Below are positions 1 to 64,000 of a stretch of DNA of 64,000 bases, in pieces. A program made the position numbers and the translations under genes. Position 1 is the stretch's first letter. Each line of letters starts with the position of its first letter. The notes beneath the pieces are model-generated. The model did not search any database and had not been told where the DNA came from. It saw only the letters and a list, made by a program, of their open reading frames with translations. The stretch lies in IMG/VR virus record IMGVR_UViG_3300028048_000002, positions 1 to 64,000 of that record; one strand, written 5' to 3'. The stretch is from a virus. Lineage: Duplodnaviria; Caudoviricetes.

Positions 1-344
1 GCATCATAGGGCTGATTCATAGACATATAGTATCTATGCATATAAGCATCATGTAGATCTTGAGGATATAAAGTAGGAAATACCAATTCCTCTTCTGCAG
101 GGTCATCCATACATTCGTATGTTAACTCAACTTGAAGATCTTCAATTTGAAAAATACCTGTTATAAAGAAAATAGTAGCTGTGCGCTCACCTTTATCATC
201 ATCTAAATCAATAAGTTCAGAATCTATCTTAACATCAATTAGTTGAGGGTCTAACTCCCATTTTTTATCTACAGCTTCTGCTAATTGCCAAAAATCCTCT
301 TTTGCATATCGTTCAATTGCAGGAAATTCTGTTTTTGCTATCAT
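1..344 (-). CDS. acidic hypothetical protein, runs off the window edge (MIAKTEFPAIERYAKEDFWQLAEAVDKKWELD...)
   Basis: Not in the ORF track. ATG at 344 with AAGGAG Shine-Dalgarno upstream; frame stays open to position 3. Confidence 0.7.
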   Translation of the reverse strand, partial: MIAKTEFPAIERYAKEDFWQLAEAVDKKWELDPQLIDVKIDSELIDLDDDKGERTATIFFITGIFQIEDLQVELTYECMDDPAEEELVFPTLYPQDLHDAYMHRYYMSMNQPYD

Positions 345-411
345 ATTAAACTCCTTACTTATATACAATATATCGTAGTTCAAATTGACTACAAAAGAAT
401 TAAAGGCTAAA

Positions 412-1263
412 TTAATAAGAAGTTATAGATAATTGATCAGCAAATTGTAAAAGATGTACTAAAGGATAAGTTTCATTAGCTAATTGAAAATCATTAATAT
501 AAGCTTCTTCAACATGCCATCTACCCATATGATATCTGATTGCAAGAGCTTCATCTTCTGTTAACTTAAAAAGCTTCATAGCCATATACATAGAAGTTAC
601 ACCATGACCAAACGGATGAGGTGAATCTTTATATCTAAACGCTTCTACACTTTCCCATTGACCTGTAACTTCATTTTTAACATTACGTGTATACGTTTCG
701 TATAAACCAATTTTACACCAATCATGAACTAAACAACATAATGTAGCTGATGCAATATCAACATTCGAAAACTTATCTACTTTAAGAAGTTCAAGCATAT
801 TATTATATACAGTTAAAGTATGATACAACAGACCATGTTTAAAGGATTCATGATATCGAGTAGATGCAGGACTTTCATAAAAATCAGTAGATCTAATCCA
901 CTTAAGTACTTTATTTATATAGCTATCATACTCATCTGGGTTAAACCCATTTTCATAAGCACGATATTTTAGTAAAGCTTCCATTAGATCTTCATAAGAT
1001 TGTATAGAATGCTCAACGGATAGCCCATTTATTTGAATCTTGTTACCTAATTGATATTCTTTTCTAACTTCTTTAAACCGTTTCCAGTCATTATCAATAT
1101 GTGTATTATCTAGTTCAAAAAGGTTAGGAGTAGCGTCAAACAATATAGTACCAGATGATGAGATCCATCCAACTGTTGTTTTATCTTTTTTATTGATAAT
1201 TGTCCATTCATTTTCTTTATTAAAAATAAACCAATACGTAAATGTCTCAAATTCAGTTTCCAC
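412..1263 (-). CDS. HD-domain phosphohydrolase (YhaM/Cbf1-like catalytic domain) with N-terminal extension
   Basis: PASTRYH...GLLYH...HDWCKIG...LAIRYHMG...ADQL metal-binding pattern. Confidence 0.8.
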   Translation of the reverse strand: METEFETFTYWFIFNKENEWTIINKKDKTTVGWISSSGTILFDATPNLFELDNTHIDNDWKRFKEVRKEYQLGNKIQINGLSVEHSIQSYEDLMEALLKYRAYENGFNPDEYDSYINKVLKWIRSTDFYESPASTRYHESFKHGLLYHTLTVYNNMLELLKVDKFSNVDIASATLCCLVHDWCKIGLYETYTRNVKNEVTGQWESVEAFRYKDSPHPFGHGVTSMYMAMKLFKLTEDEALAIRYHMGRWHVEEAYINDFQLANETYPLVHLLQFADQLSITSY

Positions 1264-1314
1264 AATAATTCCTTACATAATTATAAGTATGCTATATAAG
1301 ATATTAACGAAACA

Positions 1315-1352
1315 AAATAAAAGCACTCAGATTGTACCAAGTGCTTTTATTT
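1315..1352. terminator. intrinsic terminator hairpin, bidirectional type
   Basis: aaataaaagcact / agtgcttttattt inverted repeat just downstream of the 1376 gene. Confidence 0.65.
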
Positions 1353-1375
1353 ATTCAATACTTAGTTTTAGTTTA

Positions 1376-1783
1376 TTAAATTAAATGAAAATACACATCT
1401 GAAATTTTTGGATAGCCTAGATCATAATCATAAGTATTATTAGAATATGAATCTTCTGAAATTGTTGCAGTATATGGAATTGTAAGTATACAAGATAATA
1501 GATACTTACCATCTCTAACAGGCCACTTATCGGATAAAGCATCTAAAAGCATATCAAATAACTGATTAGAAGTTGCAACTAGCTCACCTGTATCTTCATC
1601 ATACCAATCTTCAAAGATATCATCTGCTGAATTCTCAAAGTCAATCCAATCAATACAAGATACAGGTTCATTATCTATAGTAATTTCTATGACCTTGTCT
1701 TCGAGAAATTCATAATAATCAGGATTCTGCAGATACTGATCATATTTATTTAAACTATCCGAAAAAGTAGCTAAAATCTTCAT
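1376..1783 (-). CDS. acidic hypothetical protein with MKILA leader (candidate head cargo)
   Basis: ORF track; coupled to the lysin stop codon; leader resembles those of the 3.6-7.7 kb array. Confidence 0.6.
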   Translation of the reverse strand: MKILATFSDSLNKYDQYLQNPDYYEFLEDKVIEITIDNEPVSCIDWIDFENSADDIFEDWYDEDTGELVATSNQLFDMLLDALSDKWPVRDGKYLLSCILTIPYTATISEDSYSNNTYDYDLGYPKISDVYFHLI

Positions 1784-1785
1784 CA

Positions 1786-2736
1786 TTACACCGCTTTAAT
1801 TTGAATAGCTTCAATAGAATGGTTGATTCCTACAGTACCACAAGCGTATCCAGCATCAATCCATCCGGTCCACCCAAATCCTGAAATATGACATTTGTAT
1901 TGAACTTTAAAGTTTTTAGGATTCTTAACGATATCAATTTCAAATGCTTCAATACCTTGTTTTTTACCTGTAGTACCAATGATAGGATCATTAGGAGATG
2001 AACCAGTACCTGAATTTTGACCAGCTTTTATTCCTTTGTATGTTTTCCAGCCTACATTAGCAATATGAGCTTTTACGTTTAGTTCCATTCCCTCAGGGGG
2101 TTTGATTTTAAAAGCTTCCATAGCATAAGCATTACCAACAGTGCCTGCAACTTGACCATCTCTTACAGAATCAAGCCATCCTAGATTAGCTACATGAGCT
2201 CTATAATAAAATCCGTTATTGTTAACAGCTTTTCCTGGCTTTTGTTTATTCACAGTATGCCCTTTCATCTTAGAAGATACAGCAGTTATAAATTGATTCC
2301 AGGTTCTTCCAAATTGGTTAAAGTACCCAATTGGATCAGTATGATCAGAACCACCCCAAGTGCTTGAACAATATGCATGGGATAGCAATCTACTAGTTCC
2401 CCATCCTTTTTTCTTAAGATACCAAGCTGCAAATTCAACAGCATTATCCCAAACTTGATTGAACTGAGTTGAATTAGTAGCATGACATAATTCAATACCT
2501 ACAGTAAAACCGTTAGCATTACCTACATGCCAACAGATTCTATTATCAGGACAGCAATGATATGCAATACCATTCCAATCCATGACATAATGAGCCATAT
2601 AATCAGCACCACCGCTAGACCAATAACTTACGTGGTTTAAGGCTGTAGCTCCAGGATTAGCGGTTTCATGTATAACTAGATATTGAGGACTGCATACACC
2701 ATGCCCGTTAGAAATTATATTTTCTTTAACTTGCAT
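1786..2736 (-). CDS. endolysin: Amidase_2 N-acetylmuramoyl-L-alanine amidase plus ChW-type cell-wall-binding repeats
   Basis: VIHETAN...AHY...WHVG...GIELC...SH...HTDP zinc amidase motifs; YRAHVANLGW / AHIANVGW / CHISGFGW...IEAIQI repeats; directly follows the holin. Confidence 0.88.
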   Translation of the reverse strand: MQVKENIISNGHGVCSPQYLVIHETANPGATALNHVSYWSSGGADYMAHYVMDWNGIAYHCCPDNRICWHVGNANGFTVGIELCHATNSTQFNQVWDNAVEFAAWYLKKKGWGTSRLLSHAYCSSTWGGSDHTDPIGYFNQFGRTWNQFITAVSSKMKGHTVNKQKPGKAVNNNGFYYRAHVANLGWLDSVRDGQVAGTVGNAYAMEAFKIKPPEGMELNVKAHIANVGWKTYKGIKAGQNSGTGSSPNDPIIGTTGKKQGIEAFEIDIVKNPKNFKVQYKCHISGFGWTGWIDAGYACGTVGINHSIEAIQIKAV

Positions 2737-2980
2737 TATTTTCTGCTTTCTTTTCAGATTTAAGCTGCTTTAAGAAAGTCTGTGCAGCTTGAGCTTCCGA
2801 AGTCATATTCTGGTTATACCACCAACCCCATACAATTGTTACTGCATTAAATATGACTAACACAGCTTGAATAGTAGCATCAGCATCAATCTTTACACCA
2901 TAAAGATCAAGTAAACTCGCAATAAACATAACAACTAATGTTATTATTGCCTTTATTCTAGTGATTGTTTCCTCTTTCAT
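2726..2980 (-). CDS. holin (SPP1-family-like, two transmembrane segments)
   Basis: Two hydrophobic helices, WWYNQNMTSEAQAAQ signature, basic C-terminus, overlaps the lysin start. Confidence 0.8.
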   Translation of the reverse strand: MKEETITRIKAIITLVVMFIASLLDLYGVKIDADATIQAVLVIFNAVTIVWGWWYNQNMTSEAQAAQTFLKQLKSEKKAENNAS

Positions 2981-3025
2981 AGTTATCTCCTTTAGTAGAT
3001 ACTTACATGATATATTTATGGAAGG

Positions 3026-3061
3026 TTCTGCGAATATACTAAATTCTGCGAATATACTAAA
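3026..3061. repeat. 18-bp tandem duplication (ttctgcgaatatactaaa x2)
   Basis: Directly visible between the recU stop and the holin promoter motif. Confidence 0.85.
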
Positions 3062-3560
3062 ACTCTATATTTAAATTAGAAACATAGGTTTGTAAATCAC
3101 CTGTATAATCTAATAATTGCTTTCTGCTAGCTTTAGTAGATATTTCAGAATACGGAATAGTCCAGGAATGAATTTTCTTGATATTTATTGATTTCTTCCC
3201 TGATTTATATAAAGCATCTATATCTTGAATATTTAAAATAAAAGCTCTTTGTTGAGTTGCAAATAAAATTATTATTAATCCATAACATCCTTTAATTTTT
3301 GATTTCTGAAGCAACCCTGCCCATTGAGTTTCAGAAATCATGGAAAAATCAAATCTATCAGAATATGTAGATTTAGATTCAATATAATAAATATTAGGAT
3401 ATTTATAGCAAATAAAATCGCATATATTCCTACTTACAGCATAAAATCCTGACATTTGATCAGGAATACGAGTAAAAGCATATCCATTTTTAGCATCATC
3501 TAACCAGTCTCTTAATTTTTGTTCTGCTTTTTTCCCTAAGCCATCATCAGGTCCTGGCAT
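3057..3560 (-). CDS. recU: Holliday junction resolvase, RecU-like (PD-(D/E)xK fold)
   Basis: GKKAE...RIPD...CDF...YIESKST...FS.ISETQ pattern and KSINIK C-terminus typical of phage RecU-like resolvases. Confidence 0.72.
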   Translation of the reverse strand: MPGPDDGLGKKAEQKLRDWLDDAKNGYAFTRIPDQMSGFYAVSRNICDFICYKYPNIYYIESKSTYSDRFDFSMISETQWAGLLQKSKIKGCYGLIIILFATQQRAFILNIQDIDALYKSGKKSINIKKIHSWTIPYSEISTKASRKQLLDYTGDLQTYVSNLNIEF

Positions 3561-3597
3561 CTACATCTCCTAAAGTCTATACAGGTTAAATCATAAA

Positions 3598-3636
3598 AAT
3601 AGAGTATCATATGAAATTAAGATATAATACTCTATT
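3598..3636 (-). terminator. hairpin at the end of the small-gene array
   Basis: aatagagtat / atactctatt inverted repeat followed by a T-run on the minus strand. Confidence 0.5.
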
Positions 3637-3644
3637 AATACTTT

Positions 3645-3989
3645 TTAATAAATATTTTCTGTTATGAAATCAGAAATAGCATTATCAATCATATATTCTA
3701 CATCATCAAAAGACTCTGAAGGTTCATCATAAAAATTTAATTTACAAGTAAATGATCCAATGTAGTTATCTAACCCTTCCATAACTTCAAAAAATACTTC
3801 ATTGGCACTCCAATTTAAATCATCTATCCAAATTTCTTTATTTTTCCAGCCACGTTTCTTTTTTAAAGTCTGTATTAATTTGTCCTTAGCATATTCTGCA
3901 ATTTCTATTTGCACATTTTCATCAGAAAGATTAAAATCAGTATTCATATATTGTTCTAATGAAATTGCAGTTCTGATATAAAATTTCAT
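3645..3989 (-). CDS. small acidic protein with MKFYIRTA leader (candidate head cargo)
   Basis: ORF track; start moved to the Met following the AGGTG Shine-Dalgarno. Confidence 0.65.
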   Translation of the reverse strand: MKFYIRTAISLEQYMNTDFNLSDENVQIEIAEYAKDKLIQTLKKKRGWKNKEIWIDDLNWSANEVFFEVMEGLDNYIGSFTCKLNFYDEPSESFDDVEYMIDNAISDFITENIY

Positions 3990-4003
3990 TAAGATCACCT
4001 TGT

Positions 4004-4237
4004 TTAAAGTTTTTTAAGTCTTCCAGAAGTTGATCCCCATTCATAAGTACCATCACGATTAATTTCAGTATATGCGATGGCTGCAATATTTCCATTGCTG
4101 TCATATAAAGATAAAGAAGTGGTAGGATGAGTAGCCCAATGTGGATCAGCTCTTAAACCTGTCTCAGATTCAATTTCACGTACAAGAGTTTTCCAATCAT
4201 TTTCAATATAATAAGCAGATCTAATATAACGTTTCAT
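4004..4237 (-). CDS. small protein with MKRYIRSA leader (candidate head cargo)
   Basis: AGGAG Shine-Dalgarno; shared leader. Confidence 0.7.
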   Translation of the reverse strand: MKRYIRSAYYIENDWKTLVREIESETGLRADPHWATHPTTSLSLYDSNGNIAAIAYTEINRDGTYEWGSTSGRLKKL

Positions 4238-4245
4238 TTAAACTC

Positions 4246-4506
4246 CTAACGTATAAAATTACGTACATCCATAAAATAGGTAGATCCATATTCAGTATAA
4301 TCTGAATAAGCTTTATCCCAGTTAGGATCGCCTCTAAATATAGAATCCATTTTGGATACATTACGATCTACAGTTGCAGTATTTTTATAATCTATATAGT
4401 ATCTATTAACAACTTTTTGAATTAAATCCCAAGCTTCAAATTTATCTTTAAATGAACTTAATTGAGTAGAAGCTTTAACAGAATTTGAAAGGATATATTT
4501 CTTCAT
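4246..4506 (-). CDS. small protein with MKKYILSNSVKAS leader; paralog of 5180..5380
   Basis: AAGGAG Shine-Dalgarno; shares the EA..lI.KV...Y ... S.FRGD.NWD.AY block with 5180..5380. Confidence 0.7.
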   Translation of the reverse strand: MKKYILSNSVKASTQLSSFKDKFEAWDLIQKVVNRYYIDYKNTATVDRNVSKMDSIFRGDPNWDKAYSDYTEYGSTYFMDVRNFIR

Positions 4507-4529
4507 TCAAATCTCCTTATTTACACTTC

Positions 4530-4817
4530 CTAATCCTCCAAATATCTTGAAGAGTCTTCTAGCATAGTTTCTTCTGTATCTCCATAATATGATTGCATAT
4601 ATGATCGTATAGTACGAATTCGAGAAATCATCTTCTCAATTTCAAAAGCAATATCTTTGATTTGAGACGCAGGATTATTAAGACCTTTACCGTTTAATTG
4701 ACGCCAAGTTGTCCAAGCAGTAGCATTCGCCATATCTAATTCATGCTCTAATGGAAGTAGATAATCGTTAGAAAAATCTAAATCCATGTTTTCAGAAGAT
4801 TTGATGTACTTTTTCAT
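4530..4817 (-). CDS. small protein with MKKYIKSS leader (candidate head cargo)
   Basis: ORF track; internal Met begins the shared leader. Confidence 0.65.
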   Translation of the reverse strand: MKKYIKSSENMDLDFSNDYLLPLEHELDMANATAWTTWRQLNGKGLNNPASQIKDIAFEIEKMISRIRTIRSYMQSYYGDTEETMLEDSSRYLED

Positions 4818-4825
4818 AATTACCA

Positions 4826-5146
4826 TTACTCTCTTTCTACTAAAAAAGTGAAAGCTGTACTTGCAGTTTCAAATCCTAACAAATCATTAGAATCCAAATT
4901 GTAATTATTTAGCAAAAATTGTCTATATTTATCAATCAATTTAGAATCTAACAAACTATCCTCAAAAATTTCTGTTAAAGTCATACCACTGAGAATATCG
5001 ATTGCAAACCATTTAGCATTTTCAGCAGATGATGCAGTTAAAACCCATGTTTGAATTACTTTATGGGACAATAAGCCCCTAATACCTTTAACGTAAAAAG
5101 ATACATGATAATCAGATTCAACATAAGTTCTAGAAAATATTTTCAT
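4826..5146 (-). CDS. small protein with MKIFS leader
   Basis: ORF track; packed within the array. Confidence 0.6.
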   Translation of the reverse strand: MKIFSRTYVESDYHVSFYVKGIRGLLSHKVIQTWVLTASSAENAKWFAIDILSGMTLTEIFEDSLLDSKLIDKYRQFLLNNYNLDSNDLLGFETASTAFTFLVERE

Positions 5147-5179
5147 GATACAATACCTGAAATATATTGTATAAATTCT

Positions 5180-5380
5180 TTAAAACTCTTCATGGAATCG
5201 TCTATAAGCTTCGTCCCAATTACGATCACCACGAAATACCGAATTAATATTCTCAACTTTAAGATCTACAGATTTAGGACCATTTACTAAATACATATCT
5301 ATTACTTTATTGATTATACTGTATGCTTCATTCCAATTTTCAAAAACACTTGAAGTTGTAGCTGCAACTACCCGTTTCAT
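5180..5380 (-). CDS. small protein with MKRVVAAT leader; paralog of 4246..4506
   Basis: GGAGG Shine-Dalgarno; FRGDRNWDEAY block. Confidence 0.7.
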   Translation of the reverse strand: MKRVVAATTSSVFENWNEAYSIINKVIDMYLVNGPKSVDLKVENINSVFRGDRNWDEAYRRFHEEF

Positions 5381-5433
5381 TTTCAACCTCCAGAAATTAT
5401 ACGTTAGAATCTCAAAGATTTTGATTTTCGTAA

Positions 5434-5925
5434 TTATAAAACTTTGTATTGATAATCAGATATTTCAATTGCTTTACCATTGTAGCACATACCTTCAAGA
5501 CATCTAAGCAAATCAAAAAAATCATCGATACCTAGACGATCAGCTTCATAAATAAGTCCACCAGGTTCTTCCGCTTCAGATGAACGTTTAGATATAATCA
5601 TACCTGAGCATTCTTTTGACACTAAATCCCCAAATTCTTCATAAGCTGTTTGACCAAAATAATCGTCATAATAACCTTTAGGTAAATTATCAGCAGCTAA
5701 TATATTTTTAGAAGAATTAACTGCACGAAGATTTAGATATCCTTGAAGCTTTCCAGACATCTGGGCTAGTTGAGCCACAAATCCAGAAAACATTTTAGCA
5801 TCTGCTTTATTTTCAGCATTAACTTGTAAATATGTCATGGCTTGCATAGCTTGATCTATAAGTCTTTTAGCTTCTAAATAGCCATCTCCAATATCAAATT
5901 GAGCAGTTTTTATAACTCGTTTCAT
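5434..5925 (-). CDS. two-domain small protein with MKRVIKTA leader and internal VNSS/ILAA linker
   Basis: GAGG Shine-Dalgarno; helical N-half and acidic C-half separated by the repeated motif. Confidence 0.7.
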   Translation of the reverse strand: MKRVIKTAQFDIGDGYLEAKRLIDQAMQAMTYLQVNAENKADAKMFSGFVAQLAQMSGKLQGYLNLRAVNSSKNILAADNLPKGYYDDYFGQTAYEEFGDLVSKECSGMIISKRSSEAEEPGGLIYEADRLGIDDFFDLLRCLEGMCYNGKAIEISDYQYKVL

Positions 5926-5934
5926 TTTAACCTC

Positions 5935-6183
5935 TCATAAGTCATAGATCGTTTTATAGAGACGCTCCGCTTCTTCTAGTAATTCATAAGAATCAAATAT
6001 ATGACCCTTAACTTTATTAACAATAGCAGATCCTCTTCCGAGGTTTGAGTCTTCAATCTGTTCTAGGCAATCTAAAATCTCTAGCAATTTAGTATTGCAG
6101 TTTTTAATCGCAGATAACTTTTGTGTACCCTCGAAATCTCTTTTATAATTGGTAGCTGAACCACATTTAATTATACGTTTCAT
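5935..6183 (-). CDS. small helical protein with MKRIIKCG leader
   Basis: GAGGG Shine-Dalgarno before the internal Met. Confidence 0.65.
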   Translation of the reverse strand: MKRIIKCGSATNYKRDFEGTQKLSAIKNCNTKLLEILDCLEQIEDSNLGRGSAIVNKVKGHIFDSYELLEEAERLYKTIYDL

Positions 6184-6197
6184 ACAATCCCTCACAA

Positions 6198-6641
6198 TTA
6201 TAGAGCAGAAGGTAATCCTAAGGATGCAATATATTCCGGATCATCGGTTACAGGTGTAAATCTAGTAGACATACCTCTAAAATCTACATGATAGTACTCA
6301 CCACCAATGTCAATGATAGGAGTTTCATAATCATCACGCCAATAAACAGGGCATTGATACATATCAGCATTATATCTATAAAGTTCATCATCTACAGACC
6401 ATATTTCACTTTCTATATCTTCTTCAGAATCATAGAAATCTGAATATGCATTTAAGAATTCTTCGTAGTTATTATATCTAATAGCTTCCTCATAAATAGT
6501 GTCTGCAGCTGTAATTTCTGCTTGATTAATTTGAGAATTAGAAATAATACCATTTTCTAGTTCCATTATTCGAGTTTCAAAAGCATCAATCATATCTTCA
6601 ATAGATCCAGTATTGCATTTGATATATTTATTTAATTGCAT
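6198..6641 (-). CDS. acidic protein with MQLNKYIKCN leader and internal ITAA site
   Basis: AGGAG Shine-Dalgarno; shared motif. Confidence 0.7.
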   Translation of the reverse strand: MQLNKYIKCNTGSIEDMIDAFETRIMELENGIISNSQINQAEITAADTIYEEAIRYNNYEEFLNAYSDFYDSEEDIESEIWSVDDELYRYNADMYQCPVYWRDDYETPIIDIGGEYYHVDFRGMSTRFTPVTDDPEYIASLGLPSAL

Positions 6642-6650
6642 AATTATCTC

Positions 6651-6899
6651 CTAAGCGATAAGCTGGTCAGCAATATCTTGTATGAACCCTTGTAAAATTT
6701 TTTCAATTTGATTAATAATAGTATCTGCTGAATCTTCATCTAATTGATCTAACCCACTAAGGATATAATCAAAATCAGATTCTACATCTTTTATTTTATC
6801 TTGGAGTGTGATTTCTACCTCATCATCAGCAGCTTCAATAATATTAGTTCTCATCGGAATACTAACTGAATTAGTTGCAGATTTTATAATACGTTTCAT
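6651..6899 (-). CDS. acidic helical protein with MKRIIKSAT leader and internal IEAA site
   Basis: GGGAG Shine-Dalgarno; shared motif. Confidence 0.7.
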   Translation of the reverse strand: MKRIIKSATNSVSIPMRTNIIEAADDEVEITLQDKIKDVESDFDYILSGLDQLDEDSADTIINQIEKILQGFIQDIADQLIA

Positions 6900-7748
6900 T
6901 TATTCTCCCATAGTTTCAAAGGGGTATTTCAAAGCAGCGATAAGATATTCTTTTTTAACTTGTACACCAGATCTATTTGACATCCAATTAAGTATATCAG
7001 CTTTGGAATTAAAATCGTCACTAGCTAGCATTTGGTCAACGTAATAATCAGTAATATCAACAACAATGAATTTCTTTGGAGTTTCACGTTTAATCATATA
7101 CCAAACAGTAGACTTAGATCTACTATTGTAACCTAGGGATTCAAGCGGTGAACCTTTAAGTGCAACAGGTTTACCTATGAATTCTTCAAGTTCTAATGCT
7201 CTAATCTGAGATTCAAAATCGGGACGATCTCGTCTAGAATCAGAAACAGTGATATAATCACTCCAAGAAGGAAGAGTCCTATTAAGAACTGATGCCCAAT
7301 CGACAGAATTTAGCAGGTCCAAAGTATATACAGTAGCTCGGAGAGATCGCATTTGTTCTTCCGTAGTAGCTTGTAATCCACTCCAAGAACCTGTTTCTTT
7401 GATAGGATTCCCTTCTTCATCTAAAGAGACGTTAAAATTCCAAGAAAGAGCTGAAGCTTCATCAAAATGACGACGTTCATTACATAGTATACGGACTTCA
7501 AGACATGCACTTTTAGCTGTACCCATGCGACGATAACGACTAGTAGTGCTTACAGTTACCTCAAAATCAAGCCAAGGGTTTTTGATCATATTTTCAACAT
7601 ATTCACGAACCGGCTGCATAACATCTTCTCTAGCTTGTTCATATGCAGCACGTTGCTCATCGTATTGGGCTTTGCGCTTAGCATAATCCGCATCATATTC
7701 ATCACGAGCACGACGAAGATCTTCTAGTTTACTAGAATATATTTTCAT
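6900..7748 (-). CDS. 282-aa hypothetical protein with MKIYSS leader and N-terminal coiled coil; first gene of the array
   Basis: AAGGAG Shine-Dalgarno; ACCTT motif 48 bp upstream. Confidence 0.75.
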   Translation of the reverse strand: MKIYSSKLEDLRRARDEYDADYAKRKAQYDEQRAAYEQAREDVMQPVREYVENMIKNPWLDFEVTVSTTSRYRRMGTAKSACLEVRILCNERRHFDEASALSWNFNVSLDEEGNPIKETGSWSGLQATTEEQMRSLRATVYTLDLLNSVDWASVLNRTLPSWSDYITVSDSRRDRPDFESQIRALELEEFIGKPVALKGSPLESLGYNSRSKSTVWYMIKRETPKKFIVVDITDYYVDQMLASDDFNSKADILNWMSNRSGVQVKKEYLIAALKYPFETMGE

Positions 7749-7804
7749 TTAAACTCCTTAAAATTAGTTAAGCATATACCATACTGTTATAATTAAAGGT
7801 AAAA

Positions 7805-8011
7805 TTACTCATCAAGAACTTCAATTGAAATATTATACTTATCCGCTTCAAGAAGGTAACTCTGCCCAGCAGATGAAAACCGAATTTCATTATCTTTAAT
7901 GGTGATATCCCTAATTATGTAAGTACGAATTCGCTCGTAATTCTTGAGCATATGATAATACAACGATCCGTCATCAATACGAGTGACAGTAAGTTTCATA
8001 TAATTAAGCAT
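7805..8011 (-). CDS. small hypothetical protein, probably early
   Basis: AAGGAGG Shine-Dalgarno and a near-consensus sigma70 promoter directly upstream. Confidence 0.7.
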   Translation of the reverse strand: MLNYMKLTVTRIDDGSLYYHMLKNYERIRTYIIRDITIKDNEIRFSSAGQSYLLEADKYNISIEVLDE

Positions 8012-8053
8012 GTTAACCTCCTTGAAGAGTTTTGATATGTGCTAACATGTTAA

Positions 8054-8082
8054 ATTATACTGTATTAAAGCATAAAAGTCAA
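8054..8082 (-). promoter_or_regulatory. sigma70/sigmaA-type promoter TTGACT-N17-TATAAT
   Basis: -35 at 8082-8077, -10 at 8059-8054, 17-bp spacer. Confidence 0.85.
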
Positions 8083-8108
8083 TATAAATGTATAAATTAC
8101 TGAAATAA

Positions 8109-9929
8109 CTATTTACGACCCAGAAGCTGAGCAAACAAATCCGGGTTATTATAAATATCTAATTTGTTATCTACAATATAATTAGCTACAGTTTCTTTTC
8201 CGTAAAGAATCTCATGAACCCTTTCATCAATAGTACCTTTAGCAAGAAGCGTGTAGATATTACATGTTTGTGTTGCTGAAATTCTATGAATACGGTCTAC
8301 AGCTTGTTGTCTATCCGCAGATGTCCAAGGTTCATCGTAGAAGATTATATTGTTAGCAGAAGTTAAAGTATGAGTAGTTCCGAGAGCACCAATGGTTCCT
8401 AATATGATTTTATATTCAGGATCATTTAAAAATAGATTTTTATTCTTTTGACGATCTGCCTCTGACATAGTACCTGTAAAGCTACATAGTTTGTAACTAT
8501 TAAAAAGATGTCGATAAATTGTCCTTAGGGGTTCAACCCAATTAGAGAATATAATCACTTTTTCATTTCTAGATATAATTTCAGCAACAATTTCTAGAAG
8601 TCTTTGAAGCTTAGCATTGTATTTGATATATTCGGAATCTACTTTTAGATTAAGATCTACAAGTTCAGGAGAGCCATTAACTTGACGAAGCCTTAGCATC
8701 TTAGCTAAAGGGTTAAGTGAACTAACTATATCTTCTCTATTTTTCCAAAGTTCATCTGTAATAGTTTGAGATAACTTGTTCTGATATGGCGTATTTTCTA
8801 CAAATTCGATAAATTCAATTTTATCAGGTAAATCTAAAACATCTTCTTTCAATCGTCTAATCATATTCGGTTGTAAAAGTGTTTTTAGTTTATCTATATT
8901 CTTATATCCGATAATTTCATAATCTCCGTACCCACCATAAACGCAAAAATTTTGATTCCATGCATAATATGAATTAATAGAATGCGCTTCAATTAATCTT
9001 AAAGGTAAGAATAAATCAGTAGGTTTGTTTACAATTGGAGTACCTGTCATAGGAATCCACATACTATTAGTTTTTGTAGCTTTCTTAATTCTTAAAAGCT
9101 GCTTACCTTGTTGAGATGAAGGAGATACATTCTTATGTACCTCATCAATAATGATCATATTTATAAAATGATTGTTTATTAACTCAATAATTTTATCTGT
9201 AAGTGAATATTTTCTATTTAACTTCATCCTTAAAGCTTCTATATTTAGGATCAAGAAGTAAGGAAGTTCATCTTCTGAATCATCACTATATTTTTTATTT
9301 GTAATTAAATCTGACAATTTGTCTTTAGATGATCCATTGTAATTAATTTTTCCAGATTTTTGCTTACGAGTTCCTAATATATATCCTTCATATAACCCAT
9401 TTGTTTGAGTTCGTATCTCTTGTTCCCAGTTATACTTTGAAACATTTATACAGCATAGAATCAAACAATGCTTAAAGTTGTGACGATCATGATTATATAG
9501 GGCTAAATTTAAACTTTCGAGACTTTTTCCAAGACCCATTAAATCCGTACATAAGAATCCATTCATATTGTGTTGAACTTCTTGCCTATATATTGCATAT
9601 TTCAAAAAGTCTATCTGATGTTCATATAGATGAGATCCAGGTTTTACATAAGTTGTTACACCAGAAATATCAATATTTGGAATAACTTGTTTTTCGTCTA
9701 AACTAGAGTTAACATCTAAGTGTTCAGTAGATTTTATAGATACCATATCTTCATAGTCAGTACCTTTAAATTGATTGATAAGCATACCTAGATGATTTTT
9801 AGGAATATACCAATATCTTTCATCGGAATTCCACTTTCTACCGGGTACTTCTTTTACAAGTTCTTTGATAGTATAATCATAAGGAAATGTAATATGATAA
9901 GAATCTTCATATTCAACAACGTTAATCAT
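8109..9929 (-). CDS. SNF2-family (SF2) helicase/translocase with N-terminal HARP-like domain
   Basis: DLMGLGKS Walker A, IIDEVH Walker B, MTGTP, QAVDRIHRI motif VI; N-terminal VKEVPGRKWNSDERYW. Confidence 0.9.
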   Translation of the reverse strand: MINVVEYEDSYHITFPYDYTIKELVKEVPGRKWNSDERYWYIPKNHLGMLINQFKGTDYEDMVSIKSTEHLDVNSSLDEKQVIPNIDISGVTTYVKPGSHLYEHQIDFLKYAIYRQEVQHNMNGFLCTDLMGLGKSLESLNLALYNHDRHNFKHCLILCCINVSKYNWEQEIRTQTNGLYEGYILGTRKQKSGKINYNGSSKDKLSDLITNKKYSDDSEDELPYFLILNIEALRMKLNRKYSLTDKIIELINNHFINMIIIDEVHKNVSPSSQQGKQLLRIKKATKTNSMWIPMTGTPIVNKPTDLFLPLRLIEAHSINSYYAWNQNFCVYGGYGDYEIIGYKNIDKLKTLLQPNMIRRLKEDVLDLPDKIEFIEFVENTPYQNKLSQTITDELWKNREDIVSSLNPLAKMLRLRQVNGSPELVDLNLKVDSEYIKYNAKLQRLLEIVAEIISRNEKVIIFSNWVEPLRTIYRHLFNSYKLCSFTGTMSEADRQKNKNLFLNDPEYKIILGTIGALGTTHTLTSANNIIFYDEPWTSADRQQAVDRIHRISATQTCNIYTLLAKGTIDERVHEILYGKETVANYIVDNKLDIYNNPDLFAQLLGRK

Positions 9930-10042
9930 TAAACCTGCCTAATTACAGTATTACTAATTATATGTATATAACGATTTATTTAGGTTTATTGATAATTCGT
10001 TTAAACAAGTAAATAAAAATACTAAGAGAAAGTTATTATGAA

Positions 10043-10405
10043 ATGCACAAAAATCAAAATATACCAGCTTGTAATGTTCAAGAGTTTTACAAAGGTGACA
10101 AAGTAAAGATAACTATGAAAACATATGAAAATTATAAAGAAGCGTTTTCATGGATAACCACTGACAAACCAAGAAAAGTAAATGAAAGTAAAAATAATCC
10201 GATGTTATTTAACGCTATTGGTGTAGTAGTATATGTTGATTCTAAACATAGAGCAAACGGCTTTGGTAGAATTCGGGTTAAACTTTTACAACCTGCTTAT
10301 GGCATACACATATGCGAATTTCCTTGCTATAAAGAAAATCTAATAGTGAAGTGTTTAGAAGATGGTACGGAAATACAAGGATTATATATTATTGAAAAAA
10401 TATGA
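10043..10405 (+). CDS. hypothetical protein; the only convincing plus-strand gene
   Basis: Fills an otherwise empty gap, has a TCGTT motif 42 bp upstream and ends in a hairpin. Confidence 0.6.
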   Translation: MHKNQNIPACNVQEFYKGDKVKITMKTYENYKEAFSWITTDKPRKVNESKNNPMLFNAIGVVVYVDSKHRANGFGRIRVKLLQPAYGIHICEFPCYKENLIVKCLEDGTEIQGLYIIEKI

Positions 10406-10430
10406 TAGACGGAGATTTCCGCCTATCATA
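10401..10430. terminator. hairpin between convergent genes
   Basis: tatgatagacgga / tccgcctatcata. Confidence 0.6.
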
Positions 10431-10459
10431 CCAAATAATAAAGTGTCTTCTAAATTGAA

Positions 10460-10966
10460 TTACTTAACTACATAGCCTCTTGTATAACCTAAACCCGATA
10501 CAAAAGCTTCAACATATAGCCATCCGTCAATTTCGTCAAGTACTTCAATAGTGCGTCTGCTGGGATATTTACCTGAGGATTGTGCATCCATTTTGTCATA
10601 AATCATAACAGCTTTATTTAGTTCAAGCATATAAGGAAACTTGGAAATATCTTCAGATACAGAGGTAGCTGCTGCAGATTCAGCTTCATGTGCCGTAACT
10701 TCTTCTAAAGTATCTACTGATTCCACTTCAGTTTCCTCTAAATTAGAAACTTCAGCTACCTCTGTATCTAAAGATTCTAAGCAAGACAAAGTAACATCTT
10801 CTTGAAGCTCTTCTGACGTTTCTACATAATCAGAATCTATTTCGTTAAGTTGAGAATTTTTAATCAGATCAATAATTTCTGCCTTCTTTAAATTGGTTGT
10901 ATCTAAATTTAAACCAGCTGCGTATTCCCTTAATTCTGCAACTCTAAGATGCTCAAGATTCTCCAT
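10460..10966 (-). CDS. protein with Rho-N/HeH-like N-terminus, acidic linker and SH3-like C-terminus
   Basis: LEHLRVAELREYAAGLNL...LKKAEIIDLI; IEVLDEIDGWLYV...RGYV. Confidence 0.55.
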   Translation of the reverse strand: MENLEHLRVAELREYAAGLNLDTTNLKKAEIIDLIKNSQLNEIDSDYVETSEELQEDVTLSCLESLDTEVAEVSNLEETEVESVDTLEEVTAHEAESAAATSVSEDISKFPYMLELNKAVMIYDKMDAQSSGKYPSRRTIEVLDEIDGWLYVEAFVSGLGYTRGYVVK

Positions 10967-10967
10967 G

Positions 10968-11390
10968 TTAATTCCTTTCTACTGTTAAAGTATACCAAAG
11001 CATATTACAAAGTATCCTAATTCTAGCTTTTTGGCCTTCGGTTAATCTACCTACGTAGGTTACTACAAGACAATTTTTACTTATACTATTTCGCATAGAA
11101 ATAAGTACACTTTGTTTAACCAGAATGTCATCTACATAATTTAAGCTTTCTCTTATATATTTGAATACATATATATCAGAAGAAAGTTTTACAGGAATTC
11201 TATATTTTAAATTATCTGGTAGCTTTGAAGTTAACGCTGCATTTAAAGCTTCAACGTTGTTTAATAGCCCCTGATATTTAGTGTATATTTTATTTGAATC
11301 TGCAGTCCATTTATTTATTGCTTCAAAAACATTATCAGTTTGTGCTAAATACTTCCTATAAAACTTATCATTTTTTTCGGGTATACTCAA
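10968..11390 (-). CDS. hypothetical protein
   Basis: ORF track; TCGTT motif upstream; non-ATG start. Confidence 0.55.
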   Translation of the reverse strand: MSIPEKNDKFYRKYLAQTDNVFEAINKWTADSNKIYTKYQGLLNNVEALNAALTSKLPDNLKYRIPVKLSSDIYVFKYIRESLNYVDDILVKQSVLISMRNSISKNCLVVTYVGRLTEGQKARIRILCNMLWYTLTVERN

Positions 11391-11442
11391 AGTTTAATTC
11401 TTCATCACTATACATTACTATGATAATGATTAATAACGAAAA

Positions 11443-12444
11443 TTAATACATCCCATTGTAGCGTATAGTTAGAAGCCAATCATCAATTAATTTCTGGATT
11501 TCATGATCAAAACTACCATAATATAAATCTAAAGTATCTGCATAATTAGCTAAAATTTCATCAGAAGTTAATGATGATTCTGCTAAAGCATTTAAGTCAA
11601 TTGACTGAAGTACATCAATTAAAGTAGAACTACAATTGTACCAAAGACTAGAATGTAATAACCATTCTTTCTGCCAACAGATACTTTGGATAAATGATTG
11701 TACATTACAGCAAGTAGAATCGCAATGCTTAATCAAATTTTCCAAAAGTATAATAGCAATACATTGAGCTTTCAATATTTCAGAAACATTATTACAGCAA
11801 GCAATAGAATCTAATTGATTAATCACATATGCATTTTCCGTAGGGATAATTTCTAAGCATTGTGGCTCTTCACATATAAGCTCTTGTACTTCATCACAAT
11901 CTAAAACTTCATCAAGATCATCAAAAGCTAGACTAGGATCATAGTTGCAATATACTTTTCCAAATTTGATTTCTTTACTTCCTTTTATTTTTGAAAGTTC
12001 AATTTGAATTTTAGACGCTGATGAAAAATCCATATCGGCAAATTCATCTTCTACGTTAAAATCTTCATTATCAAAATCCACTAATTCTTCATCATAAGCA
12101 TCTTTTGCAAATTCAGTTAATTTATCATCTATCTTATCAATTTTTATGTGAGGATAAGCTTCCTTCTTTCCGTTTTTAGCTAAGCAATACATGTCGTATA
12201 GATCTTTACGTCCGCTACTTTGAACCAGTTTAATTTTAATTTGATTTCCTTGTTTGGTTACAGCGGTAAATAATTCACCTACAGTTTTGCCTTCAGCATC
12301 AGTTACAGGTTCGGCATCTTTAGCTTTTATGCTACATTCGTTTAAGAATTTAAATACATCGGTAAATGCAGTAGATATACCTTTTAATATATCATAAACT
12401 TTTCCAGCTTCAACAGCCTCTTTAGATTCAAGTTGTATAGTCAT
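11443..12444 (-). CDS. hypothetical head-associated protein
   Basis: Next to the head genes, ACCTT motif upstream, GAGG Shine-Dalgarno, internal IKGS/VYCN/IACC-type motifs. Confidence 0.55.
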   Translation of the reverse strand: MTIQLESKEAVEAGKVYDILKGISTAFTDVFKFLNECSIKAKDAEPVTDAEGKTVGELFTAVTKQGNQIKIKLVQSSGRKDLYDMYCLAKNGKKEAYPHIKIDKIDDKLTEFAKDAYDEELVDFDNEDFNVEDEFADMDFSSASKIQIELSKIKGSKEIKFGKVYCNYDPSLAFDDLDEVLDCDEVQELICEEPQCLEIIPTENAYVINQLDSIACCNNVSEILKAQCIAIILLENLIKHCDSTCCNVQSFIQSICWQKEWLLHSSLWYNCSSTLIDVLQSIDLNALAESSLTSDEILANYADTLDLYYGSFDHEIQKLIDDWLLTIRYNGMY

Positions 12445-12500
12445 AGTACCTACCTCAATAATTAAATATAGATATATTTGATATTTAAGGTATATACATA

Positions 12501-12536
12501 AATAAGGGTCACAACCTTTCGGAAGTGACCCTTATT
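12501..12536 (-). terminator. intrinsic terminator after the capsid operon
   Basis: aataagggtcac / gtgacccttatt stem with a T-rich tail on the minus strand. Confidence 0.75.
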
Positions 12537-12571
12537 GGGAAAGGAGTAAGCCTTGCAGCTATTAAGCGTAA

Positions 12572-12892
12572 TTAACGGGAACGACGCACAGAACGACGAG
12601 CACGAGCACGGGTTGAAGCCTTAACAGATCTCTTCAGAACACGAGTTGAAGCCTCAAGAACTTCTTCGTCGCCTTCAGGCTCAGCAGTGAAGACTTCGTC
12701 ACCAACGGTAAACTCAACACCTTCCTCAGAAGCTTCAGCAACGACATCTTCACCCGTTACTTCAGCGAGGATTTCAGCAACATCCTCAGTTTCAAACAGA
12801 AGATCAGTAGCCTCAGGAGCTACTTCAGTATCAGCCATTACACGACGGCCACGATGTAACTTACGAGATGCAGCAATTTTCTTAACGCGCAT
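12572..12892 (-). CDS. prohead core/internal protein: acidic core between Arg-rich arms
   Basis: IAAS, VMAD, LEAS and VKAS motifs bracket the acidic core; codon usage like the capsid gene. Confidence 0.6.
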   Translation of the reverse strand: MRVKKIAASRKLHRGRRVMADTEVAPEATDLLFETEDVAEILAEVTGEDVVAEASEEGVEFTVGDEVFTAEPEGDEEVLEASTRVLKRSVKASTRARARRSVRRSR

Positions 12893-12903
12893 AATAAATC
12901 TCC

Positions 12904-13614
12904 TTAATTTACAATAATCATGCGATTTCTTTTACTTCCAAGTTCTTCACGTATCGAAGCTAATTCTTCATTACCCTCTTGCAGTAGAATTTCACCATCT
13001 AACGATACGTTAGACCCTTCAATAGTGTATTTAGATCTTGTTCTGCCTAAAGCTATTTTCATATTAGCTGTAGACATCCTAATTAGATAATTTAACCAAG
13101 TAGAATCTACTAATTCAGAAACATCTTGGAAATCAGGTACATATCGAATAGTAACTACCGTAGGTCTAGGATCACGATGTGTGCAATAAACTACTTGATT
13201 TAGACTATCGTATCTCCATTGGAAATCTGTAGTAACTGTATTTCTAACTTGAGCCATAGCCATTTCGGTCATTATAGGGTCAATATTAATTCCCGCATTG
13301 TTACCAATTGCAGAATATGTGTTTACAGCAGCAGCTGTTTGGAACACATTACCTGAATCTACAGTACTTAAAGTTAAACCAATTCTTGGATACGCAGCTT
13401 GCACGGTTAAAACTTTTCGAGCTTTGATACCTAAAGCAACAAGATCTAATCTAGTTGAAAAAGGTACAGTTTTTTCTACGGAGGTGCGTATATATCTCTT
13501 AAGTTCAGTAAACGCAATTTCTACCGCTTTTTCTACCTGTAACCCTTCAACGTTTTCGTTAGAAGGGAGACCTAACATAAAGCTTACTTGAGATACTATC
13601 TCGTTCATCTTCAT
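12904..13614 (-). CDS. neck / head-tail adaptor (T4 gp13-like)
   Basis: C-terminal LGRTRSKY...SLDGEILLQEGNEELASIREEL signature; downstream of the capsid gene. Confidence 0.72.
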   Translation of the reverse strand: MKMNEIVSQVSFMLGLPSNENVEGLQVEKAVEIAFTELKRYIRTSVEKTVPFSTRLDLVALGIKARKVLTVQAAYPRIGLTLSTVDSGNVFQTAAAVNTYSAIGNNAGINIDPIMTEMAMAQVRNTVTTDFQWRYDSLNQVVYCTHRDPRPTVVTIRYVPDFQDVSELVDSTWLNYLIRMSTANMKIALGRTRSKYTIEGSNVSLDGEILLQEGNEELASIREELGSKRNRMIIVN

Positions 13615-13658
13615 AATTACCATCTCCCTTCTATTAACGAAATTTAACAGTTAAGATA

Positions 13659-14024
13659 CTAAGCAGAAGCTTCTTCAGATTCACCGTCTCCAACTTCAAC
13701 AGTGAAACCTTGATCAGCTAAAGAAACACCCAGTTCTTTGTAGTATTCGATAACCTTCTCATCAGTTTCGGTTACCGTAGCACTACCATCACGCATAGCT
13801 GCTTTAAACATGATAGCATATCCGGGATGTGCAGTAACTTTAGAAAGATAGTTTACAAGACCTTCCCAAGTACCAAATCCTTCTACGTTAGTGTCCCAAA
13901 TAGTTCCAGCATAAGGCTCAGAATCTACATAAGAATTAGTAGGAAAATAAGTAGCAGAAATAGGAGCTACTACGCCATCAACAGGAGCAACAGGAGCGGT
14001 ATACGTAATCGTAATTGTTGCCAT
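13659..14024 (-). CDS. putative capsid decoration / head structural protein
   Basis: Directly after the capsid gene; GAGGAGG Shine-Dalgarno before MATITITY; high-expression codon bias. Confidence 0.55.
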   Translation of the reverse strand: MATITITYTAPVAPVDGVVAPISATYFPTNSYVDSEPYAGTIWDTNVEGFGTWEGLVNYLSKVTAHPGYAIMFKAAMRDGSATVTETDEKVIEYYKELGVSLADQGFTVEVGDGESEEASA

Positions 14025-14064
14025 ATCTTTTAACCTCCTCACGAATTAACTAAAGGGTTATAAC

Positions 14065-15519
14065 TTAGAATGTACCTTCAATCTTACCACTTATAACAGT
14101 TTCGGGATTGACAACGTTCAGAGCATACATGGTATATGCACCCATCTGCTGAGACATGTTGCCAAGACCAATAACATCAGTAGTAGCGACAGGGAGATAC
14201 TCACCGAATAGACCGGAGTTTCTACGGATGTCATCAGACTTGCAAGAGAGCACGTACTGAGTAGGATCATAATCCGGAGCCACATAGACTTCGAACTGAT
14301 CGAGGCGGCCTAGATGATAAGGACCAACGTTGTCCGTGCTAGTATCGGCAACGAATCCGTCAATCATTGCGACATATTCAGCTGCGATGGTACCGACAGT
14401 TAAGCGGTTCGGGCGGGCAAGGCGAGTGGACTGATAAACAGCAGCCGCAGCCTGACCCAGCTTCAGCTTAAACATGTTGAGATAGTCGCTAGGAACAACA
14501 GCACCGCTTAATACAGGGCTAGCATCCCAGTTAAACTGCGGCTTATAAGCAGCAGCTTGTGCAAGCTTGTTAAAAGCAGAGGTGTTAATTTCTGCGGTGA
14601 TTTCAGCGATAGCAGCTTCCTTAGCCATATCGCCAATATTAGCACCATACTCAGCTTGAGCTGCAAAAGCGCTATAGACGCTCCAATAGCAAGCAAGTTC
14701 ACGAGCTTCAGCTACAAGGTTGATCTCATCAAGCTGGAGGTAACCCTTAGCCATCTGAGCACCATATTCATAACCGTAACCCTCAGCGCTATCGTAACGA
14801 GGACCAACGTTCTCGTTGTCATACTGATAAGTAGCTTTTACAGCGTTGCCGTCAGAAGCCGCAGGAGCAGAGGTTAGAGTAAATGAACCAGTAGCATAGT
14901 TGATAGTACCAGCATTAGAACCATCAGCAGCTTTAAGGGTGCCAGCACCATCATCAGTATAAGCAGTAGTAGCGCCAGCAGCAACAGCTTGAATGGTTAC
15001 CGAACCCGGAAGCACGGGACCGTAAACAAGCGTATCAGTAGCTTTAATATCTGCACCTTCAGCTACAACCTCGTTCTTCACGATTCTACCAGTGAAGTTT
15101 GGATCAGTACCCTGACGGTTTACAAACGGGCTAGAAAGAATAGTACCAGCAGCTGTCTCACCCTTGGTGTTCTCAGCAATGAACTTAAAGTAAGGGATGA
15201 GTTGCTGACGAGAACGCATAGCAACTGAACCGAAAACGTCTAGAACTAAAAGCTTCTGAACGAACAGAGGCAGGAGTTCTAAGAAGTCCGGACGAGCCAT
15301 GATGTTTGTCGTGTTAGTAGCAGCCGTAATGGTCTGACCCTGGCGACGAGCGTTACGCTGAAGCTGCTGAGCGAACATGCGCTTTTCTTGAGAAAGGTTG
15401 CGCATCGTAGCAGACATAACAGGAGCAGCAGTGCGACGATTAGCACCTGCGGTAATTGACGTACCAGCAGTTACTGGATGAACCATGCGACGCGCTCCCC
15501 CTTTTCCTGAAATTTTCAT
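14065..15519 (-). CDS. major capsid protein, T4 gp23-like HK97 fold, with cleavable N-arm and a beta-rich insertion
   Basis: AEARELACYWS...AQAEYG...ITAEIN, G.LDQFEVYVAP, GLFGEYLP; follows the prohead protease; strongest codon bias in the window. Confidence 0.9.
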   Translation of the reverse strand: MKISGKGGARRMVHPVTAGTSITAGANRRTAAPVMSATMRNLSQEKRMFAQQLQRNARRQGQTITAATNTTNIMARPDFLELLPLFVQKLLVLDVFGSVAMRSRQQLIPYFKFIAENTKGETAAGTILSSPFVNRQGTDPNFTGRIVKNEVVAEGADIKATDTLVYGPVLPGSVTIQAVAAGATTAYTDDGAGTLKAADGSNAGTINYATGSFTLTSAPAASDGNAVKATYQYDNENVGPRYDSAEGYGYEYGAQMAKGYLQLDEINLVAEARELACYWSVYSAFAAQAEYGANIGDMAKEAAIAEITAEINTSAFNKLAQAAAYKPQFNWDASPVLSGAVVPSDYLNMFKLKLGQAAAAVYQSTRLARPNRLTVGTIAAEYVAMIDGFVADTSTDNVGPYHLGRLDQFEVYVAPDYDPTQYVLSCKSDDIRRNSGLFGEYLPVATTDVIGLGNMSQQMGAYTMYALNVVNPETVISGKIEGTF

Positions 15520-15531
15520 GTTATCTCCTAA

Positions 15532-16989
15532 CTAAAGAGTTACCAAATAGTTTTCATCATCTAAATCGCTGTTCCAAGCTTCACCAGTTTGTTGCAGTTC
15601 AGCAAACTCATCAGAAACAGTAATCGGTGCTGACGAACTTACTATCCTTTTCTGTAAGTCAGCAACCGAAGTCGAAGCTGTTACAGAAACATTGCTAAGA
15701 TTTACGCCAACAGCTTTTGAATATAAAGAAGCATACGCATCTTGATATTCTTCAATAAGCTGTTGTGAAGCTAAAATATCTTTCTGCAGTTCTGAAACTT
15801 GTGCATCCAAGTTAGATGCTTCTTCAAGAGCTTGATTCGCTTCAACAACGGTTTTGTCTAGCTCATCTTGCAATTTAGATATTTTATCATCACTGGCTTT
15901 AATCTTCGCATTATATTGAAGGTTTGTTTCATTACTAGTTTCTACTTCTTGTTTTAAATGCTTATTGGCAGCTGTTATAGTAGCTAATTTATCAGTTAAT
16001 TTTTGATTACTGCCTTCAATAACAGTTAATTTAGCTTCTAAAGATTTCTTATCAGATTTAAGACTTTGATTAGACGCTTTGATAGCTTTATTCTCTCGTG
16101 TAAGTTTTCTAACAGTTTGCTTTAACTCTTTGCAGCTTTGTATATATTGACCTTCTACATCATCTATATGATGTTCTTGATCAGCTACAATTCTCAACAT
16201 AGCATTAAGCTTCTTGTTGCTTCTAATGTTTTCGCTTTGTTGTTTTGCGTATAAATCCTCAATAACAGCTTCTGCTTTATCTGCACGAGCTTTTTCTTGT
16301 AAGTATAAATGCATGACTCCTTGAAGCTTTTCATCTTCTAATGAAGGCTCTGAGGTAATGGTATTTAATAATTCCTGCTTGCGGTCTTCTAGTTCTGCAT
16401 AAGTTTCAGATTGTTCAGGGAATTGACTTTGAATAACGTTTAAAGCTTCACAAGATGTGATGTTTTTTAAATCCAAGGCAACAGAGCTACATATTTTTTT
16501 ATATTTTGCTTGTAAATCAGAGTTTGTAGAAGCAGCAATTTCTGTAAATTCAGGAATAGCATCAGTATATGCAGGGAAAGTAACTAAATCAAATCCACGG
16601 AATACAAAAGTTTCAGGATCTACTGAATTATCTATGATGTCTCCTGCGCCTCTTACAGAAATTCCGAATGATACCCCAGCATCGATAAACGTTTTAACAA
16701 TACGACCTACAGGAGTATCAATTAAATCGAATTCTCCAAATACTTCACCGTTGTCATCAATATGACCTTCTCTCATAACAATGCAAGCATTCATAAAATT
16801 CATATCAGAAGGATCTTCAGGATGACCTAAATAGCCGATATAATGCCCTAAATCTAAAGCATTTTTATATATTTCAGAATTAAATAATGTTTCCCATACA
16901 GGTCTTGTAATATCTAATCCGTTTTCATTAGTTACAGTTGCATCAGCACATTTTCCAGAAAACGTACCAATTACTGTAGGTTTTTTCAT
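15532..16989 (-). CDS. prohead protease (T4 gp21-like) fused to a coiled-coil scaffold
   Basis: NENG...GYLGHP...DTPVGRIVKTFIDAGVSFGISVRGAG...FDLVTFPAY, then about 300 aa of coiled coil. Confidence 0.88.
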   Translation of the reverse strand: MKKPTVIGTFSGKCADATVTNENGLDITRPVWETLFNSEIYKNALDLGHYIGYLGHPEDPSDMNFMNACIVMREGHIDDNGEVFGEFDLIDTPVGRIVKTFIDAGVSFGISVRGAGDIIDNSVDPETFVFRGFDLVTFPAYTDAIPEFTEIAASTNSDLQAKYKKICSSVALDLKNITSCEALNVIQSQFPEQSETYAELEDRKQELLNTITSEPSLEDEKLQGVMHLYLQEKARADKAEAVIEDLYAKQQSENIRSNKKLNAMLRIVADQEHHIDDVEGQYIQSCKELKQTVRKLTRENKAIKASNQSLKSDKKSLEAKLTVIEGSNQKLTDKLATITAANKHLKQEVETSNETNLQYNAKIKASDDKISKLQDELDKTVVEANQALEEASNLDAQVSELQKDILASQQLIEEYQDAYASLYSKAVGVNLSNVSVTASTSVADLQKRIVSSSAPITVSDEFAELQQTGEAWNSDLDDENYLVTL

Positions 16990-17031
16990 ATTTACCACCT
17001 CTATATTTTTTGCTAACTAGCTTTTGCTTGA

Positions 17032-17406
17032 CTAACTTTGCAAGTACTTCTTAGATAAGCGAACTATTCCACCAATTGCAAGTGTTTTTAACGCTTCTTT
17101 AATAATTCCACCGTTTACATCTTCTTGATATGTAGCTATATCATTATCAATTAATTGATCATAAGCATCTTCAGTTAACTTCTCTATCTTATCAATATCT
17201 TGTTCTGAAACGCTTATTTCCGTATCTAAATCTGCATTTAAAGCATAATACGAATCACCAACTTGCAATTGCAATACACCATCTAAAGATTCTGTCAAAC
17301 CTAATTCAAAATTTTTAAGCTCATCAATTTGCGATAAAAGATCTAAAATAGCAACAGGGGTATATAGAATTTCTTCTTGATTTAGTTGTTCTGCAAAAAT
17401 TTTCAT
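17032..17406 (-). CDS. acidic head-associated protein with MKIFA leader
   Basis: AAGGAG Shine-Dalgarno; directly upstream of the protease. Confidence 0.55.
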   Translation of the reverse strand: MKIFAEQLNQEEILYTPVAILDLLSQIDELKNFELGLTESLDGVLQLQVGDSYYALNADLDTEISVSEQDIDKIEKLTEDAYDQLIDNDIATYQEDVNGGIIKEALKTLAIGGIVRLSKKYLQS

Positions 17407-17415
17407 CATAACTCC

Positions 17416-18507
17416 TTAATGTTCATCCCAGAAGTGCCATAATAAAGCATCATTTATATTATCGTATAAGTTATATGTAGATCCGATACTAAGTTGTTCT
17501 AATCCACCTAATTGAATTTTCCAAATAACTTGCACAACTTGATTTAAACCTACTCTTAAAATACTCTTTTTCAATAAATCTTGATTAGCAAGTTGCTGTT
17601 CACCAAGTTCAGTAAGAACTTTTTCTCCTTCAACAATTTCATAGTCTAAATCAAAATGCCCTGGAATCCATTCACTTCCTTCATATGAGCCCTCAATCCA
17701 AGAACCAAACTTAGAAGTAGATTCACTGGTAGGTGCAATTCTATACCCTGCAAGTAATCCGTTATCTCCGCTATTTTCCCAAACTTTTTTAGACCATAAA
17801 CCTGCTTCTGTAATGAAAATATATGAAGCTGCATTACCAGCATCATCATATCTAAATTGAGATAAGGAACCAACAGATATTATACCACTATATATGATAT
17901 CAATAGTTTTAGGTACTTCAGCAGATTGTTCAGGTACAATTTCTCTATATGAAATAGCGGTTCTAGGATATGTATCAGAAATAAGTTCACAACTGATTAC
18001 AGATGAAAATTCTCTATCTTCAAATTTCGGACCTAATCCGAAATAAAGACGTCCATTGTTATTATTTACATCATATCCATCAGCACCGAATCCAGGACAT
18101 TGAGATATGTAGTGACACAATCGTTCAGTTTCAGGATCACCATAGTAAAGAGGTACTCCGGAATCAGTAGCATTAGGATCTAAACTATCAGTATCATACC
18201 CAAGACCTACAGGTAGATGATATTCGTCTTCAGCTTGTGTAAATAATCCCATAGTCCCTAGAGAAATATATCTAGGTATATGATCAGATAACATATCGTA
18301 AGCTTGATTGTACACACCGTCGCCAACAAGATAATGGGCAATCCCTGTAAGCAAAGAATTCGTTGCAGCATTGTGACCTTCATGTTCTTGTATAATCTCA
18401 TGCGTATCAGCGTCTAGAACACGTAATGTAACATTATGTTCGATAGACATGTTTTTAATAGCTTGAGATATTGTTTTTTGATTTAACGGACTATATAACT
18501 TTCGCAT
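17416..18507 (-). CDS. baseplate / tail-fibre attachment (collar-like) protein
   Basis: HNAATN...YISLGT...ITEAGLW...VIWKI pattern and position downstream of the wedge genes. Confidence 0.55.
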   Translation of the reverse strand: MRKLYSPLNQKTISQAIKNMSIEHNVTLRVLDADTHEIIQEHEGHNAATNSLLTGIAHYLVGDGVYNQAYDMLSDHIPRYISLGTMGLFTQAEDEYHLPVGLGYDTDSLDPNATDSGVPLYYGDPETERLCHYISQCPGFGADGYDVNNNNGRLYFGLGPKFEDREFSSVISCELISDTYPRTAISYREIVPEQSAEVPKTIDIIYSGIISVGSLSQFRYDDAGNAASYIFITEAGLWSKKVWENSGDNGLLAGYRIAPTSESTSKFGSWIEGSYEGSEWIPGHFDLDYEIVEGEKVLTELGEQQLANQDLLKKSILRVGLNQVVQVIWKIQLGGLEQLSIGSTYNLYDNINDALLWHFWDEH

Positions 18508-18518
18508 ATTATAACACC

Positions 18519-20060
18519 TTACGGTAATTCTTGAGGATCAGAATATTCATAAATAGGCCTAACGTATTCAATGGTATCTTCCGAATTATCCAGATCTGGT
18601 CTAGAAATTACTTCTTCACCGTGTGTTGTGTAAATACGCTTAGTTGTTCTATAAGAATTTAAGCTATAAATACCCACTTCGTAATTTCTGCTTTCCATTT
18701 CTTGCTGTAAATAATTTGTACGTTTTAAAGGATAATAAATATCATGAACAATTCTGAATAAATCTTCAGATGTAATAGCAAGATCATTATCAATTTCATA
18801 TTCTGATAATGTAGATGAAATAGCATCTAATATAGCTTCATCTATACGTTCAGGGTCATCATCAACTTGATCTTGCCAAAGTTTTTTCAATATAGTGTCT
18901 ATTACCGGTATGTAAATACTATTTTCATCAGCATGAGGTAATATAGCACCTGTTTGATTTATCCATCTATGAAGATCTACGTTAGTGTAGTAAGTACTTT
19001 CCTTAAAAACACCATAAGAAGCTAAACCATAATCAGAAGGATATGTTTGATAATTGCAATCAAATACATCTTTCACATAGTTGAGCTTCATAGGGTTATC
19101 ATGATGATGATTATCATATCTGTAAGTTACATCAAAAATTTTAGTTAAATCCGATTGTGTAATTGGAAGTAATTCAGATTCATATGTATCAGAATCAACG
19201 TTAAAGATGTGATAAAGTTCATCATCAGTAATTCTATTTTCGTCTATTCCGTACAAGTTTAGATCAAACGGATATATTTTAGTAGCAGGTTCATGTCCAT
19301 ATAATTTTTCTCTAGAAACTAAATCTAGAAAAACTTCGTCAGCTTGAGGTACTCCCCAAGCGCTTTTATCCACATAAGTGAAAGCTTTAGGAATTTCGTT
19401 ATTATCTAAAATTCTACCGGTAGTAAAAAATCTATTCTCCGTTATAACCGTATCAATGCAATGCTGAATACTTGGAATTAATGATGTATTATCTACACGA
19501 TTGACGAGAACTTTTGAAGTTGACCTAAACTTACAATTTGAATTATCTATAAGCAAATAAGGGCTGATTATGCAATTTGCAGAACTTGTATCATTTGACC
19601 TTCTACATAATACCACAGAATCAACAAACCAAATATGCCCAGAAGCTTCAATAAACGGTTTTTGATATTCTTCAAGTTTTGTAGCTTTTACAGTACAATT
19701 TTCAAATCTAGTTACATTGCATTTAATATATTCTATTGTACAATTAGATTTAATTGTTACGCTTGTAGCTTCTAATTCATTAAATTTACATGATCCGGAT
19801 CCGTAAACTTGTATAGAATCTAACTTATAATAAGCACTTGTTGATGCTTGCTTAGAAAGTATAATATTTCCAGAAGTTATTTCAGAATTTCCATGAAGTA
19901 AAATTTTAAGATATACTATACTAGGATCTTCTATTGATAACTCTCCAATAAAATCACTCAATAAAAGCGTTAAAGCATTAGATTCTTCATCAATCACTGT
20001 AATATTACCATAATAATTGCTTAATCGAATATTAAATGATGATTGTAATGCTTCAGCCAT
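18519..20060 (-). CDS. hypothetical virion protein with repeated short helical motifs in the C-half
   Basis: Inside the baseplate module; ITDDELYHIF, ITQSDLTKIF, ITSEDLFRIV. Confidence 0.5.
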   Translation of the reverse strand: MAEALQSSFNIRLSNYYGNITVIDEESNALTLLLSDFIGELSIEDPSIVYLKILLHGNSEITSGNIILSKQASTSAYYKLDSIQVYGSGSCKFNELEATSVTIKSNCTIEYIKCNVTRFENCTVKATKLEEYQKPFIEASGHIWFVDSVVLCRRSNDTSSANCIISPYLLIDNSNCKFRSTSKVLVNRVDNTSLIPSIQHCIDTVITENRFFTTGRILDNNEIPKAFTYVDKSAWGVPQADEVFLDLVSREKLYGHEPATKIYPFDLNLYGIDENRITDDELYHIFNVDSDTYESELLPITQSDLTKIFDVTYRYDNHHHDNPMKLNYVKDVFDCNYQTYPSDYGLASYGVFKESTYYTNVDLHRWINQTGAILPHADENSIYIPVIDTILKKLWQDQVDDDPERIDEAILDAISSTLSEYEIDNDLAITSEDLFRIVHDIYYPLKRTNYLQQEMESRNYEVGIYSLNSYRTTKRIYTTHGEEVISRPDLDNSEDTIEYVRPIYEYSDPQELP

Positions 20061-20116
20061 TGAATTCCTATCATAATTACCTTTTGAAATTCAACCTGAT
20101 AGAAGGTTCTCCAGTA

Positions 20117-21385
20117 TTATTCAGAAGAACTGGTATCGTTTCCTTGATAGTCTAATTTAGATTCTATTGAAGTTTCAGTAAATATTACATCATTAATAGC
20201 AATAGCATCACCAATTTCACTCATTATTGGGTTAACTGCAGGTACAGGTTTAAGGATGTTAGGTACCGGATGTTCTTGACCTGTAGCTTCATCAGTTTCA
20301 AAAATGTGATTCAAAGCGTTCAACTCGTCTAACGTAGTTACATCAGGAGTTATATCTAATTCTTGCTTCCTATCATAACGCAGATTATATGCAGGAGAAT
20401 CGGCAAACGGAGGTCTAAGATAAGATTTCGGATTTACAACGGTAACATCATCTCTAGTAACATAATAGCGTTCATCTGAATATCTATCATCTTGTTTTTG
20501 AGGACCATATCCTAATGAGAATAGTGGGTCTATTAAAGATTTTACAACATGTTCATTATTGCACATTTGCAAAGAGTATAAAGCTCTATAACCTGGATCA
20601 ATGCGTTTATCGAATTCTAATTCAAAATCAGGGTTTGTATCCCAACTACCTTTACGCCTATCAGTAGTAGCTACGTGCATACTTGACATAGTATCACTTG
20701 ATTGTACTTTTTGCATACGAGCATAATCATCTCTAGAATATGGAGCAACATGAGTTGGACCCAAAGACTCCCAATATTCGTTTTTATTTGTAAGTCTTGC
20801 ATCTACTGAAATCTTTGTTCTAGCATCAAACCTAACTCCTGCAGTTTGAAACAGATACATACCTAAAGGTCTTACATATTCAATGCAAGCGTCTATAGGT
20901 TTTTCAGTAGAAAAATATACAACATCTATATAACCCTCACGAGTATGTGGAGTTACAGTTACAGAATTTACAGGAATTGAAGTATCTTCTAATCTATTAT
21001 ATAGAATGTCTTTTCCCTCTACAATGTTACCTTCGTCATCTTCATATCCTGCTCCATAGCTAATTAGATTAAATTGAGCTAAATTTGTTTCAGCAGCAAA
21101 AGTTACCCCTGTTTGACTACCTTTACGTTTGATCATCTTCATGAAGTTTAAAATTACAAGACGATTAAAACTGGCAGGTAGTCTGTTATCATATTTATAC
21201 CCAATAGTATCTCCTAAAAGCCATAACAGCTCTTCCTTACATTTCAGAGGGTCGTAAATATCGATTAAATGCTCAGTATCATATTTGATCTTTGTTAAAC
21301 ATTCCCAGAACCATTTTAGAAAAAATCTGAAATCCCAACTTTCTTCTACATATACTTCTGGAACTGGAATATCTTTAAATCTCAT
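20117..21385 (-). CDS. baseplate wedge protein (P2 gpI / T4 gp7-like)
   Basis: YDPLKCKEELLWLLGDTIGY...KRKGSQTG; follows the J-like gene. Confidence 0.75.
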   Translation of the reverse strand: MRFKDIPVPEVYVEESWDFRFFLKWFWECLTKIKYDTEHLIDIYDPLKCKEELLWLLGDTIGYKYDNRLPASFNRLVILNFMKMIKRKGSQTGVTFAAETNLAQFNLISYGAGYEDDEGNIVEGKDILYNRLEDTSIPVNSVTVTPHTREGYIDVVYFSTEKPIDACIEYVRPLGMYLFQTAGVRFDARTKISVDARLTNKNEYWESLGPTHVAPYSRDDYARMQKVQSSDTMSSMHVATTDRRKGSWDTNPDFELEFDKRIDPGYRALYSLQMCNNEHVVKSLIDPLFSLGYGPQKQDDRYSDERYYVTRDDVTVVNPKSYLRPPFADSPAYNLRYDRKQELDITPDVTTLDELNALNHIFETDEATGQEHPVPNILKPVPAVNPIMSEIGDAIAINDVIFTETSIESKLDYQGNDTSSSE

Positions 21386-21400
21386 ATCAAAACTTCCTAA

Positions 21401-23296
21401 TTAATCAACAATGTATAAAGGATTAACTCTGATATCTGAAGTTGTATTGGAAGGCGGATTGTATCGACAGAAAGATATAGGATTCATATATTCGATGTCA
21501 CAACCGTAAAATTCAACCCCGAAAGATTTAGGAGAACCTGGGTCAAAATGCCTTATTCTAATATCACAATTTTCAATAGTATCTACAACATCCATGATTG
21601 TCGGTTTTCTACCAATGTCAAAATTAGAAGGAGCAAAATACAGACGAAGAGCTTCTTTAGCTGTTTCAATTAAAATTTTAGCTACTTCAGAAGATACAGG
21701 TTTAGTAGGTGTAATAGTTCCGATTACATAGAAGTTAAAAATTCTTAGATATCCAAATTGTATTTCTACAGACATTGCTTGAAGCGGTTTGTAATCTCGA
21801 ATAACATTATCTATAAAAGTTGCAGGTGGTTTGTATCTTATGAATTTTGTATTCTTCTTTATCTGTACCTTAGAAGTTTGACCATCACCGTATCTTGAAG
21901 GCAAGAAGTCATTATGTATAGCAAAACACATTGCGGTATACGTCTGAAAATTAGAAGCAAATACAAATTTGTTTGGATCAGTTGGATCAAACCCTAAGTT
22001 AAGAACAGTTTCCCAATCATATATAGGCTTACCTGCAGGAAAATCTTGATTTGTGATATACATTTTCTGCTTCTGAGCATCTGTAAGATTTTCATCTTTA
22101 TAAATTGCTAGATTAATTTCAAGAGCTTTTTGACAATCTAACACTACTCCGGTATCTACTCCAGCTTCACGCTTCAAGAATCTCGTATAATCAGGTAACG
22201 TTACCAAACTTTCCCAAGTATTTATGTAATTTCTACTATTTCTATAAGCTTCTTTTGCAGTTTCAGGACTTTTACCTGTTACCGTATATGTATGAGGTAA
22301 TTCTACAGTATTAGATAAATTAGATATTCCAATATCTCCAGACTCAGAACTGGGTAAATTTTGCCCTGATTTTGCAAATAATAGATTTGAAAGAACGTTT
22401 TCACCAACGCACCCAATTACACCAGAACAATCAATCCAATATACAGTAAGCCAATTTCCGTCATAATTTTCTAACTGGTTTAAATAATTAGAAATTTGAA
22501 TTTGTGCGTTAGAATACGAATCAAATGTAACAGCAAATCTTGGTTCTGGGTCGATAAAATCTGCAGGACTTTCTACTTGTATCCATCTAGTTTCTATAAA
22601 GTCTGTAGAATACTGAGAGGTACTAGCTTTAATCCATAACGCTGTAGTGTCAACATGTTGTGAAGGTAAAGATATAATATAATTATTAGCTTTAATTTGT
22701 GCTACAGATATTGAATATGATCTAAGTTCACCTTCAATAGCTACACGAGTAACAGATTCATTAGGATTTAACGTTACTTTATCGGTTTCAGCAAATACAT
22801 CTAGATTGTCTGTTATAACAGACCTAATGCTTCTAGATTCAGTATCACCGTATCCGCTAGTTCGAGGTATTATGTTATATGTAATAACTCTTGATTGATT
22901 TGTAATATCTGTATATGCGTTTAACGTGCAGAAATTTGATCCATTATACCCGAAATCTAATTCAATTGGTGTATCAAGGTTATTAGTAAACGTACATTCA
23001 GTTTTAGCAGCTGTGAAGAAACCAAGATTATACCCAATAAGCGCAAATAACTTTTCAGCATTTTTTCTTTGAGATACACTAGGTGCATACATCTCATTTA
23101 CAGCCCAGTCTAAATTAACCCCTAACATGTCAGCAATTGACGCTAAATAACGGCCTAGCACAACACCAGGATCGGCATCAGCTTCAGGTTTCCACAAATC
23201 AGTGAGTTTTGGTACTAATTCCCAAAACTCTTTAACCAGAGAATTATAATCTCTAGATGTATAACTAATTAAACCATTTTGATAATCCTCTGACAT
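21401..23296 (-). CDS. baseplate wedge subunit (T4 gp6 / P2 gpJ-like)
   Basis: YTSRDYNSL...DPGVVL...NEMY...LIGY; G..PET...LVTLPDY. Confidence 0.85.
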   Translation of the reverse strand: MSEDYQNGLISYTSRDYNSLVKEFWELVPKLTDLWKPEADADPGVVLGRYLASIADMLGVNLDWAVNEMYAPSVSQRKNAEKLFALIGYNLGFFTAAKTECTFTNNLDTPIELDFGYNGSNFCTLNAYTDITNQSRVITYNIIPRTSGYGDTESRSIRSVITDNLDVFAETDKVTLNPNESVTRVAIEGELRSYSISVAQIKANNYIISLPSQHVDTTALWIKASTSQYSTDFIETRWIQVESPADFIDPEPRFAVTFDSYSNAQIQISNYLNQLENYDGNWLTVYWIDCSGVIGCVGENVLSNLLFAKSGQNLPSSESGDIGISNLSNTVELPHTYTVTGKSPETAKEAYRNSRNYINTWESLVTLPDYTRFLKREAGVDTGVVLDCQKALEINLAIYKDENLTDAQKQKMYITNQDFPAGKPIYDWETVLNLGFDPTDPNKFVFASNFQTYTAMCFAIHNDFLPSRYGDGQTSKVQIKKNTKFIRYKPPATFIDNVIRDYKPLQAMSVEIQFGYLRIFNFYVIGTITPTKPVSSEVAKILIETAKEALRLYFAPSNFDIGRKPTIMDVVDTIENCDIRIRHFDPGSPKSFGVEFYGCDIEYMNPISFCRYNPPSNTTSDIRVNPLYIVD

Positions 23297-23339
23297 GCTT
23301 GCACCTCTTAAAATTATAAATTCAAATTAAAGTATAACA

Positions 23340-23380
23340 GATATATTTGATTTAAGATTATCTTAAATCAAGTGTATATC
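23340..23380. repeat. intergenic palindrome (hairpin or operator)
   Basis: ttgatttaagat-t-atcttaaatcaa core with extended imperfect arms. Confidence 0.6.
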
Positions 23381-23396
23381 CTTAATTTATGAAACA

Positions 23397-24083
23397 TTAC
23401 TTAGAGCTGGTTTCTAAACAGCTAGTCAATTTATTAATTTCTGTATCAAAAGACAATTCACAATACTTGTAATATGCATCTTTATAATCTTTAAATCTTT
23501 TAGAATCATATTCTTTTTCAATAACAGAAGGAATCTGAGGTAAAGTTGTATCCGAATTCATAAGTTCAGTTGATATTATATTACTCTCAGAATTAAGAAG
23601 TTTATCTAACTCTTTAGAACTTGCTTCTAGATGATCTAGAGTCTCATCTATACCTTCCTGTTCATATCCAAAAAACGTACTTTCATATAAATATGAAGCT
23701 AAAACTTCGTCTAATACAGATTGTGTTATGTCTAGATCTGCAATATAGAACCCTGCTGTCTCAGAAATATGAGAAAGAGAGTAACTATAAGTTAGCACTA
23801 TATCATCATGTAATTCTGATTGCTTTACACATGCAACTTCAGTAGCTAAAAAATCATTATCTGGAATAAAATATGCGAATAGTATATATTCATCTTCTAT
23901 AGAGGTTAACTCTGTAGTTTGAATTTTATCTATCAAATTAAGTAATTTTATATTTCTATCGTTTATTAATTCAGAACAAGTAGAGGTATATCCTAATGAA
24001 GCAGAAATAGGGTATAAGTTATTATACAGAGATATAAGCTCTTCAACATTACACTCTCTAAAATATTGTTGAACGGTTTTCAT
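23397..24083 (-). CDS. hypothetical protein inserted in the baseplate module
   Basis: ORF track; YSYSLS...VLASYLYESTFFGYEQE; no structural-protein hallmarks. Confidence 0.6.
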   Translation of the reverse strand: MKTVQQYFRECNVEELISLYNNLYPISASLGYTSTCSELINDRNIKLLNLIDKIQTTELTSIEDEYILFAYFIPDNDFLATEVACVKQSELHDDIVLTYSYSLSHISETAGFYIADLDITQSVLDEVLASYLYESTFFGYEQEGIDETLDHLEASSKELDKLLNSESNIISTELMNSDTTLPQIPSVIEKEYDSKRFKDYKDAYYKYCELSFDTEINKLTSCLETSSK

Positions 24084-24105
24084 TGGACATCCTTGTTATC
24101 AGAAT

Positions 24106-24501
24106 CTAAGAAAAGTTTATGTTTACAGTTGCACCGAAAATAGTTTCAATAGCGATTGTCATTTCTAATCTATTATATTTCTGTTCGTAATCATCATTAG
24201 GACTACCTGTAAATAGATTACCATCAGCAAATTGAGTGTGATCTGGGTTGCATTGTGGCTCATGTATTCTTAGTTGCTCAACAATTCGTGATTGTATCAT
24301 AGCTTTTTCGTTTTCTGTATTATATTTGAATAAGTGACGTTTTAACCCGACTCCTTGATTGGGTTCATTATAGACTTCGGTAGGCTCAGTTAAAATCAAT
24401 AATCTAGAACGATTTACTACAGATTTATCATCTTCTAATACTGCTACAGTATTATGAGCTACATCTATCATTTTTGGAAAAGCTAAACTAGATGTTTTCA
24501 T
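24106..24501 (-). CDS. baseplate gp25 / P2 gpW-like protein
   Basis: LLILTEPTEVYNEPNQGVGLKRHLF...LRIHEP. Confidence 0.8.
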   Translation of the reverse strand: MKTSSLAFPKMIDVAHNTVAVLEDDKSVVNRSRLLILTEPTEVYNEPNQGVGLKRHLFKYNTENEKAMIQSRIVEQLRIHEPQCNPDHTQFADGNLFTGSPNDDYEQKYNRLEMTIAIETIFGATVNINFS

Positions 24502-24510
24502 GTGATATCC

Positions 24511-24801
24511 TTACGAAAAAGCTACAGGTGAATATTGACCGCCAGTTAACCCTAATACAATAAAATCTGTTTTTGATTCAGAAATAGACATCAAAGCTAC
24601 AACTTCATTAGTATTTGGATTATGCGGCATTAATAATGCGGGATACCAAGGCAAATTTTCATCTTTTATGTAATTGGTAATTTTCTTACCTTGGTAATCT
24701 CTTTGATCTATTGGACCATGGATATTTGGAATACGCACTTGAACGTACATTTCACCTGTATTTGCATACATGTAACTTTTTGCATAACCGAAAACAATCA
24801 T
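24511..24801 (-). CDS. stand-alone OB-fold of the baseplate spike (gp5 N-terminal-like)
   Basis: VQVRIPNIHG...LPWY...P....V.....FIVLG; no beta-helix or lysozyme attached. Confidence 0.6.
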   Translation of the reverse strand: MIVFGYAKSYMYANTGEMYVQVRIPNIHGPIDQRDYQGKKITNYIKDENLPWYPALLMPHNPNTNEVVALMSISESKTDFIVLGLTGGQYSPVAFS

Positions 24802-24844
24802 GAAAAACTTCCTTAAATAGCATGTTATCAAACGTATTAAAGGA

Positions 24845-26809
24845 TTATCCTTGATACATTACAAAAATCATACCAGCTTGAACATTACCCTCTTTAACTA
24901 CTTCACCATCACAAGGTGCATGTATCATTTTGTTATCTCCAATATACAAGCCACAATGGCCACTATTTACGCATACATCACCAGGTTGAGGTGAAGAAGT
25001 TTGAGGCCATCCCATAAAAGTACCCGTAGTACCTAGACGTATATGCTGACCAGACAAACAATAACTAACTAGTCCTGAACAATCATATGAACCAGGACCA
25101 ACAGCGCCCCATTGATATGGCTTACCGCATTCTTGATATGCACGTTCAACATATTTCTTCCTATTACCGGAAAGATTTTTAAGATTTACACTATTAAATT
25201 TTGAATTTCCCGATCCATCTTTATTAGTAACAATCTGAGTTATCTGACTAAAGTACTCTTCAGCTTTACCTTGACGTTGAATTGACTTTGCATCGACATT
25301 TGCAGGTCTTTCAAATTGTCTACAAAACATGTCTGCAGCATTTTTAGCTCCCGAAGCGGAATTCTGCACACCTTTTAACGCTGATAATAACGAACCATAT
25401 GAATTTTCTAATTCGTACCATAAATAATCTAGCTGTCCTGACATATTATTCGACCAATTAGCTCCTGCCATGCGTTTCATAGCATCTCCACGCTCGTAAT
25501 GCCATTGACAAATACCAAAAGATGTACCATTATCTCCGATGGCAGCAGTATCGAAAGAACTTTCGTAATAAATATTTCCAGCAACTCCACACGCACCTGC
25601 GTTATTTAACCCTTTATCTACAAGATATTTAATAACATTTCTGACTTTAGAATCTAACTTACTATAATCATATTCACCAGATATGTCAGATTCCGAAGAA
25701 CTTGCACTAGGAGCTCCAATCTCCCAAAACGTTTGAAATAACTCTGTATAGTTAACAATAGACAGTTTTATAGCAGTTGGTTTTTCAGTGGGTTCGTATT
25801 CTTTTATTTTCTTTTTGTTTTTAGGTTCGTATATAGGTTTAAGATATGCAGCTTCTCGAAGAATAGCATCTTCACGAGTGTTTAAATCAGAAAATAGATC
25901 TCCTACAAATCCTCCACCGCTAGAACCTCCAGACAATCCTCCCACTTTTTCCCAATCAGGTGTGCAAAAACAAGCTAAAACAGAAGAAGATCTAGGATAA
26001 GAGCACGTTTTAACAACATCACCACTATTACCCTCAATAGTATGTACTGTTCCGTCTTTAAGTTCTGTTACTATACCAATATGGTCTGCATACCCTCCAG
26101 AAATTGCACCACCATTCCACATGAAGTTGATTAAATCCCCACGTTGAGGAGAGTATGATTTTTCATTATGAACTGTACCACCGTATTTTTCTACACTATG
26201 CGCACACGCATAAGCAGAGGGGGACATATCGAAAACTTTACCCGTAATTCCAACTTCTTCACCACACACAGATACAAAGTCCGCACACCATACTCCCGGA
26301 TGATACCAATTCGGATGCTTAGCTGCCCAACCGCCACCGTTGGTACCTTTATAACTTAGAGCTTTCTGCACAAACTCCTCACACTTATTTACACCTGAAT
26401 CCCCTCCACCACCACCGTTATCATATTTTTCTAAATTATGAGATTTTATGATAGCTTTTACAGCACTATAATATCCTGAAGTATCGTCATTTCCTAAATA
26501 ATGAGAATTCTTAAAAGCTTGATGATATTGATCTAACGTTTTTGCGTTTTTTGCTTCAGAAGATCTACCTAATACGGTCAAAGTATAGTACCCTTTGATG
26601 CACTCATCCCATGAACTAAATCGTTTATGTGGACCTATACCTAAAACATTATGCAAATTTACCGCATCATAAGATTCACCCCACCCACTTTCATAACAAC
26701 TTTGAGCAATCGCGAAACTTATGATAGTAAACCCATATTGTTTTCCGTATTTTTGCCAAGAAGGAATTACAGAATTTAGAAATTTTTTCTGTTGAGCAGT
26801 ATCAGCCAT
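24845..26809 (-). CDS. multi-domain tail peptidoglycan hydrolase: GH73-like + CHAP + phage tail lysozyme + NlpC/P60
   Basis: AQSCYESGWG...NVLGI; WCADFVS...HIGIV...IEGNS; GNIYYESS...GICQW...FERP; PYQWG...DCSGLV...HCGLY. Confidence 0.88.
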   Translation of the reverse strand: MADTAQQKKFLNSVIPSWQKYGKQYGFTIISFAIAQSCYESGWGESYDAVNLHNVLGIGPHKRFSSWDECIKGYYTLTVLGRSSEAKNAKTLDQYHQAFKNSHYLGNDDTSGYYSAVKAIIKSHNLEKYDNGGGGGDSGVNKCEEFVQKALSYKGTNGGGWAAKHPNWYHPGVWCADFVSVCGEEVGITGKVFDMSPSAYACAHSVEKYGGTVHNEKSYSPQRGDLINFMWNGGAISGGYADHIGIVTELKDGTVHTIEGNSGDVVKTCSYPRSSSVLACFCTPDWEKVGGLSGGSSGGGFVGDLFSDLNTREDAILREAAYLKPIYEPKNKKKIKEYEPTEKPTAIKLSIVNYTELFQTFWEIGAPSASSSESDISGEYDYSKLDSKVRNVIKYLVDKGLNNAGACGVAGNIYYESSFDTAAIGDNGTSFGICQWHYERGDAMKRMAGANWSNNMSGQLDYLWYELENSYGSLLSALKGVQNSASGAKNAADMFCRQFERPANVDAKSIQRQGKAEEYFSQITQIVTNKDGSGNSKFNSVNLKNLSGNRKKYVERAYQECGKPYQWGAVGPGSYDCSGLVSYCLSGQHIRLGTTGTFMGWPQTSSPQPGDVCVNSGHCGLYIGDNKMIHAPCDGEVVKEGNVQAGMIFVMYQG

Positions 26810-26830
26810 ACCTATAATCCCCTATAGCTC

Positions 26831-28882
26831 TTATGGATAATGTACATAAACATCGATGTTTCCTTCTGGGCAATGATCATAAAATTTACCTTTGCCAAAA
26901 GGTGTAGAAATTGTATCTCCCTTTTGCCATCTTCCGTTAGCTGGTTTAGCAAGTACGATGAATCCATCACCGTCCATTACATATCCTTGCCCATTCTTAC
27001 CACCTGCAACGTGCCTACCTGGAATATTTAAACCTCCACCAGGTAGAATAGTTTCAGAATAATAAGTAAATTTATATCCAGCAGTTTGACCAGTTCCTTG
27101 AACTACACCAGCGCTCATGAAATCATAGAAACTCATAGTAGCACCTGTAGGACCTGCTGAAGACGATGATGACGAAGAAGCTGTCTTTAACTTCTTGCCC
27201 ATTTTTCTAAGATCTTGATTGTTAGGCCATACCCAACCTATGTAGCCTTTAATACCTCTACAAGTAGCATCCATGCTTTTAGTCCAGTCATCAATGCTTG
27301 CATTGATTCTTCTACCTCCTGCATTTTCTACAACTCTACCACCTGTAAGCATGATACCTACATGTCCGTATATAGAACCTGGAGCCCCATATCCTGAACC
27401 TACAACAACAGCACCTGGGGGTGCGTTTTTGCCTGTACCTCCGCTACTTTTCCAATTGGTCCAAAAATCTATAGCGTTACCACCTGGGCGAGTTAAACCT
27501 GCTTTTTGATATACGTCAGAAACAAATGCTGCGCACATATTCATAACCAAATTTAACCCACTGCCGGTTTCAGCAATATCGCATACCTTTTTTTGTATAT
27601 CAGTTTCTAATTCTGAACTATCGGAATCACCGGAATTGCCAGATGCTAAAGAAAGATTAGCTGCACCTTCAAAATCGGGTTCAATTAAAGCTTCTTCATC
27701 TTTAGGATTTTCGTAACGGAAGAAATCAGGAGTAGGCAAATTGTGTATGTTATCTACTGATTTTAGATGTCTATCCATCCACCAATACCATTCTTCACAG
27801 ACATCCTTCCAGTTAAATTTTTCTAATTCTTCTTTTTTACAATAAAATCCAACTTGATCATAAAATCCCAACTTAAGTAATGCATCATAATAAGATTTAA
27901 CTAGTTTATCGTTAGCTTTTTTATTTGTAGTATGAAACGATGGTATCAACCACAAGCCCATATCCGGTGGATATTTTAAAACTGCTAATCGAATTTCATA
28001 CAGTTCTTTAAGTATTTCCGCTTCAGTTTTAGCTCTGATATGCGTAGATAACCCAATAGTCATACCCGCATCTTTAAACATCTTATATTGTTTATCTAAT
28101 TTAGGATTTCTAAAAACTTTAGCTTCTAAATGATTAACAGTATAAAACGAACCCATATCAATGCATGCACCGATTACATCAAAATCTTTTAACTTTTCTA
28201 CATCTAAATCAGGTGTATTCTGATCAATGCTAATTATAAAGGGGTAAATATCTTCTTGAGCGAAAAGTATATCATTATTGATACCTACAGCATAAGCTAC
28301 TGCAGGGTCAGAAATTACATAAGTTTCTCCAGAACCTCCAGAAGAATCTGAAGCATCTCCAGAATATACAGTATCTCCGTTAGTTATCTGTTTATGTAAT
28401 TTCTTCCAAGCAGCATCTCCACCAGCTCCTGAAGGTGTATAATACCAAGGACAGGGTTTTCTTGATGCATCATAATGCCTTACTACATGATCTGCAGATA
28501 CATTAAACTGCTTCATCAAATACTGAACTAAATATGTTAATCTATCAATTTCTTTTGCAGAATATGGAGCGTTTTCAGGAGGTGCAGCTACTTCTATTCC
28601 TACACTGTTTTGATTAGTTATACCATATTGTCCGTTACCATCTCCGCAATGATAACAGCAATTTGCTGCAGGATCTGCGTATTCATATATTACGCTTTCA
28701 TCTAAAATGTAATGAGCACTTGCGTTTCTACCAGCAGAGCCTCCTTTAAAATAATCTAAGTTCCCTTTAGCTCCGCTTTCTCTACTACCTCCAGCTGTAT
28801 AATGAACAACAATAAATTTTACAGAACCCGTACGAGGTTCCATACTAGCAGTTCCATGACTTTTTGTTATAGAATAAGCCAT
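26831..28882 (-). CDS. multi-domain tail peptidoglycan hydrolase: Amidase_2 + degenerate GH25-like barrel + CHAP-like + 3D-like domain
   Basis: IVVHYT...SAHY...GIE...RHYD...CP; CAAFVS...YGHVGI...VEN; TYY...FYDHCPEGNIDVYV. The GH25-like call is weak. Confidence 0.8.
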   Translation of the reverse strand: MAYSITKSHGTASMEPRTGSVKFIVVHYTAGGSRESGAKGNLDYFKGGSAGRNASAHYILDESVIYEYADPAANCCYHCGDGNGQYGITNQNSVGIEVAAPPENAPYSAKEIDRLTYLVQYLMKQFNVSADHVVRHYDASRKPCPWYYTPSGAGGDAAWKKLHKQITNGDTVYSGDASDSSGGSGETYVISDPAVAYAVGINNDILFAQEDIYPFIISIDQNTPDLDVEKLKDFDVIGACIDMGSFYTVNHLEAKVFRNPKLDKQYKMFKDAGMTIGLSTHIRAKTEAEILKELYEIRLAVLKYPPDMGLWLIPSFHTTNKKANDKLVKSYYDALLKLGFYDQVGFYCKKEELEKFNWKDVCEEWYWWMDRHLKSVDNIHNLPTPDFFRYENPKDEEALIEPDFEGAANLSLASGNSGDSDSSELETDIQKKVCDIAETGSGLNLVMNMCAAFVSDVYQKAGLTRPGGNAIDFWTNWKSSGGTGKNAPPGAVVVGSGYGAPGSIYGHVGIMLTGGRVVENAGGRRINASIDDWTKSMDATCRGIKGYIGWVWPNNQDLRKMGKKLKTASSSSSSSAGPTGATMSFYDFMSAGVVQGTGQTAGYKFTYYSETILPGGGLNIPGRHVAGGKNGQGYVMDGDGFIVLAKPANGRWQKGDTISTPFGKGKFYDHCPEGNIDVYVHYP

Positions 28883-28883
28883 A

Positions 28884-29450
28884 TTACTTTAAATCATCTA
28901 GCAAATCGGAGTTCAAAAAAGCATATTGATCATTACCAGAAAAGAAATCTTCGTCAATGTCTTTTAGAACTTGATATGCTTTCCACCTTTCATCTGAATC
29001 ATCTGTTTTTCGTATATAAGAGTTATCAAATACTACGTTACCTTCCAGTATAAGCATAGGATCATGTTTATACATATAGTAACTTACAGTAGCGCAAAAA
29101 AATACTCTGAAACTCGGATAAATAGGTTCAGATGTTAAATATTCAAAATGAACATATTTATCGGCAATTCCGATATTTTGATTATACTCAACAAGCTGCC
29201 CTGCTTCTATTGATACTTCTTTCAAATGCGTATATCTGATGCAAATATTTTGACTATATTGTATTGTACACGAAGGTTTATTAGAAACTAGACCTGTAAA
29301 GATGCACACACCTTGACAAGGCGTATATAAAGTTGTAGCTTTAATATCTACACCAGTATGATAAACTTTAGAACCTGTTTTTACATCGTATTCTTTTAAT
29401 ATTTCAGAATCTTCATGTGTAATTACACAATTTGTAATTATTCTACCCAT
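28884..29450 (-). CDS. M23 metallopeptidase-like protein
   Basis: HTGVD, YTHL...V.I..GQ.V...IG, HFE, DP. The first His of the HxH motif is replaced (YVHFE). Confidence 0.65.
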   Translation of the reverse strand: MGRIITNCVITHEDSEILKEYDVKTGSKVYHTGVDIKATTLYTPCQGVCIFTGLVSNKPSCTIQYSQNICIRYTHLKEVSIEAGQLVEYNQNIGIADKYVHFEYLTSEPIYPSFRVFFCATVSYYMYKHDPMLILEGNVVFDNSYIRKTDDSDERWKAYQVLKDIDEDFFSGNDQYAFLNSDLLDDLK

Positions 29451-29461
29451 GTATATACCAC

Positions 29462-30907
29462 TTAACCAAATTTCAAATCTCTAAATGTAGGATATATCTG
29501 ACCAAAATCAACTTTTCCTGTACTTATTATATTAGGAGTTTGAGTATACGAAGATGTAGGATAAGAATTTGAACCTCTAATGATAATTCCTTGACTACTT
29601 GCTACCTGATTAGCGGAAGACATAACAAGACGTTGCAATTTCAATACAGTTAGATATGTAACAGAAATTTGATGTGATACTGAAATTATATTATATACAC
29701 CGGAAATCGGTGATAAAGTATTACCTGACATCACTATCAAAGAAACAGGTTGCGCTACTTGATACTGTTTAGTTGAACCCACGATAGTTACTGAAAAATC
29801 CCCGGAAAATTGAGAAGCTAAAGCATTAATATCATTAATTATATTTGCAGTTTGATACACATCTGCTAACGAACTACTCCATGAATTTACAACATTGGAA
29901 CTATCTACTACAGTATTACCACTACCATCTACAGAAAACCCTAATGAAGCAAAGTTCATATCGGTCATATTATATGCTACACCATCGTATGAACCCGATA
30001 AGGCTAATATGTTGCCGTGAGACGTACCATACTGTAAAACATCAGATGTATAGTCACCAATAAGTCCAGCATTGCTTTTATAATGAATTACACCTTTGGA
30101 AGTCATAGTAGGTTCTTCAACCCAGTATGAAAAAGAAGTGTTCTGTACAGTGTTATCTGTAAACGCATTTTTTAAAAACTTTGATACAGGAGATATCGTA
30201 CAGTTATTTAGTACTGAAGATAAAGAGTTTGCTAAAAATGAGTTTAACCCTGTTGCTTCTCTGACTTTGTTATAAGATTTAGATAGAGGTAATAAGCCGG
30301 GAAATGAATCAAAATCATCCGAACCCGTATATCTGCCACCTATATATCTGTTAAAAGACGTAGTTAAAGCACCATGGCTTACTAATGTAGGTTCATCATT
30401 ATGATCAATATCTAAATCATAGTAATTTTGAGCTCCTACAGCCTTAGCTAATCCAGCAACTATAGCTGAAGGTTGCACAATTCCATGTAATTCTGGAATA
30501 TTAAGTACTGGTAATTGTGTCTGAACTCCTAAAGACGCATAACCTACAAGTTTATAACTCATGTATTGACCTGAAGTAGAAACACTAAATTGTAACGTAA
30601 ATCCTTGATATGAAAGATAAGATTCTACATTACCTGATTCATCTAACCACCCAAACATGAAAGATACAGGAATACCTGCAGAATCTCTAGAAGCTTGTGC
30701 TGCACTGTAAAGCAATGCTTCAAAAGCTGATATATTTATATTCTGTGTAGAATCTCCACCCACGGTACAATTTAATGTCCAAGATGTCATTGAATCTTGC
30801 TCAGCAGAATCTAAAGTTAATGAAGAAAAGTTTGAAGGTATTTTTAACCCATAATGAGTTAAATTTACCCCTCCTAATAAGAAGGAACAAAAACTTTGAC
30901 GTTTCAA
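29462..30907 (-). CDS. baseplate hub (T4 gp27 / P2 gpD-like)
   Basis: FMFGW...VTIVG...SGVYNIISVSHQIS..YLTVLKLQR; synteny. Confidence 0.7.
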   Translation of the reverse strand: MKRQSFCSFLLGGVNLTHYGLKIPSNFSSLTLDSAEQDSMTSWTLNCTVGGDSTQNINISAFEALLYSAAQASRDSAGIPVSFMFGWLDESGNVESYLSYQGFTLQFSVSTSGQYMSYKLVGYASLGVQTQLPVLNIPELHGIVQPSAIVAGLAKAVGAQNYYDLDIDHNDEPTLVSHGALTTSFNRYIGGRYTGSDDFDSFPGLLPLSKSYNKVREATGLNSFLANSLSSVLNNCTISPVSKFLKNAFTDNTVQNTSFSYWVEEPTMTSKGVIHYKSNAGLIGDYTSDVLQYGTSHGNILALSGSYDGVAYNMTDMNFASLGFSVDGSGNTVVDSSNVVNSWSSSLADVYQTANIINDINALASQFSGDFSVTIVGSTKQYQVAQPVSLIVMSGNTLSPISGVYNIISVSHQISVTYLTVLKLQRLVMSSANQVASSQGIIIRGSNSYPTSSYTQTPNIISTGKVDFGQIYPTFRDLKFG

Positions 30908-30926
30908 AAATGCTTCCTCCTTAATT

Positions 30927-31373
30927 CTATTCAGTACCCAAGTTTAACGATGTTACAGCTACAGAACTTAATATATTCCCAGAAGTGAACAAATCTGAAA
31001 TAGCTGTAGGAATCATCAATAACTGCCCTTCAAAAACAGTATATCCATCTTGTATACCATTTATATATGAAATAATCCAACTATATGAAGCAGAACCTAA
31101 GTGTTCATAAGAAATAAGATCTAATCTATTTTCTCTATCTACAGGTACTACGTAAAATTCAATACCAACATTTTGACAATCATAATGATTTTGCACCTCT
31201 AGAGAGATAAATCTGTCATTACCTTCTAAGTAATGTATAACTTGACGAAGTCGTTTATACCTAGAAATGTGATCATATTCCTTACATACTGTATATTCAA
31301 TACCTTTATAATCAAGATTCTTATAAGGCTTAGTAGTGTCATGAAGTAATTCTTCTATATTCATATTCATCAC
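30927..31373 (-). CDS. LysM-like baseplate protein (T4 gp53 / P2 gpX-like)
   Basis: RLDLISYEHLGSASYSWIISYINGI...GQLLMIP. Confidence 0.8.
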   Translation of the reverse strand: MMNMNIEELLHDTTKPYKNLDYKGIEYTVCKEYDHISRYKRLRQVIHYLEGNDRFISLEVQNHYDCQNVGIEFYVVPVDRENRLDLISYEHLGSASYSWIISYINGIQDGYTVFEGQLLMIPTAISDLFTSGNILSSVAVTSLNLGTE

Positions 31374-32380
31374 CCGATTATAGGTTTGCTTAAAATAGCT
31401 TCGTAACTTAAAGGTGAAGATGATACTTCAGTAATTTCTAAAGCAAGTGTAAACTCTAAATACCACGAATCATGACCCAAGGGGCCAGTCCAATCAACAC
31501 TTACAGAATTCATAACACCTGTAATAAGCTCATTTCCCGCAACATACAATGTAACTGTAGGCGAAAATACCGCTGAACCACTATACTTTGGATAACATTG
31601 AGCCTGACAAAATCTAATAAGTTCGTTAGCTTTTCCATCATTATGATTTCCAGTCCACATATCACGATGTAAATGAAATTCATATCTACTAGATTTCGGA
31701 CCTGAGCTTTGATACATCTGCCAAGGTTCGTATTGATATAGCAAATCAGGCATTTGAGCATAAGTTGCGTTTCTAGTATCATTTACGCTTTCAGGAAAAG
31801 CTGGAATATTTATAGATGCATCATATAAAGAAGAATAAAGTGTAATTTTATCTAAAGGTATGTTAAACCAAGACATCGGGTTATCACCAATATTTACAGC
31901 AGAATCAGATAATAAACCAGTATCTTGAATTGTGCTATATACAGAAAAAATATTCGGATCAATATCTTCTCCGTTTGCTAGAAGCGTCTGGACTTTTACA
32001 TAAATTGAAGGCAATACAGAAACATCATTTCCTAACATAAGATTTGAAGAGGGAATTGACCCTTCAAGTTGGTCAGACACATATAAATAATTAGAAAATG
32101 TGTTTTTTGCCGATAAGATTTTCCATGTATTAGAATCAGCTAAAGCTGCATGTTCATATACATCTGAATTATCGATAAACTGGTTTAGTATGCTTATTTT
32201 TCTAGAAGCTGTAACTTCTTGTTCTTCCTTTAACTGATTACATATAGCTTCCCATTGTTTTCCAATTTTAGGAGTTCGAGTAAGTCCGTTATCAGCTAGA
32301 ATTTGGTCAACATTTTGAACTCCAACTCTTTCTGTTAAATCGCTTAAAGTATCTGCAGGTGATATAGAAACATATTTCAT
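31370..32380 (-). CDS. tail tube initiator-like protein with LysM-like N-terminus
   Basis: FPESVNDTRNATY...YEPWQMYQSSG...CYPKY...P.V.L......GVMNSVSVDW. Confidence 0.68.
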   Translation of the reverse strand: MKYVSISPADTLSDLTERVGVQNVDQILADNGLTRTPKIGKQWEAICNQLKEEQEVTASRKISILNQFIDNSDVYEHAALADSNTWKILSAKNTFSNYLYVSDQLEGSIPSSNLMLGNDVSVLPSIYVKVQTLLANGEDIDPNIFSVYSTIQDTGLLSDSAVNIGDNPMSWFNIPLDKITLYSSLYDASINIPAFPESVNDTRNATYAQMPDLLYQYEPWQMYQSSGPKSSRYEFHLHRDMWTGNHNDGKANELIRFCQAQCYPKYSGSAVFSPTVTLYVAGNELITGVMNSVSVDWTGPLGHDSWYLEFTLALEITEVSSSPLSYEAILSKPIIG

Positions 32381-32382
32381 AT

Positions 32383-33018
32383 TTAACCTACTTCATTTAA
32401 TCTAATCAATTTAATGACGTGAGGTTCACCGAACATGGTAGGAGGTCTATTAATTAATTTTCCGTCATTTCTAAGAGTTACACCCCATTTTTCAAATTCT
32501 TTATAAATAATTTCTTGATCTTCTGCTGAGTATTTAGTCAACAATGTGGGGATACTAACCTCTTTCAAACTTTTGTTCAATTTATTCACGTATCTTCTAG
32601 ACATATTAAAACAAGCTAGCTGAGCTTTAGGTGTTATAATATCTTCTATGTTGTCAGTGTTTAAACCTACTAGCAGATAGTGTCGATCAGCTTGAATACT
32701 ATAGTCATTAATAACTTCTCCAAGCATATAACTATGCATCCAATCAGGTATTTCACATCTCCAAGATTCTATTACGGAAACATTCCTAGCAATGTAATAC
32801 TTAAACGCATTAATTAGTGTGAAGTAACAAGATTCTAAGGACTGTTGGTCTTTAGAATCTAAATTATCAGTCTTCAATTCATAGGTATCATAAAAGTAAG
32901 CATATTCTGAATACAAAAATGCTTCAAACATCTCTTCATCTGAAATAAGATGCGGAGGGTAATTAGGTAGATAACCGTCTTGACTATATTTAATCTTGAT
33001 GTTATATGATGCTAGCAT
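32383..33018 (-). CDS. hypothetical tail/baseplate protein
   Basis: ORF track; position in the tail operon. Confidence 0.5.
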   Translation of the reverse strand: MLASYNIKIKYSQDGYLPNYPPHLISDEEMFEAFLYSEYAYFYDTYELKTDNLDSKDQQSLESCYFTLINAFKYYIARNVSVIESWRCEIPDWMHSYMLGEVINDYSIQADRHYLLVGLNTDNIEDIITPKAQLACFNMSRRYVNKLNKSLKEVSIPTLLTKYSAEDQEIIYKEFEKWGVTLRNDGKLINRPPTMFGEPHVIKLIRLNEVG

Positions 33019-33028
33019 TGAGTATCAA

Positions 33029-36000
33029 CTATCCTATAGTCCAACCTTTGAATACATGATAACTATTACTTTCCCACCCGTCTATAGGTGTACCTAGCTC
33101 TAGACCGTTTATTGAAATAAAGTGATCAATAAACTCTGCGTTTGATAAGAAAGATATCACACCTAAATCTGTATTATCAGCACTTTCAACATTATACTTA
33201 TGAGTGAGTGCTGTAAATTGAGTTGACATGGTTATGTAACCTTCAGGCTCAGACGTAGCATAAGCTGTAACAAAATCTCCTGTAATTTTAATTTGTTTTA
33301 CTAAACTGGTTTCAGGATAAGACAAGCTAGAACCTTGAGGAAGTTTAAATTGTGCTACCGCTACAGATTTAGTTAATTCAATATTTGCAGTCATATCGTT
33401 TCTAAGATAAATGCCGCATTCAATCATATTAGAATTTTTATCTAAAGTAATACTATGTAGTCCATAATAGTAATGATTGTCGTTAATCACAGCTTCATTC
33501 CAGAGGTCCAAGTCATTTGGAATTATGGGAGTATTTACTTCAGTTACAGTCATATCAGAAACTAGCAAATCAGGATCATCATAATCTTGTTTTTCATACC
33601 ATAAAGACAAACCAGAAATTCCAGTGAACTCTGGATTATAAATTATTTCAGAAGTATCAGATGTAGCTACAACTGATCTCGGACACTTTCTAATATAGTC
33701 GATAACTTCCGAATCATAATATAAACAAGTGTCATATAAATTAATTACAGGACCATACCCTGCAGCTAAATCTTCATCACTGTAATCAAGTGCTAGATTT
33801 ATTCTGAGTTTCTGGCAATTCTTGATATTTATTGTAGTAGTATTAGTAGCTTTACCTGTAATAGATAACAGTACAGAAGTACTCCATCTACTGTCAATAT
33901 TCTTTACTTCAATCGTATTATATGTATCTTCTTCAGATAAATTAATTGTAACTTCAATAACATTTTGATTTCTAGAGTTATTGATAGAAGTTTGAATTTG
34001 AGCCTCAGTAGGAAATGCTACACGTTCGTTTACATATTCATCGAGTTCAGTTTGAATTTCAGCAGCAGTTAAACCTGTACCAAAATCTTTATCTTCCCCG
34101 AGCTGATAAGCTAAAACCCCTGATCTTAATAACGCATAATCTAGTATACGCAAGAACCCTTGTTCATCTCTATATACATATCCAGCATCTAGAGCTGTAT
34201 CTGGTACATTGTAAAAACCTCCAATAGTATCTTCAGTAGCTAATGGAATAGTACCAGTAAGCAATAGAGGATCAGAATATGTTTTTAACCCTATAGTAGA
34301 AGTAACTTTATAATAAAAGTATTTAGTACCTGTAGCAGATTTTCCGTTTAACGTTGTAGGTACTTCTTGAATTTCTAAGCAGAAGTAATCTTGGAATTTA
34401 TATTTACCGCGATACCCCGAATCATTAGGATTAGATGACGGTTCTAATAAAATTTCTGTACTCGTAGTATATTCATGGGTTGTTGGATCTACAAATTTAC
34501 CCACAGCGTATACGCTAGAAGTATCTATTTGACGATAGCTGCCTCTATATTGACTACCGTTTCCTGAAAGGTCGATTCCAAAAATCTGTTTATAATAGCT
34601 ACCATCATGTACACCTGTTGAAGTCTCAGTTACACCTCTATACTGCGATAAAGTTTCTTCAACAGCTTCAGCATCGTCATCTTGAGAACCTGGATAATAT
34701 TCAATAACTCTTGCAACTTCTACACCATCAAACCCAATAGGAGGTTCATCATTACCTACTGCAATGATTTCAGATTCAGTTGCATATCTGATATCACTTA
34801 CAATAGGAGGTAACACTACGTACATTGTTGAAGGAGCTTGAATTAAACTAGAAGAAGTATCTACTACAGAGTTGTCTGTTCTAACAAGTACATAATCTCC
34901 AACAGACCAAGTAGATTGTGAAATTGTAGGTAATCCGACTCGTTGGTTATCCTGTGTTTCAACAGAATCTACAAAAGCTCTTTGTCTACCAGCAGGTAAA
35001 TGGTAAAAATTATTGATAGATTCTTTAATAGCTTTAATAGATTTTGTATAAGAACTAGAAACCGTACCCGGAGTATTTGTAGCAAAATCTGCTTGAGGTA
35101 AATCCATTACTCTAGGTTTATAGTATAACTTTTTACCATCAGCATTCCACATGCTTCCATCTACTTGCTTATGAGGTAAAGTTAAAGTAACTTTTTCAGA
35201 AGATATATCGTATCCAAATTCTGCTTGCTCAACGCTAGGAAGTTCATCTACTGGCTCCCCTAAATCTGAAGCTTTCTGCCAAACAAACAAACTATCTGTT
35301 GAATCACACCAAGTAGGCTTACCGGATAATGTTGTACCATCCTCAGATTTTCCTGCCATGGTATATATCTTTTTTGGATTCAATCCATAATTTGTAACAA
35401 AATGCTCAGCTAAAAGTGAATCAAATTCCCCTATTCTAGAAGCTGAAATAGCTTGTACTTTATAAGGATTTTGACGGATATTATTTCCGTTAATCGCACC
35501 ATCAATATACGAAAATTCTGCTAATTTTAAATGCGCTGTAACTAATTCGTCGGTATCTGGAGAATCCTGAGGTAATACAAAATATCCAGCTTCTATCTTT
35601 CCAATAGGTAATATGACAATCTGAATACCTGTCATCATATTAACGTTATTTTCAGTTTTTAGAGAAGCTGCTAATGTTTGTTCTGTGCTATACATAGCAC
35701 GTAACCCAATAGCTAAACGACCTGTTAAGGGAGTTAAGTCTTTTGTTCGTAATATCTTATTAGCTTCAGCTAAATCTACAACTACATTAGTTAAAGATTC
35801 AAAAAAATGACCGTTTACTACAGCACGACCTGCAGTGATTTCTAAAGTAGTACTAGAAATTTGAATACCATTTTCATCTTTTTGTACATCAACTCTAAAA
35901 TCATCAACCGAATGACAATATGAAGGCCCTATATAATATTTTACTGCTTCAGAAGTAAGTACACTTTCTCTAGAACGTAAATTAAACTCCGTAAGAAGCT

Positions 36001-36070
36001 GTCCTCCGGTTTTACTATTAGCATTGGGAAATATGTTTGTTGTATTAGCAGGAAATCTGACAAAATTCAT
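33029..36070 (-). CDS. large baseplate/tail structural protein (1013 aa)
   Basis: LEITAGRAVVNGHF baseplate-type N-terminus; beta-rich; tail operon. Confidence 0.55.
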   Translation of the reverse strand: MNFVRFPANTTNIFPNANSKTGGQLLTEFNLRSRESVLTSEAVKYYIGPSYCHSVDDFRVDVQKDENGIQISSTTLEITAGRAVVNGHFFESLTNVVVDLAEANKILRTKDLTPLTGRLAIGLRAMYSTEQTLAASLKTENNVNMMTGIQIVILPIGKIEAGYFVLPQDSPDTDELVTAHLKLAEFSYIDGAINGNNIRQNPYKVQAISASRIGEFDSLLAEHFVTNYGLNPKKIYTMAGKSEDGTTLSGKPTWCDSTDSLFVWQKASDLGEPVDELPSVEQAEFGYDISSEKVTLTLPHKQVDGSMWNADGKKLYYKPRVMDLPQADFATNTPGTVSSSYTKSIKAIKESINNFYHLPAGRQRAFVDSVETQDNQRVGLPTISQSTWSVGDYVLVRTDNSVVDTSSSLIQAPSTMYVVLPPIVSDIRYATESEIIAVGNDEPPIGFDGVEVARVIEYYPGSQDDDAEAVEETLSQYRGVTETSTGVHDGSYYKQIFGIDLSGNGSQYRGSYRQIDTSSVYAVGKFVDPTTHEYTTSTEILLEPSSNPNDSGYRGKYKFQDYFCLEIQEVPTTLNGKSATGTKYFYYKVTSTIGLKTYSDPLLLTGTIPLATEDTIGGFYNVPDTALDAGYVYRDEQGFLRILDYALLRSGVLAYQLGEDKDFGTGLTAAEIQTELDEYVNERVAFPTEAQIQTSINNSRNQNVIEVTINLSEEDTYNTIEVKNIDSRWSTSVLLSITGKATNTTTINIKNCQKLRINLALDYSDEDLAAGYGPVINLYDTCLYYDSEVIDYIRKCPRSVVATSDTSEIIYNPEFTGISGLSLWYEKQDYDDPDLLVSDMTVTEVNTPIIPNDLDLWNEAVINDNHYYYGLHSITLDKNSNMIECGIYLRNDMTANIELTKSVAVAQFKLPQGSSLSYPETSLVKQIKITGDFVTAYATSEPEGYITMSTQFTALTHKYNVESADNTDLGVISFLSNAEFIDHFISINGLELGTPIDGWESNSYHVFKGWTIG

Positions 36071-36096
36071 AATTTACATACCTTTAACAACGTAAT

Positions 36097-36285
36097 TTAG
36101 TATAAAAGTCTGTCAATGATTATTTCAGCTATATCATCACTGTAACTTCTAAATCTTCCAGAAAAATCAGTGAAGTTAAATAAATCAGTGAAGTTAAACA
36201 AATTTAATTGTGACTCAATATCATAAATCATGAAATCACTTAATGCTTCACCCAGGTCTTCAGAATTAAATGTAAAGTGTCTCAT
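36097..36285 (-). CDS. small hypothetical protein with an 18-bp internal duplication (FNFTDL/FNFTDF)
   Basis: AGGAG Shine-Dalgarno; aaatcagtgaagttaaa repeated at about 36164-36198. Confidence 0.5.
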   Translation of the reverse strand: MRHFTFNSEDLGEALSDFMIYDIESQLNLFNFTDLFNFTDFSGRFRSYSDDIAEIIIDRLLY

Positions 36286-36340
36286 TGTTACTTAACTCCT
36301 AACTGTATAAATAAAAGTAAAATATGTAAAATATATAAGG

Positions 36341-39300
36341 CTACTTATTAAGAGGTGTAGCAGATTTTGTAAATGCCATACCAGTTGATCCAGAAGTTGT
36401 TGTACTAGTTGTGCTTGGTGCTGCACCTACTTCACTAACTGTCATACCTGTAGCTAACGCTGCAATAGCATCAGGTAATTTAAGTTTTCCTTGAGTGTTA
36501 TTCTGTTGGAATATACCTTGTACTACACGAAGTATTTGAGCTAAGAAAACATTTTGTTGAACTGTTGGATCCATAAGATCTTCAATAGGGTTTGTAGTTA
36601 AAGCTTCAGTTAATGCATTTAACTTATCTTCAGCAGTCTTCTTTTCTGCTTTCTTAATAGCATCTAACGCACTGTTATATGCACTGCCTTTTTTATCCAT
36701 GCCAAGTTTTGAATTATAATCTGTATGCTTAATATAATAATTGGTCCAATCAGTTCTAAATCCTTTAAATTCAGTAACCATTTCCGTATGGAATAGATTA
36801 ACATCTGAATCAACTTTATCAAACCAGGAATTCATTTCACCTCTAAAGCCTGTACCACCTACAGTTTTACCTCCTGAAGTTCCATTACTGTCAATATCAC
36901 TTAACCATGAATCAACACCGGGCCAAAAAATACTCATTAAATCGCCTTTATCAAGAACATCGTGAATATTAGTATTAGCAAGTTCCAGCAGACGTTGAGT
37001 CTCACTCCAAAACTTTTCTTCATCTTGCTCTCGTTTAATAGCTTTTTCCGAAGCTGATTGAGATTCTAATCCTGTAAAATAATTCATTACATCTGAAGGA
37101 TCATATCCAAGTTCTGTAAATGCTTCACTTAAATTAGCAATTCCAAATTTAGAAGCTGTAGCAGCCCAAGCTTCATATCCCGATTGACCAAATTTTCCTG
37201 CAGATACAAGTTTACTAATATTTTGTTGTGCAAGATCTGCAGCTTCTAGCAAAGCACTAGACTCCAAATCTTTCTTTACTCGTTCTTTAGTAAGCTCTAA
37301 AGCTCTTTGTTGAACTTCTTGGTTAAATTTACTAAGATTAGAAGCAGCACTAGCATTAGCTAATTTAGAACTATATAGAATATCCGCAATGCCATATTTT
37401 TCAGGATCAGAAAGATATTTTTGAGCTAAAGCATCTATAGTAGATTGTGTAATTTTACCTAAAGCCGATTTAGCTAATCTAGATTTTTCTTTTTCTATAG
37501 CTTCATCAATTTTAGACTTGATGTTAGTACCGAAGAAATTAGACATAGTACTAAGCATCTTGTTAAAGTTTGTTTCTAGTCTTTTTAGATTGATAGCAGA
37601 AGCAATGGACGCTTGAGACATTCCAGAACTAGAACCGCCACCTCCAAATGTGAGAATTTCTCCTCTACTTGAAGTACCTAAGCTGGCATACGCACTTTTA
37701 CCTAAATCTTTCCAAGTATAAGTTACATCTCCTTGAACTAACTTAGATTTAAGTAATTGTTCCAAATAAGTATTTGTAAGCTTAAGGTCTTTTCCTCTAG
37801 TATTTAAAGCTCGTTTAATTGCTTCATTACCTTGTCCAACTTTTCCGGCTTCTAATACTCTAGGAATTCGTCCATACGCATCATCTAATGCTTCAATTCT
37901 GGTTCTTTGAAGGTTATATAATTTAGTTAAATTAGTTACAGGAATTAGAGTATGAAGTATTTGAAGACCAATTTCTACCATTCTATTAAGATGCTCCATA
38001 GCAGCACCACGTAAATCTACTCCATATTCGGCTTCTTGAATCTGTTGAGCTATTTGTTCATCCCACATGTGTTCTTGAATAGATCTTGCAACTTCATTAT
38101 CAAGTACATATGCAAGACCTTCATTCATCATGTATTCGTTTATTTCTCTAATTCTAGCTTGATCTGCATTAGAAGTTGATTGTCCAGAAGCTAAAGCTTT
38201 CATATTTTCAGTCAAAGCTGCATCTGATACATTCATATTATCAATAGCTTTAGACAGATAACTGAAATCTACACGAGCAAAAGCACTAGAATCTAACCCA
38301 AATATATTAGATAATCCTTCAGCAACTTCCATATAATTAGATTCAGACATATTCTGCATTCTAGCAAGATTTTGAAATAAAGTAGAAAATACTTTCTGAG
38401 GAGAAGCTGCAAATTGTTGCAAAAACTCGGTATTTGAAGCATTGATACCTGCTAAAGATCTTAAAGCTACAATTTGACTATTATTACCCCCAACTGCAGA
38501 ATTATAAATAGCATCTACAATACTTGAAGCTAAATCCGGAGCTATAGCTCCAGTTATTGCGGAAACTGAAGTAAGTACACCAGCTAATTGTGAAGGATCA
38601 TTTGTTCTAGCTGCTATTGATATTTCTACAGCTTTAGAAAATAAATCACTGGCATTTTGAAGTCCAGTATTAAAACCACCTGTAAGCTGTCTACTAGCAT
38701 AAGCTACATCACTAGCAAATAACTCTAATTGAGAATTTGCATATGATATTGCATCTGATTGTGATTTTCCAGATTTTACAGCATTTGAAGCTAAAGCAGC
38801 ATAAGCTTCAGCATAACTGAAAAAATCTTGTGTAGGCATTGCTGCATTTAATTTTGTAGCTTGATATGCAAATTCTTCTGCAGCTTTACCTGAAAGACCT
38901 GATTTAAGAACATTAGCTAAACCTTCGGTAATTTCAGCTGAACTTATTACTGCACCTAAACCCTCAGATTTAAGTCTGCTAGAATAAGCACCCATCAAAG
39001 ATTGTAAATCTGCTTTAGAATATCCTTGTGTTTGATTTATTAATCTTAAATTTGAATCCCAAGCTTGATAAACAGCCTCAGCAGCTTTTTGCAAGGTTTC
39101 AAACGGAGCTTTTACAATATCGGTAATATCAGCACGTAAACGTTCATTAGCTAACTCTACTCGTCTAGCTCTAGTAGTGACACCTCTATTACTAGCAGCT
39201 TTCATAGCTTTGAAATATTCAGCCCAAGAAGCAAATATTTTACCCATCCAATCTGTTATTACTTCTAGAGCTATAGGAATAAGCTGTATCGCTATTGCAA

Positions 39301-40120
39301 TTTCTCCTACACCAGGAATTGCAGCTAATATACCTTTAGATACTAATCCGGTTACAGCAGACATACTACCTTTAGATAAAAGTGAACCTGCAGCTTTTGT
39401 TGCGGCTTGTGTTGCAGCTTCACTTGCGATTTTACCTCCAGCTCCTGAAGTAACTTGCTCCAAACCTTGAGATAAAATTTTACTTGCACCAGCTGTAGTT
39501 TTACTTCCGCCTAATTTATCTGTAATAGTTGAAAGTTTATCTAAACCAGATTTTTTCAAAGTTTCGCTTAATTTGCCTTCTAAATTATCTTTTGCAAAAC
39601 TTTTAATTTTATCTGTAGCCATATCTTCAAAATTAGATATAGCTTGATCTTTCCATTTAGAATATTGATCCGTAATTTCTTTAAATGGTCCAACATCTTT
39701 TAAAGCATCTAAAGCAGATTCAGTAAGTCTCTGTCCAAATTGTTTTGGTAAATCTTCAATACTTGTCCCAAGTTCATCTGCAAAAGTATTTAAAAGGTTT
39801 CCAATTTCTTTTTCAAAATCACCTACACCTATTGCTTCTTTTATTGCATCTTCTACACCTGAAGAAAATTGGGAAGCAACAGATGTTGATCTTTTTGAAT
39901 TAATACTAGAATTACGTCTATTATATACAGCCTGAGTTTCTTCAAAAGCAGCATTTTTAGCATTTCTAAAATCTTGTGCTGCGGATTGTGACACATTTTT
40001 AGAAATATCACCTAGAAGTTTTTCAATTCTATCTAATTGTGCTGAAGTACTTTGATGCTCAACTGTAGATGTACTTATTTTAGTTAATGCATCAAATAAT
40101 TTGTCTATATTTTCTGCCAT
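36341..40120 (-). CDS. tape measure protein
   Basis: About 1260 aa, Ala/Ser/Leu-rich helical, one hydrophobic patch (GILAAIPGVGEIAIAIQLIPIAL), directly after the chaperone pair. Confidence 0.82.
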   Translation of the reverse strand: MAENIDKLFDALTKISTSTVEHQSTSAQLDRIEKLLGDISKNVSQSAAQDFRNAKNAAFEETQAVYNRRNSSINSKRSTSVASQFSSGVEDAIKEAIGVGDFEKEIGNLLNTFADELGTSIEDLPKQFGQRLTESALDALKDVGPFKEITDQYSKWKDQAISNFEDMATDKIKSFAKDNLEGKLSETLKKSGLDKLSTITDKLGGSKTTAGASKILSQGLEQVTSGAGGKIASEAATQAATKAAGSLLSKGSMSAVTGLVSKGILAAIPGVGEIAIAIQLIPIALEVITDWMGKIFASWAEYFKAMKAASNRGVTTRARRVELANERLRADITDIVKAPFETLQKAAEAVYQAWDSNLRLINQTQGYSKADLQSLMGAYSSRLKSEGLGAVISSAEITEGLANVLKSGLSGKAAEEFAYQATKLNAAMPTQDFFSYAEAYAALASNAVKSGKSQSDAISYANSQLELFASDVAYASRQLTGGFNTGLQNASDLFSKAVEISIAARTNDPSQLAGVLTSVSAITGAIAPDLASSIVDAIYNSAVGGNNSQIVALRSLAGINASNTEFLQQFAASPQKVFSTLFQNLARMQNMSESNYMEVAEGLSNIFGLDSSAFARVDFSYLSKAIDNMNVSDAALTENMKALASGQSTSNADQARIREINEYMMNEGLAYVLDNEVARSIQEHMWDEQIAQQIQEAEYGVDLRGAAMEHLNRMVEIGLQILHTLIPVTNLTKLYNLQRTRIEALDDAYGRIPRVLEAGKVGQGNEAIKRALNTRGKDLKLTNTYLEQLLKSKLVQGDVTYTWKDLGKSAYASLGTSSRGEILTFGGGGSSSGMSQASIASAINLKRLETNFNKMLSTMSNFFGTNIKSKIDEAIEKEKSRLAKSALGKITQSTIDALAQKYLSDPEKYGIADILYSSKLANASAASNLSKFNQEVQQRALELTKERVKKDLESSALLEAADLAQQNISKLVSAGKFGQSGYEAWAATASKFGIANLSEAFTELGYDPSDVMNYFTGLESQSASEKAIKREQDEEKFWSETQRLLELANTNIHDVLDKGDLMSIFWPGVDSWLSDIDSNGTSGGKTVGGTGFRGEMNSWFDKVDSDVNLFHTEMVTEFKGFRTDWTNYYIKHTDYNSKLGMDKKGSAYNSALDAIKKAEKKTAEDKLNALTEALTTNPIEDLMDPTVQQNVFLAQILRVVQGIFQQNNTQGKLKLPDAIAALATGMTVSEVGAAPSTTSTTTSGSTGMAFTKSATPLNK

Positions 40121-40141
40121 ATTGATTCCTTGATTATAAAA

Positions 40142-40167
40142 AGGGATAATCATTTCTGATTATCCCT
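40142..40167 (-). terminator. hairpin between the chaperone genes and the tape measure gene
   Basis: agggataatca / tgattatccct, then TTTT on the minus strand. Confidence 0.6.
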
Positions 40168-40172
40168 AGATT

Positions 40173-40431
40173 CTATTTCATCTTCTTGAGATCTTCTTCT
40201 CGCTTCTTTAATTCATTATCTAAGGATTCTACATATTTTTTCCTAATTTGTATTGGTTGATTCATTACCCAATCAGCAGAAATAGCACCTTCAGAAGCAC
40301 GAGCTATAAAAACTACTTCGTCTATTACATTCTCATAAGCTTGTTTTCTTAACTCTAAATACGTTTTACGCTTCCCGTCTACTTCTATCGTCTCGCCATC
40401 TCCGTAAGCAAGCCATGTCTGGACGAAAAAA
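40173..40431 (-). CDS. tail assembly chaperone C-terminal part (gp51-like / lambda T-equivalent), probably reached by frameshift
   Basis: YENVIDEVVFI...WVMNQPIQIRKKYVESL; overlaps the upstream ORF; no convincing Shine-Dalgarno plus start. Confidence 0.6.
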
Positions 40432-41148
40432 GCTCTCATCAATAAAAGCAACAAAAGCTGCTTCAGGGTTACCACATCGGGGACACGCTATTGTACCACC
40501 ACCCCTTAATCCATAATCCTCTAACTCAGAAATTTTTTCTTGTAAAATAATATAATCAGCGGGTTCCATTTCTCTTTGTAAAGTTAACCGAATAGATACA
40601 GGGTCCATTCTCTGACCACCAATTGATTTTATCATATAACAAATTCTAGCGAACCTGCGATTACTTTTACCAAAAGCATCTTGAAATTGCTTGTCTTTTC
40701 TAGAGTTGAGTATTTCTTGAATTGTAGGTAAATGAATTTCTATATCTTTATTAAATGTAATAAACTCTTCTTTAGAAATAGTAATTCTATTCTCAAAATC
40801 CGGTGGAAGAGGTTTACATCCAACAGTTTCTAAATTAGCTAAATATTCACCTCTAGTAGTGGTTTCACATTTATCGCAAAATATAGCACCAATTTTTACA
40901 TAAGGACCGTAATTAATAAATCTTAAACAACGTAAAACCCAATAGTAATCAATTTCTAGAAGATTTTTAGGTTCGATATCTTCTTCAATACATTTAGGAA
41001 GAATTTTAGTTAACATTGTTTCATCAAAATCTTCAGCACCTACATAATCTAATTCAGATCCAGTAGTTACAGAAGTTAGCGTAAGTTCTCCTGGAATCGT
41101 ATCATATACGGATGAGCCTAATAGTTGAATCTTCTCACTGATTGTCAT
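40366..41148 (-). CDS. tail / baseplate-hub assembly chaperone (T4 gp26-like, two CxxC)
   Basis: LLEIDYYWVLRCLRFINYG...CDKC...LPTI...CPRCG...FFRP; directly upstream of the tape measure. Confidence 0.75.
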   Translation of the reverse strand: MTISEKIQLLGSSVYDTIPGELTLTSVTTGSELDYVGAEDFDETMLTKILPKCIEEDIEPKNLLEIDYYWVLRCLRFINYGPYVKIGAIFCDKCETTTRGEYLANLETVGCKPLPPDFENRITISKEEFITFNKDIEIHLPTIQEILNSRKDKQFQDAFGKSNRRFARICYMIKSIGGQRMDPVSIRLTLQREMEPADYIILQEKISELEDYGLRGGGTIACPRCGNPEAAFVAFIDESFFRPDMACLRRWRDDRSRREA

Positions 41149-41219
41149 AAATTTACCTACCTCCAAAGGTTTTGAAGTTTTATCACATATGAATGAAAGG
41201 TTTCAAAATATTCAATGAT

Positions 41220-41399
41220 TCAAAATTTACGTTTAAATTGATATGACTGTGTAGTATAAGAAGGTTTATAGCTATACTGCAGTGTTCCTACGAATTTATA
41301 GGATTCACAAGAATTGCTATATGCGAACTTCGGGCCATATTTAAAACAACTTCCAATACTTGTGTTATACCAATAGCAATTTATGCAATGCTTTATCAT
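41220..41399 (-). CDS. small Cys-rich protein (MIKHCINCYWYN...SCFKY...SCESY), 59 aa
   Basis: Not in the ORF track; ATGA overlap with the deaminase stop; CxxC...C...C pattern. Confidence 0.5.
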   Translation of the reverse strand: MIKHCINCYWYNTSIGSCFKYGPKFAYSNSCESYKFVGTLQYSYKPSYTTQSYQFKRKF

Positions 41400-41935
41400 A
41401 AATCACAACATCCAAACGGTTTATCAAGATGCCCAGTAGTATAATAAACTTTTTGAATTCCCAGGTCTTGAAGAGCGTGTGCACATGCAGGGCAAGGAAG
41501 AGCTAACCCTGTACATCCCTCTAAACCCGGAGCTACTCTAAAAATATACACCTCTACATGCTTCCAATCAAGTTTCTGCATAACTGGATAAGGTATATGC
41601 TTAATTGCATCTATTTCAGCATGTAGACTATGGACTATCAAATTAGAATCATCTGTAATATTCCAATCTCGATATTTTTCATTATATCTTTTTTGTATAG
41701 GATCTGTTTTTAATTTATTGTGACCCTTACCAATTACATGATTCTTATATACTATAACACATCCAAGCTTTGCTGCGCTAAAATCGCTTTTAAAGGCTTC
41801 ATTGCGTGCAAGCAAAAACCATTTTTTTGCATATTGAGGAAATTCCGAAAGTTCAAGCCAGCTATCTAGATGCTTAGAAGTAGTATAAGAAATCAAATCT
41901 ATTTGATATTTAGTCAATCTGCTTGAAGTTCTCAT
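41396..41935 (-). CDS. zinc-dependent cytidine/dCMP deaminase-family protein
   Basis: LGCVIV...G.N...LHAEIDAI...PCPAC...GIQKVYY. Confidence 0.85.
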   Translation of the reverse strand: MRTSSRLTKYQIDLISYTTSKHLDSWLELSEFPQYAKKWFLLARNEAFKSDFSAAKLGCVIVYKNHVIGKGHNKLKTDPIQKRYNEKYRDWNITDDSNLIVHSLHAEIDAIKHIPYPVMQKLDWKHVEVYIFRVAPGLEGCTGLALPCPACAHALQDLGIQKVYYTTGHLDKPFGCCDL

Positions 41936-42302
41936 CTTTGTCTTCACAAGGTTCAGAATTTGCATTATGCAATCGATTAATAAATTCAAGTACAGCAGAA
42001 TAATCAATACATTCAGAAGTCAAATTACGTCCATAATCAATAATATCATAGACAATTTTTTCTTCTTCAGTTGGTTCAGGATAATGAATTTCTGCATAAT
42101 CAACTAATTGACCATCAACTTCAACATATGCAGATTTATCTGAACCAAAGTATACAGCAGAAATTTTACCTGTAATACATGTATCATCTTCAAAAACTAC
42201 CTTAGCTCGATGCCCTGGAATTACATATTTATTATCAGTGTAGTATTTAGGCCACTGAAATCCTTCAGGCATGAAATTGTTTGAAAGTTTTTCAAATTTC
42301 AT
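41910..42302 (-). CDS. hypothetical protein
   Basis: AGGAG Shine-Dalgarno; TCGTT motif 40 bp upstream. Confidence 0.65.
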   Translation of the reverse strand: MKFEKLSNNFMPEGFQWPKYYTDNKYVIPGHRAKVVFEDDTCITGKISAVYFGSDKSAYVEVDGQLVDYAEIHYPEPTEEEKIVYDIIDYGRNLTSECIDYSAVLEFINRLHNANSEPCEDKDENFKQID

Positions 42303-42333
42303 AAAATCTCCTAACTGTTACTAATAAAATGTA

Positions 42334-42378
42334 AAGCTGTTAACGATGATAAGAATATTTTACCATCGCTAACAGCTT
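42334..42378. terminator. hairpin whose arm overlaps a TCGTT promoter motif
   Basis: aagctgttaacgatg / catcgctaacagctt. Confidence 0.6.
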
Positions 42379-42393
42379 GATTACTAGCATTTA

Positions 42394-42684
42394 CTAATGA
42401 ATATACAACCTATTGTAAGAACTCTGTTTTTGATATGGTGACAAATCTTCACCTAGGACCTCATGAAGTTTAGAAGTATCAAAGTTTCTAGTGATGCAGC
42501 AAGAATAACTAAGGGTATAATTCGGACCTACTACTTTTTCTTTAGGCTGAATTTCATTATATTCGAGATAATCGAAAATCTGTGCTTTAATTTCAGCAAG
42601 TTCAGCATCAAGTGAAGCTTTCTGAGATTGGAGTTTGCGATACCTAGCAATAGCACTTCTAAGTTCATTTTTATTATGACACAT
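42394..42684 (-). CDS. small coiled-coil protein, probably early
   Basis: AAAAGGAGG Shine-Dalgarno before MCHNKNEL; sigma70 promoter upstream. Confidence 0.65.
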   Translation of the reverse strand: MCHNKNELRSAIARYRKLQSQKASLDAELAEIKAQIFDYLEYNEIQPKEKVVGPNYTLSYSCCITRNFDTSKLHEVLGEDLSPYQKQSSYNRLYIH

Positions 42685-42728
42685 GAGTTCCTCCTTTTGG
42701 ATTATTGATATATCATGTACACACATAT

Positions 42729-42757
42729 ATGATAGTATAGATTTATATGAAAGTCAA
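42729..42757 (-). promoter_or_regulatory. sigma70-type promoter TTGACT-N17-TATCAT
   Basis: -35 at 42757-42752, -10 at 42734-42729. Confidence 0.75.
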
Positions 42758-42786
42758 TAGCAATATAAACTACCTTTTAATAAATT

Positions 42787-43125
42787 TTAAATTTCATATT
42801 CTTTAAATGTTACAAACTTAGGCAATTTATAATTCCTAATAATACGTTTCTGAATACTTTCGTCTACAAGCATTTTAGGAGTTCCAGAAACTTCAAACTT
42901 ATATTTCTGAGTATCATATTTTACTTCGCCATGGGTGTAATAATCCCAAGGTTTATTTGGTAAGTTGTTAGACTTTCTAACCCTCTCCCAATAATCTTCA
43001 TGCGTTCCAGGGATTTTTATATATCTACCGTCATTAACTACTTCACCTTCATCAAATACTTCTCTAATTCCAAAGATTTGATCATAAACACACCAGAAAA
43101 CTCCTACATACATGCTATCACTCAT
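42787..43125 (-). CDS. hypothetical protein
   Basis: AAGGAG Shine-Dalgarno; VGVFW...HEDYW...DYYTHGEVKYD. Confidence 0.65.
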   Translation of the reverse strand: MSDSMYVGVFWCVYDQIFGIREVFDEGEVVNDGRYIKIPGTHEDYWERVRKSNNLPNKPWDYYTHGEVKYDTQKYKFEVSGTPKMLVDESIQKRIIRNYKLPKFVTFKEYEI

Positions 43126-43140
43126 TTGAGGTACTCCTTT

Positions 43141-45159
43141 TTAAGATATCATATCAATAAATTGATCCTCAGAAATTATTTCAATCCCGAGCTCATTAGC
43201 TTTCTTATTTTTAGAAGAAGTAGAGTTCACGTCATTGTTAACGAGATAAGATGTTTTCTTAGAAACTGAAGAACTGACGTTCCCTCCTAACTTACGTATC
43301 ACAGACTCTAATTCTCCTCTGTTCTTATACTTATGTAAAGAACCAGTTATTACAAACGTTTTTCCTTCTAACACATCCAAATCATTAAAAGGTTTTTCAG
43401 GACTAAATTGTAAATGTTGTAGTAACTCTTCAAACTCTGCTACGTTTCTCTCATCATGTAGCCATTTCAAAATACTAACCTCAACGATTGGACCTATTCC
43501 TTTAATAGTTGAAAAAGCTAAATACTTTGCATCTAAAAACTTATTAGGATCATTATTGAAATACTGAGAAATAGCTCGAGATTGTGAGTTTCCAATATTT
43601 GAAATACCAATACCGGAAAGTAAGTTTTCCAAACTTGTATTTCTAGAAATTTGGATACTTTTCCACAAATTATCCCATGATTTAGATCCAAACCCTTCCA
43701 GATTTTTGATTTCTTCTGAATATCTGTCTAATGTATAAATATCGCTAAAAGTTTTTAAATATCCTAAGTTCACAAACTTTGTAATAGTAGCTTCAGATAA
43801 TCCTTCAATGTTCATTGAAGTTCGTTCACAAAAATGCTCAAATTTGTAAATCAGTTTTGCAGGACAATTAGAATTCATACAGTATACAGATTTAACATTG
43901 TCTTTTGATATAGATAAGCTGCCAAGTGTTAAACATGATGGGCATTTAGGCTTAAACTCATCATAGAATGTACTATCAGTATATTCTGGACTTTCAGATA
44001 GATTTTCTACAATCTGAGGAATTATTTTGTTCGACTTGATTACTTTAACAGTATCCCCAATATGCAGATGCATCTTTTCCATGATAGAATAATTATGCAA
44101 AGAAGCTCTACTTACCGTAGTACCTTCTAACTCTACAGAATCAAAAACAGCTACCGGGTTCAATAGGCCGGTACGAGATGGAGACCATTCAATACTTCTG
44201 AGAATTGATTCCCTCTCTTCATCCTTCCACTTTAATGCATACCCACGCAATATATGAGGATGATGTTCAGTACCTTCTAGTTTATCGGTGAATGTCGTAT
44301 CATTATATGCTCCAACTAATCCGTCAACAGGATACTCAAAAGTTGTTGGATCAAATTCATCTATTGCATCTTCTATACTACCATAACCATCAATACCCCA
44401 TACAGAAGTATAAACAAAAGGTACTACACTAAAACAATTTTGCTGCCCAAACAGAAGCCGCTGATAAAAATTCATGCTTTTCATATCAGGATGATCTACA
44501 AGTTCGAACATGAAAAATTGAAGGTGACGATTTTTCACCTCTTCAGAATCTAACATGGTAAGCGTTGCACTAGCTAAATTACGAGGATTCTTAAATTTTT
44601 TATCATCATCTAATTTTGAATTTATAGTTTTAAACCACTCATAAGACATTACAACTTCGCCGCGGACTGTAAACTTATTATCATCAGTAACTGTAATCGG
44701 TATACCTGCAATTTTAACCGCATTGTGTGTTACATCTTGACCAATATACCCGTCGCCACGAGTGACAGCTTGTTGCAACCGACCATGATTGTAAGTAAGT
44801 TGAAGAGTGCAACCATCAAGTTTCCACATAACAACAGCCTTATCTGTGGAATTATGGTTTACTCCAAACACTCCTGCAAATATCAATTTATCTTTTGTTT
44901 TATCAAGAGATTTTGCTGGAAATTCATGTTTCACTTTTTGAAGTTTAGAATCCTTAACTGGTGACCCTACATTATTTGTTGGACTGTCTGGAAGAATTAT
45001 GTTATACTTCTTTTCTAGATTTTGAAGCTCCTCTAGCAAAGAATCATATTCATGATCTGTTAATACTTCACGGCCATTATAATACGCATCTGAAGCTCGA
45101 TTTAAAACGTTCACAAGTTCTTGCATCTTAACTTTAGGTTCTAATTCGAATAATTTCAT
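43141..45159 (-). CDS. ligA: NAD-dependent DNA ligase
   Basis: KLDG adenylation motif, TRGDG, RGE, NPRN, SRTG, C4 zinc finger, HhH repeats, BRCT (FVITGSL...VSKKTSYLV). Confidence 0.96.
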   Translation of the reverse strand: MKLFELEPKVKMQELVNVLNRASDAYYNGREVLTDHEYDSLLEELQNLEKKYNIILPDSPTNNVGSPVKDSKLQKVKHEFPAKSLDKTKDKLIFAGVFGVNHNSTDKAVVMWKLDGCTLQLTYNHGRLQQAVTRGDGYIGQDVTHNAVKIAGIPITVTDDNKFTVRGEVVMSYEWFKTINSKLDDDKKFKNPRNLASATLTMLDSEEVKNRHLQFFMFELVDHPDMKSMNFYQRLLFGQQNCFSVVPFVYTSVWGIDGYGSIEDAIDEFDPTTFEYPVDGLVGAYNDTTFTDKLEGTEHHPHILRGYALKWKDEERESILRSIEWSPSRTGLLNPVAVFDSVELEGTTVSRASLHNYSIMEKMHLHIGDTVKVIKSNKIIPQIVENLSESPEYTDSTFYDEFKPKCPSCLTLGSLSISKDNVKSVYCMNSNCPAKLIYKFEHFCERTSMNIEGLSEATITKFVNLGYLKTFSDIYTLDRYSEEIKNLEGFGSKSWDNLWKSIQISRNTSLENLLSGIGISNIGNSQSRAISQYFNNDPNKFLDAKYLAFSTIKGIGPIVEVSILKWLHDERNVAEFEELLQHLQFSPEKPFNDLDVLEGKTFVITGSLHKYKNRGELESVIRKLGGNVSSSVSKKTSYLVNNDVNSTSSKNKKANELGIEIISEDQFIDMIS

Positions 45160-45186
45160 ACTAACCTAACTATCATAACACAATTA

Positions 45187-45666
45187 TTAAGGCAACTTCG
45201 TATAATCTGGGCATTCTAAACTATTTGGAACATAATTTGGATTACTTAAATTTTCTTCCGTATCACAATCTCCATCAATATACGATTGCAAAGGAGTTTT
45301 ACCTTCAACATAAGATTTAACTAGATTATGATCAAGATTCCAAGCATATTTAGTGTAGTCCCAATTTGTAATTTCTGGAAAATCTTGATACGAAGTTTTC
45401 ATAAATTTGTTTAATTCATTTTTCATAGTAGCATTAAGTTTCACTATATGCTTACCTTTATGTGGCTTAACATATTTAGGTGAATCAAATCTAATTCTGG
45501 ATATTGAAGATGAAGATGAATATGAATCACTATCATAAAATTTAAAATAGCAATCACCGATTCTATTTGAGTCAGGATTAACAGCTACCATATATGCTGG
45601 TTTGCTATTCCTGCCAATTGTAGTCATTGCATATACTTCTTCTGGATATCTTATTAACTTTTTCAT
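45187..45666 (-). CDS. hypothetical protein with MKKLIRYPEEVYA|M leader (candidate head cargo)
   Basis: GAAGGA Shine-Dalgarno before the internal Met; leader ends in V-x-A. Confidence 0.6.
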   Translation of the reverse strand: MKKLIRYPEEVYAMTTIGRNSKPAYMVAVNPDSNRIGDCYFKFYDSDSYSSSSSISRIRFDSPKYVKPHKGKHIVKLNATMKNELNKFMKTSYQDFPEITNWDYTKYAWNLDHNLVKSYVEGKTPLQSYIDGDCDTEENLSNPNYVPNSLECPDYTKLP

Positions 45667-45731
45667 AAGATGTTCCTTCTTAATAAAGTTAATTGACGAT
45701 ATTATGATTATAAAGAAGTATTCATCAAAAA

Positions 45732-46016
45732 TCAATGTCTAGCTAAACAATTTTGGCAATATTTTTGTTTGCTAGATTTTGGAGTATACAATTGACCGCA
45801 ATTTAAGCATGTTTTTTCAGAATATTTAGAATTACTTCTAGCTAATTTGGAACTACAAGATTTTGAACAAGTTTTTGGTTCATATTGAGCTTTAGCATTA
45901 TATGAAAACATTTTTCCGCAAACTACACACTTTTTATAATGTGGACCTGTGCAGTACTTACCACGTCCGTAATCTATGAATTCCTTACCACAAATTACAC
46001 AATGTTTCAATGCCAT
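45732..46016 (-). CDS. small zinc-finger repeat protein (three CxxCG...C units)
   Basis: CVICGKEF, CVVCGKMF, CLNCGQLY...KYCQNC. Confidence 0.7.
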   Translation of the reverse strand: MALKHCVICGKEFIDYGRGKYCTGPHYKKCVVCGKMFSYNAKAQYEPKTCSKSCSSKLARSNSKYSEKTCLNCGQLYTPKSSKQKYCQNCLARH

Positions 46017-46048
46017 ATTAAATTCTCATCTACTAGTCATATACTTAA

Positions 46049-46813
46049 TTATTCAGATACATCCGAAGTTTTAATTTCATTATCTATATCCCAAGGCAGT
46101 AAACCTGATTTTCTTTGTTCAAATATTTCATTTATACGCAAATAAGCTAAATATAAATTTTTAGCTTCTTCCAATGTTATTGGGTCTTTATAACCAAATA
46201 ACATATCCAATTCATGTAATACTAAATGCCCACCAGGAACTAAATTAATTAAATTTTCACACCAGTTACCATGATTTAAAGCAGGCATGAAACTATAACG
46301 AAAATCAGTACAGCGCTCCTCTTGTCCAACTGATATAAAGTCAGAATGTCTCCAAGAAGGCTCCTCATATAATTTATCCCAATGTTGCTCTGAACTAAAA
46401 TTATATGAACAATTACTGTAATTAGATTTCAATAGACCTGAAACAGTTACATCTACATAGGATACATGGATACGTTTAGACAAGCGTACTAACCATGCAG
46501 AAAATTCTTTCAAAGTATCATCATAGTATCTATCACGTAGATGGCAATTTAAAGTAATGATATAAGAAGATTGTTTATCAAACCAACCATGATTTTGATA
46601 TCTGTGTAAATTTGAAAATTGACCGAATTCATCATGATTACATGTTTGGTCGTATGAATGAATTACGTTTACATACCAATCCATGCAACCTTCAGATCCA
46701 GTAACTAATGGTAGATGGTCTAATACAGTATTAAGTACAAATGTCTTTGCATGCTGATTGTCCCCTACTGGACAAACTGTTATATTACCTCTAATTGATG
46801 TCCATGCACTCAT
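46049..46813 (-). CDS. hypothetical protein; true start MSAWTSIRG
   Basis: GGAG Shine-Dalgarno at 46820-46823; the longer track start lies inside another reading frame. Confidence 0.65.
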   Translation of the reverse strand: MSAWTSIRGNITVCPVGDNQHAKTFVLNTVLDHLPLVTGSEGCMDWYVNVIHSYDQTCNHDEFGQFSNLHRYQNHGWFDKQSSYIITLNCHLRDRYYDDTLKEFSAWLVRLSKRIHVSYVDVTVSGLLKSNYSNCSYNFSSEQHWDKLYEEPSWRHSDFISVGQEERCTDFRYSFMPALNHGNWCENLINLVPGGHLVLHELDMLFGYKDPITLEEAKNLYLAYLRINEIFEQRKSGLLPWDIDNEIKTSDVSE

Positions 46814-47039
46814 GGCGATCTCCGTTACTCTTATAGCCGTAAATCTTCTGTTCGTATACGTACCTGCATTGATAGCTGTGAATTTCTGCGCCACAGTAGA
46901 TGCAGTGGTACTTCTTGCCGTCTCACGAAACAAGCGGAACATATCTGATATGCTGATCGCAATCAGACGCAATTATGTCTATGTTCGTAAGTCACTTACC
47001 TTGCCAATAGCTGCCTAGCTTGAGATTCGTCCAGATCAT
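46791..47039 (-). pseudogene. 82-codon zinc-ribbon-like ORF interrupted by two in-frame TGA codons (pseudogene or TGA=Trp gene)
   Basis: TGATG-coupled start at 47039; TGA at 46994-46992 and 46925-46923; ends TAG at 46791; HCIYCG motif. Confidence 0.5.
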
Positions 47040-47224
47040 CACGCATCACCTCTCAACTCGTCGTACTCTTCTGCAAGCTGTTGGGCCCGTTTGAAAAGCG
47101 CATTCCCATACTTGTAATCGCCAAGCAGATACGCTTGCTCTGCTTCCCTGTTCGCCGCAACGCACATCTTGAGCAGCCTGCGTTCTTCTCGCCTTTTCTT
47201 GAAACGTTCTGACAAACTCATCAC
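47039..47224 (-). CDS. small hypothetical protein (island)
   Basis: Coupled stop/start on both sides; ends RGDA. Confidence 0.6.
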   Translation of the reverse strand: MMSLSERFKKRREERRLLKMCVAANREAEQAYLLGDYKYGNALFKRAQQLAEEYDELRGDA

Positions 47225-47496
47225 GCATCACTCTTCAGCCATTCGATCAGCGCGTCGTAATCGCGTGGCTCGGCACTACTCGGACACGCAGGCGCATCGT
47301 CGAACGGGCAGTTCGGGTAGCACGTGCCGATGTCTTCGCATTCTTTCCGTACCGTTATCATCGTCCGTGCCGCCCGATCAGGCGTTCCGAAAAGCCGCTC
47401 CCAGTTCGTCTCGGTCTTCGGCAGGCCGCACACCGCGATGTCATCTGCCCGATACTCACAGGTCGTGCGCTTGCACGTGTCGCAGATTCCGCTCAT
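47221..47496 (-). CDS. Cys-rich hypothetical protein (island); paralogous to 48285..48638
   Basis: GGAGGAGG Shine-Dalgarno; WERLFGTPDRAART...YDALIEWLKSDA. Confidence 0.65.
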   Translation of the reverse strand: MSGICDTCKRTTCEYRADDIAVCGLPKTETNWERLFGTPDRAARTMITVRKECEDIGTCYPNCPFDDAPACPSSAEPRDYDALIEWLKSDA

Positions 47497-47831
47497 ACGA
47501 CTTCCTCCTCCCATTGGCGGTCAGCCCAGCCTTGAATCTCGTCCACGTCCGCACCCTCGCGAATCAGACCGTCGAGCTGTTGCAGGCACGCCTTCACGCC
47601 GTTCTCGAACCCGGCATCGTAACGGGCATCCTCGGCATCTTGCAGCCTGTTCAGCAGGCTGATGATGGTATCGGCGGCTTCCTCCATGCGGCTGGCCGAA
47701 TCGAGCATCGTGAGCGCCATCAGCTCCTTCGTGGACGGCACGACAAGCAGAGAGGCCAGCCCGTCCACGTGCGCCCACAGCAGCTTCGCCTTGTCTCGCA
47801 GCTCATCGGCCTGGTGGCTCAGCATGCTCAT
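47493..47831 (-). CDS. helical hypothetical protein (island)
   Basis: ATGA overlaps; RMEEAADTI.SL block shared with 48635..49048. Confidence 0.65.
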   Translation of the reverse strand: MSMLSHQADELRDKAKLLWAHVDGLASLLVVPSTKELMALTMLDSASRMEEAADTIISLLNRLQDAEDARYDAGFENGVKACLQQLDGLIREGADVDEIQGWADRQWEEEVV

Positions 47832-48094
47832 TCCGCATCAGTGTTGGTGCTGAACGCTGGGTTTATGCCCGTGCACGTCACCTTCGGAGTGCCGTCCCAA
47901 TTGGTCGGCAGCTTCGTCGTGTCAACCCATGTAGCATGCGGGTACGTGATGCTCGGGTAATTAGACTTCACCCTGTACTCGGTCATCGCATCGAGTATCA
48001 CTTCGCGCAGCGCATCAGAAGCGTCTTTATCGGACTCGCGCATCCTCATGCTCACATAAGCATCGAGGATGTGCTCTGCCTGTTCTCGGTTCAT
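47828..48094 (-). CDS. hypothetical protein (island)
   Basis: ATGA overlaps; GAGGAGG Shine-Dalgarno. Confidence 0.6.
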   Translation of the reverse strand: MNREQAEHILDAYVSMRMRESDKDASDALREVILDAMTEYRVKSNYPSITYPHATWVDTTKLPTNWDGTPKVTCTGINPAFSTNTDAE

Positions 48095-48288
48095 TCCGCA
48101 TCCCTCCTCAGCTCCACCTTCACGTCATAGGCGTGAAACCATCCTTGGCTGCTCATCAGCAACTTGCCGCCGCAAAATCGGCATGTCGCGTGTTCGCTGA
48201 TTTCCATGTATGGGAAGTGCTCGGTGCCGCGCAGCGGATACGCCCACCCGAGATGGTCATGCATGAAACGCCTGATTCGCTCCATCAC
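48091..48288 (-). CDS. small zinc-ribbon protein (island)
   Basis: HATCRFCGGKLLMSSQGWF; coupled on both sides. Confidence 0.6.
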   Translation of the reverse strand: MMERIRRFMHDHLGWAYPLRGTEHFPYMEISEHATCRFCGGKLLMSSQGWFHAYDVKVELRRDAE

Positions 48289-48638
48289 GCATCACCCCTC
48301 AGCCATTCGAGCAGCGCGTCGTAACCGTGCTTTTCGTCCACCCACGCGCAGATTTCTGGCGGTAGCTCGCACGTTTCACCGTGCTCGTCATGGCAGCACG
48401 GGCAATCGGCGCAGCGTAGGAAACCGCCGCAGTAGTCAATCCACGTCCGCGCCGCCCGCTCGGGCGTCCCGAACAGCTGATGCCAGTGGCTATGCCCGTC
48501 GACGGCCTTGTATTCCTTGTCGGTTTCCCAGGCGTGGATGACCTCCCCACCGCCCCACGGCTTCGGCCCCGCGATGCGCATATCATCGAGCGCAAGGCAA
48601 CAGCCTTCTACACCGCGTATAACTTCGAACTTGCTCAT
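48285..48638 (-). CDS. two-part hypothetical protein (island)
   Basis: GVEGCCL...RIAGPKPWGGG N-domain plus LFGTPERAART Cys-rich C-domain. Confidence 0.65.
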   Translation of the reverse strand: MSKFEVIRGVEGCCLALDDMRIAGPKPWGGGEVIHAWETDKEYKAVDGHSHWHQLFGTPERAARTWIDYCGGFLRCADCPCCHDEHGETCELPPEICAWVDEKHGYDALLEWLRGDA

Positions 48639-49048
48639 TCATCCACCACCTTTCTGCCGCAATTTGGGCAGCATAAAAATGGTTTCTCATTCCATGGTTT
48701 AACGTTTCCGTAATACGCCCTAAACGTCTGGTAATCGTCCCAGCACGCTTGAAGCGGCTGCGGGAGATCGGTCATGCATTTCGTGCAAAAATACGCGCCG
48801 TCATACTCTCGGCCTGCGTCGGTGCCATAAGACTCGCCGCGCCACTCTATGCTGCACGTCTCGCCAACCGCTTGTAGCTTATCCCACAAACTCTCGATCG
48901 TGTCGGCGGCTTCCTCCATGCGCACAGCTATATCATGCGCAACAAAAGAGCTTGTTGGGTTGTTGTACCCAAACGAGATGCCGATTTCATTCAACAATTT
49001 TGCTGCTTCACGCAGTTCCACGGACATATGTATCGCCGCCTGTACCAT
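48635..49048 (-). CDS. zinc-ribbon hypothetical protein (island)
   Basis: FCTKC...CCPNCGRKVV. Confidence 0.65.
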   Translation of the reverse strand: MVQAAIHMSVELREAAKLLNEIGISFGYNNPTSSFVAHDIAVRMEEAADTIESLWDKLQAVGETCSIEWRGESYGTDAGREYDGAYFCTKCMTDLPQPLQACWDDYQTFRAYYGNVKPWNEKPFLCCPNCGRKVVDE

Positions 49049-49061
49049 TAGACTCGTGCTA

Positions 49062-49421
49062 TCACACCTTCAAAATACGATCATCCATTACATTATTATC
49101 TACAAACGAAGTTAAAACTTGCTTTTGTGGAAGAGTCAAATCTATCCCAAAATATCCTTGAGACCAAACAATGACACAATGAGTCTCTACAGCTAACCAG
49201 TATAGAAAATCAAGATAAAATTCAGGAGGACACAAATCAAGAAACTCTTCTCTAGAAATTCCTCTAAGTTTTGCCCCATAATTAATTAGATATTCTTGAT
49301 GAGAAGGTACAGCGTAATGTACAGAGCCATCCTGATGAATTATAACTTCTAAATAATTGATAAAATGCTTAATGTGTTGTTCTAAATCGAAATCAGAGTA
49401 AACATCATACACTATGTCCAC
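49062..49421 (-). CDS. hypothetical protein
   Basis: NYLEVIIHQDGSVHYAVPSHQEYL; AT-rich backbone composition. Confidence 0.65.
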   Translation of the reverse strand: MDIVYDVYSDFDLEQHIKHFINYLEVIIHQDGSVHYAVPSHQEYLINYGAKLRGISREEFLDLCPPEFYLDFLYWLAVETHCVIVWSQGYFGIDLTLPQKQVLTSFVDNNVMDDRILKV

Positions 49422-49654
49422 CTACCATCGAACATCTCTTCAATGGTACCGTCTCTATGATAATAATTTTTTCTGATCCAATGGTTATCTTGGTATGTAA
49501 CTAGCACAATCAGATTCTGGAAAATGCTTAGTTGTATATCCTCTCCTTGGGTGTTATTTCCATAAAACGGTTCAGAAGAATCATGATAAGTATCCATTAT
49601 TTCGATAAGATGATCGAGATCATTGTAGTCATCAATGACAATAGTGTTATTCAT
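49412..49654 (-). CDS. small hypothetical protein, probably early
   Basis: AAGGAG Shine-Dalgarno; sigma70 promoter upstream. Confidence 0.7.
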   Translation of the reverse strand: MNNTIVIDDYNDLDHLIEIMDTYHDSSEPFYGNNTQGEDIQLSIFQNLIVLVTYQDNHWIRKNYYHRDGTIEEMFDGRWT

Positions 49655-49702
49655 ATGTAACTTCTCCTTATCTTCAAGTATTGATGTATCGTTACAATCT
49701 AT

Positions 49703-49731
49703 AGTATAAATTCAGTGAAAAAATTTGTCAA
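49703..49731 (-). promoter_or_regulatory. sigma70-type promoter TTGACA-N17-TATACT
   Basis: -35 at 49731-49726, -10 at 49708-49703. Confidence 0.82.
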
Positions 49732-49744
49732 TAGATAAATAAGT

Positions 49745-49999
49745 TTAAATTTGACTTCTATTTACTATCTTAAAATCATCAATATAATCTAAAGGTAATT
49801 CGCATCTTATCCAAGAATTCACTTCCGAATTTCTCAGAACTACGGTATATTCATCTGATTTCTCTACAACATAAATTCTGTTTTTTCGAATTTTAGGTAA
49901 ATAAAAATCATTCAAACTATAAATTTTACCATCAACATCTATATTTATTAGTTCAATATCTTTATCAGCTTTAACTAGTTTACCTCTTAAATAATCCAT
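49745..49999 (-). CDS. hypothetical protein
   Basis: ORF track; tightly packed in the thyX operon. Confidence 0.6.
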   Translation of the reverse strand: MDYLRGKLVKADKDIELINIDVDGKIYSLNDFYLPKIRKNRIYVVEKSDEYTVVLRNSEVNSWIRCELPLDYIDDFKIVNRSQI

Positions 50000-50000
50000 A

Positions 50001-50375
50001 CTAATCTACCTTTAGAACGTCTCCATAATGCTCAACATAAGAAATTGTAGCAAAATCTAAAACATCGACAGATTCAACCCAAGTGTCTTTGTATAATCTA
50101 TGAGCTAATACAGTAGTAAAACTAGGAACTTCAGGTTCGAAGAATCTATTCAAGTATTCAGGTTTAACTAAATATCCAACACATATATCATATTGAATTC
50201 TTTTACCATGTTTAGATTTTAGATCTCTAGCTCTTTCAGTCCATCTGTCACATTTATAACTAGAATTATAATGAACTACTACTAACTCCAACTTTTTGGA
50301 TTTCAAAGATTGGGGAATTCTGCATAGGAAATCTAAATAAGCATCACTAGGTTGTATAATTTTGATATGATTCAT
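50001..50375 (-). CDS. hypothetical protein
   Basis: ORF track; tightly packed in the thyX operon. Confidence 0.6.
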   Translation of the reverse strand: MNHIKIIQPSDAYLDFLCRIPQSLKSKKLELVVVHYNSSYKCDRWTERARDLKSKHGKRIQYDICVGYLVKPEYLNRFFEPEVPSFTTVLAHRLYKDTWVESVDVLDFATISYVEHYGDVLKVD

Positions 50376-50387
50376 AGTGTATCAATT

Positions 50388-51071
50388 CTATTGCAGTTTA
50401 ACTTTCGGATAAGGGTGTCCACAAGTCATCTTACCTTCTTTGCAGCTACTTAGCACACAATCAGGACCTGCGGTTTCAAACAATTTTGGAGCTACAGATT
50501 TTACACAATTTAACATCATCCAAGCTAGGGTTCTAATTTCTCTTTGTGCCCTGTTGCAACAACGTACATTGAAAAAGTGCCGAAGCTCTCGAGCATTCAT
50601 AGTTACTATGATATTAGTAGTAGCAGCATTAGGTAGAACATATCTTGCATCTTCAGCCGGAATTCCTAAATTTAAAAGATTTTCATATGTTTTTGCGCAT
50701 GTTTGCATACAATTTTCAAATAATTCAAAAGTAGCATCCGAATTATCAATTGAATCAGGTAATACTGTTTCTATAGAATCTTTGTCAAATTTCACATAAC
50801 GTTGAGATTGTTGATTATAACTTGCTATTCTATGCCTAACCAATTGATGAGTTAATGATCTAGAAACTCCACTGATACTAAAAGTAAACACAGCATGTTC
50901 TAATGTAGATAAATGTCCACCAGAAATTACAATATTTAATAGATTTTCAATTTGTTTTTCTGACAAATCTTGAACTAATTGAGATGCATCTAAAGACGAA
51001 TAGCATAACCTAGCAGCTGTAGCTACAATACGCTCAGGTTCCGGAGTATAAGCTATTAAATCTACATGCAT
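50388..51071 (-). CDS. thyX: flavin-dependent thymidylate synthase
   Basis: GHLSTLEH, SRSLTHQLVRHRIASYNQQSQRYV (RHRx7S), EDARYVLP, MNARELRHF..RCC..AQ.EIR. Confidence 0.97.
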   Translation of the reverse strand: MHVDLIAYTPEPERIVATAARLCYSSLDASQLVQDLSEKQIENLLNIVISGGHLSTLEHAVFTFSISGVSRSLTHQLVRHRIASYNQQSQRYVKFDKDSIETVLPDSIDNSDATFELFENCMQTCAKTYENLLNLGIPAEDARYVLPNAATTNIIVTMNARELRHFFNVRCCNRAQREIRTLAWMMLNCVKSVAPKLFETAGPDCVLSSCKEGKMTCGHPYPKVKLQ

Positions 51072-51095
51072 AATTTTATCACATCCTAAAGTATA

Positions 51096-51179
51096 TTATT
51101 TCTTTAAATTATCAGGCATGGAATCAGAGACTAAATAAATTACAATACTTACAACAATAATTAACCCTAAAATATACAT
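51096..51179 (-). CDS. 27-aa single-transmembrane peptide (MYILGLIIVVSIVIYLVSDSMPDNLKK)
   Basis: Not in the ORF track; AAGGGAG Shine-Dalgarno; fills the gap before thyX. Confidence 0.5.
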   Translation of the reverse strand: MYILGLIIVVSIVIYLVSDSMPDNLKK

Positions 51180-51192
51180 AATTGCTCCCTTA

Positions 51193-51573
51193 TTAACACG
51201 TTAAAGAGTCTTCAATAAACTTAAATCTGTTATTTAAATCTATTGTGTTAAATAACAATGAATATAACCCGTTATCTAACTCTGGTAATTCACGCTGATT
51301 ACTAACTTGCTCAACTTCAACTTGTTTAAATACTTTACCAATATCAAAGTATTCATAACATTTATTTTTATAATATAACTTAGCACTTATTCTAATAGGC
51401 TTGTTTTTAGTGTTTAAATAATGGCCTTTAAATAGTATACATCCTATTTCTTTACTTAAAGGGTTTAATAAGGGTTTAAACTTTAATGAAATTTCATTAG
51501 ATTGAATCTGGTTAAACTCTGTAAGTACTAAAGTTTCTTCATTAGGAATTCGAAAGTTATCCATATAAAACAC
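51193..51573 (-). CDS. hypothetical protein
   Basis: ORF track; TCGTT motif upstream. Confidence 0.55.
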   Translation of the reverse strand: MFYMDNFRIPNEETLVLTEFNQIQSNEISLKFKPLLNPLSKEIGCILFKGHYLNTKNKPIRISAKLYYKNKCYEYFDIGKVFKQVEVEQVSNQRELPELDNGLYSLLFNTIDLNNRFKFIEDSLTC

Positions 51574-51652
51574 CTAAAAATAAATCGTTACAATATAACT
51601 ATTATAACGATTTAAATGAAGTTGGTAATGTTAATAGAAAATAGATAAGTAA

Positions 51653-51913
51653 TTATTCAATATCTTCATCATCTACAGCATTAGATAAATCATCACCTGC
51701 TAATGATAAATCATCACCCAATCTATAAAAGTATTGGCCTAAATCATAATATGTATTACAATCCGTATTTGCGCCTCTAACTAGATGTTTGATTTCATAT
51801 TCTGCATTTCGTAATACTTCTAAGATATCCATAATAGACATCATTTCTTCATTTAAATCTGGATCCCATCCATCATCATAAATTTGATCACTAGCTACTA
51901 AAACCTTTTTCAT
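51653..51913 (-). CDS. small acidic protein with MKKVLVAS leader (candidate head cargo)
   Basis: AAGGAG Shine-Dalgarno; last gene of a putative late operon. Confidence 0.65.
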   Translation of the reverse strand: MKKVLVASDQIYDDGWDPDLNEEMMSIMDILEVLRNAEYEIKHLVRGANTDCNTYYDLGQYFYRLGDDLSLAGDDLSNAVDDEDIE

Positions 51914-51924
51914 GATAAATCTCC

Positions 51925-53169
51925 TTAACTTGCATCAGGAATAGAACTTTCTTCTTTACTTTCATATGAAATAACTAAATCAGATCCATCAAATCCTATA
52001 CTGAAAATTCCGTTTTTTATAAAATTAGAATTCCAAAAATTTTCGGATTGACGATAATACCCAGGTAGTTTAGAAATATTCAACCCATATGGATGTTCTT
52101 TATCAGGAATACCGTCAATTTCAGGATATTCAATATATTCAGTATTAACTTTATCGTAAGCTATATCAAATAAATAGCCAGAAGAAGACTCAGAATCAAT
52201 TGCTACAACTTTTAAAGGTATAATTCCTCCAGGTACAGCAATTTGTAGTAAATTATTGAATTTACTATTATAAACCGTATTATGAATACTATCGTCTAAT
52301 TGTAATGATCCATATATATAATCACCTATATTTAGGTTTTGAGGTACATTGTTTAATTGACATTCAAATATCTGATAAGGATTCTCAGATAAGGTAAAAC
52401 TGCAATTGATATCAAAATCACATTTTAATGAATCATCGGATTTTTGAGTGTTTACATTTTCTAAATTAACCGGAACAACAAGTAATTCAGATATAACAAC
52501 ACTTGAAGGTCCTGAATTATGTAAGGCATTAGCATCTGTAACAACAAGAGAAATTCCAGCATCTATACTTTCATTAAAATATACAGACAGGAATCCTGAA
52601 ATAGAATGAGATATTGATACAGAAGTTTCAGTAGTTTCCGGTAATAGAATTTCATCACAGCACTGTAGTTTTTCAGATAATTCATTATCACTATTCTGTG
52701 TATATGCATTTATTTGAACATTATAAGTAGCACCTTTAAATTCTTTTGGAACATCAAATAGTACATTAGCACTCACAAAATAAAGTTTTTCAGCTAAAGT
52801 AGGGTCATAATCTTCATATAAACTTATATGTTGTGGGTCCAATGTAGGTACAACAAAACTCTGTATATATTTTCTAGGCTCGTCATAAAGATTGGCTTTA
52901 TGAGTAACATTCAATACACCTTCATTAGAAATTTCTAACGTATTACCTACTTTTATTAATCCTAAATCATCAGAAGATGCAATACCTACAGTGTAATTAT
53001 TAGAAACCACGCCATCTACTACACGTAGTCCTTGACCTATTTTGCATATACCATATTCTGTAGTTGAAGCTTTAGGAAAATCATCATAATTAGATAATAG
53101 TTTATCATCAATATACTCTCTAATACGTCTCCAAGCATATACTAAACCGTTTTCATCTAAGTATCCCAT
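51925..53169 (-). CDS. fibre-like virion protein with MGYLDENGL..W N-terminus
   Basis: AS....G..K.G..L....G.. repeats typical of fibre shafts; beta-rich C-terminus. Confidence 0.6.
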   Translation of the reverse strand: MGYLDENGLVYAWRRIREYIDDKLLSNYDDFPKASTTEYGICKIGQGLRVVDGVVSNNYTVGIASSDDLGLIKVGNTLEISNEGVLNVTHKANLYDEPRKYIQSFVVPTLDPQHISLYEDYDPTLAEKLYFVSANVLFDVPKEFKGATYNVQINAYTQNSDNELSEKLQCCDEILLPETTETSVSISHSISGFLSVYFNESIDAGISLVVTDANALHNSGPSSVVISELLVVPVNLENVNTQKSDDSLKCDFDINCSFTLSENPYQIFECQLNNVPQNLNIGDYIYGSLQLDDSIHNTVYNSKFNNLLQIAVPGGIIPLKVVAIDSESSSGYLFDIAYDKVNTEYIEYPEIDGIPDKEHPYGLNISKLPGYYRQSENFWNSNFIKNGIFSIGFDGSDLVISYESKEESSIPDAS

Positions 53170-53187
53170 GATAACTCCGTGAAATCA

Positions 53188-53448
53188 TTAATTATTTACA
53201 GGTGCTTCTGAAGAATTTGAAGGTTCAAATTGTAATAAATCATTATTGATTATATTTATGATATCATCAGTTAGATTTTCTGCTAAAGTCGGAGTAATTT
53301 CATTATTAATATAATTTTTAACCTCATCAGAAACATCTTCTTTAATAGCATCTAATTGTGTTGTTACTTCAGATTCTAGCTTACCATCTACGTAATCTCT
53401 AAGCTGCTTCCATATATAAACTAGCCCATTTTCATCTAAGTAACCCAC
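53188..53448 (-). CDS. short coiled-coil protein made almost entirely of the MGYLDENGL..W module
   Basis: N-terminus nearly identical to 51925..53169; AAGGAG Shine-Dalgarno; GTG start. Confidence 0.6.
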   Translation of the reverse strand: MGYLDENGLVYIWKQLRDYVDGKLESEVTTQLDAIKEDVSDEVKNYINNEITPTLAENLTDDIINIINNDLLQFEPSNSSEAPVNN

Positions 53449-53506
53449 TATTACTCCTTAGGATAAAAATTCAGTTACATACGTAAATAAGGTGATGTAA
53501 TTGAAT

Positions 53507-54889
53507 TTAAAGCATTGCATATAATCCAGTTAAATTCTTTGACGCTGAGGAAGAACTTGCTGAACCCACATTATGAACGCCTCCTGCAGCATAAGTACAA
53601 GTTCCATCAGAACTGACTTTAACTGTAGCTAATGCTACTTGTGCTCCATTACCCGGATCATAACCTCCAACAAAGTTTATATTACCTGAAGCTGATCGAA
53701 ACCCTACTAATGAATATCCACCAGATAATGTTAACAAGAAAAATCTATATTTTAAAACATCGGGTAATTTTGTAGAACCTAATTGGTTACCTTTTGCTAC
53801 ATTCCCTGTAAATATAGTTTTATAAGTTAAGCCACCTAAATTCTCACGATTAATACCTAAAGCTGCGCGGGCTTCAGCTGCTGTTGTTTTTCCTGTTCCC
53901 CCTTTAGCTATGCTTACTACAGGTAAATCTGCATTCACTAACTTTCTAAAAGACGAAGAACCTTTTGATCCAGATGCAGGCCCTGCAAATACAGTATTTA
54001 TAGCAATACTATCATTATTTACTCCAGTACCTCCGCTAGTTTTAGGAGCAATTCCCAAACCAGCATAAGTTATTCCAAGATCTTGTTTAAATTTAGCAGT
54101 ATCAGAGCAACTATAAAATCGGGTACCATCAGCATTTACACCTACTGAAAATTGATTAGTAATTAATGTATTAGAGCTATTTTCACCATAAGCTTCAATA
54201 CTACTATACTTTTTACCATCAGATTTAGTTTGTCGAACTTTATAGCTACCAATTAATTTGTCATTTAAATCTCTAACCCCAAAAGCACGTAGATCATCTA
54301 CACTAGATTTTTTATTATAACCTCTATTCATGCTGATAGAATCTAAATACATGTTTCCTTCTGTATTAAATATTCCATGCTTAAGAATTGACGGATCAGT
54401 AGAACTTGTAGCTTTGGAATAAAAATGTATTACAGAATCTGAAGTTAAAATTAAATCTTTTCCTGAAGCTAAATTAAAATCAGACAAGTATCCATTTGAA
54501 ACTAAAGCTTCTAAATTTTGAGGGCTAGCTCCTCCGCCTATAATCATATCCCCACCAGATTTAACAAGCATGTTATACCAATTGCTTGAACCTGTATAAT
54601 TTGTCTGCGGATATACCCTAATATAACTATAATATGTAGGATCCGCATCAATATCACTTGAACTAGAAGCTACAGATAATTGTAATTCAGATAAATTTTG
54701 ATCTGTACCGTTTATTACAACTTTGTTTCTAGCATAAAGAAACCCTTTAAGTTTCCCTCCAGTTATAGGAAAATATTGAGACAATGTACCATCCGGCAAA
54801 GTGTGTAACTCAATCTGCTCTTGTACATACGTTTTGATTTTTTCCCAGAATGCTTGAAGACCTGGTTGAATTGTTCTATTAGTAGGCAT
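53507..54889 (-). CDS. tail fibre / receptor-binding protein, paralog A
   Basis: YFPITGGKLKG, VFAGPASG...FRKLV..DLP, GGTGKTTAAEARAALG fibre motifs. Confidence 0.75.
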   Translation of the reverse strand: MPTNRTIQPGLQAFWEKIKTYVQEQIELHTLPDGTLSQYFPITGGKLKGFLYARNKVVINGTDQNLSELQLSVASSSSDIDADPTYYSYIRVYPQTNYTGSSNWYNMLVKSGGDMIIGGGASPQNLEALVSNGYLSDFNLASGKDLILTSDSVIHFYSKATSSTDPSILKHGIFNTEGNMYLDSISMNRGYNKKSSVDDLRAFGVRDLNDKLIGSYKVRQTKSDGKKYSSIEAYGENSSNTLITNQFSVGVNADGTRFYSCSDTAKFKQDLGITYAGLGIAPKTSGGTGVNNDSIAINTVFAGPASGSKGSSSFRKLVNADLPVVSIAKGGTGKTTAAEARAALGINRENLGGLTYKTIFTGNVAKGNQLGSTKLPDVLKYRFFLLTLSGGYSLVGFRSASGNINFVGGYDPGNGAQVALATVKVSSDGTCTYAAGGVHNVGSASSSSASKNLTGLYAML

Positions 54890-54919
54890 TTTACCTCTCT
54901 TAATGACTTTATCGTAAAG

Positions 54920-55348
54920 TTATACTTCTTTAACTACTTTTTCCCAATATTTTGAAATAGTTGGAACAGTTTTTGGAGTACTATTATGCGAAACAATGCA
55001 TTTGTATAAAACATCATCATACGACACTATTGAATCTTTTGCATAATATTCAGTTTCTACCCAATCAGGAAAGAAATTATACATTCTAGAAACTACATCA
55101 TCTGGAAGTAAAGGTAGAACAGTTTGTGGTGAATTTTGTACCAAAGCACTAATTACATCTGAAGCACTTGCAGGTTGCGAAGTAGATTCAATAGGTTGTT
55201 TTACAAATTCGTCACCAATTAATACATAATCTTCAAAATTTTCTGGAAACTCTAAAGTAGTGTAAGTCCATAAATTTGTATCTTGAATTGGAGGTTCTTC
55301 ATATCGTAAACCTATTACTCTGTTTTCAGCATTTAATTGATACCACAT
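54920..55348 (-). CDS. fibre-associated protein with C-terminal CBM5/12 (ChtBD3)-like module
   Basis: W....YAKDSIVSYDDVLYKCIVSH.S...P......W; lies between the two fibre genes. Confidence 0.6.
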   Translation of the reverse strand: MWYQLNAENRVIGLRYEEPPIQDTNLWTYTTLEFPENFEDYVLIGDEFVKQPIESTSQPASASDVISALVQNSPQTVLPLLPDDVVSRMYNFFPDWVETEYYAKDSIVSYDDVLYKCIVSHNSTPKTVPTISKYWEKVVKEV

Positions 55349-55362
55349 ATTTCACCTCTAGT

Positions 55363-56697
55363 TTAAATTAACCCAAATAAACCTGTAATATTTCTAGCTT
55401 TTGATAACGCAGTACCTGAACCTACACTATGTTCACCACCAGCTATATACGTACATTTACCTTTAGTATCTACAGCAATTTGGGCAAGTTCTACATGAGC
55501 GCCATTTCCTAAGTCTTTACCACCTACAAGATATATATTACCAGAAGCTGATGTAGATCCTGTACGATAACCATAAGTATAACAGCCATTTGTTAAAGTA
55601 GCCATGAAATATCTGTAGTTAAAAACAGCAGTATTTGTACCTATTACTCCACCTGAAGCTACGTTTAAAGAAGAAAATACAGTTTGATATGAAATACCAC
55701 CTAAATTAGCACGAGTAACGCCTAAAGCTGAACGGGCTTCAGCTGCTGTTGTTTTTCCTGTTCCACCTTTTGAAATAGGTATAACTGGTAAATCATTAGC
55801 TACTATTGCTCTAAATGTAGCATTCCCAGCATTTCCAGAAGATGGGCCTGCAAAAACTTTATTTATTGCAACACTATTATTGTTAACTTGTGTTCCACCT
55901 TGTGCTCTGGGCACTATACCTAGTGTAGAATAATTTATACCCATATCAGATCTAAATTTAGTTTTATCTGAACATGTATAATATCTAGTTCCTGTTTTAT
56001 CAACACCTACACAAAACGAATTCCACACACCTGTATTAGTAGAATTAAAACCATAAGCTTCAAGCATTGCAAGTTTACTGCCATCAGATTGTTGTCTGCC
56101 AGTAAATCTACCTACTACTTTTTTATTTTTATCATATACAGCAAATACTTTTGAGTAATTTTGATCTAATGTAACGTTATAGGTATTATCCATATCATTA
56201 GAATATGTATACATACTACCATCAGTACCAATCAAAAGATGATTTCTTGAACTGAAAGTATTGCAATTAGTGTATACATGGATTGCATTATCAGCACTTA
56301 ATGCTAATGCTTCAGATGTTTTTGAAAAATCTGTTAACGTTCCATTATTAACTGCATCGTAGATAGCACTAGGTGACTCTCCCCCACCTATTATTATATT
56401 GCCACCAGATCTTATCACCATGTTATGTCCAGCAGCGGGTGATAGTCCTTGATCATAAGCTTGTATGTAACTTACATAGTCGTTATTTGAAGTAGTAAAT
56501 GCTAATTTAGGTTGAGAGTTTTTTATGTCCAACAATCCGTCAACTTGTAGATTACCAGTTACTTCTCCACCAGAAATTGGCAAAAAATCACCTGAAGCGC
56601 CACCACCGTGCTGATTAACATAATTGGCAACATATTGCTTTATTTTTGACCAAAAAGTTTCTAAACCCTGATAATTTAGATATTTATCATCAGCCAT
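55363..56697 (-). CDS. tail fibre / receptor-binding protein, paralog B
   Basis: Collinear with 53507..54889 over its full length. Confidence 0.75.
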   Translation of the reverse strand: MADDKYLNYQGLETFWSKIKQYVANYVNQHGGGASGDFLPISGGEVTGNLQVDGLLDIKNSQPKLAFTTSNNDYVSYIQAYDQGLSPAAGHNMVIRSGGNIIIGGGESPSAIYDAVNNGTLTDFSKTSEALALSADNAIHVYTNCNTFSSRNHLLIGTDGSMYTYSNDMDNTYNVTLDQNYSKVFAVYDKNKKVVGRFTGRQQSDGSKLAMLEAYGFNSTNTGVWNSFCVGVDKTGTRYYTCSDKTKFRSDMGINYSTLGIVPRAQGGTQVNNNSVAINKVFAGPSSGNAGNATFRAIVANDLPVIPISKGGTGKTTAAEARSALGVTRANLGGISYQTVFSSLNVASGGVIGTNTAVFNYRYFMATLTNGCYTYGYRTGSTSASGNIYLVGGKDLGNGAHVELAQIAVDTKGKCTYIAGGEHSVGSGTALSKARNITGLFGLI

Positions 56698-56764
56698 ATT
56701 ACCTGATACCCTTCAAATCAAATTATATACGAAACAATTAGATTGAAGGTTTCATATTAGCTAG

Positions 56765-57751
56765 CTAAAGATTTTCAATAAAATTTAACCAATCCTCTAT
56801 AGTTATTGACTCCATAGGCATACCTTCGAGAACACTTCTAGATCTAACATTATTAGAAATCATCATTTTATCTTGATCTTTAAGCTCATCCCATAGATAC
56901 TTGTATTTTTTTAAATATGATTTGAATCTACGATCTACTTGATGCCTATAATCAGCATTAATTGTATCAATCCACTCTTTTTTATTCATGGTATAATATG
57001 CATCAAATATCATTACAGCAGAATGAAATTGAGCTTTTTCAAATAATTTTCTATAAAGAAGTTCTGATACTAATGCATCATTAGAGTCAATCATATTTGA
57101 ATATGTTTTTAGTATGTACTTTGGGTCATGCCTACACACGCTAGCGTCACGCCATTTCCACAAATAAAAAGCTGTAGGACAATATTTTGCTCTATTCGGA
57201 TTTGCAATACTTTGAACCAACACATTAAAATAGCTATCTTCATGTACAGTTAAGTTCGGATTAAACTTTAAATTATTTTGCATTAAAAACTTTCGTCTAT
57301 GTACTTTACCATGAACAAAAGTTGAATCCATTTCATGGTTTACATACACGGGTTCACCTGTTTCAGGATTACGAGTTTCTTCTATAAACATGGATGTAAG
57401 TGTATCAAATCCAGCTTCTATCTCATTAAAAATGATATATAATCCACAAACATGACAAAACATATCATCAGCATCACAAAACATAACATAATCGGCTTTT
57501 GCAGCTCTTAATGCAGCATTACGAGCTTCACTTACTCCGAGTTTTTCGGGTAAACTTACTTGTTTAACCTCAAAGGAGTAAGAATCATTCCATTCAGATA
57601 TAGGGAGTTCAATAGCTTTTGGACCATCATAAGCTATGATAACTCCAACTTCTGCTAAATCAACTGATTGTTGTATAGAAATTGAATTTAATAAATTTTC
57701 AATTTCATTATATGCTTCATCATAATGGGGGATTAATATCTGTAATTTCAT
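56765..57751 (-). CDS. family 2 glycosyltransferase (GT-A fold)
   Basis: ILIPHY...LLNSI..Q...GVSEARNAAL...YVMFCDADD...HED.YF. Confidence 0.9.
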   Translation of the reverse strand: MKLQILIPHYDEAYNEIENLLNSISIQQSVDLAEVGVIIAYDGPKAIELPISEWNDSYSFEVKQVSLPEKLGVSEARNAALRAAKADYVMFCDADDMFCHVCGLYIIFNEIEAGFDTLTSMFIEETRNPETGEPVYVNHEMDSTFVHGKVHRRKFLMQNNLKFNPNLTVHEDSYFNVLVQSIANPNRAKYCPTAFYLWKWRDASVCRHDPKYILKTYSNMIDSNDALVSELLYRKLFEKAQFHSAVMIFDAYYTMNKKEWIDTINADYRHQVDRRFKSYLKKYKYLWDELKDQDKMMISNNVRSRSVLEGMPMESITIEDWLNFIENL

Positions 57752-57759
57752 TTATATAC

Positions 57760-59574
57760 CTATTCTGCAACAGAGACAATACGTGAAGAAATTAAAGACC
57801 AATTTAAACCTCCTATAAATTGATAATATAAAGAAGCAGGTACATATACTGAACCGTAAGTTCCTGCAACATCAATATATCCTCCAATAGGTGTATTTGC
57901 AAATGCTGTCGAGGTAATTAATGAACATAGCTTAGAAACATTTTCTAGATGTAACTCAGTCAAACGAACGCATCCGTCAAAAGCACGAGAATAAATTGTA
58001 GTAGCTTTAGAAAAATACACTGCTTCCAAATTCGTGCACCCATTAAATGCACTACTTCCAGTTGCAGTAACAGCTGGAAAAGTTGCTGATGTTAAACTTG
58101 TGCACCCTTGAAATGCAGACCATTGAATTGTCGTAGCTGTTGGAAAACTTATTGTTGACAAATTCGTACAATTCCAAAACGTACCCATTGCAATTGTCGT
58201 AGCAGTGGGGAAATACGCCGCTTTCAAATTCGTACACCCATCAAAGGCATAGCTTCCAGTTGTCGTAGCGGATGGAAAGCTTACTTCCTCCAAACTCGTA
58301 CACATTCGAAATGCAGACCCTTGAATTGTCGTAGCAGCTGGAAAACTTATTGTTGACAAATTCGTGCACCCAGAAAAAGCAAAAGGTCCAATAGATGTAG
58401 CTAAAGGGAAAATTGCTTCTGACAAACTTGTACACCCTTGAAATGCACTACTTCCAATTGTAGTAACAACTGGAAAACTCACTGATGTTAAACTCGTACA
58501 TCCTTGAAATGCATATCCTTGAATTGTCTTAGCGGATGGAAAGTTCGCTGATAATAATCCTCCGCACTGAGAAAATGCATTATTTCCAATCGTAGTAACC
58601 GCCGGGAAACTCACCTCTGATAAACTCGTACACTTGGAAAATGCATAAGATCCAATTGTAGTAACAGCTGGAAAACTTATTAATTCTAAACTTGCACAAC
58701 TATGAAATGCTTGGGTTGGAATCGAAGTTAAAGATGGAAAATCTACTGTTTTCAAACTCGTACAATCCTTAAACGCGCTGCTCCCAATTGAAGTAACCAA
58801 AGGAAAACTTGCTTCTGACAAACTTGTGCACCCATTGAACACATCCCCCTGAAATGTAGTAGCAGAGGGAAAACTCACTGATGTTAAACTCGTACACCCT
58901 TGAAATGCATCTTGCCCAATTGAAGTAACCAAAGGAAAACTTGCTTCTGACAAACTTGTGCAAAGTTGAAATGCATAATTACTGATTGTAGTAGCTACTG
59001 GAAAACTCACTGTTGTTAAACTCGTGCACCCATTGAACGCACTGCTTCCAATTGAAGTAACCAAAGGAAACCTTGCTTCGGCCAAACTCGTACAAAGTTG
59101 AAATGCATAAGGACCGATTGTAGTAGCTACTGGAAAACTCCCTGCAGTCAAATTAGAACACCTATGAAATGCATAATTACTGATTGTAGTAGCTGCTGGA
59201 AAACTTATTGTTGACAAATTCGTACACCCAGCAAATGCATCTTGTCCAATTGAAGTAACAGAGGGAAAACTCACTGTCGATAAACTTGAACAGCCACTAA
59301 ATGCATAATTACCAATTGTAGTTGCAGAAGAAAAACTCACTGTTGTCAAATTCGTACAATCATAAAAAGCATATTTTTTAATTGATGTTACTGAAGCATT
59401 TTCAACTTCAGTAATACTTCCGTCAATTAAAGCACCAATATTACCACCTGTTGATATTGATGCAATTTCATTAGGCATTTCATCAACAGTCATTGTAGCA
59501 CTTTTACCAGTTTTTAGTCGTATAGCATTTGCGATTGATGTTAATTTTGAATCATCAAGATATCCTATAGTCAT
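57760..59574 (-). CDS. BspA/TpLRR-type leucine-rich-repeat protein, 22 repeats of 22 aa
   Basis: (V/A)T(S/T)IG..AF.GCT.L..(V/A)SFP repeats; LTSIANAIR.KTG...MP.EI.SI N-terminus; YVPASL cap. Confidence 0.9.
   Translation of the reverse strand: MTIGYLDDSKLTSIANAIRLKTGKSATMTVDEMPNEIASISTGGNIGALIDGSITEVENASVTSIKKYAFYDCTNLTTVSFSSATTIGNYAFSGCSSLSTVSFPSVTSIGQDAFAGCTNLSTISFPAATTISNYAFHRCSNLTAGSFPVATTIGPYAFQLCTSLAEARFPLVTSIGSSAFNGCTSLTTVSFPVATTISNYAFQLCTSLSEASFPLVTSIGQDAFQGCTSLTSVSFPSATTFQGDVFNGCTSLSEASFPLVTSIGSSAFKDCTSLKTVDFPSLTSIPTQAFHSCASLELISFPAVTTIGSYAFSKCTSLSEVSFPAVTTIGNNAFSQCGGLLSANFPSAKTIQGYAFQGCTSLTSVSFPVVTTIGSSAFQGCTSLSEAIFPLATSIGPFAFSGCTNLSTISFPAATTIQGSAFRMCTSLEEVSFPSATTTGSYAFDGCTNLKAAYFPTATTIAMGTFWNCTNLSTISFPTATTIQWSAFQGCTSLTSATFPAVTATGSSAFNGCTNLEAVYFSKATTIYSRAFDGCVRLTELHLENVSKLCSLITSTAFANTPIGGYIDVAGTYGSVYVPASLYYQFIGGLNWSLISSRIVSVAE
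57950..59400 (-). repeat. 66-bp degenerate tandem repeat array encoding the LRRs
   Basis: For example ccaattgaagtaaccaaaggaaaacttgcttctgacaaacttgtgca at about 58784 and 58916 (132-bp spacing). Confidence 0.9.
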
Positions 59575-59575
59575 T

Positions 59576-60439
59576 TTAATAGCTCCCAGAATCTAAGTTA
59601 TTTAGAGTTGTTTCATTAAAGAACCAGTCAAACCCTAAACCATCAATAGAACTAATAGTTTGTTGTATAAGAATTCCATTTACAACAGACAAATTACTAA
59701 ATCTTGCATATGTTGAATATGAATTTTTAGCTGATACAGAAGCAAGTTCAAATAGCATACCATTATATTGTCCAACAACTTTAGCACCTCTATAAAAATT
59801 CTGTACAATATCGTTTCTGCCAAAATGAGTAGATGTTTTCAGATGCCCTGTTGAAGAATCTAAAGTGAATTCCACAAACATAGTACTACATTCATAATAT
59901 GTAGTTTGATTAACTATATCATTAGAATCAATACTGAGTAGCATACTACAAGAATCAATACCGAAATTTGGAATAATATCACCATTCAATAAATAATTAT
60001 AATGATTCTGAAATACAATTTCATGTTTAGAAGTATTGTCTGTCCATTTCATAGCATAATACATGCTTCCAATACTTGAAGAATTATCAGGATCAGGAAA
60101 ATTTACTACTGCTGCTTTACCTGAGTTTAAGTGAGCAAGTATTTCATCAAATGTTTTATCAAAAGTTATAGGTCCGTATTCAGCATACCAATCATCATAC
60201 TCTTGAGTAGCATTGATAATCATTAAATTATCATCACCTTTTGGACCCTGTGGGCCAGGTTCACCTTGTGGACCTTGCGGACCATCAAAAGCTCCCGCAT
60301 CAGCTTGCTCTTGAATATCGGCAATTAAATTATTTAATTGATCTTGTGCTTCAGTTAAAAATAAATGTACATATTCACGTATTTTAGAATAAGTATTAGG
60401 ACTGATATAAACTTTTAAAGGATTAGTTATTAATGCCAT
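59576..60439 (-). CDS. fibre-like protein with a short collagen (Gly-X-Y) stretch
   Basis: GAFDGPQGPQGEPGPQGPKGD; TFDKTFDEI module. Confidence 0.65.
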   Translation of the reverse strand: MALITNPLKVYISPNTYSKIREYVHLFLTEAQDQLNNLIADIQEQADAGAFDGPQGPQGEPGPQGPKGDDNLMIINATQEYDDWYAEYGPITFDKTFDEILAHLNSGKAAVVNFPDPDNSSSIGSMYYAMKWTDNTSKHEIVFQNHYNYLLNGDIIPNFGIDSCSMLLSIDSNDIVNQTTYYECSTMFVEFTLDSSTGHLKTSTHFGRNDIVQNFYRGAKVVGQYNGMLFELASVSAKNSYSTYARFSNLSVVNGILIQQTISSIDGLGFDWFFNETTLNNLDSGSY

Positions 60440-60460
60440 TATAGTCTTCTTTCATATAAA

Positions 60461-61750
60461 TTACTTAGGAATATCAGAAGATTCTTCAATATATGTATAT
60501 GTACTAGAAGAAGGATAATTAGCTGCGGTTGTGTAAGCTTCTAAACTTCCTGCCGGAACATATATCTTACAATTAGTAGGAAGGTTTGACCACACATTTG
60601 AAGATGCGGTAGGGGGCGTAGCGCGTTTAAATTTGATTTCACCTAAACCATAACAATTTTCAAATGCACGTGCATATATAGAAGAAACACTCTTAGGTAT
60701 TGTTATAGAGGCGAGAGAACTACAAGTTGAAAAAATATCTGAATCTAATAACGTAATACCTTGAGGTATTGATATATTTCGCAAATATCCACAATTTTTA
60801 AAAGCATACATGCTAATAGTATTAATTGTATAAGGTAAAGATATAAATGAAATTAAACTGTTTTCAAAAGCATACCGGTCAATAGTAGTAATACCTACAG
60901 GTAAAGATATAATAACTGAAAAAGTCGAAGCAAAAGTTGAACTTCTAATAATTGTAACACCTTTCGGTATTGTTACAAATTTGAGCCTAGCGCATGAGCC
61001 AAAAGTACTACCAGCTATATCATCAAGTGTATATGGAATTGTTAAAGTTTCAAGATGATAACAATTAGACAACCCATACCCTTGAAACTTCATAGAATCA
61101 CCAAGTCTTACAGCTTTTATGCAATTTCCGTAAACTCGATTGTAAGATGCTGAAGAAAAATTTCCATGCATAAAAGGCTTAGCATATTCAGATCTAATTG
61201 CTGCTTCTCCAGATTTTACATGAATTTTAATTGTGTAATGTCCTGAAGTTGCATAAACATGCGGTATATACAAATTAGTACCTATTGAAGTTCCTGTAAT
61301 AGTATCAACGCTAGATTCATCATCCCAGTTAATTTCTACTTCACCATTTATGCCCAATGTTAGATACGGAGATAATCGACCGTCTAGCATAATTACATCA
61401 ATTTCAGTATCACCACTCTCTGTGATGTACATCTGGCCAACGTCACACGTACCCATAGCTAAGAATTGCTCTTCTACTTCTTCAAGCGTATAATTCCATC
61501 CTTGAGCTACAAGCCCCTTATGCTGAGGATTTTTGGGCAATGAATCAGGTGGAACTTTATAACTTGCTACTAATGTACCATCATAATCAAAAAATCTAAT
61601 AGGGTCTTCAATAGAACCTATAGGTATTACAGGTTTAGGCCCTCTACCATCGGGAAAATCTTCAATATTATCTATAACTACATGAATTTCATCATACATG
61701 TTTACTGGCATATTACCTAATGCAGTACCTGATATATCATTTATAGACAT
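60461..61750 (-). CDS. second BspA-type LRR protein with PKD/Ig-like domain
   Basis: FFDYDGTL...QGWN; INWDD...HVYATSGHYTIKI; TIP..I..I...AF.NC..L repeats; IYVPAGSLEAY cap. Confidence 0.85.
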   Translation of the reverse strand: MSINDISGTALGNMPVNMYDEIHVVIDNIEDFPDGRGPKPVIPIGSIEDPIRFFDYDGTLVASYKVPPDSLPKNPQHKGLVAQGWNYTLEEVEEQFLAMGTCDVGQMYITESGDTEIDVIMLDGRLSPYLTLGINGEVEINWDDESSVDTITGTSIGTNLYIPHVYATSGHYTIKIHVKSGEAAIRSEYAKPFMHGNFSSASYNRVYGNCIKAVRLGDSMKFQGYGLSNCYHLETLTIPYTLDDIAGSTFGSCARLKFVTIPKGVTIIRSSTFASTFSVIISLPVGITTIDRYAFENSLISFISLPYTINTISMYAFKNCGYLRNISIPQGITLLDSDIFSTCSSLASITIPKSVSSIYARAFENCYGLGEIKFKRATPPTASSNVWSNLPTNCKIYVPAGSLEAYTTAANYPSSSTYTYIEESSDIPK

Positions 61751-61781
61751 ACTACACACCCAAACTCTAAAAAAGTTATTG

Positions 61782-62393
61782 CTATTCAATATTACTAGCA
61801 TTTCCAAAGTAAATATAATTTACATCATCCGCAAACAAGTCATCTAGCACAATCAGTTGAAATGAACCTAAAAATTGAGACGAATCTTCATCAGATTGTA
61901 TTTTACATGAAATATATTTTGATTCATCTATTAAACCTGATTTGTATTCGATATAAGAATAATAACTTGTATCAGCATTTCCTACATATATGTGATCTTC
62001 AGAAAAACCGAAAGAATCACCAGAACCTGCAGCAAATAATAAATAGTTTAAAGGTGCTGAAAAGGTTATATCTCCGGAACCTATACAGGAAAAATCACAC
62101 AACATTAAACTCTCTGAATGAACAATAGACAATAAATTATCAAATGAACCAAAACTACAAGAAAAATTATTAAGTTTAACAGTTTCATTTATATCATAAA
62201 GAAGTTCAGAATTAATAGGTAACACTGCAACTTCATAATAATCACAAGATGAACTATGGAATTTTGCAAAATTTAATGACTCAAGTCCGCCTGCAGGTTT
62301 AAGCTCCTCAGCATTATCAACTACAATATGAAGAGGTTCTGGAATATTTAAAGCTATATTACCTAAAGTTGTGTTTGCTATGTATTTATCCAT
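61782..62393 (-). CDS. hypothetical virion-associated protein sharing its N-terminal motif with 60461..61750
   Basis: NTTLGNIALNIPEPLHIVVDN versus GTALGNMPVNMYDEIHVVIDN. Confidence 0.55.
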   Translation of the reverse strand: MDKYIANTTLGNIALNIPEPLHIVVDNAEELKPAGGLESLNFAKFHSSSCDYYEVAVLPINSELLYDINETVKLNNFSCSFGSFDNLLSIVHSESLMLCDFSCIGSGDITFSAPLNYLLFAAGSGDSFGFSEDHIYVGNADTSYYSYIEYKSGLIDESKYISCKIQSDEDSSQFLGSFQLIVLDDLFADDVNYIYFGNASNIE

Positions 62394-62470
62394 GTTAATC
62401 CTTAAGATCTACACGTATATTATTAAACTAAATACAAAATTCATAAGAATATAAATGCAAAATTGGTTAT

Positions 62471-63460
62471 TTATTCTGCTTTTATTTGAATAGCTTCAAT
62501 AGCACACCCTATACCTACTGTACCAGTCATATATCCTGCAGATACCCATCCAGTCCAACCATAATTACTCAAATGAACTCTATAAGATACTTTAAATTTC
62601 TTTGGATTTTTAACAACATCAATTTCTATTGCTTCAAGTTGTTGAGATTTTCCAACACTACCTATGATAGGATCATGGACACTGCTCTCTTCTCCACTAT
62701 TTTCTGATCCATCAATATATTTCCAAGTTCTCCATCCAACATTCTCACAATGAGCTTTAACAGTTAATTCCATACCTTTAGGGGGGCTTATCTTTAAAGC
62801 TTCTATTGCATAACCATTTCCTGTAGTTCCTGCAGTTTGTCCATCTCTTACAGAAGAACACCATCCTAAATTAGCTACATGTGCACGATAATAAAACCCA
62901 TTATTGTTTACAGGTTTTCCAGGTTGTTGTTTATTTACATGAGAATCTTTTACATCTGCTTTACCGTTATAATGAAGTATACCATCCCAAGGATAATTGT
63001 AATATGCGTGGACAGCTGCTTCCCCTCCAGTTTGATCTCCTCTTTTACCGTAAACTCCACCTGTTTCACTTATGCAGAATTCTGTTAAAATATCAGGAAC
63101 TTGAGTATAGCACATAGCTACATGTGAACTCTCATTAAGATACAAATCACCAGGTTGAGCTAGGAAACTCATAGGTTTCCATTCAAATAAACCACTGGCA
63201 AGAAATATCTTTTTCATATTTCCCGTATACGTAGCATTATCTAAAGAATTAGCATACTTTGTACCTAATAGAGCTTTTCTCCAAGCTGTAATAGTAGATG
63301 AACTACAATCATAATCTCCTACAGCAATAGTAAATTTATGACCATCAACTGTCCAAGTTTCATTATGAGCTCCCCATCGTTCTGCCCAAGAATATCCAAA
63401 TCTATTATCATCTACCATTCTACGGTGAATATCTCTTGCTATTATATTTTTAGTTGCCAT
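62471..63460 (-). CDS. second endolysin: NlpC/P60-superfamily (Amidase_5-like) domain plus ChW-type repeats
   Basis: GYSW..RWG...DCSS...YTGNM...PGDLYL...HVAM...WDGILHY; C-half highly similar to 1786..2736. Confidence 0.85.
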   Translation of the reverse strand: MATKNIIARDIHRRMVDDNRFGYSWAERWGAHNETWTVDGHKFTIAVGDYDCSSSTITAWRKALLGTKYANSLDNATYTGNMKKIFLASGLFEWKPMSFLAQPGDLYLNESSHVAMCYTQVPDILTEFCISETGGVYGKRGDQTGGEAAVHAYYNYPWDGILHYNGKADVKDSHVNKQQPGKPVNNNGFYYRAHVANLGWCSSVRDGQTAGTTGNGYAIEALKISPPKGMELTVKAHCENVGWRTWKYIDGSENSGEESSVHDPIIGSVGKSQQLEAIEIDVVKNPKKFKVSYRVHLSNYGWTGWVSAGYMTGTVGIGCAIEAIQIKAE

Positions 63461-63572
63461 ATGAATTCTCCTTTGATAGCAGATATAACATTCTTGTATA
63501 GATAAAAGATTTATAAGAAATTATTTGATTCGGACTGTCGTTATATAGCCGTATGTGCTAAGCGCTGCTCCA

Positions 63573-63692
63573 CTATTTTACCATCCGACGAGAGACGCTG
63601 CGCTGCTCCTTTACGAACTTGACCAGGTAGCTGAGCGTGCCGGTCGCGATCGCCACGAGCACGGCGTCCACCACGACTTGAAAGCTCTCCAT
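63573..63692 (-). pseudogene. GC-rich single-transmembrane ORF, apparently truncated at the insert junction (MESFQVVVDAVLVAIATGTLSYLVKFVKEQRSVSRRMVK)
   Basis: Not in the ORF track; AGGGGG Shine-Dalgarno; stops where the composition returns to AT-rich. Confidence 0.45.
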
Positions 63693-63703
63693 CGTTACAC
63701 CCC

Positions 63704-64000
63704 CTAACGAATCCTCACGGCCTGCACCACGGCGGTAACGCTGAGGTTCCCGCCGCTGTTCTGCCAGCTCGTGAGGTAGTACTTCGTGCTAGCCGACGGG
63801 GTGAGCACGCCAGTTACCCTGACGCGGGTGACGGCACCAGATAAAGCAGCCTCGGTCGCCCTCCATTGCACCGATATACCACTACCGCCAGCTGTGGTGT
63901 TGAGCGCGGCGACACGCCGCCCAGTCCCGTTTGCGGCAAACTCTAAGTTAGCGAATACCATCCACGTCCCCGCCGCCAGAGTGAAGTTGAACAAGTCCTT
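63704..64000 (-). CDS. C-terminus of a GC-rich tail-fibre/minor tail protein (C1q/TNF-like beta sandwich); 5' end outside the window
   Basis: TLAAGTWMVFANLEFAANGTGRR...YYLTSWQNSGGNL...QAVRI; about 60% GC. Confidence 0.65.
   Translation of the reverse strand, partial: KDLFNFTLAAGTWMVFANLEFAANGTGRRVAALNTTAGGSGISVQWRATEAALSGAVTRVRVTGVLTPSASTKYYLTSWQNSGGNLSVTAVVQAVRIR

Follow-up and report, generated by a model that had tools for sequence, protein, structure and literature searches.

A portable N-terminal tag on small accessory proteins of an uncultured cattle gut phage and its candidate role in capsid targeting

In the 163-kb genome of an uncultured phage from the cattle gut (bovine gut samples), the octapeptide MKRYIK-Ala/Ser-Ala/Ser opens about 30 otherwise unrelated small proteins. 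In an earlier note on the window, by which we mean the whole analysed stretch of 64,000 nucleotides, twelve genes were described as carrying one short leader, which was proposed to target cargo proteins to the capsid.

The tagged block and its putative transcription signals

All twelve open reading frames are present on the minus strand at the coordinates given in the note, each with a Shine-Dalgarno site. A clear start of the form M-K-[RK]-[YIV]-[IV]-[KR]-[STC]-[AS] was found in nine of them; the other three leaders listed in the note, MKILAT, MKIFSR and MKIYSS, are weak short variants that follow MKI-x-[AS]. The block (3645-7748) begins with gene 6900..7748 (282 aa; short variant MKIYSS), whose family is kept in all five genomes, with ortholog starts MKIIRCA, MKITCN, MKIISS and MKITAT, and whose protein had no match in Pfam, PHROG or Atlas. 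The family of the following gene, 6651..6899 (82 aa; MKRIIKSA), is also found in all five genomes and has a leader-like start in every one. BLAST paired the protein of gene 6198..6641 (147 aa; MQLNKYIKCN) weakly (41% over 46 aa, E 8e-5) with a leaderless protein of relative G004. Gene 5935..6183 (82 aa; MKRIIKCG) is an ORFan for which the search gave no homolog, and 5434..5925 (163 aa; MKRVIKTA) has one homolog, in G004, starting with MKRVITAG. Genes 5180..5380 (66 aa; MKRVVAAT) and 4246..4506 (86 aa; MKKYILSN) are the only paralogs among the window genes, in agreement with the earlier description of the payloads as mostly unrelated. Between them lie 4826..5146 (106 aa; weak short variant MKIFSR) and 4530..4814 (94 aa; MKKYIKSS), and the block ends with 4004..4237 (77 aa; MKRYIRSA) and 3645..3989 (114 aa; MKFYIRTA). 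Membership of gene 1376..1783 (135 aa; weak short variant MKILAT), located downstream of the endolysin gene, in the tagged set is doubtful. Genome-wide, the short form occurs four times against 0.64 expected, which supports membership of the short variants only modestly.

Directly after the last tagged gene, a terminator-like hairpin is located on the minus strand at 3590..3636 (15-bp stem, then UUUUUAU; -20.7 kcal/mol, z -3.4), and none of 200 shuffles folded equally well. At the other end, an ACCTT motif (7796..7800, minus strand), a candidate late-promoter element, precedes the start of 6900..7748 by 52 nt. That this motif precedes both the block and virion genes holds in so far as 21 genes, with 8.4 expected, are preceded by it at a distance of 20-80 nt, including the 7748 gene, the holin gene, tail genes and the 12444 gene of the head region; the enrichment is only 2.5-fold, and late expression of the block is no more than a possibility. 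Among sigma-70-like promoters, the best one of this region (8054..8082, minus strand; TTGACT-17-TATAAT, 11/12) precedes gene 7805-8011, and since no terminator-like site was found between this promoter and the tagged block, early transcripts may read through into the block. The best such promoters of the genome lie directly upstream of both arrays (8082-8054 and genome positions 92939-92911), so the tagged proteins may be early. Strong promoters heading both arrays recall early host-takeover gene arrays, and nearly all tagged genes are small accessory ORFans. Both points would suit a tag that serves some other process on accessory, possibly early, proteins and has no link to the capsid, be it a degron by which a host AAA+ protease removes them at a set time or a peptide that docks to a single partner from the phage or the host.

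Extent and portability of the tag

In the whole genome, 31 of about 220 genes were assigned to the tagged set, of which the window array is a smaller and more degenerate portion; the crisp MKRYIK[AS][AS] copies lie in a large array at 69.4-92.9 kb of the genome. The enrichment against shuffled controls that had been proposed as a check was confirmed, as 19 proteins have the strict motif [YIV]I[KR][AS][AS] beginning at one of residues 1-10 versus 0.07 in shuffles, and over 49,731 aa it was seen internally just twice. Positions 1-8 hold 1.5-5 bits of information, and positions from 9 on at most 0.6 bit. The codons for arginine (AGA, CGA, CGT, CGG, AGG) and isoleucine (ATT 10, ATC 9, ATA 7) are mixed, and positions 7-8 are restricted to small residues despite free codon variation. 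A Shine-Dalgarno site is the sole common element of the DNA 5′ of the tagged genes, and nucleotide identity within the tag is low.

The pattern could also reflect a translation-start bias, in which MK with A/T-rich codons and Tyr/Ile at codons 4-5 boost initiation or early elongation while the peptide itself has no function. An AAA codon at +2 and certain early dipeptides can increase expression, 63 of 204 proteins have lysine directly after the initiator methionine, and the codons of the leader are rich in A/T. Such a bias, which the earlier note had set against its own reading, is nevertheless very improbable: residues stay fixed while codons vary, the genes of abundant structural components (capsid protein, tail) are untagged, and the tag is present on just 5 of 424 core-family proteins. 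Furthermore, a second, 16-residue leader class in relatives shares the terminal Y-[IVL]-K-A-S, and a relative of similar genome style, Bacillus phage HSE3, lacks any tag-like start.

Four complete relatives carry the tag on 4 to 22 genes each. Relatives keep the leader while swapping payloads, a check proposed in the earlier note: the 72 tagged proteins represent 59 payload families without mutual similarity (BLASTP E 1e-4), and the tag is constant among relatives whose capsid proteins share only 60-67% identity. Tagged proteins are accessory in 73 of 78 cases (94%). The pattern Y[IVL][KRQ][AS][AST] occurs 96 times in the 2,126 proteins of the clade, 71 times within the first 15 residues. Payload homologs exist both with and without the tag, even adjacent in one genome, as in the tagged and untagged DUF5662 paralogs side by side at 19484 and 20123 of relative G002; in a tagged DUF5662 member of G003, the Pfam domain starts at residue 13, behind the tag. 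A scan of 2.9 million IMG/VR contigs for the exact pattern gave 55 stretches, with matches on the coding strand only and many on contigs with the same capsid gene. Searches of about 40 payloads against Pfam and PHROG gave no informative match. Payloads are often acidic, as had been noted, but this is not distinctive (median pI 4.7 for tagged versus 5.1 for other proteins).

The array arrangement, the two paralogous window genes and a 10-member paralog family with 26-residue repeats inside the large array would fit 5′ ends that were inherited from one duplicated ancestor or spread by recombination at a cassette-exchange joint, the peptide being a by-product. We consider this origin highly unlikely in view of the mutual dissimilarity of the 59 families, the low nucleotide identity within the tag, the unconserved upstream DNA and a tag that stays fixed while payloads turn over. 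The in silico evidence supports a real, portable, modular and clade-specific tag that is under protein-level selection and sits on swappable accessory payloads; the tagged block lies in a variable locus between conserved genes.

Leader-like starts reported outside the array were also traced. Gene 51653..51913 (minus strand; 86 aa; MKKVLVAS) is a paralog of the tagged gene at genome positions 70815-71078 (MKRSIKAS), and the start of gene 45187..45666 (minus strand; 159 aa; MKKLIRYPEEVYAM) resembles the long leader class of relatives, MKRTFTKYPSSY[IVL]KAS. Two further cases belong to the head module.

Head proteins and the predicted cut site

The prohead protease (15532..16989, minus strand; PHROG 207, E 4.7e-21) combines a protease domain (residues 1 to ~155) with a coiled-coil scaffold in one fusion protein. 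Both H56 and S111 are invariant, and E-I-A-A-S-T-D is conserved at the domain junction (EIAA/STD; the slash marks the predicted cut). The best PDB match of its AlphaFold model was T4 gp21 (5JBL, E 1.6e-5, TM 0.57-0.60) with herpesvirus proteases next, suggesting a fold like that of T4 gp21 and herpesvirus assemblin. KAIKAS and AKIKAS occur inside the scaffold part, and N-terminal extensions of the proteases terminate in [IV]-x-[AS]-D. The gp23-like major capsid protein (14065..15519, minus strand) has a basic propeptide with three to four conserved [IV]-x-[AS]-[GAS] words, the last of which (residues 64-67) is I-[TM]-[AG]/A-T-N-T; 42 relatives have kept both this junction and the P-I-x-A-[GS] words that precede it. 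The product of head-module gene 12572..12892 (minus strand; 106 aa), whose leader had been pointed out before, has an acidic core and basic arms with [IV]-x-A-[SDE] words (MRVKKIAAS..., ...RSVKAST...), an arrangement kept in about 30 relatives, and is a candidate processed head-internal protein.

The tag end [IV]-x-[AS]/[AS] recurs at the capsid propeptide junction, at the protease/scaffold junction and in this acidic protein. In silico, it matches the word conserved where the gp21/assemblin-type protease of the clade should cut, and the predicted site is not the I/L-x-E of T4 but nearer to herpesvirus assemblin sites. In a density test of the capsid protein and protease, 9 of 17 [IV]-x-[AS]-x words were conserved versus 6 of 17 for the reversed motif, so the enrichment is largely compositional. 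The word is not depleted in payloads (ratio 1.06-1.36 versus 1.16-1.18 elsewhere), and the P4 Tyr of the tag is missing from the head-protein junctions.

Several relatives have small tagged genes directly upstream of the protease gene. In our phage this position is occupied by 17032..17406 (minus strand), encoding a small head-module protein with the start MKIFAE. The leader claimed for this protein was recovered in two further sublineages, which prefix MKKVI[NH]AA... or MKKRYIRS... to the conserved body, but it is absent from most relatives' copies, so the tag is dispensable here. A degron or docking peptide as considered above would leave unexplained both the tagged genes adjoining the protease gene and the capsid/protease junction word at the tag end; the genome encodes no radical-SAM enzyme, no other candidate partner gene was identified either, and we regard a function of this kind as unlikely.

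The best explanation, to which we give about an even chance, is a T4-style capsid-targeting leader clipped by the head protease at an assemblin-like Ala/Ser site. M-K-R-Y-I-K-[AS]-[AS] would then be a portable N-terminal propeptide which, like the capsid targeting sequence (CTS) of T4, draws its protein into the scaffold core during assembly. Cleavage behind residue 7 (P3 Ile/Val, P2 Lys/Arg, P1 Ala/Ser, P1′ Ala/Ser) would fall to the prohead protease of the phage itself, a serine protease of gp21/assemblin fold joined to the scaffold. The seven-residue peptide would exit, and the mature payload would remain in the head and enter the next host with the DNA; block 7748-3645 would be one such cassette, with payloads gained and lost among relatives. 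Cleavage, packaging, injection and payload roles, including a possible anti-defence function, are what we infer by analogy. The capsid-cargo proposal of the earlier note is partly supported by the portable tag, the junction-word match and the tagged genes next to the protease gene in relatives. Counted against the capsid reading were the load of 31 cargo species in one capsid, far more than in T4, the acidic payloads, the P4 Tyr mismatch, the early-type promoters and the untagged protease-upstream protein.

Comparison with known systems

The T4 CTS, MKTYQEFIAE, is removed by a single cleavage and loads foreign proteins (PMC8442874), and it is the only element that T-even internal proteins have in common (PMC3012670). 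Similarly, our phage has a short M-K-x-Y N-terminal peptide on otherwise unrelated accessory proteins (PMC8442874, PMC3012670), a gp23-like capsid protein, a gp21-fold protease, a tag ending in hydrophobic-x-small/acidic with P3 Ile, and variable payload loci. In contrast to T4, the tag has 8 instead of 10 residues and P1 Ala/Ser instead of Glu, the protease is fused to the scaffold, and the payloads are acidic rather than basic and have no sequence similarity to T4 internal proteins. Also, about 31 tagged genes, known here from sequence alone, compare with three T4 internal proteins.

In phiKZ and SPN3US, many head-internal proteins likewise have N-terminal propeptides removed by a gp21-like prohead protease (PMC10052503). 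These propeptides are mostly 111-254 residues long, with two short ones of 20 and 24 residues in SPN3US (PMC10052503); they share no single short tag and are cut at A-x-E with P1 Glu. The respective proteins were found by virion mass spectrometry, whereas our tagged proteins are known from their genes.

Herpesvirus assemblin (pUL26-type) sites are internal to the protease-scaffold proteins, whereas the tag stands at the beginning of dozens of unrelated proteins, and no cargo-tagging role is known for the herpesvirus sites. Herpesviruses also fuse protease to scaffold, and the pseudorabies virus protease sites are YLQA-T (release) and VQA-S (M-site) (PMC4498786). The phage protease domain is likewise fused in frame to a scaffold, its junction E-I-A-A/S-T resembles an R-site, and the tag end Y-I-K-A/S resembles YLQA-T of pseudorabies virus.

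A clade-wide N-terminal tag

All 12 open reading frames for which the earlier note had proposed a common leader are present, each with a Shine-Dalgarno site in front. The leader is clear in nine of them (M-K-[RK]-[YIV]-[IV]-[KR]-[STC]-[AS]), but the remaining three carry only short forms (MKILAT, MKIFSR and MKIYSS), which follow the pattern MKI-x-[AS], found four times in the genome versus 0.64 expected. Its enrichment over shuffled controls was borne out: the word [YIV]I[KR][AS][AS] has its start among residues 1–10 in 19 proteins versus 0.07 in shuffles, and only two internal copies occur in 49,731 residues. Genome-wide, 31 genes carry this tag, an N-terminal octapeptide of about MKRYIK[AS][AS], so that the window array (minus strand, 7748 to 3645) is a minor part; crisp copies of MKRYIK[AS][AS] are found in a second, larger array at genome 69.4–92.9 kb.

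Information content is high over positions 1–8 and at most 0.6 bit from position 9, the eight conserved residues being followed by polar and variable ones. Within the tag, synonymous codon choice is free, with five codons used for Arg and ATT, ATC and ATA about equally for Ile, and the DNA upstream of tagged genes has only the ribosome-binding site in common; it is therefore the peptide that is under selection. A second class of leaders, MKRTFTKYPSSY[IVL][KRQ][AS][AST], spans about 16 residues and shares its final word, Y-[IVL]-K-A-S, with the short tag. It was located in the complete relative G004 (loci L063–L071; 10231, 58572 and 72382) and at the compared loci L041, L045 and L051, and the start of the window gene at 45187–45666 resembles it. 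A translation-start bias behind the leader fits these data poorly, since codon choice is free, the second class ends in the same word, core genes are rarely tagged and no shared leader was found in Bacillus phage HSE3, whose protease is 32% identical.

Inspection of the sequences revealed no hydrophobic core of at least ten residues after the basic N-terminus, as in a Sec or lipoprotein signal peptide. A radical-SAM-linked tag was ruled out because no such enzyme is encoded: PF04055 matched in 14 of 14 control genomes and nowhere in the 162,817-bp genome. A literature search for the leader strings returned no paper containing them. The tag is a clade-wide, protein-level and unusually clean feature, and it calls for an explanation even if a role at the capsid should fail.

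The phage contig is single, 162,817 bp long and bears direct terminal repeats, the window being its first 64 kb; its GC content is close to 33%, and the minus strand carries about 204 of the 221 genes called. Public runs holding the array are bovine gut metagenomes. A nucleotide search of INPHARED gave no match to the phage, and the best capsid-protein relatives there, from Listeria, Bacillus and Streptococcus myophages, are only 24–28% identical; by these comparisons, no close relative is among the deposited phages. IMG/VR holds 57 loci with a capsid protein 59–69% identical to that of the source phage, and four complete relatives were taken whole, giving five genomes for comparison.

Payload diversity and exchange at the array locus

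The four complete relatives carry the tag on 22, 13, 5 and 4 genes, on the coding strand in every case. That the proteins after the tag (payloads) are mostly unrelated was confirmed, as BLASTP at E 1e-4 sorted the 72 tagged proteins from the five genomes into 59 families. Common descent of the tagged genes fits poorly with these 59 unrelated families and with the free codon choice in the tag. Families with tagged members are narrowly distributed (73 of 78 tagged proteins in families present in at most three genomes), and the tag is present on only 5 of the 424 proteins in core families. The DUF5662 family occurs both tagged and untagged, even as neighbours within one genome, and in a tagged member from the relative G003 the tag precedes the Pfam domain, which begins at residue 13. 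Among 2.9 million viral contigs scanned for the exact pattern, only 55 stretches matched, many on contigs that also carry the capsid gene of this clade; the remainder came largely from the same metagenomes. Pfam and PHROGs searches with about 40 payloads yielded only LRR_5 and DUF5662, on two relatives' proteins, and an ESM Atlas search with the product of 6900–7748 returned its own cluster only. The payloads had also been called often acidic; their median pI is indeed 4.7, but they are not more acidic than other proteins (5.1). Ten tagged paralogs at genome 80.3–92.9 kb (L001, L002) contain two to four copies of a 26-residue repeat (...GVDVS.YADPKY...) after the leader, and an untagged relative of them lies at 79585–79956.

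At the window locus the flanks are conserved, comprising an SNF2-type helicase gene (8109–9929), the tagged families at 6900–7748 and 6651–6899, and a gene at 3057–3560. The interval between 6651 and 3560 holds nine genes here, all of them tagged and eight without a homolog in the four relatives. Payloads are swapped among relatives at this locus: in those genomes the same interval holds one to about nine different genes. In a DNA strain 95–99% identical, loose ends were seen at 4292 and 6410, a hint of a possible difference in cassette content.

An ACCTT motif precedes the block and a terminator-like hairpin closes it; the motif had been regarded as shared with virion genes, but its enrichment upstream of genes is only 2.5-fold. 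A comparison of the window with Rfam gave no match. The best sigma-70-like promoters of the genome lie directly upstream of both arrays, as judged from the top hits alone of a consensus scan that overall was not above shuffles, and the tagged proteins may therefore be made early. A further motif, TTCGTTAATA, recurs upstream of other genes (window 1309 and 13639; genome 69386, 96818, 124295 and 139690), and CGTTAATA sites number 11 on the coding strand versus one on the other; TTCGTTAATA may represent a third promoter class beside TTGACT-N17-TATAAT and ACCTT. A bovine gut metatranscriptome contains contigs identical to array pieces (window 3669–6801, depth about 3–4) and a 3.3-kb contig on the capsid region (window 12546–15892, depth 13); being contigs only, these data are blind to transcript ends, levels, timing and packaging.

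Elsewhere in the window, an island of 44–46% GC (46000–49100) with six minus-strand genes, including paralogs at 47221–47514 and 48285–48638, looks recently acquired. Simple ORF calling yields spurious plus-strand ORFs there, and one that starts with MKRLIRSI (48263–48541) was rejected as such. Neighbouring fibre-like genes have their first 10–14 residues in common (MGYLDENGLVY, MTDKY[LV]G), as in the pairs at window 51925–53169 and 53188–53448 and at genome 65039–66586 and 66596–68995; these starts are probably conserved attachment ends on exchanged distal parts.

Head proteins and predicted cut sites

The gene at 15532–16989 (minus strand) encodes a 485-residue fusion, with the protease domain at its N-terminus and a coiled coil at its C-terminus. 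The protease belongs to the gp21 prohead protease family (S77, assemblin fold; PHROG 207, E 4.7e-21), its Pfam S77 score being 23.4 bits, under the cut-off of 27, and His56 of the GHP motif and Ser111 of GIS are invariant. When the protease domain was modelled with AlphaFold (pLDDT 81), the PDB structure that matched best was T4 gp21 (5JBL; E 1.6e-5, TM 0.57–0.60), with herpesvirus proteases next. Only this fold search linked the protease to PDB structures; sequence searches against PDB sequences, run with the protease both as a single sequence and as a profile and with the capsid protein, found nothing relevant. The capsid protein (14065–15519, minus strand) is gp23-like (PF07068, 54.9 bits, over the cut-off of 24.4). 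In many relatives its gene is directly followed by one or two large Cys-rich genes (about 560–670 aa, starting like M..C..CG..F), as at loci L030, L034, L035, L036, L039 and L062 (about 11450–13500); this insert is absent from the window, and a gene at genome 76595–78289 has a similar start.

Similar short words recur at the predicted junctions of these head proteins. E-I-A-A-S-T-D is conserved between protease and scaffold, and N-terminal extensions of the relatives' proteases end in [IV]-x-[AS]-D. The capsid protein starts with a basic 66-residue segment with a conserved junction, a predicted propeptide, in which several [IV]-x-[AS]-[GAS] words are kept among 42 relatives; the last of them, I-[TM]-[AG]↓A-T-N-T (arrow, presumed cut), stands immediately ahead of the conserved body. 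Downstream of the capsid gene, a conserved acidic protein (12572–12892, minus strand) has on both sides basic arms in which [IV]-x-A-[SDE] recurs. On sequence grounds, the end of the tag, I-K-[AS]↓[AS], fits this apparent junction code. A small tagged gene lies directly upstream of the protease gene in several relatives, and in three sublineages a tag-like extension has been added to the small protein encoded at this position.

Other results, besides the promoter positions and the ACCTT enrichment given above, weaken the reading of the tag as a capsid-directed leader clipped by the prohead protease. Conserved-word density across 44 five-genome ortholog groups placed the capsid protein and the protease on top (9/17), and a reversed-motif control reached 6/17, so that the ranking is not specific. 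The cut word is not depleted inside payloads, and Tyr at P4 of the tag, counted back from the presumed cut, is without a counterpart in the head-protein junctions. Complex prediction of the protease domain with a 77-residue tagged protein (4004–4237) gave a score of 0.00, which is no verdict either way. That the tag serves another process, e.g. as a degron or docking peptide, appears rather improbable.

Proposed function and comparison with known systems

From the sequence patterns and the analogy to known phages, we give about an even chance that the tag is a capsid-directed leader clipped by the prohead protease. The full reading, including capsid cargo and injection, is put forward tentatively. 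It would involve a seven-residue label, MKRYIK[AS], being clipped off accessory proteins; the label would load dozens of unrelated, fast-turning-over proteins, encoded by up to about 14% of the genes, into the capsid, and these would enter the host with the DNA as a ready-made effector set. A gp21/assemblin-fold protease with a herpesvirus-like Ala↓Ser specificity, combined with this label for loading dozens of accessory effectors, is possible at somewhat below an even chance.

If true, the injected proteome would be very large for the genome size, and about 60 families of unknown proteins would become candidates for injected effectors that may serve anti-defence or host takeover. Specificities of phage and herpesvirus proteases would be linked, as the Ala↓Ser specificity known to date from herpesviruses would occur in members of the phage branch of the assemblin family as well. 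The tag would provide a compact capsid-loading signal of 7–8 residues, belonging to a phage lineage whose rumen hosts are low in GC and use Shine-Dalgarno sites, and a simple rule for spotting virion cargo in metagenomic phage genomes.

In T4, the capsid targeting sequence (CTS) MKTYQEFIAE undergoes a single cleavage, and foreign proteins, too, are loaded by it (PMC8442874), and the internal proteins of T-even phages have only the CTS in common (PMC3012670). Like these, the source phage has one short N-terminal peptide on otherwise unrelated proteins. The T4 cut motif [IL]-x-Glu is absent, however: the last residues of the tag, [IV]-[KR]-[AS]-[AS], include no Glu and match the conserved junction words of its own clade instead. 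The tag also resembles the assemblin sites of pseudorabies virus, YLQA-T and VQA-S, and the protease is fused to the scaffold in herpesviruses (PMC4498786) as in the source phage. The source phage has, side by side, a T4-like capsid protein, a fused protease of the assemblin type and what looks like an Ala↓Ser code. Judged by sequence and analogy, there is about an even chance that its system works like the CTS and internal proteins of T4, minus the x-Glu cut motif that defines the latter.
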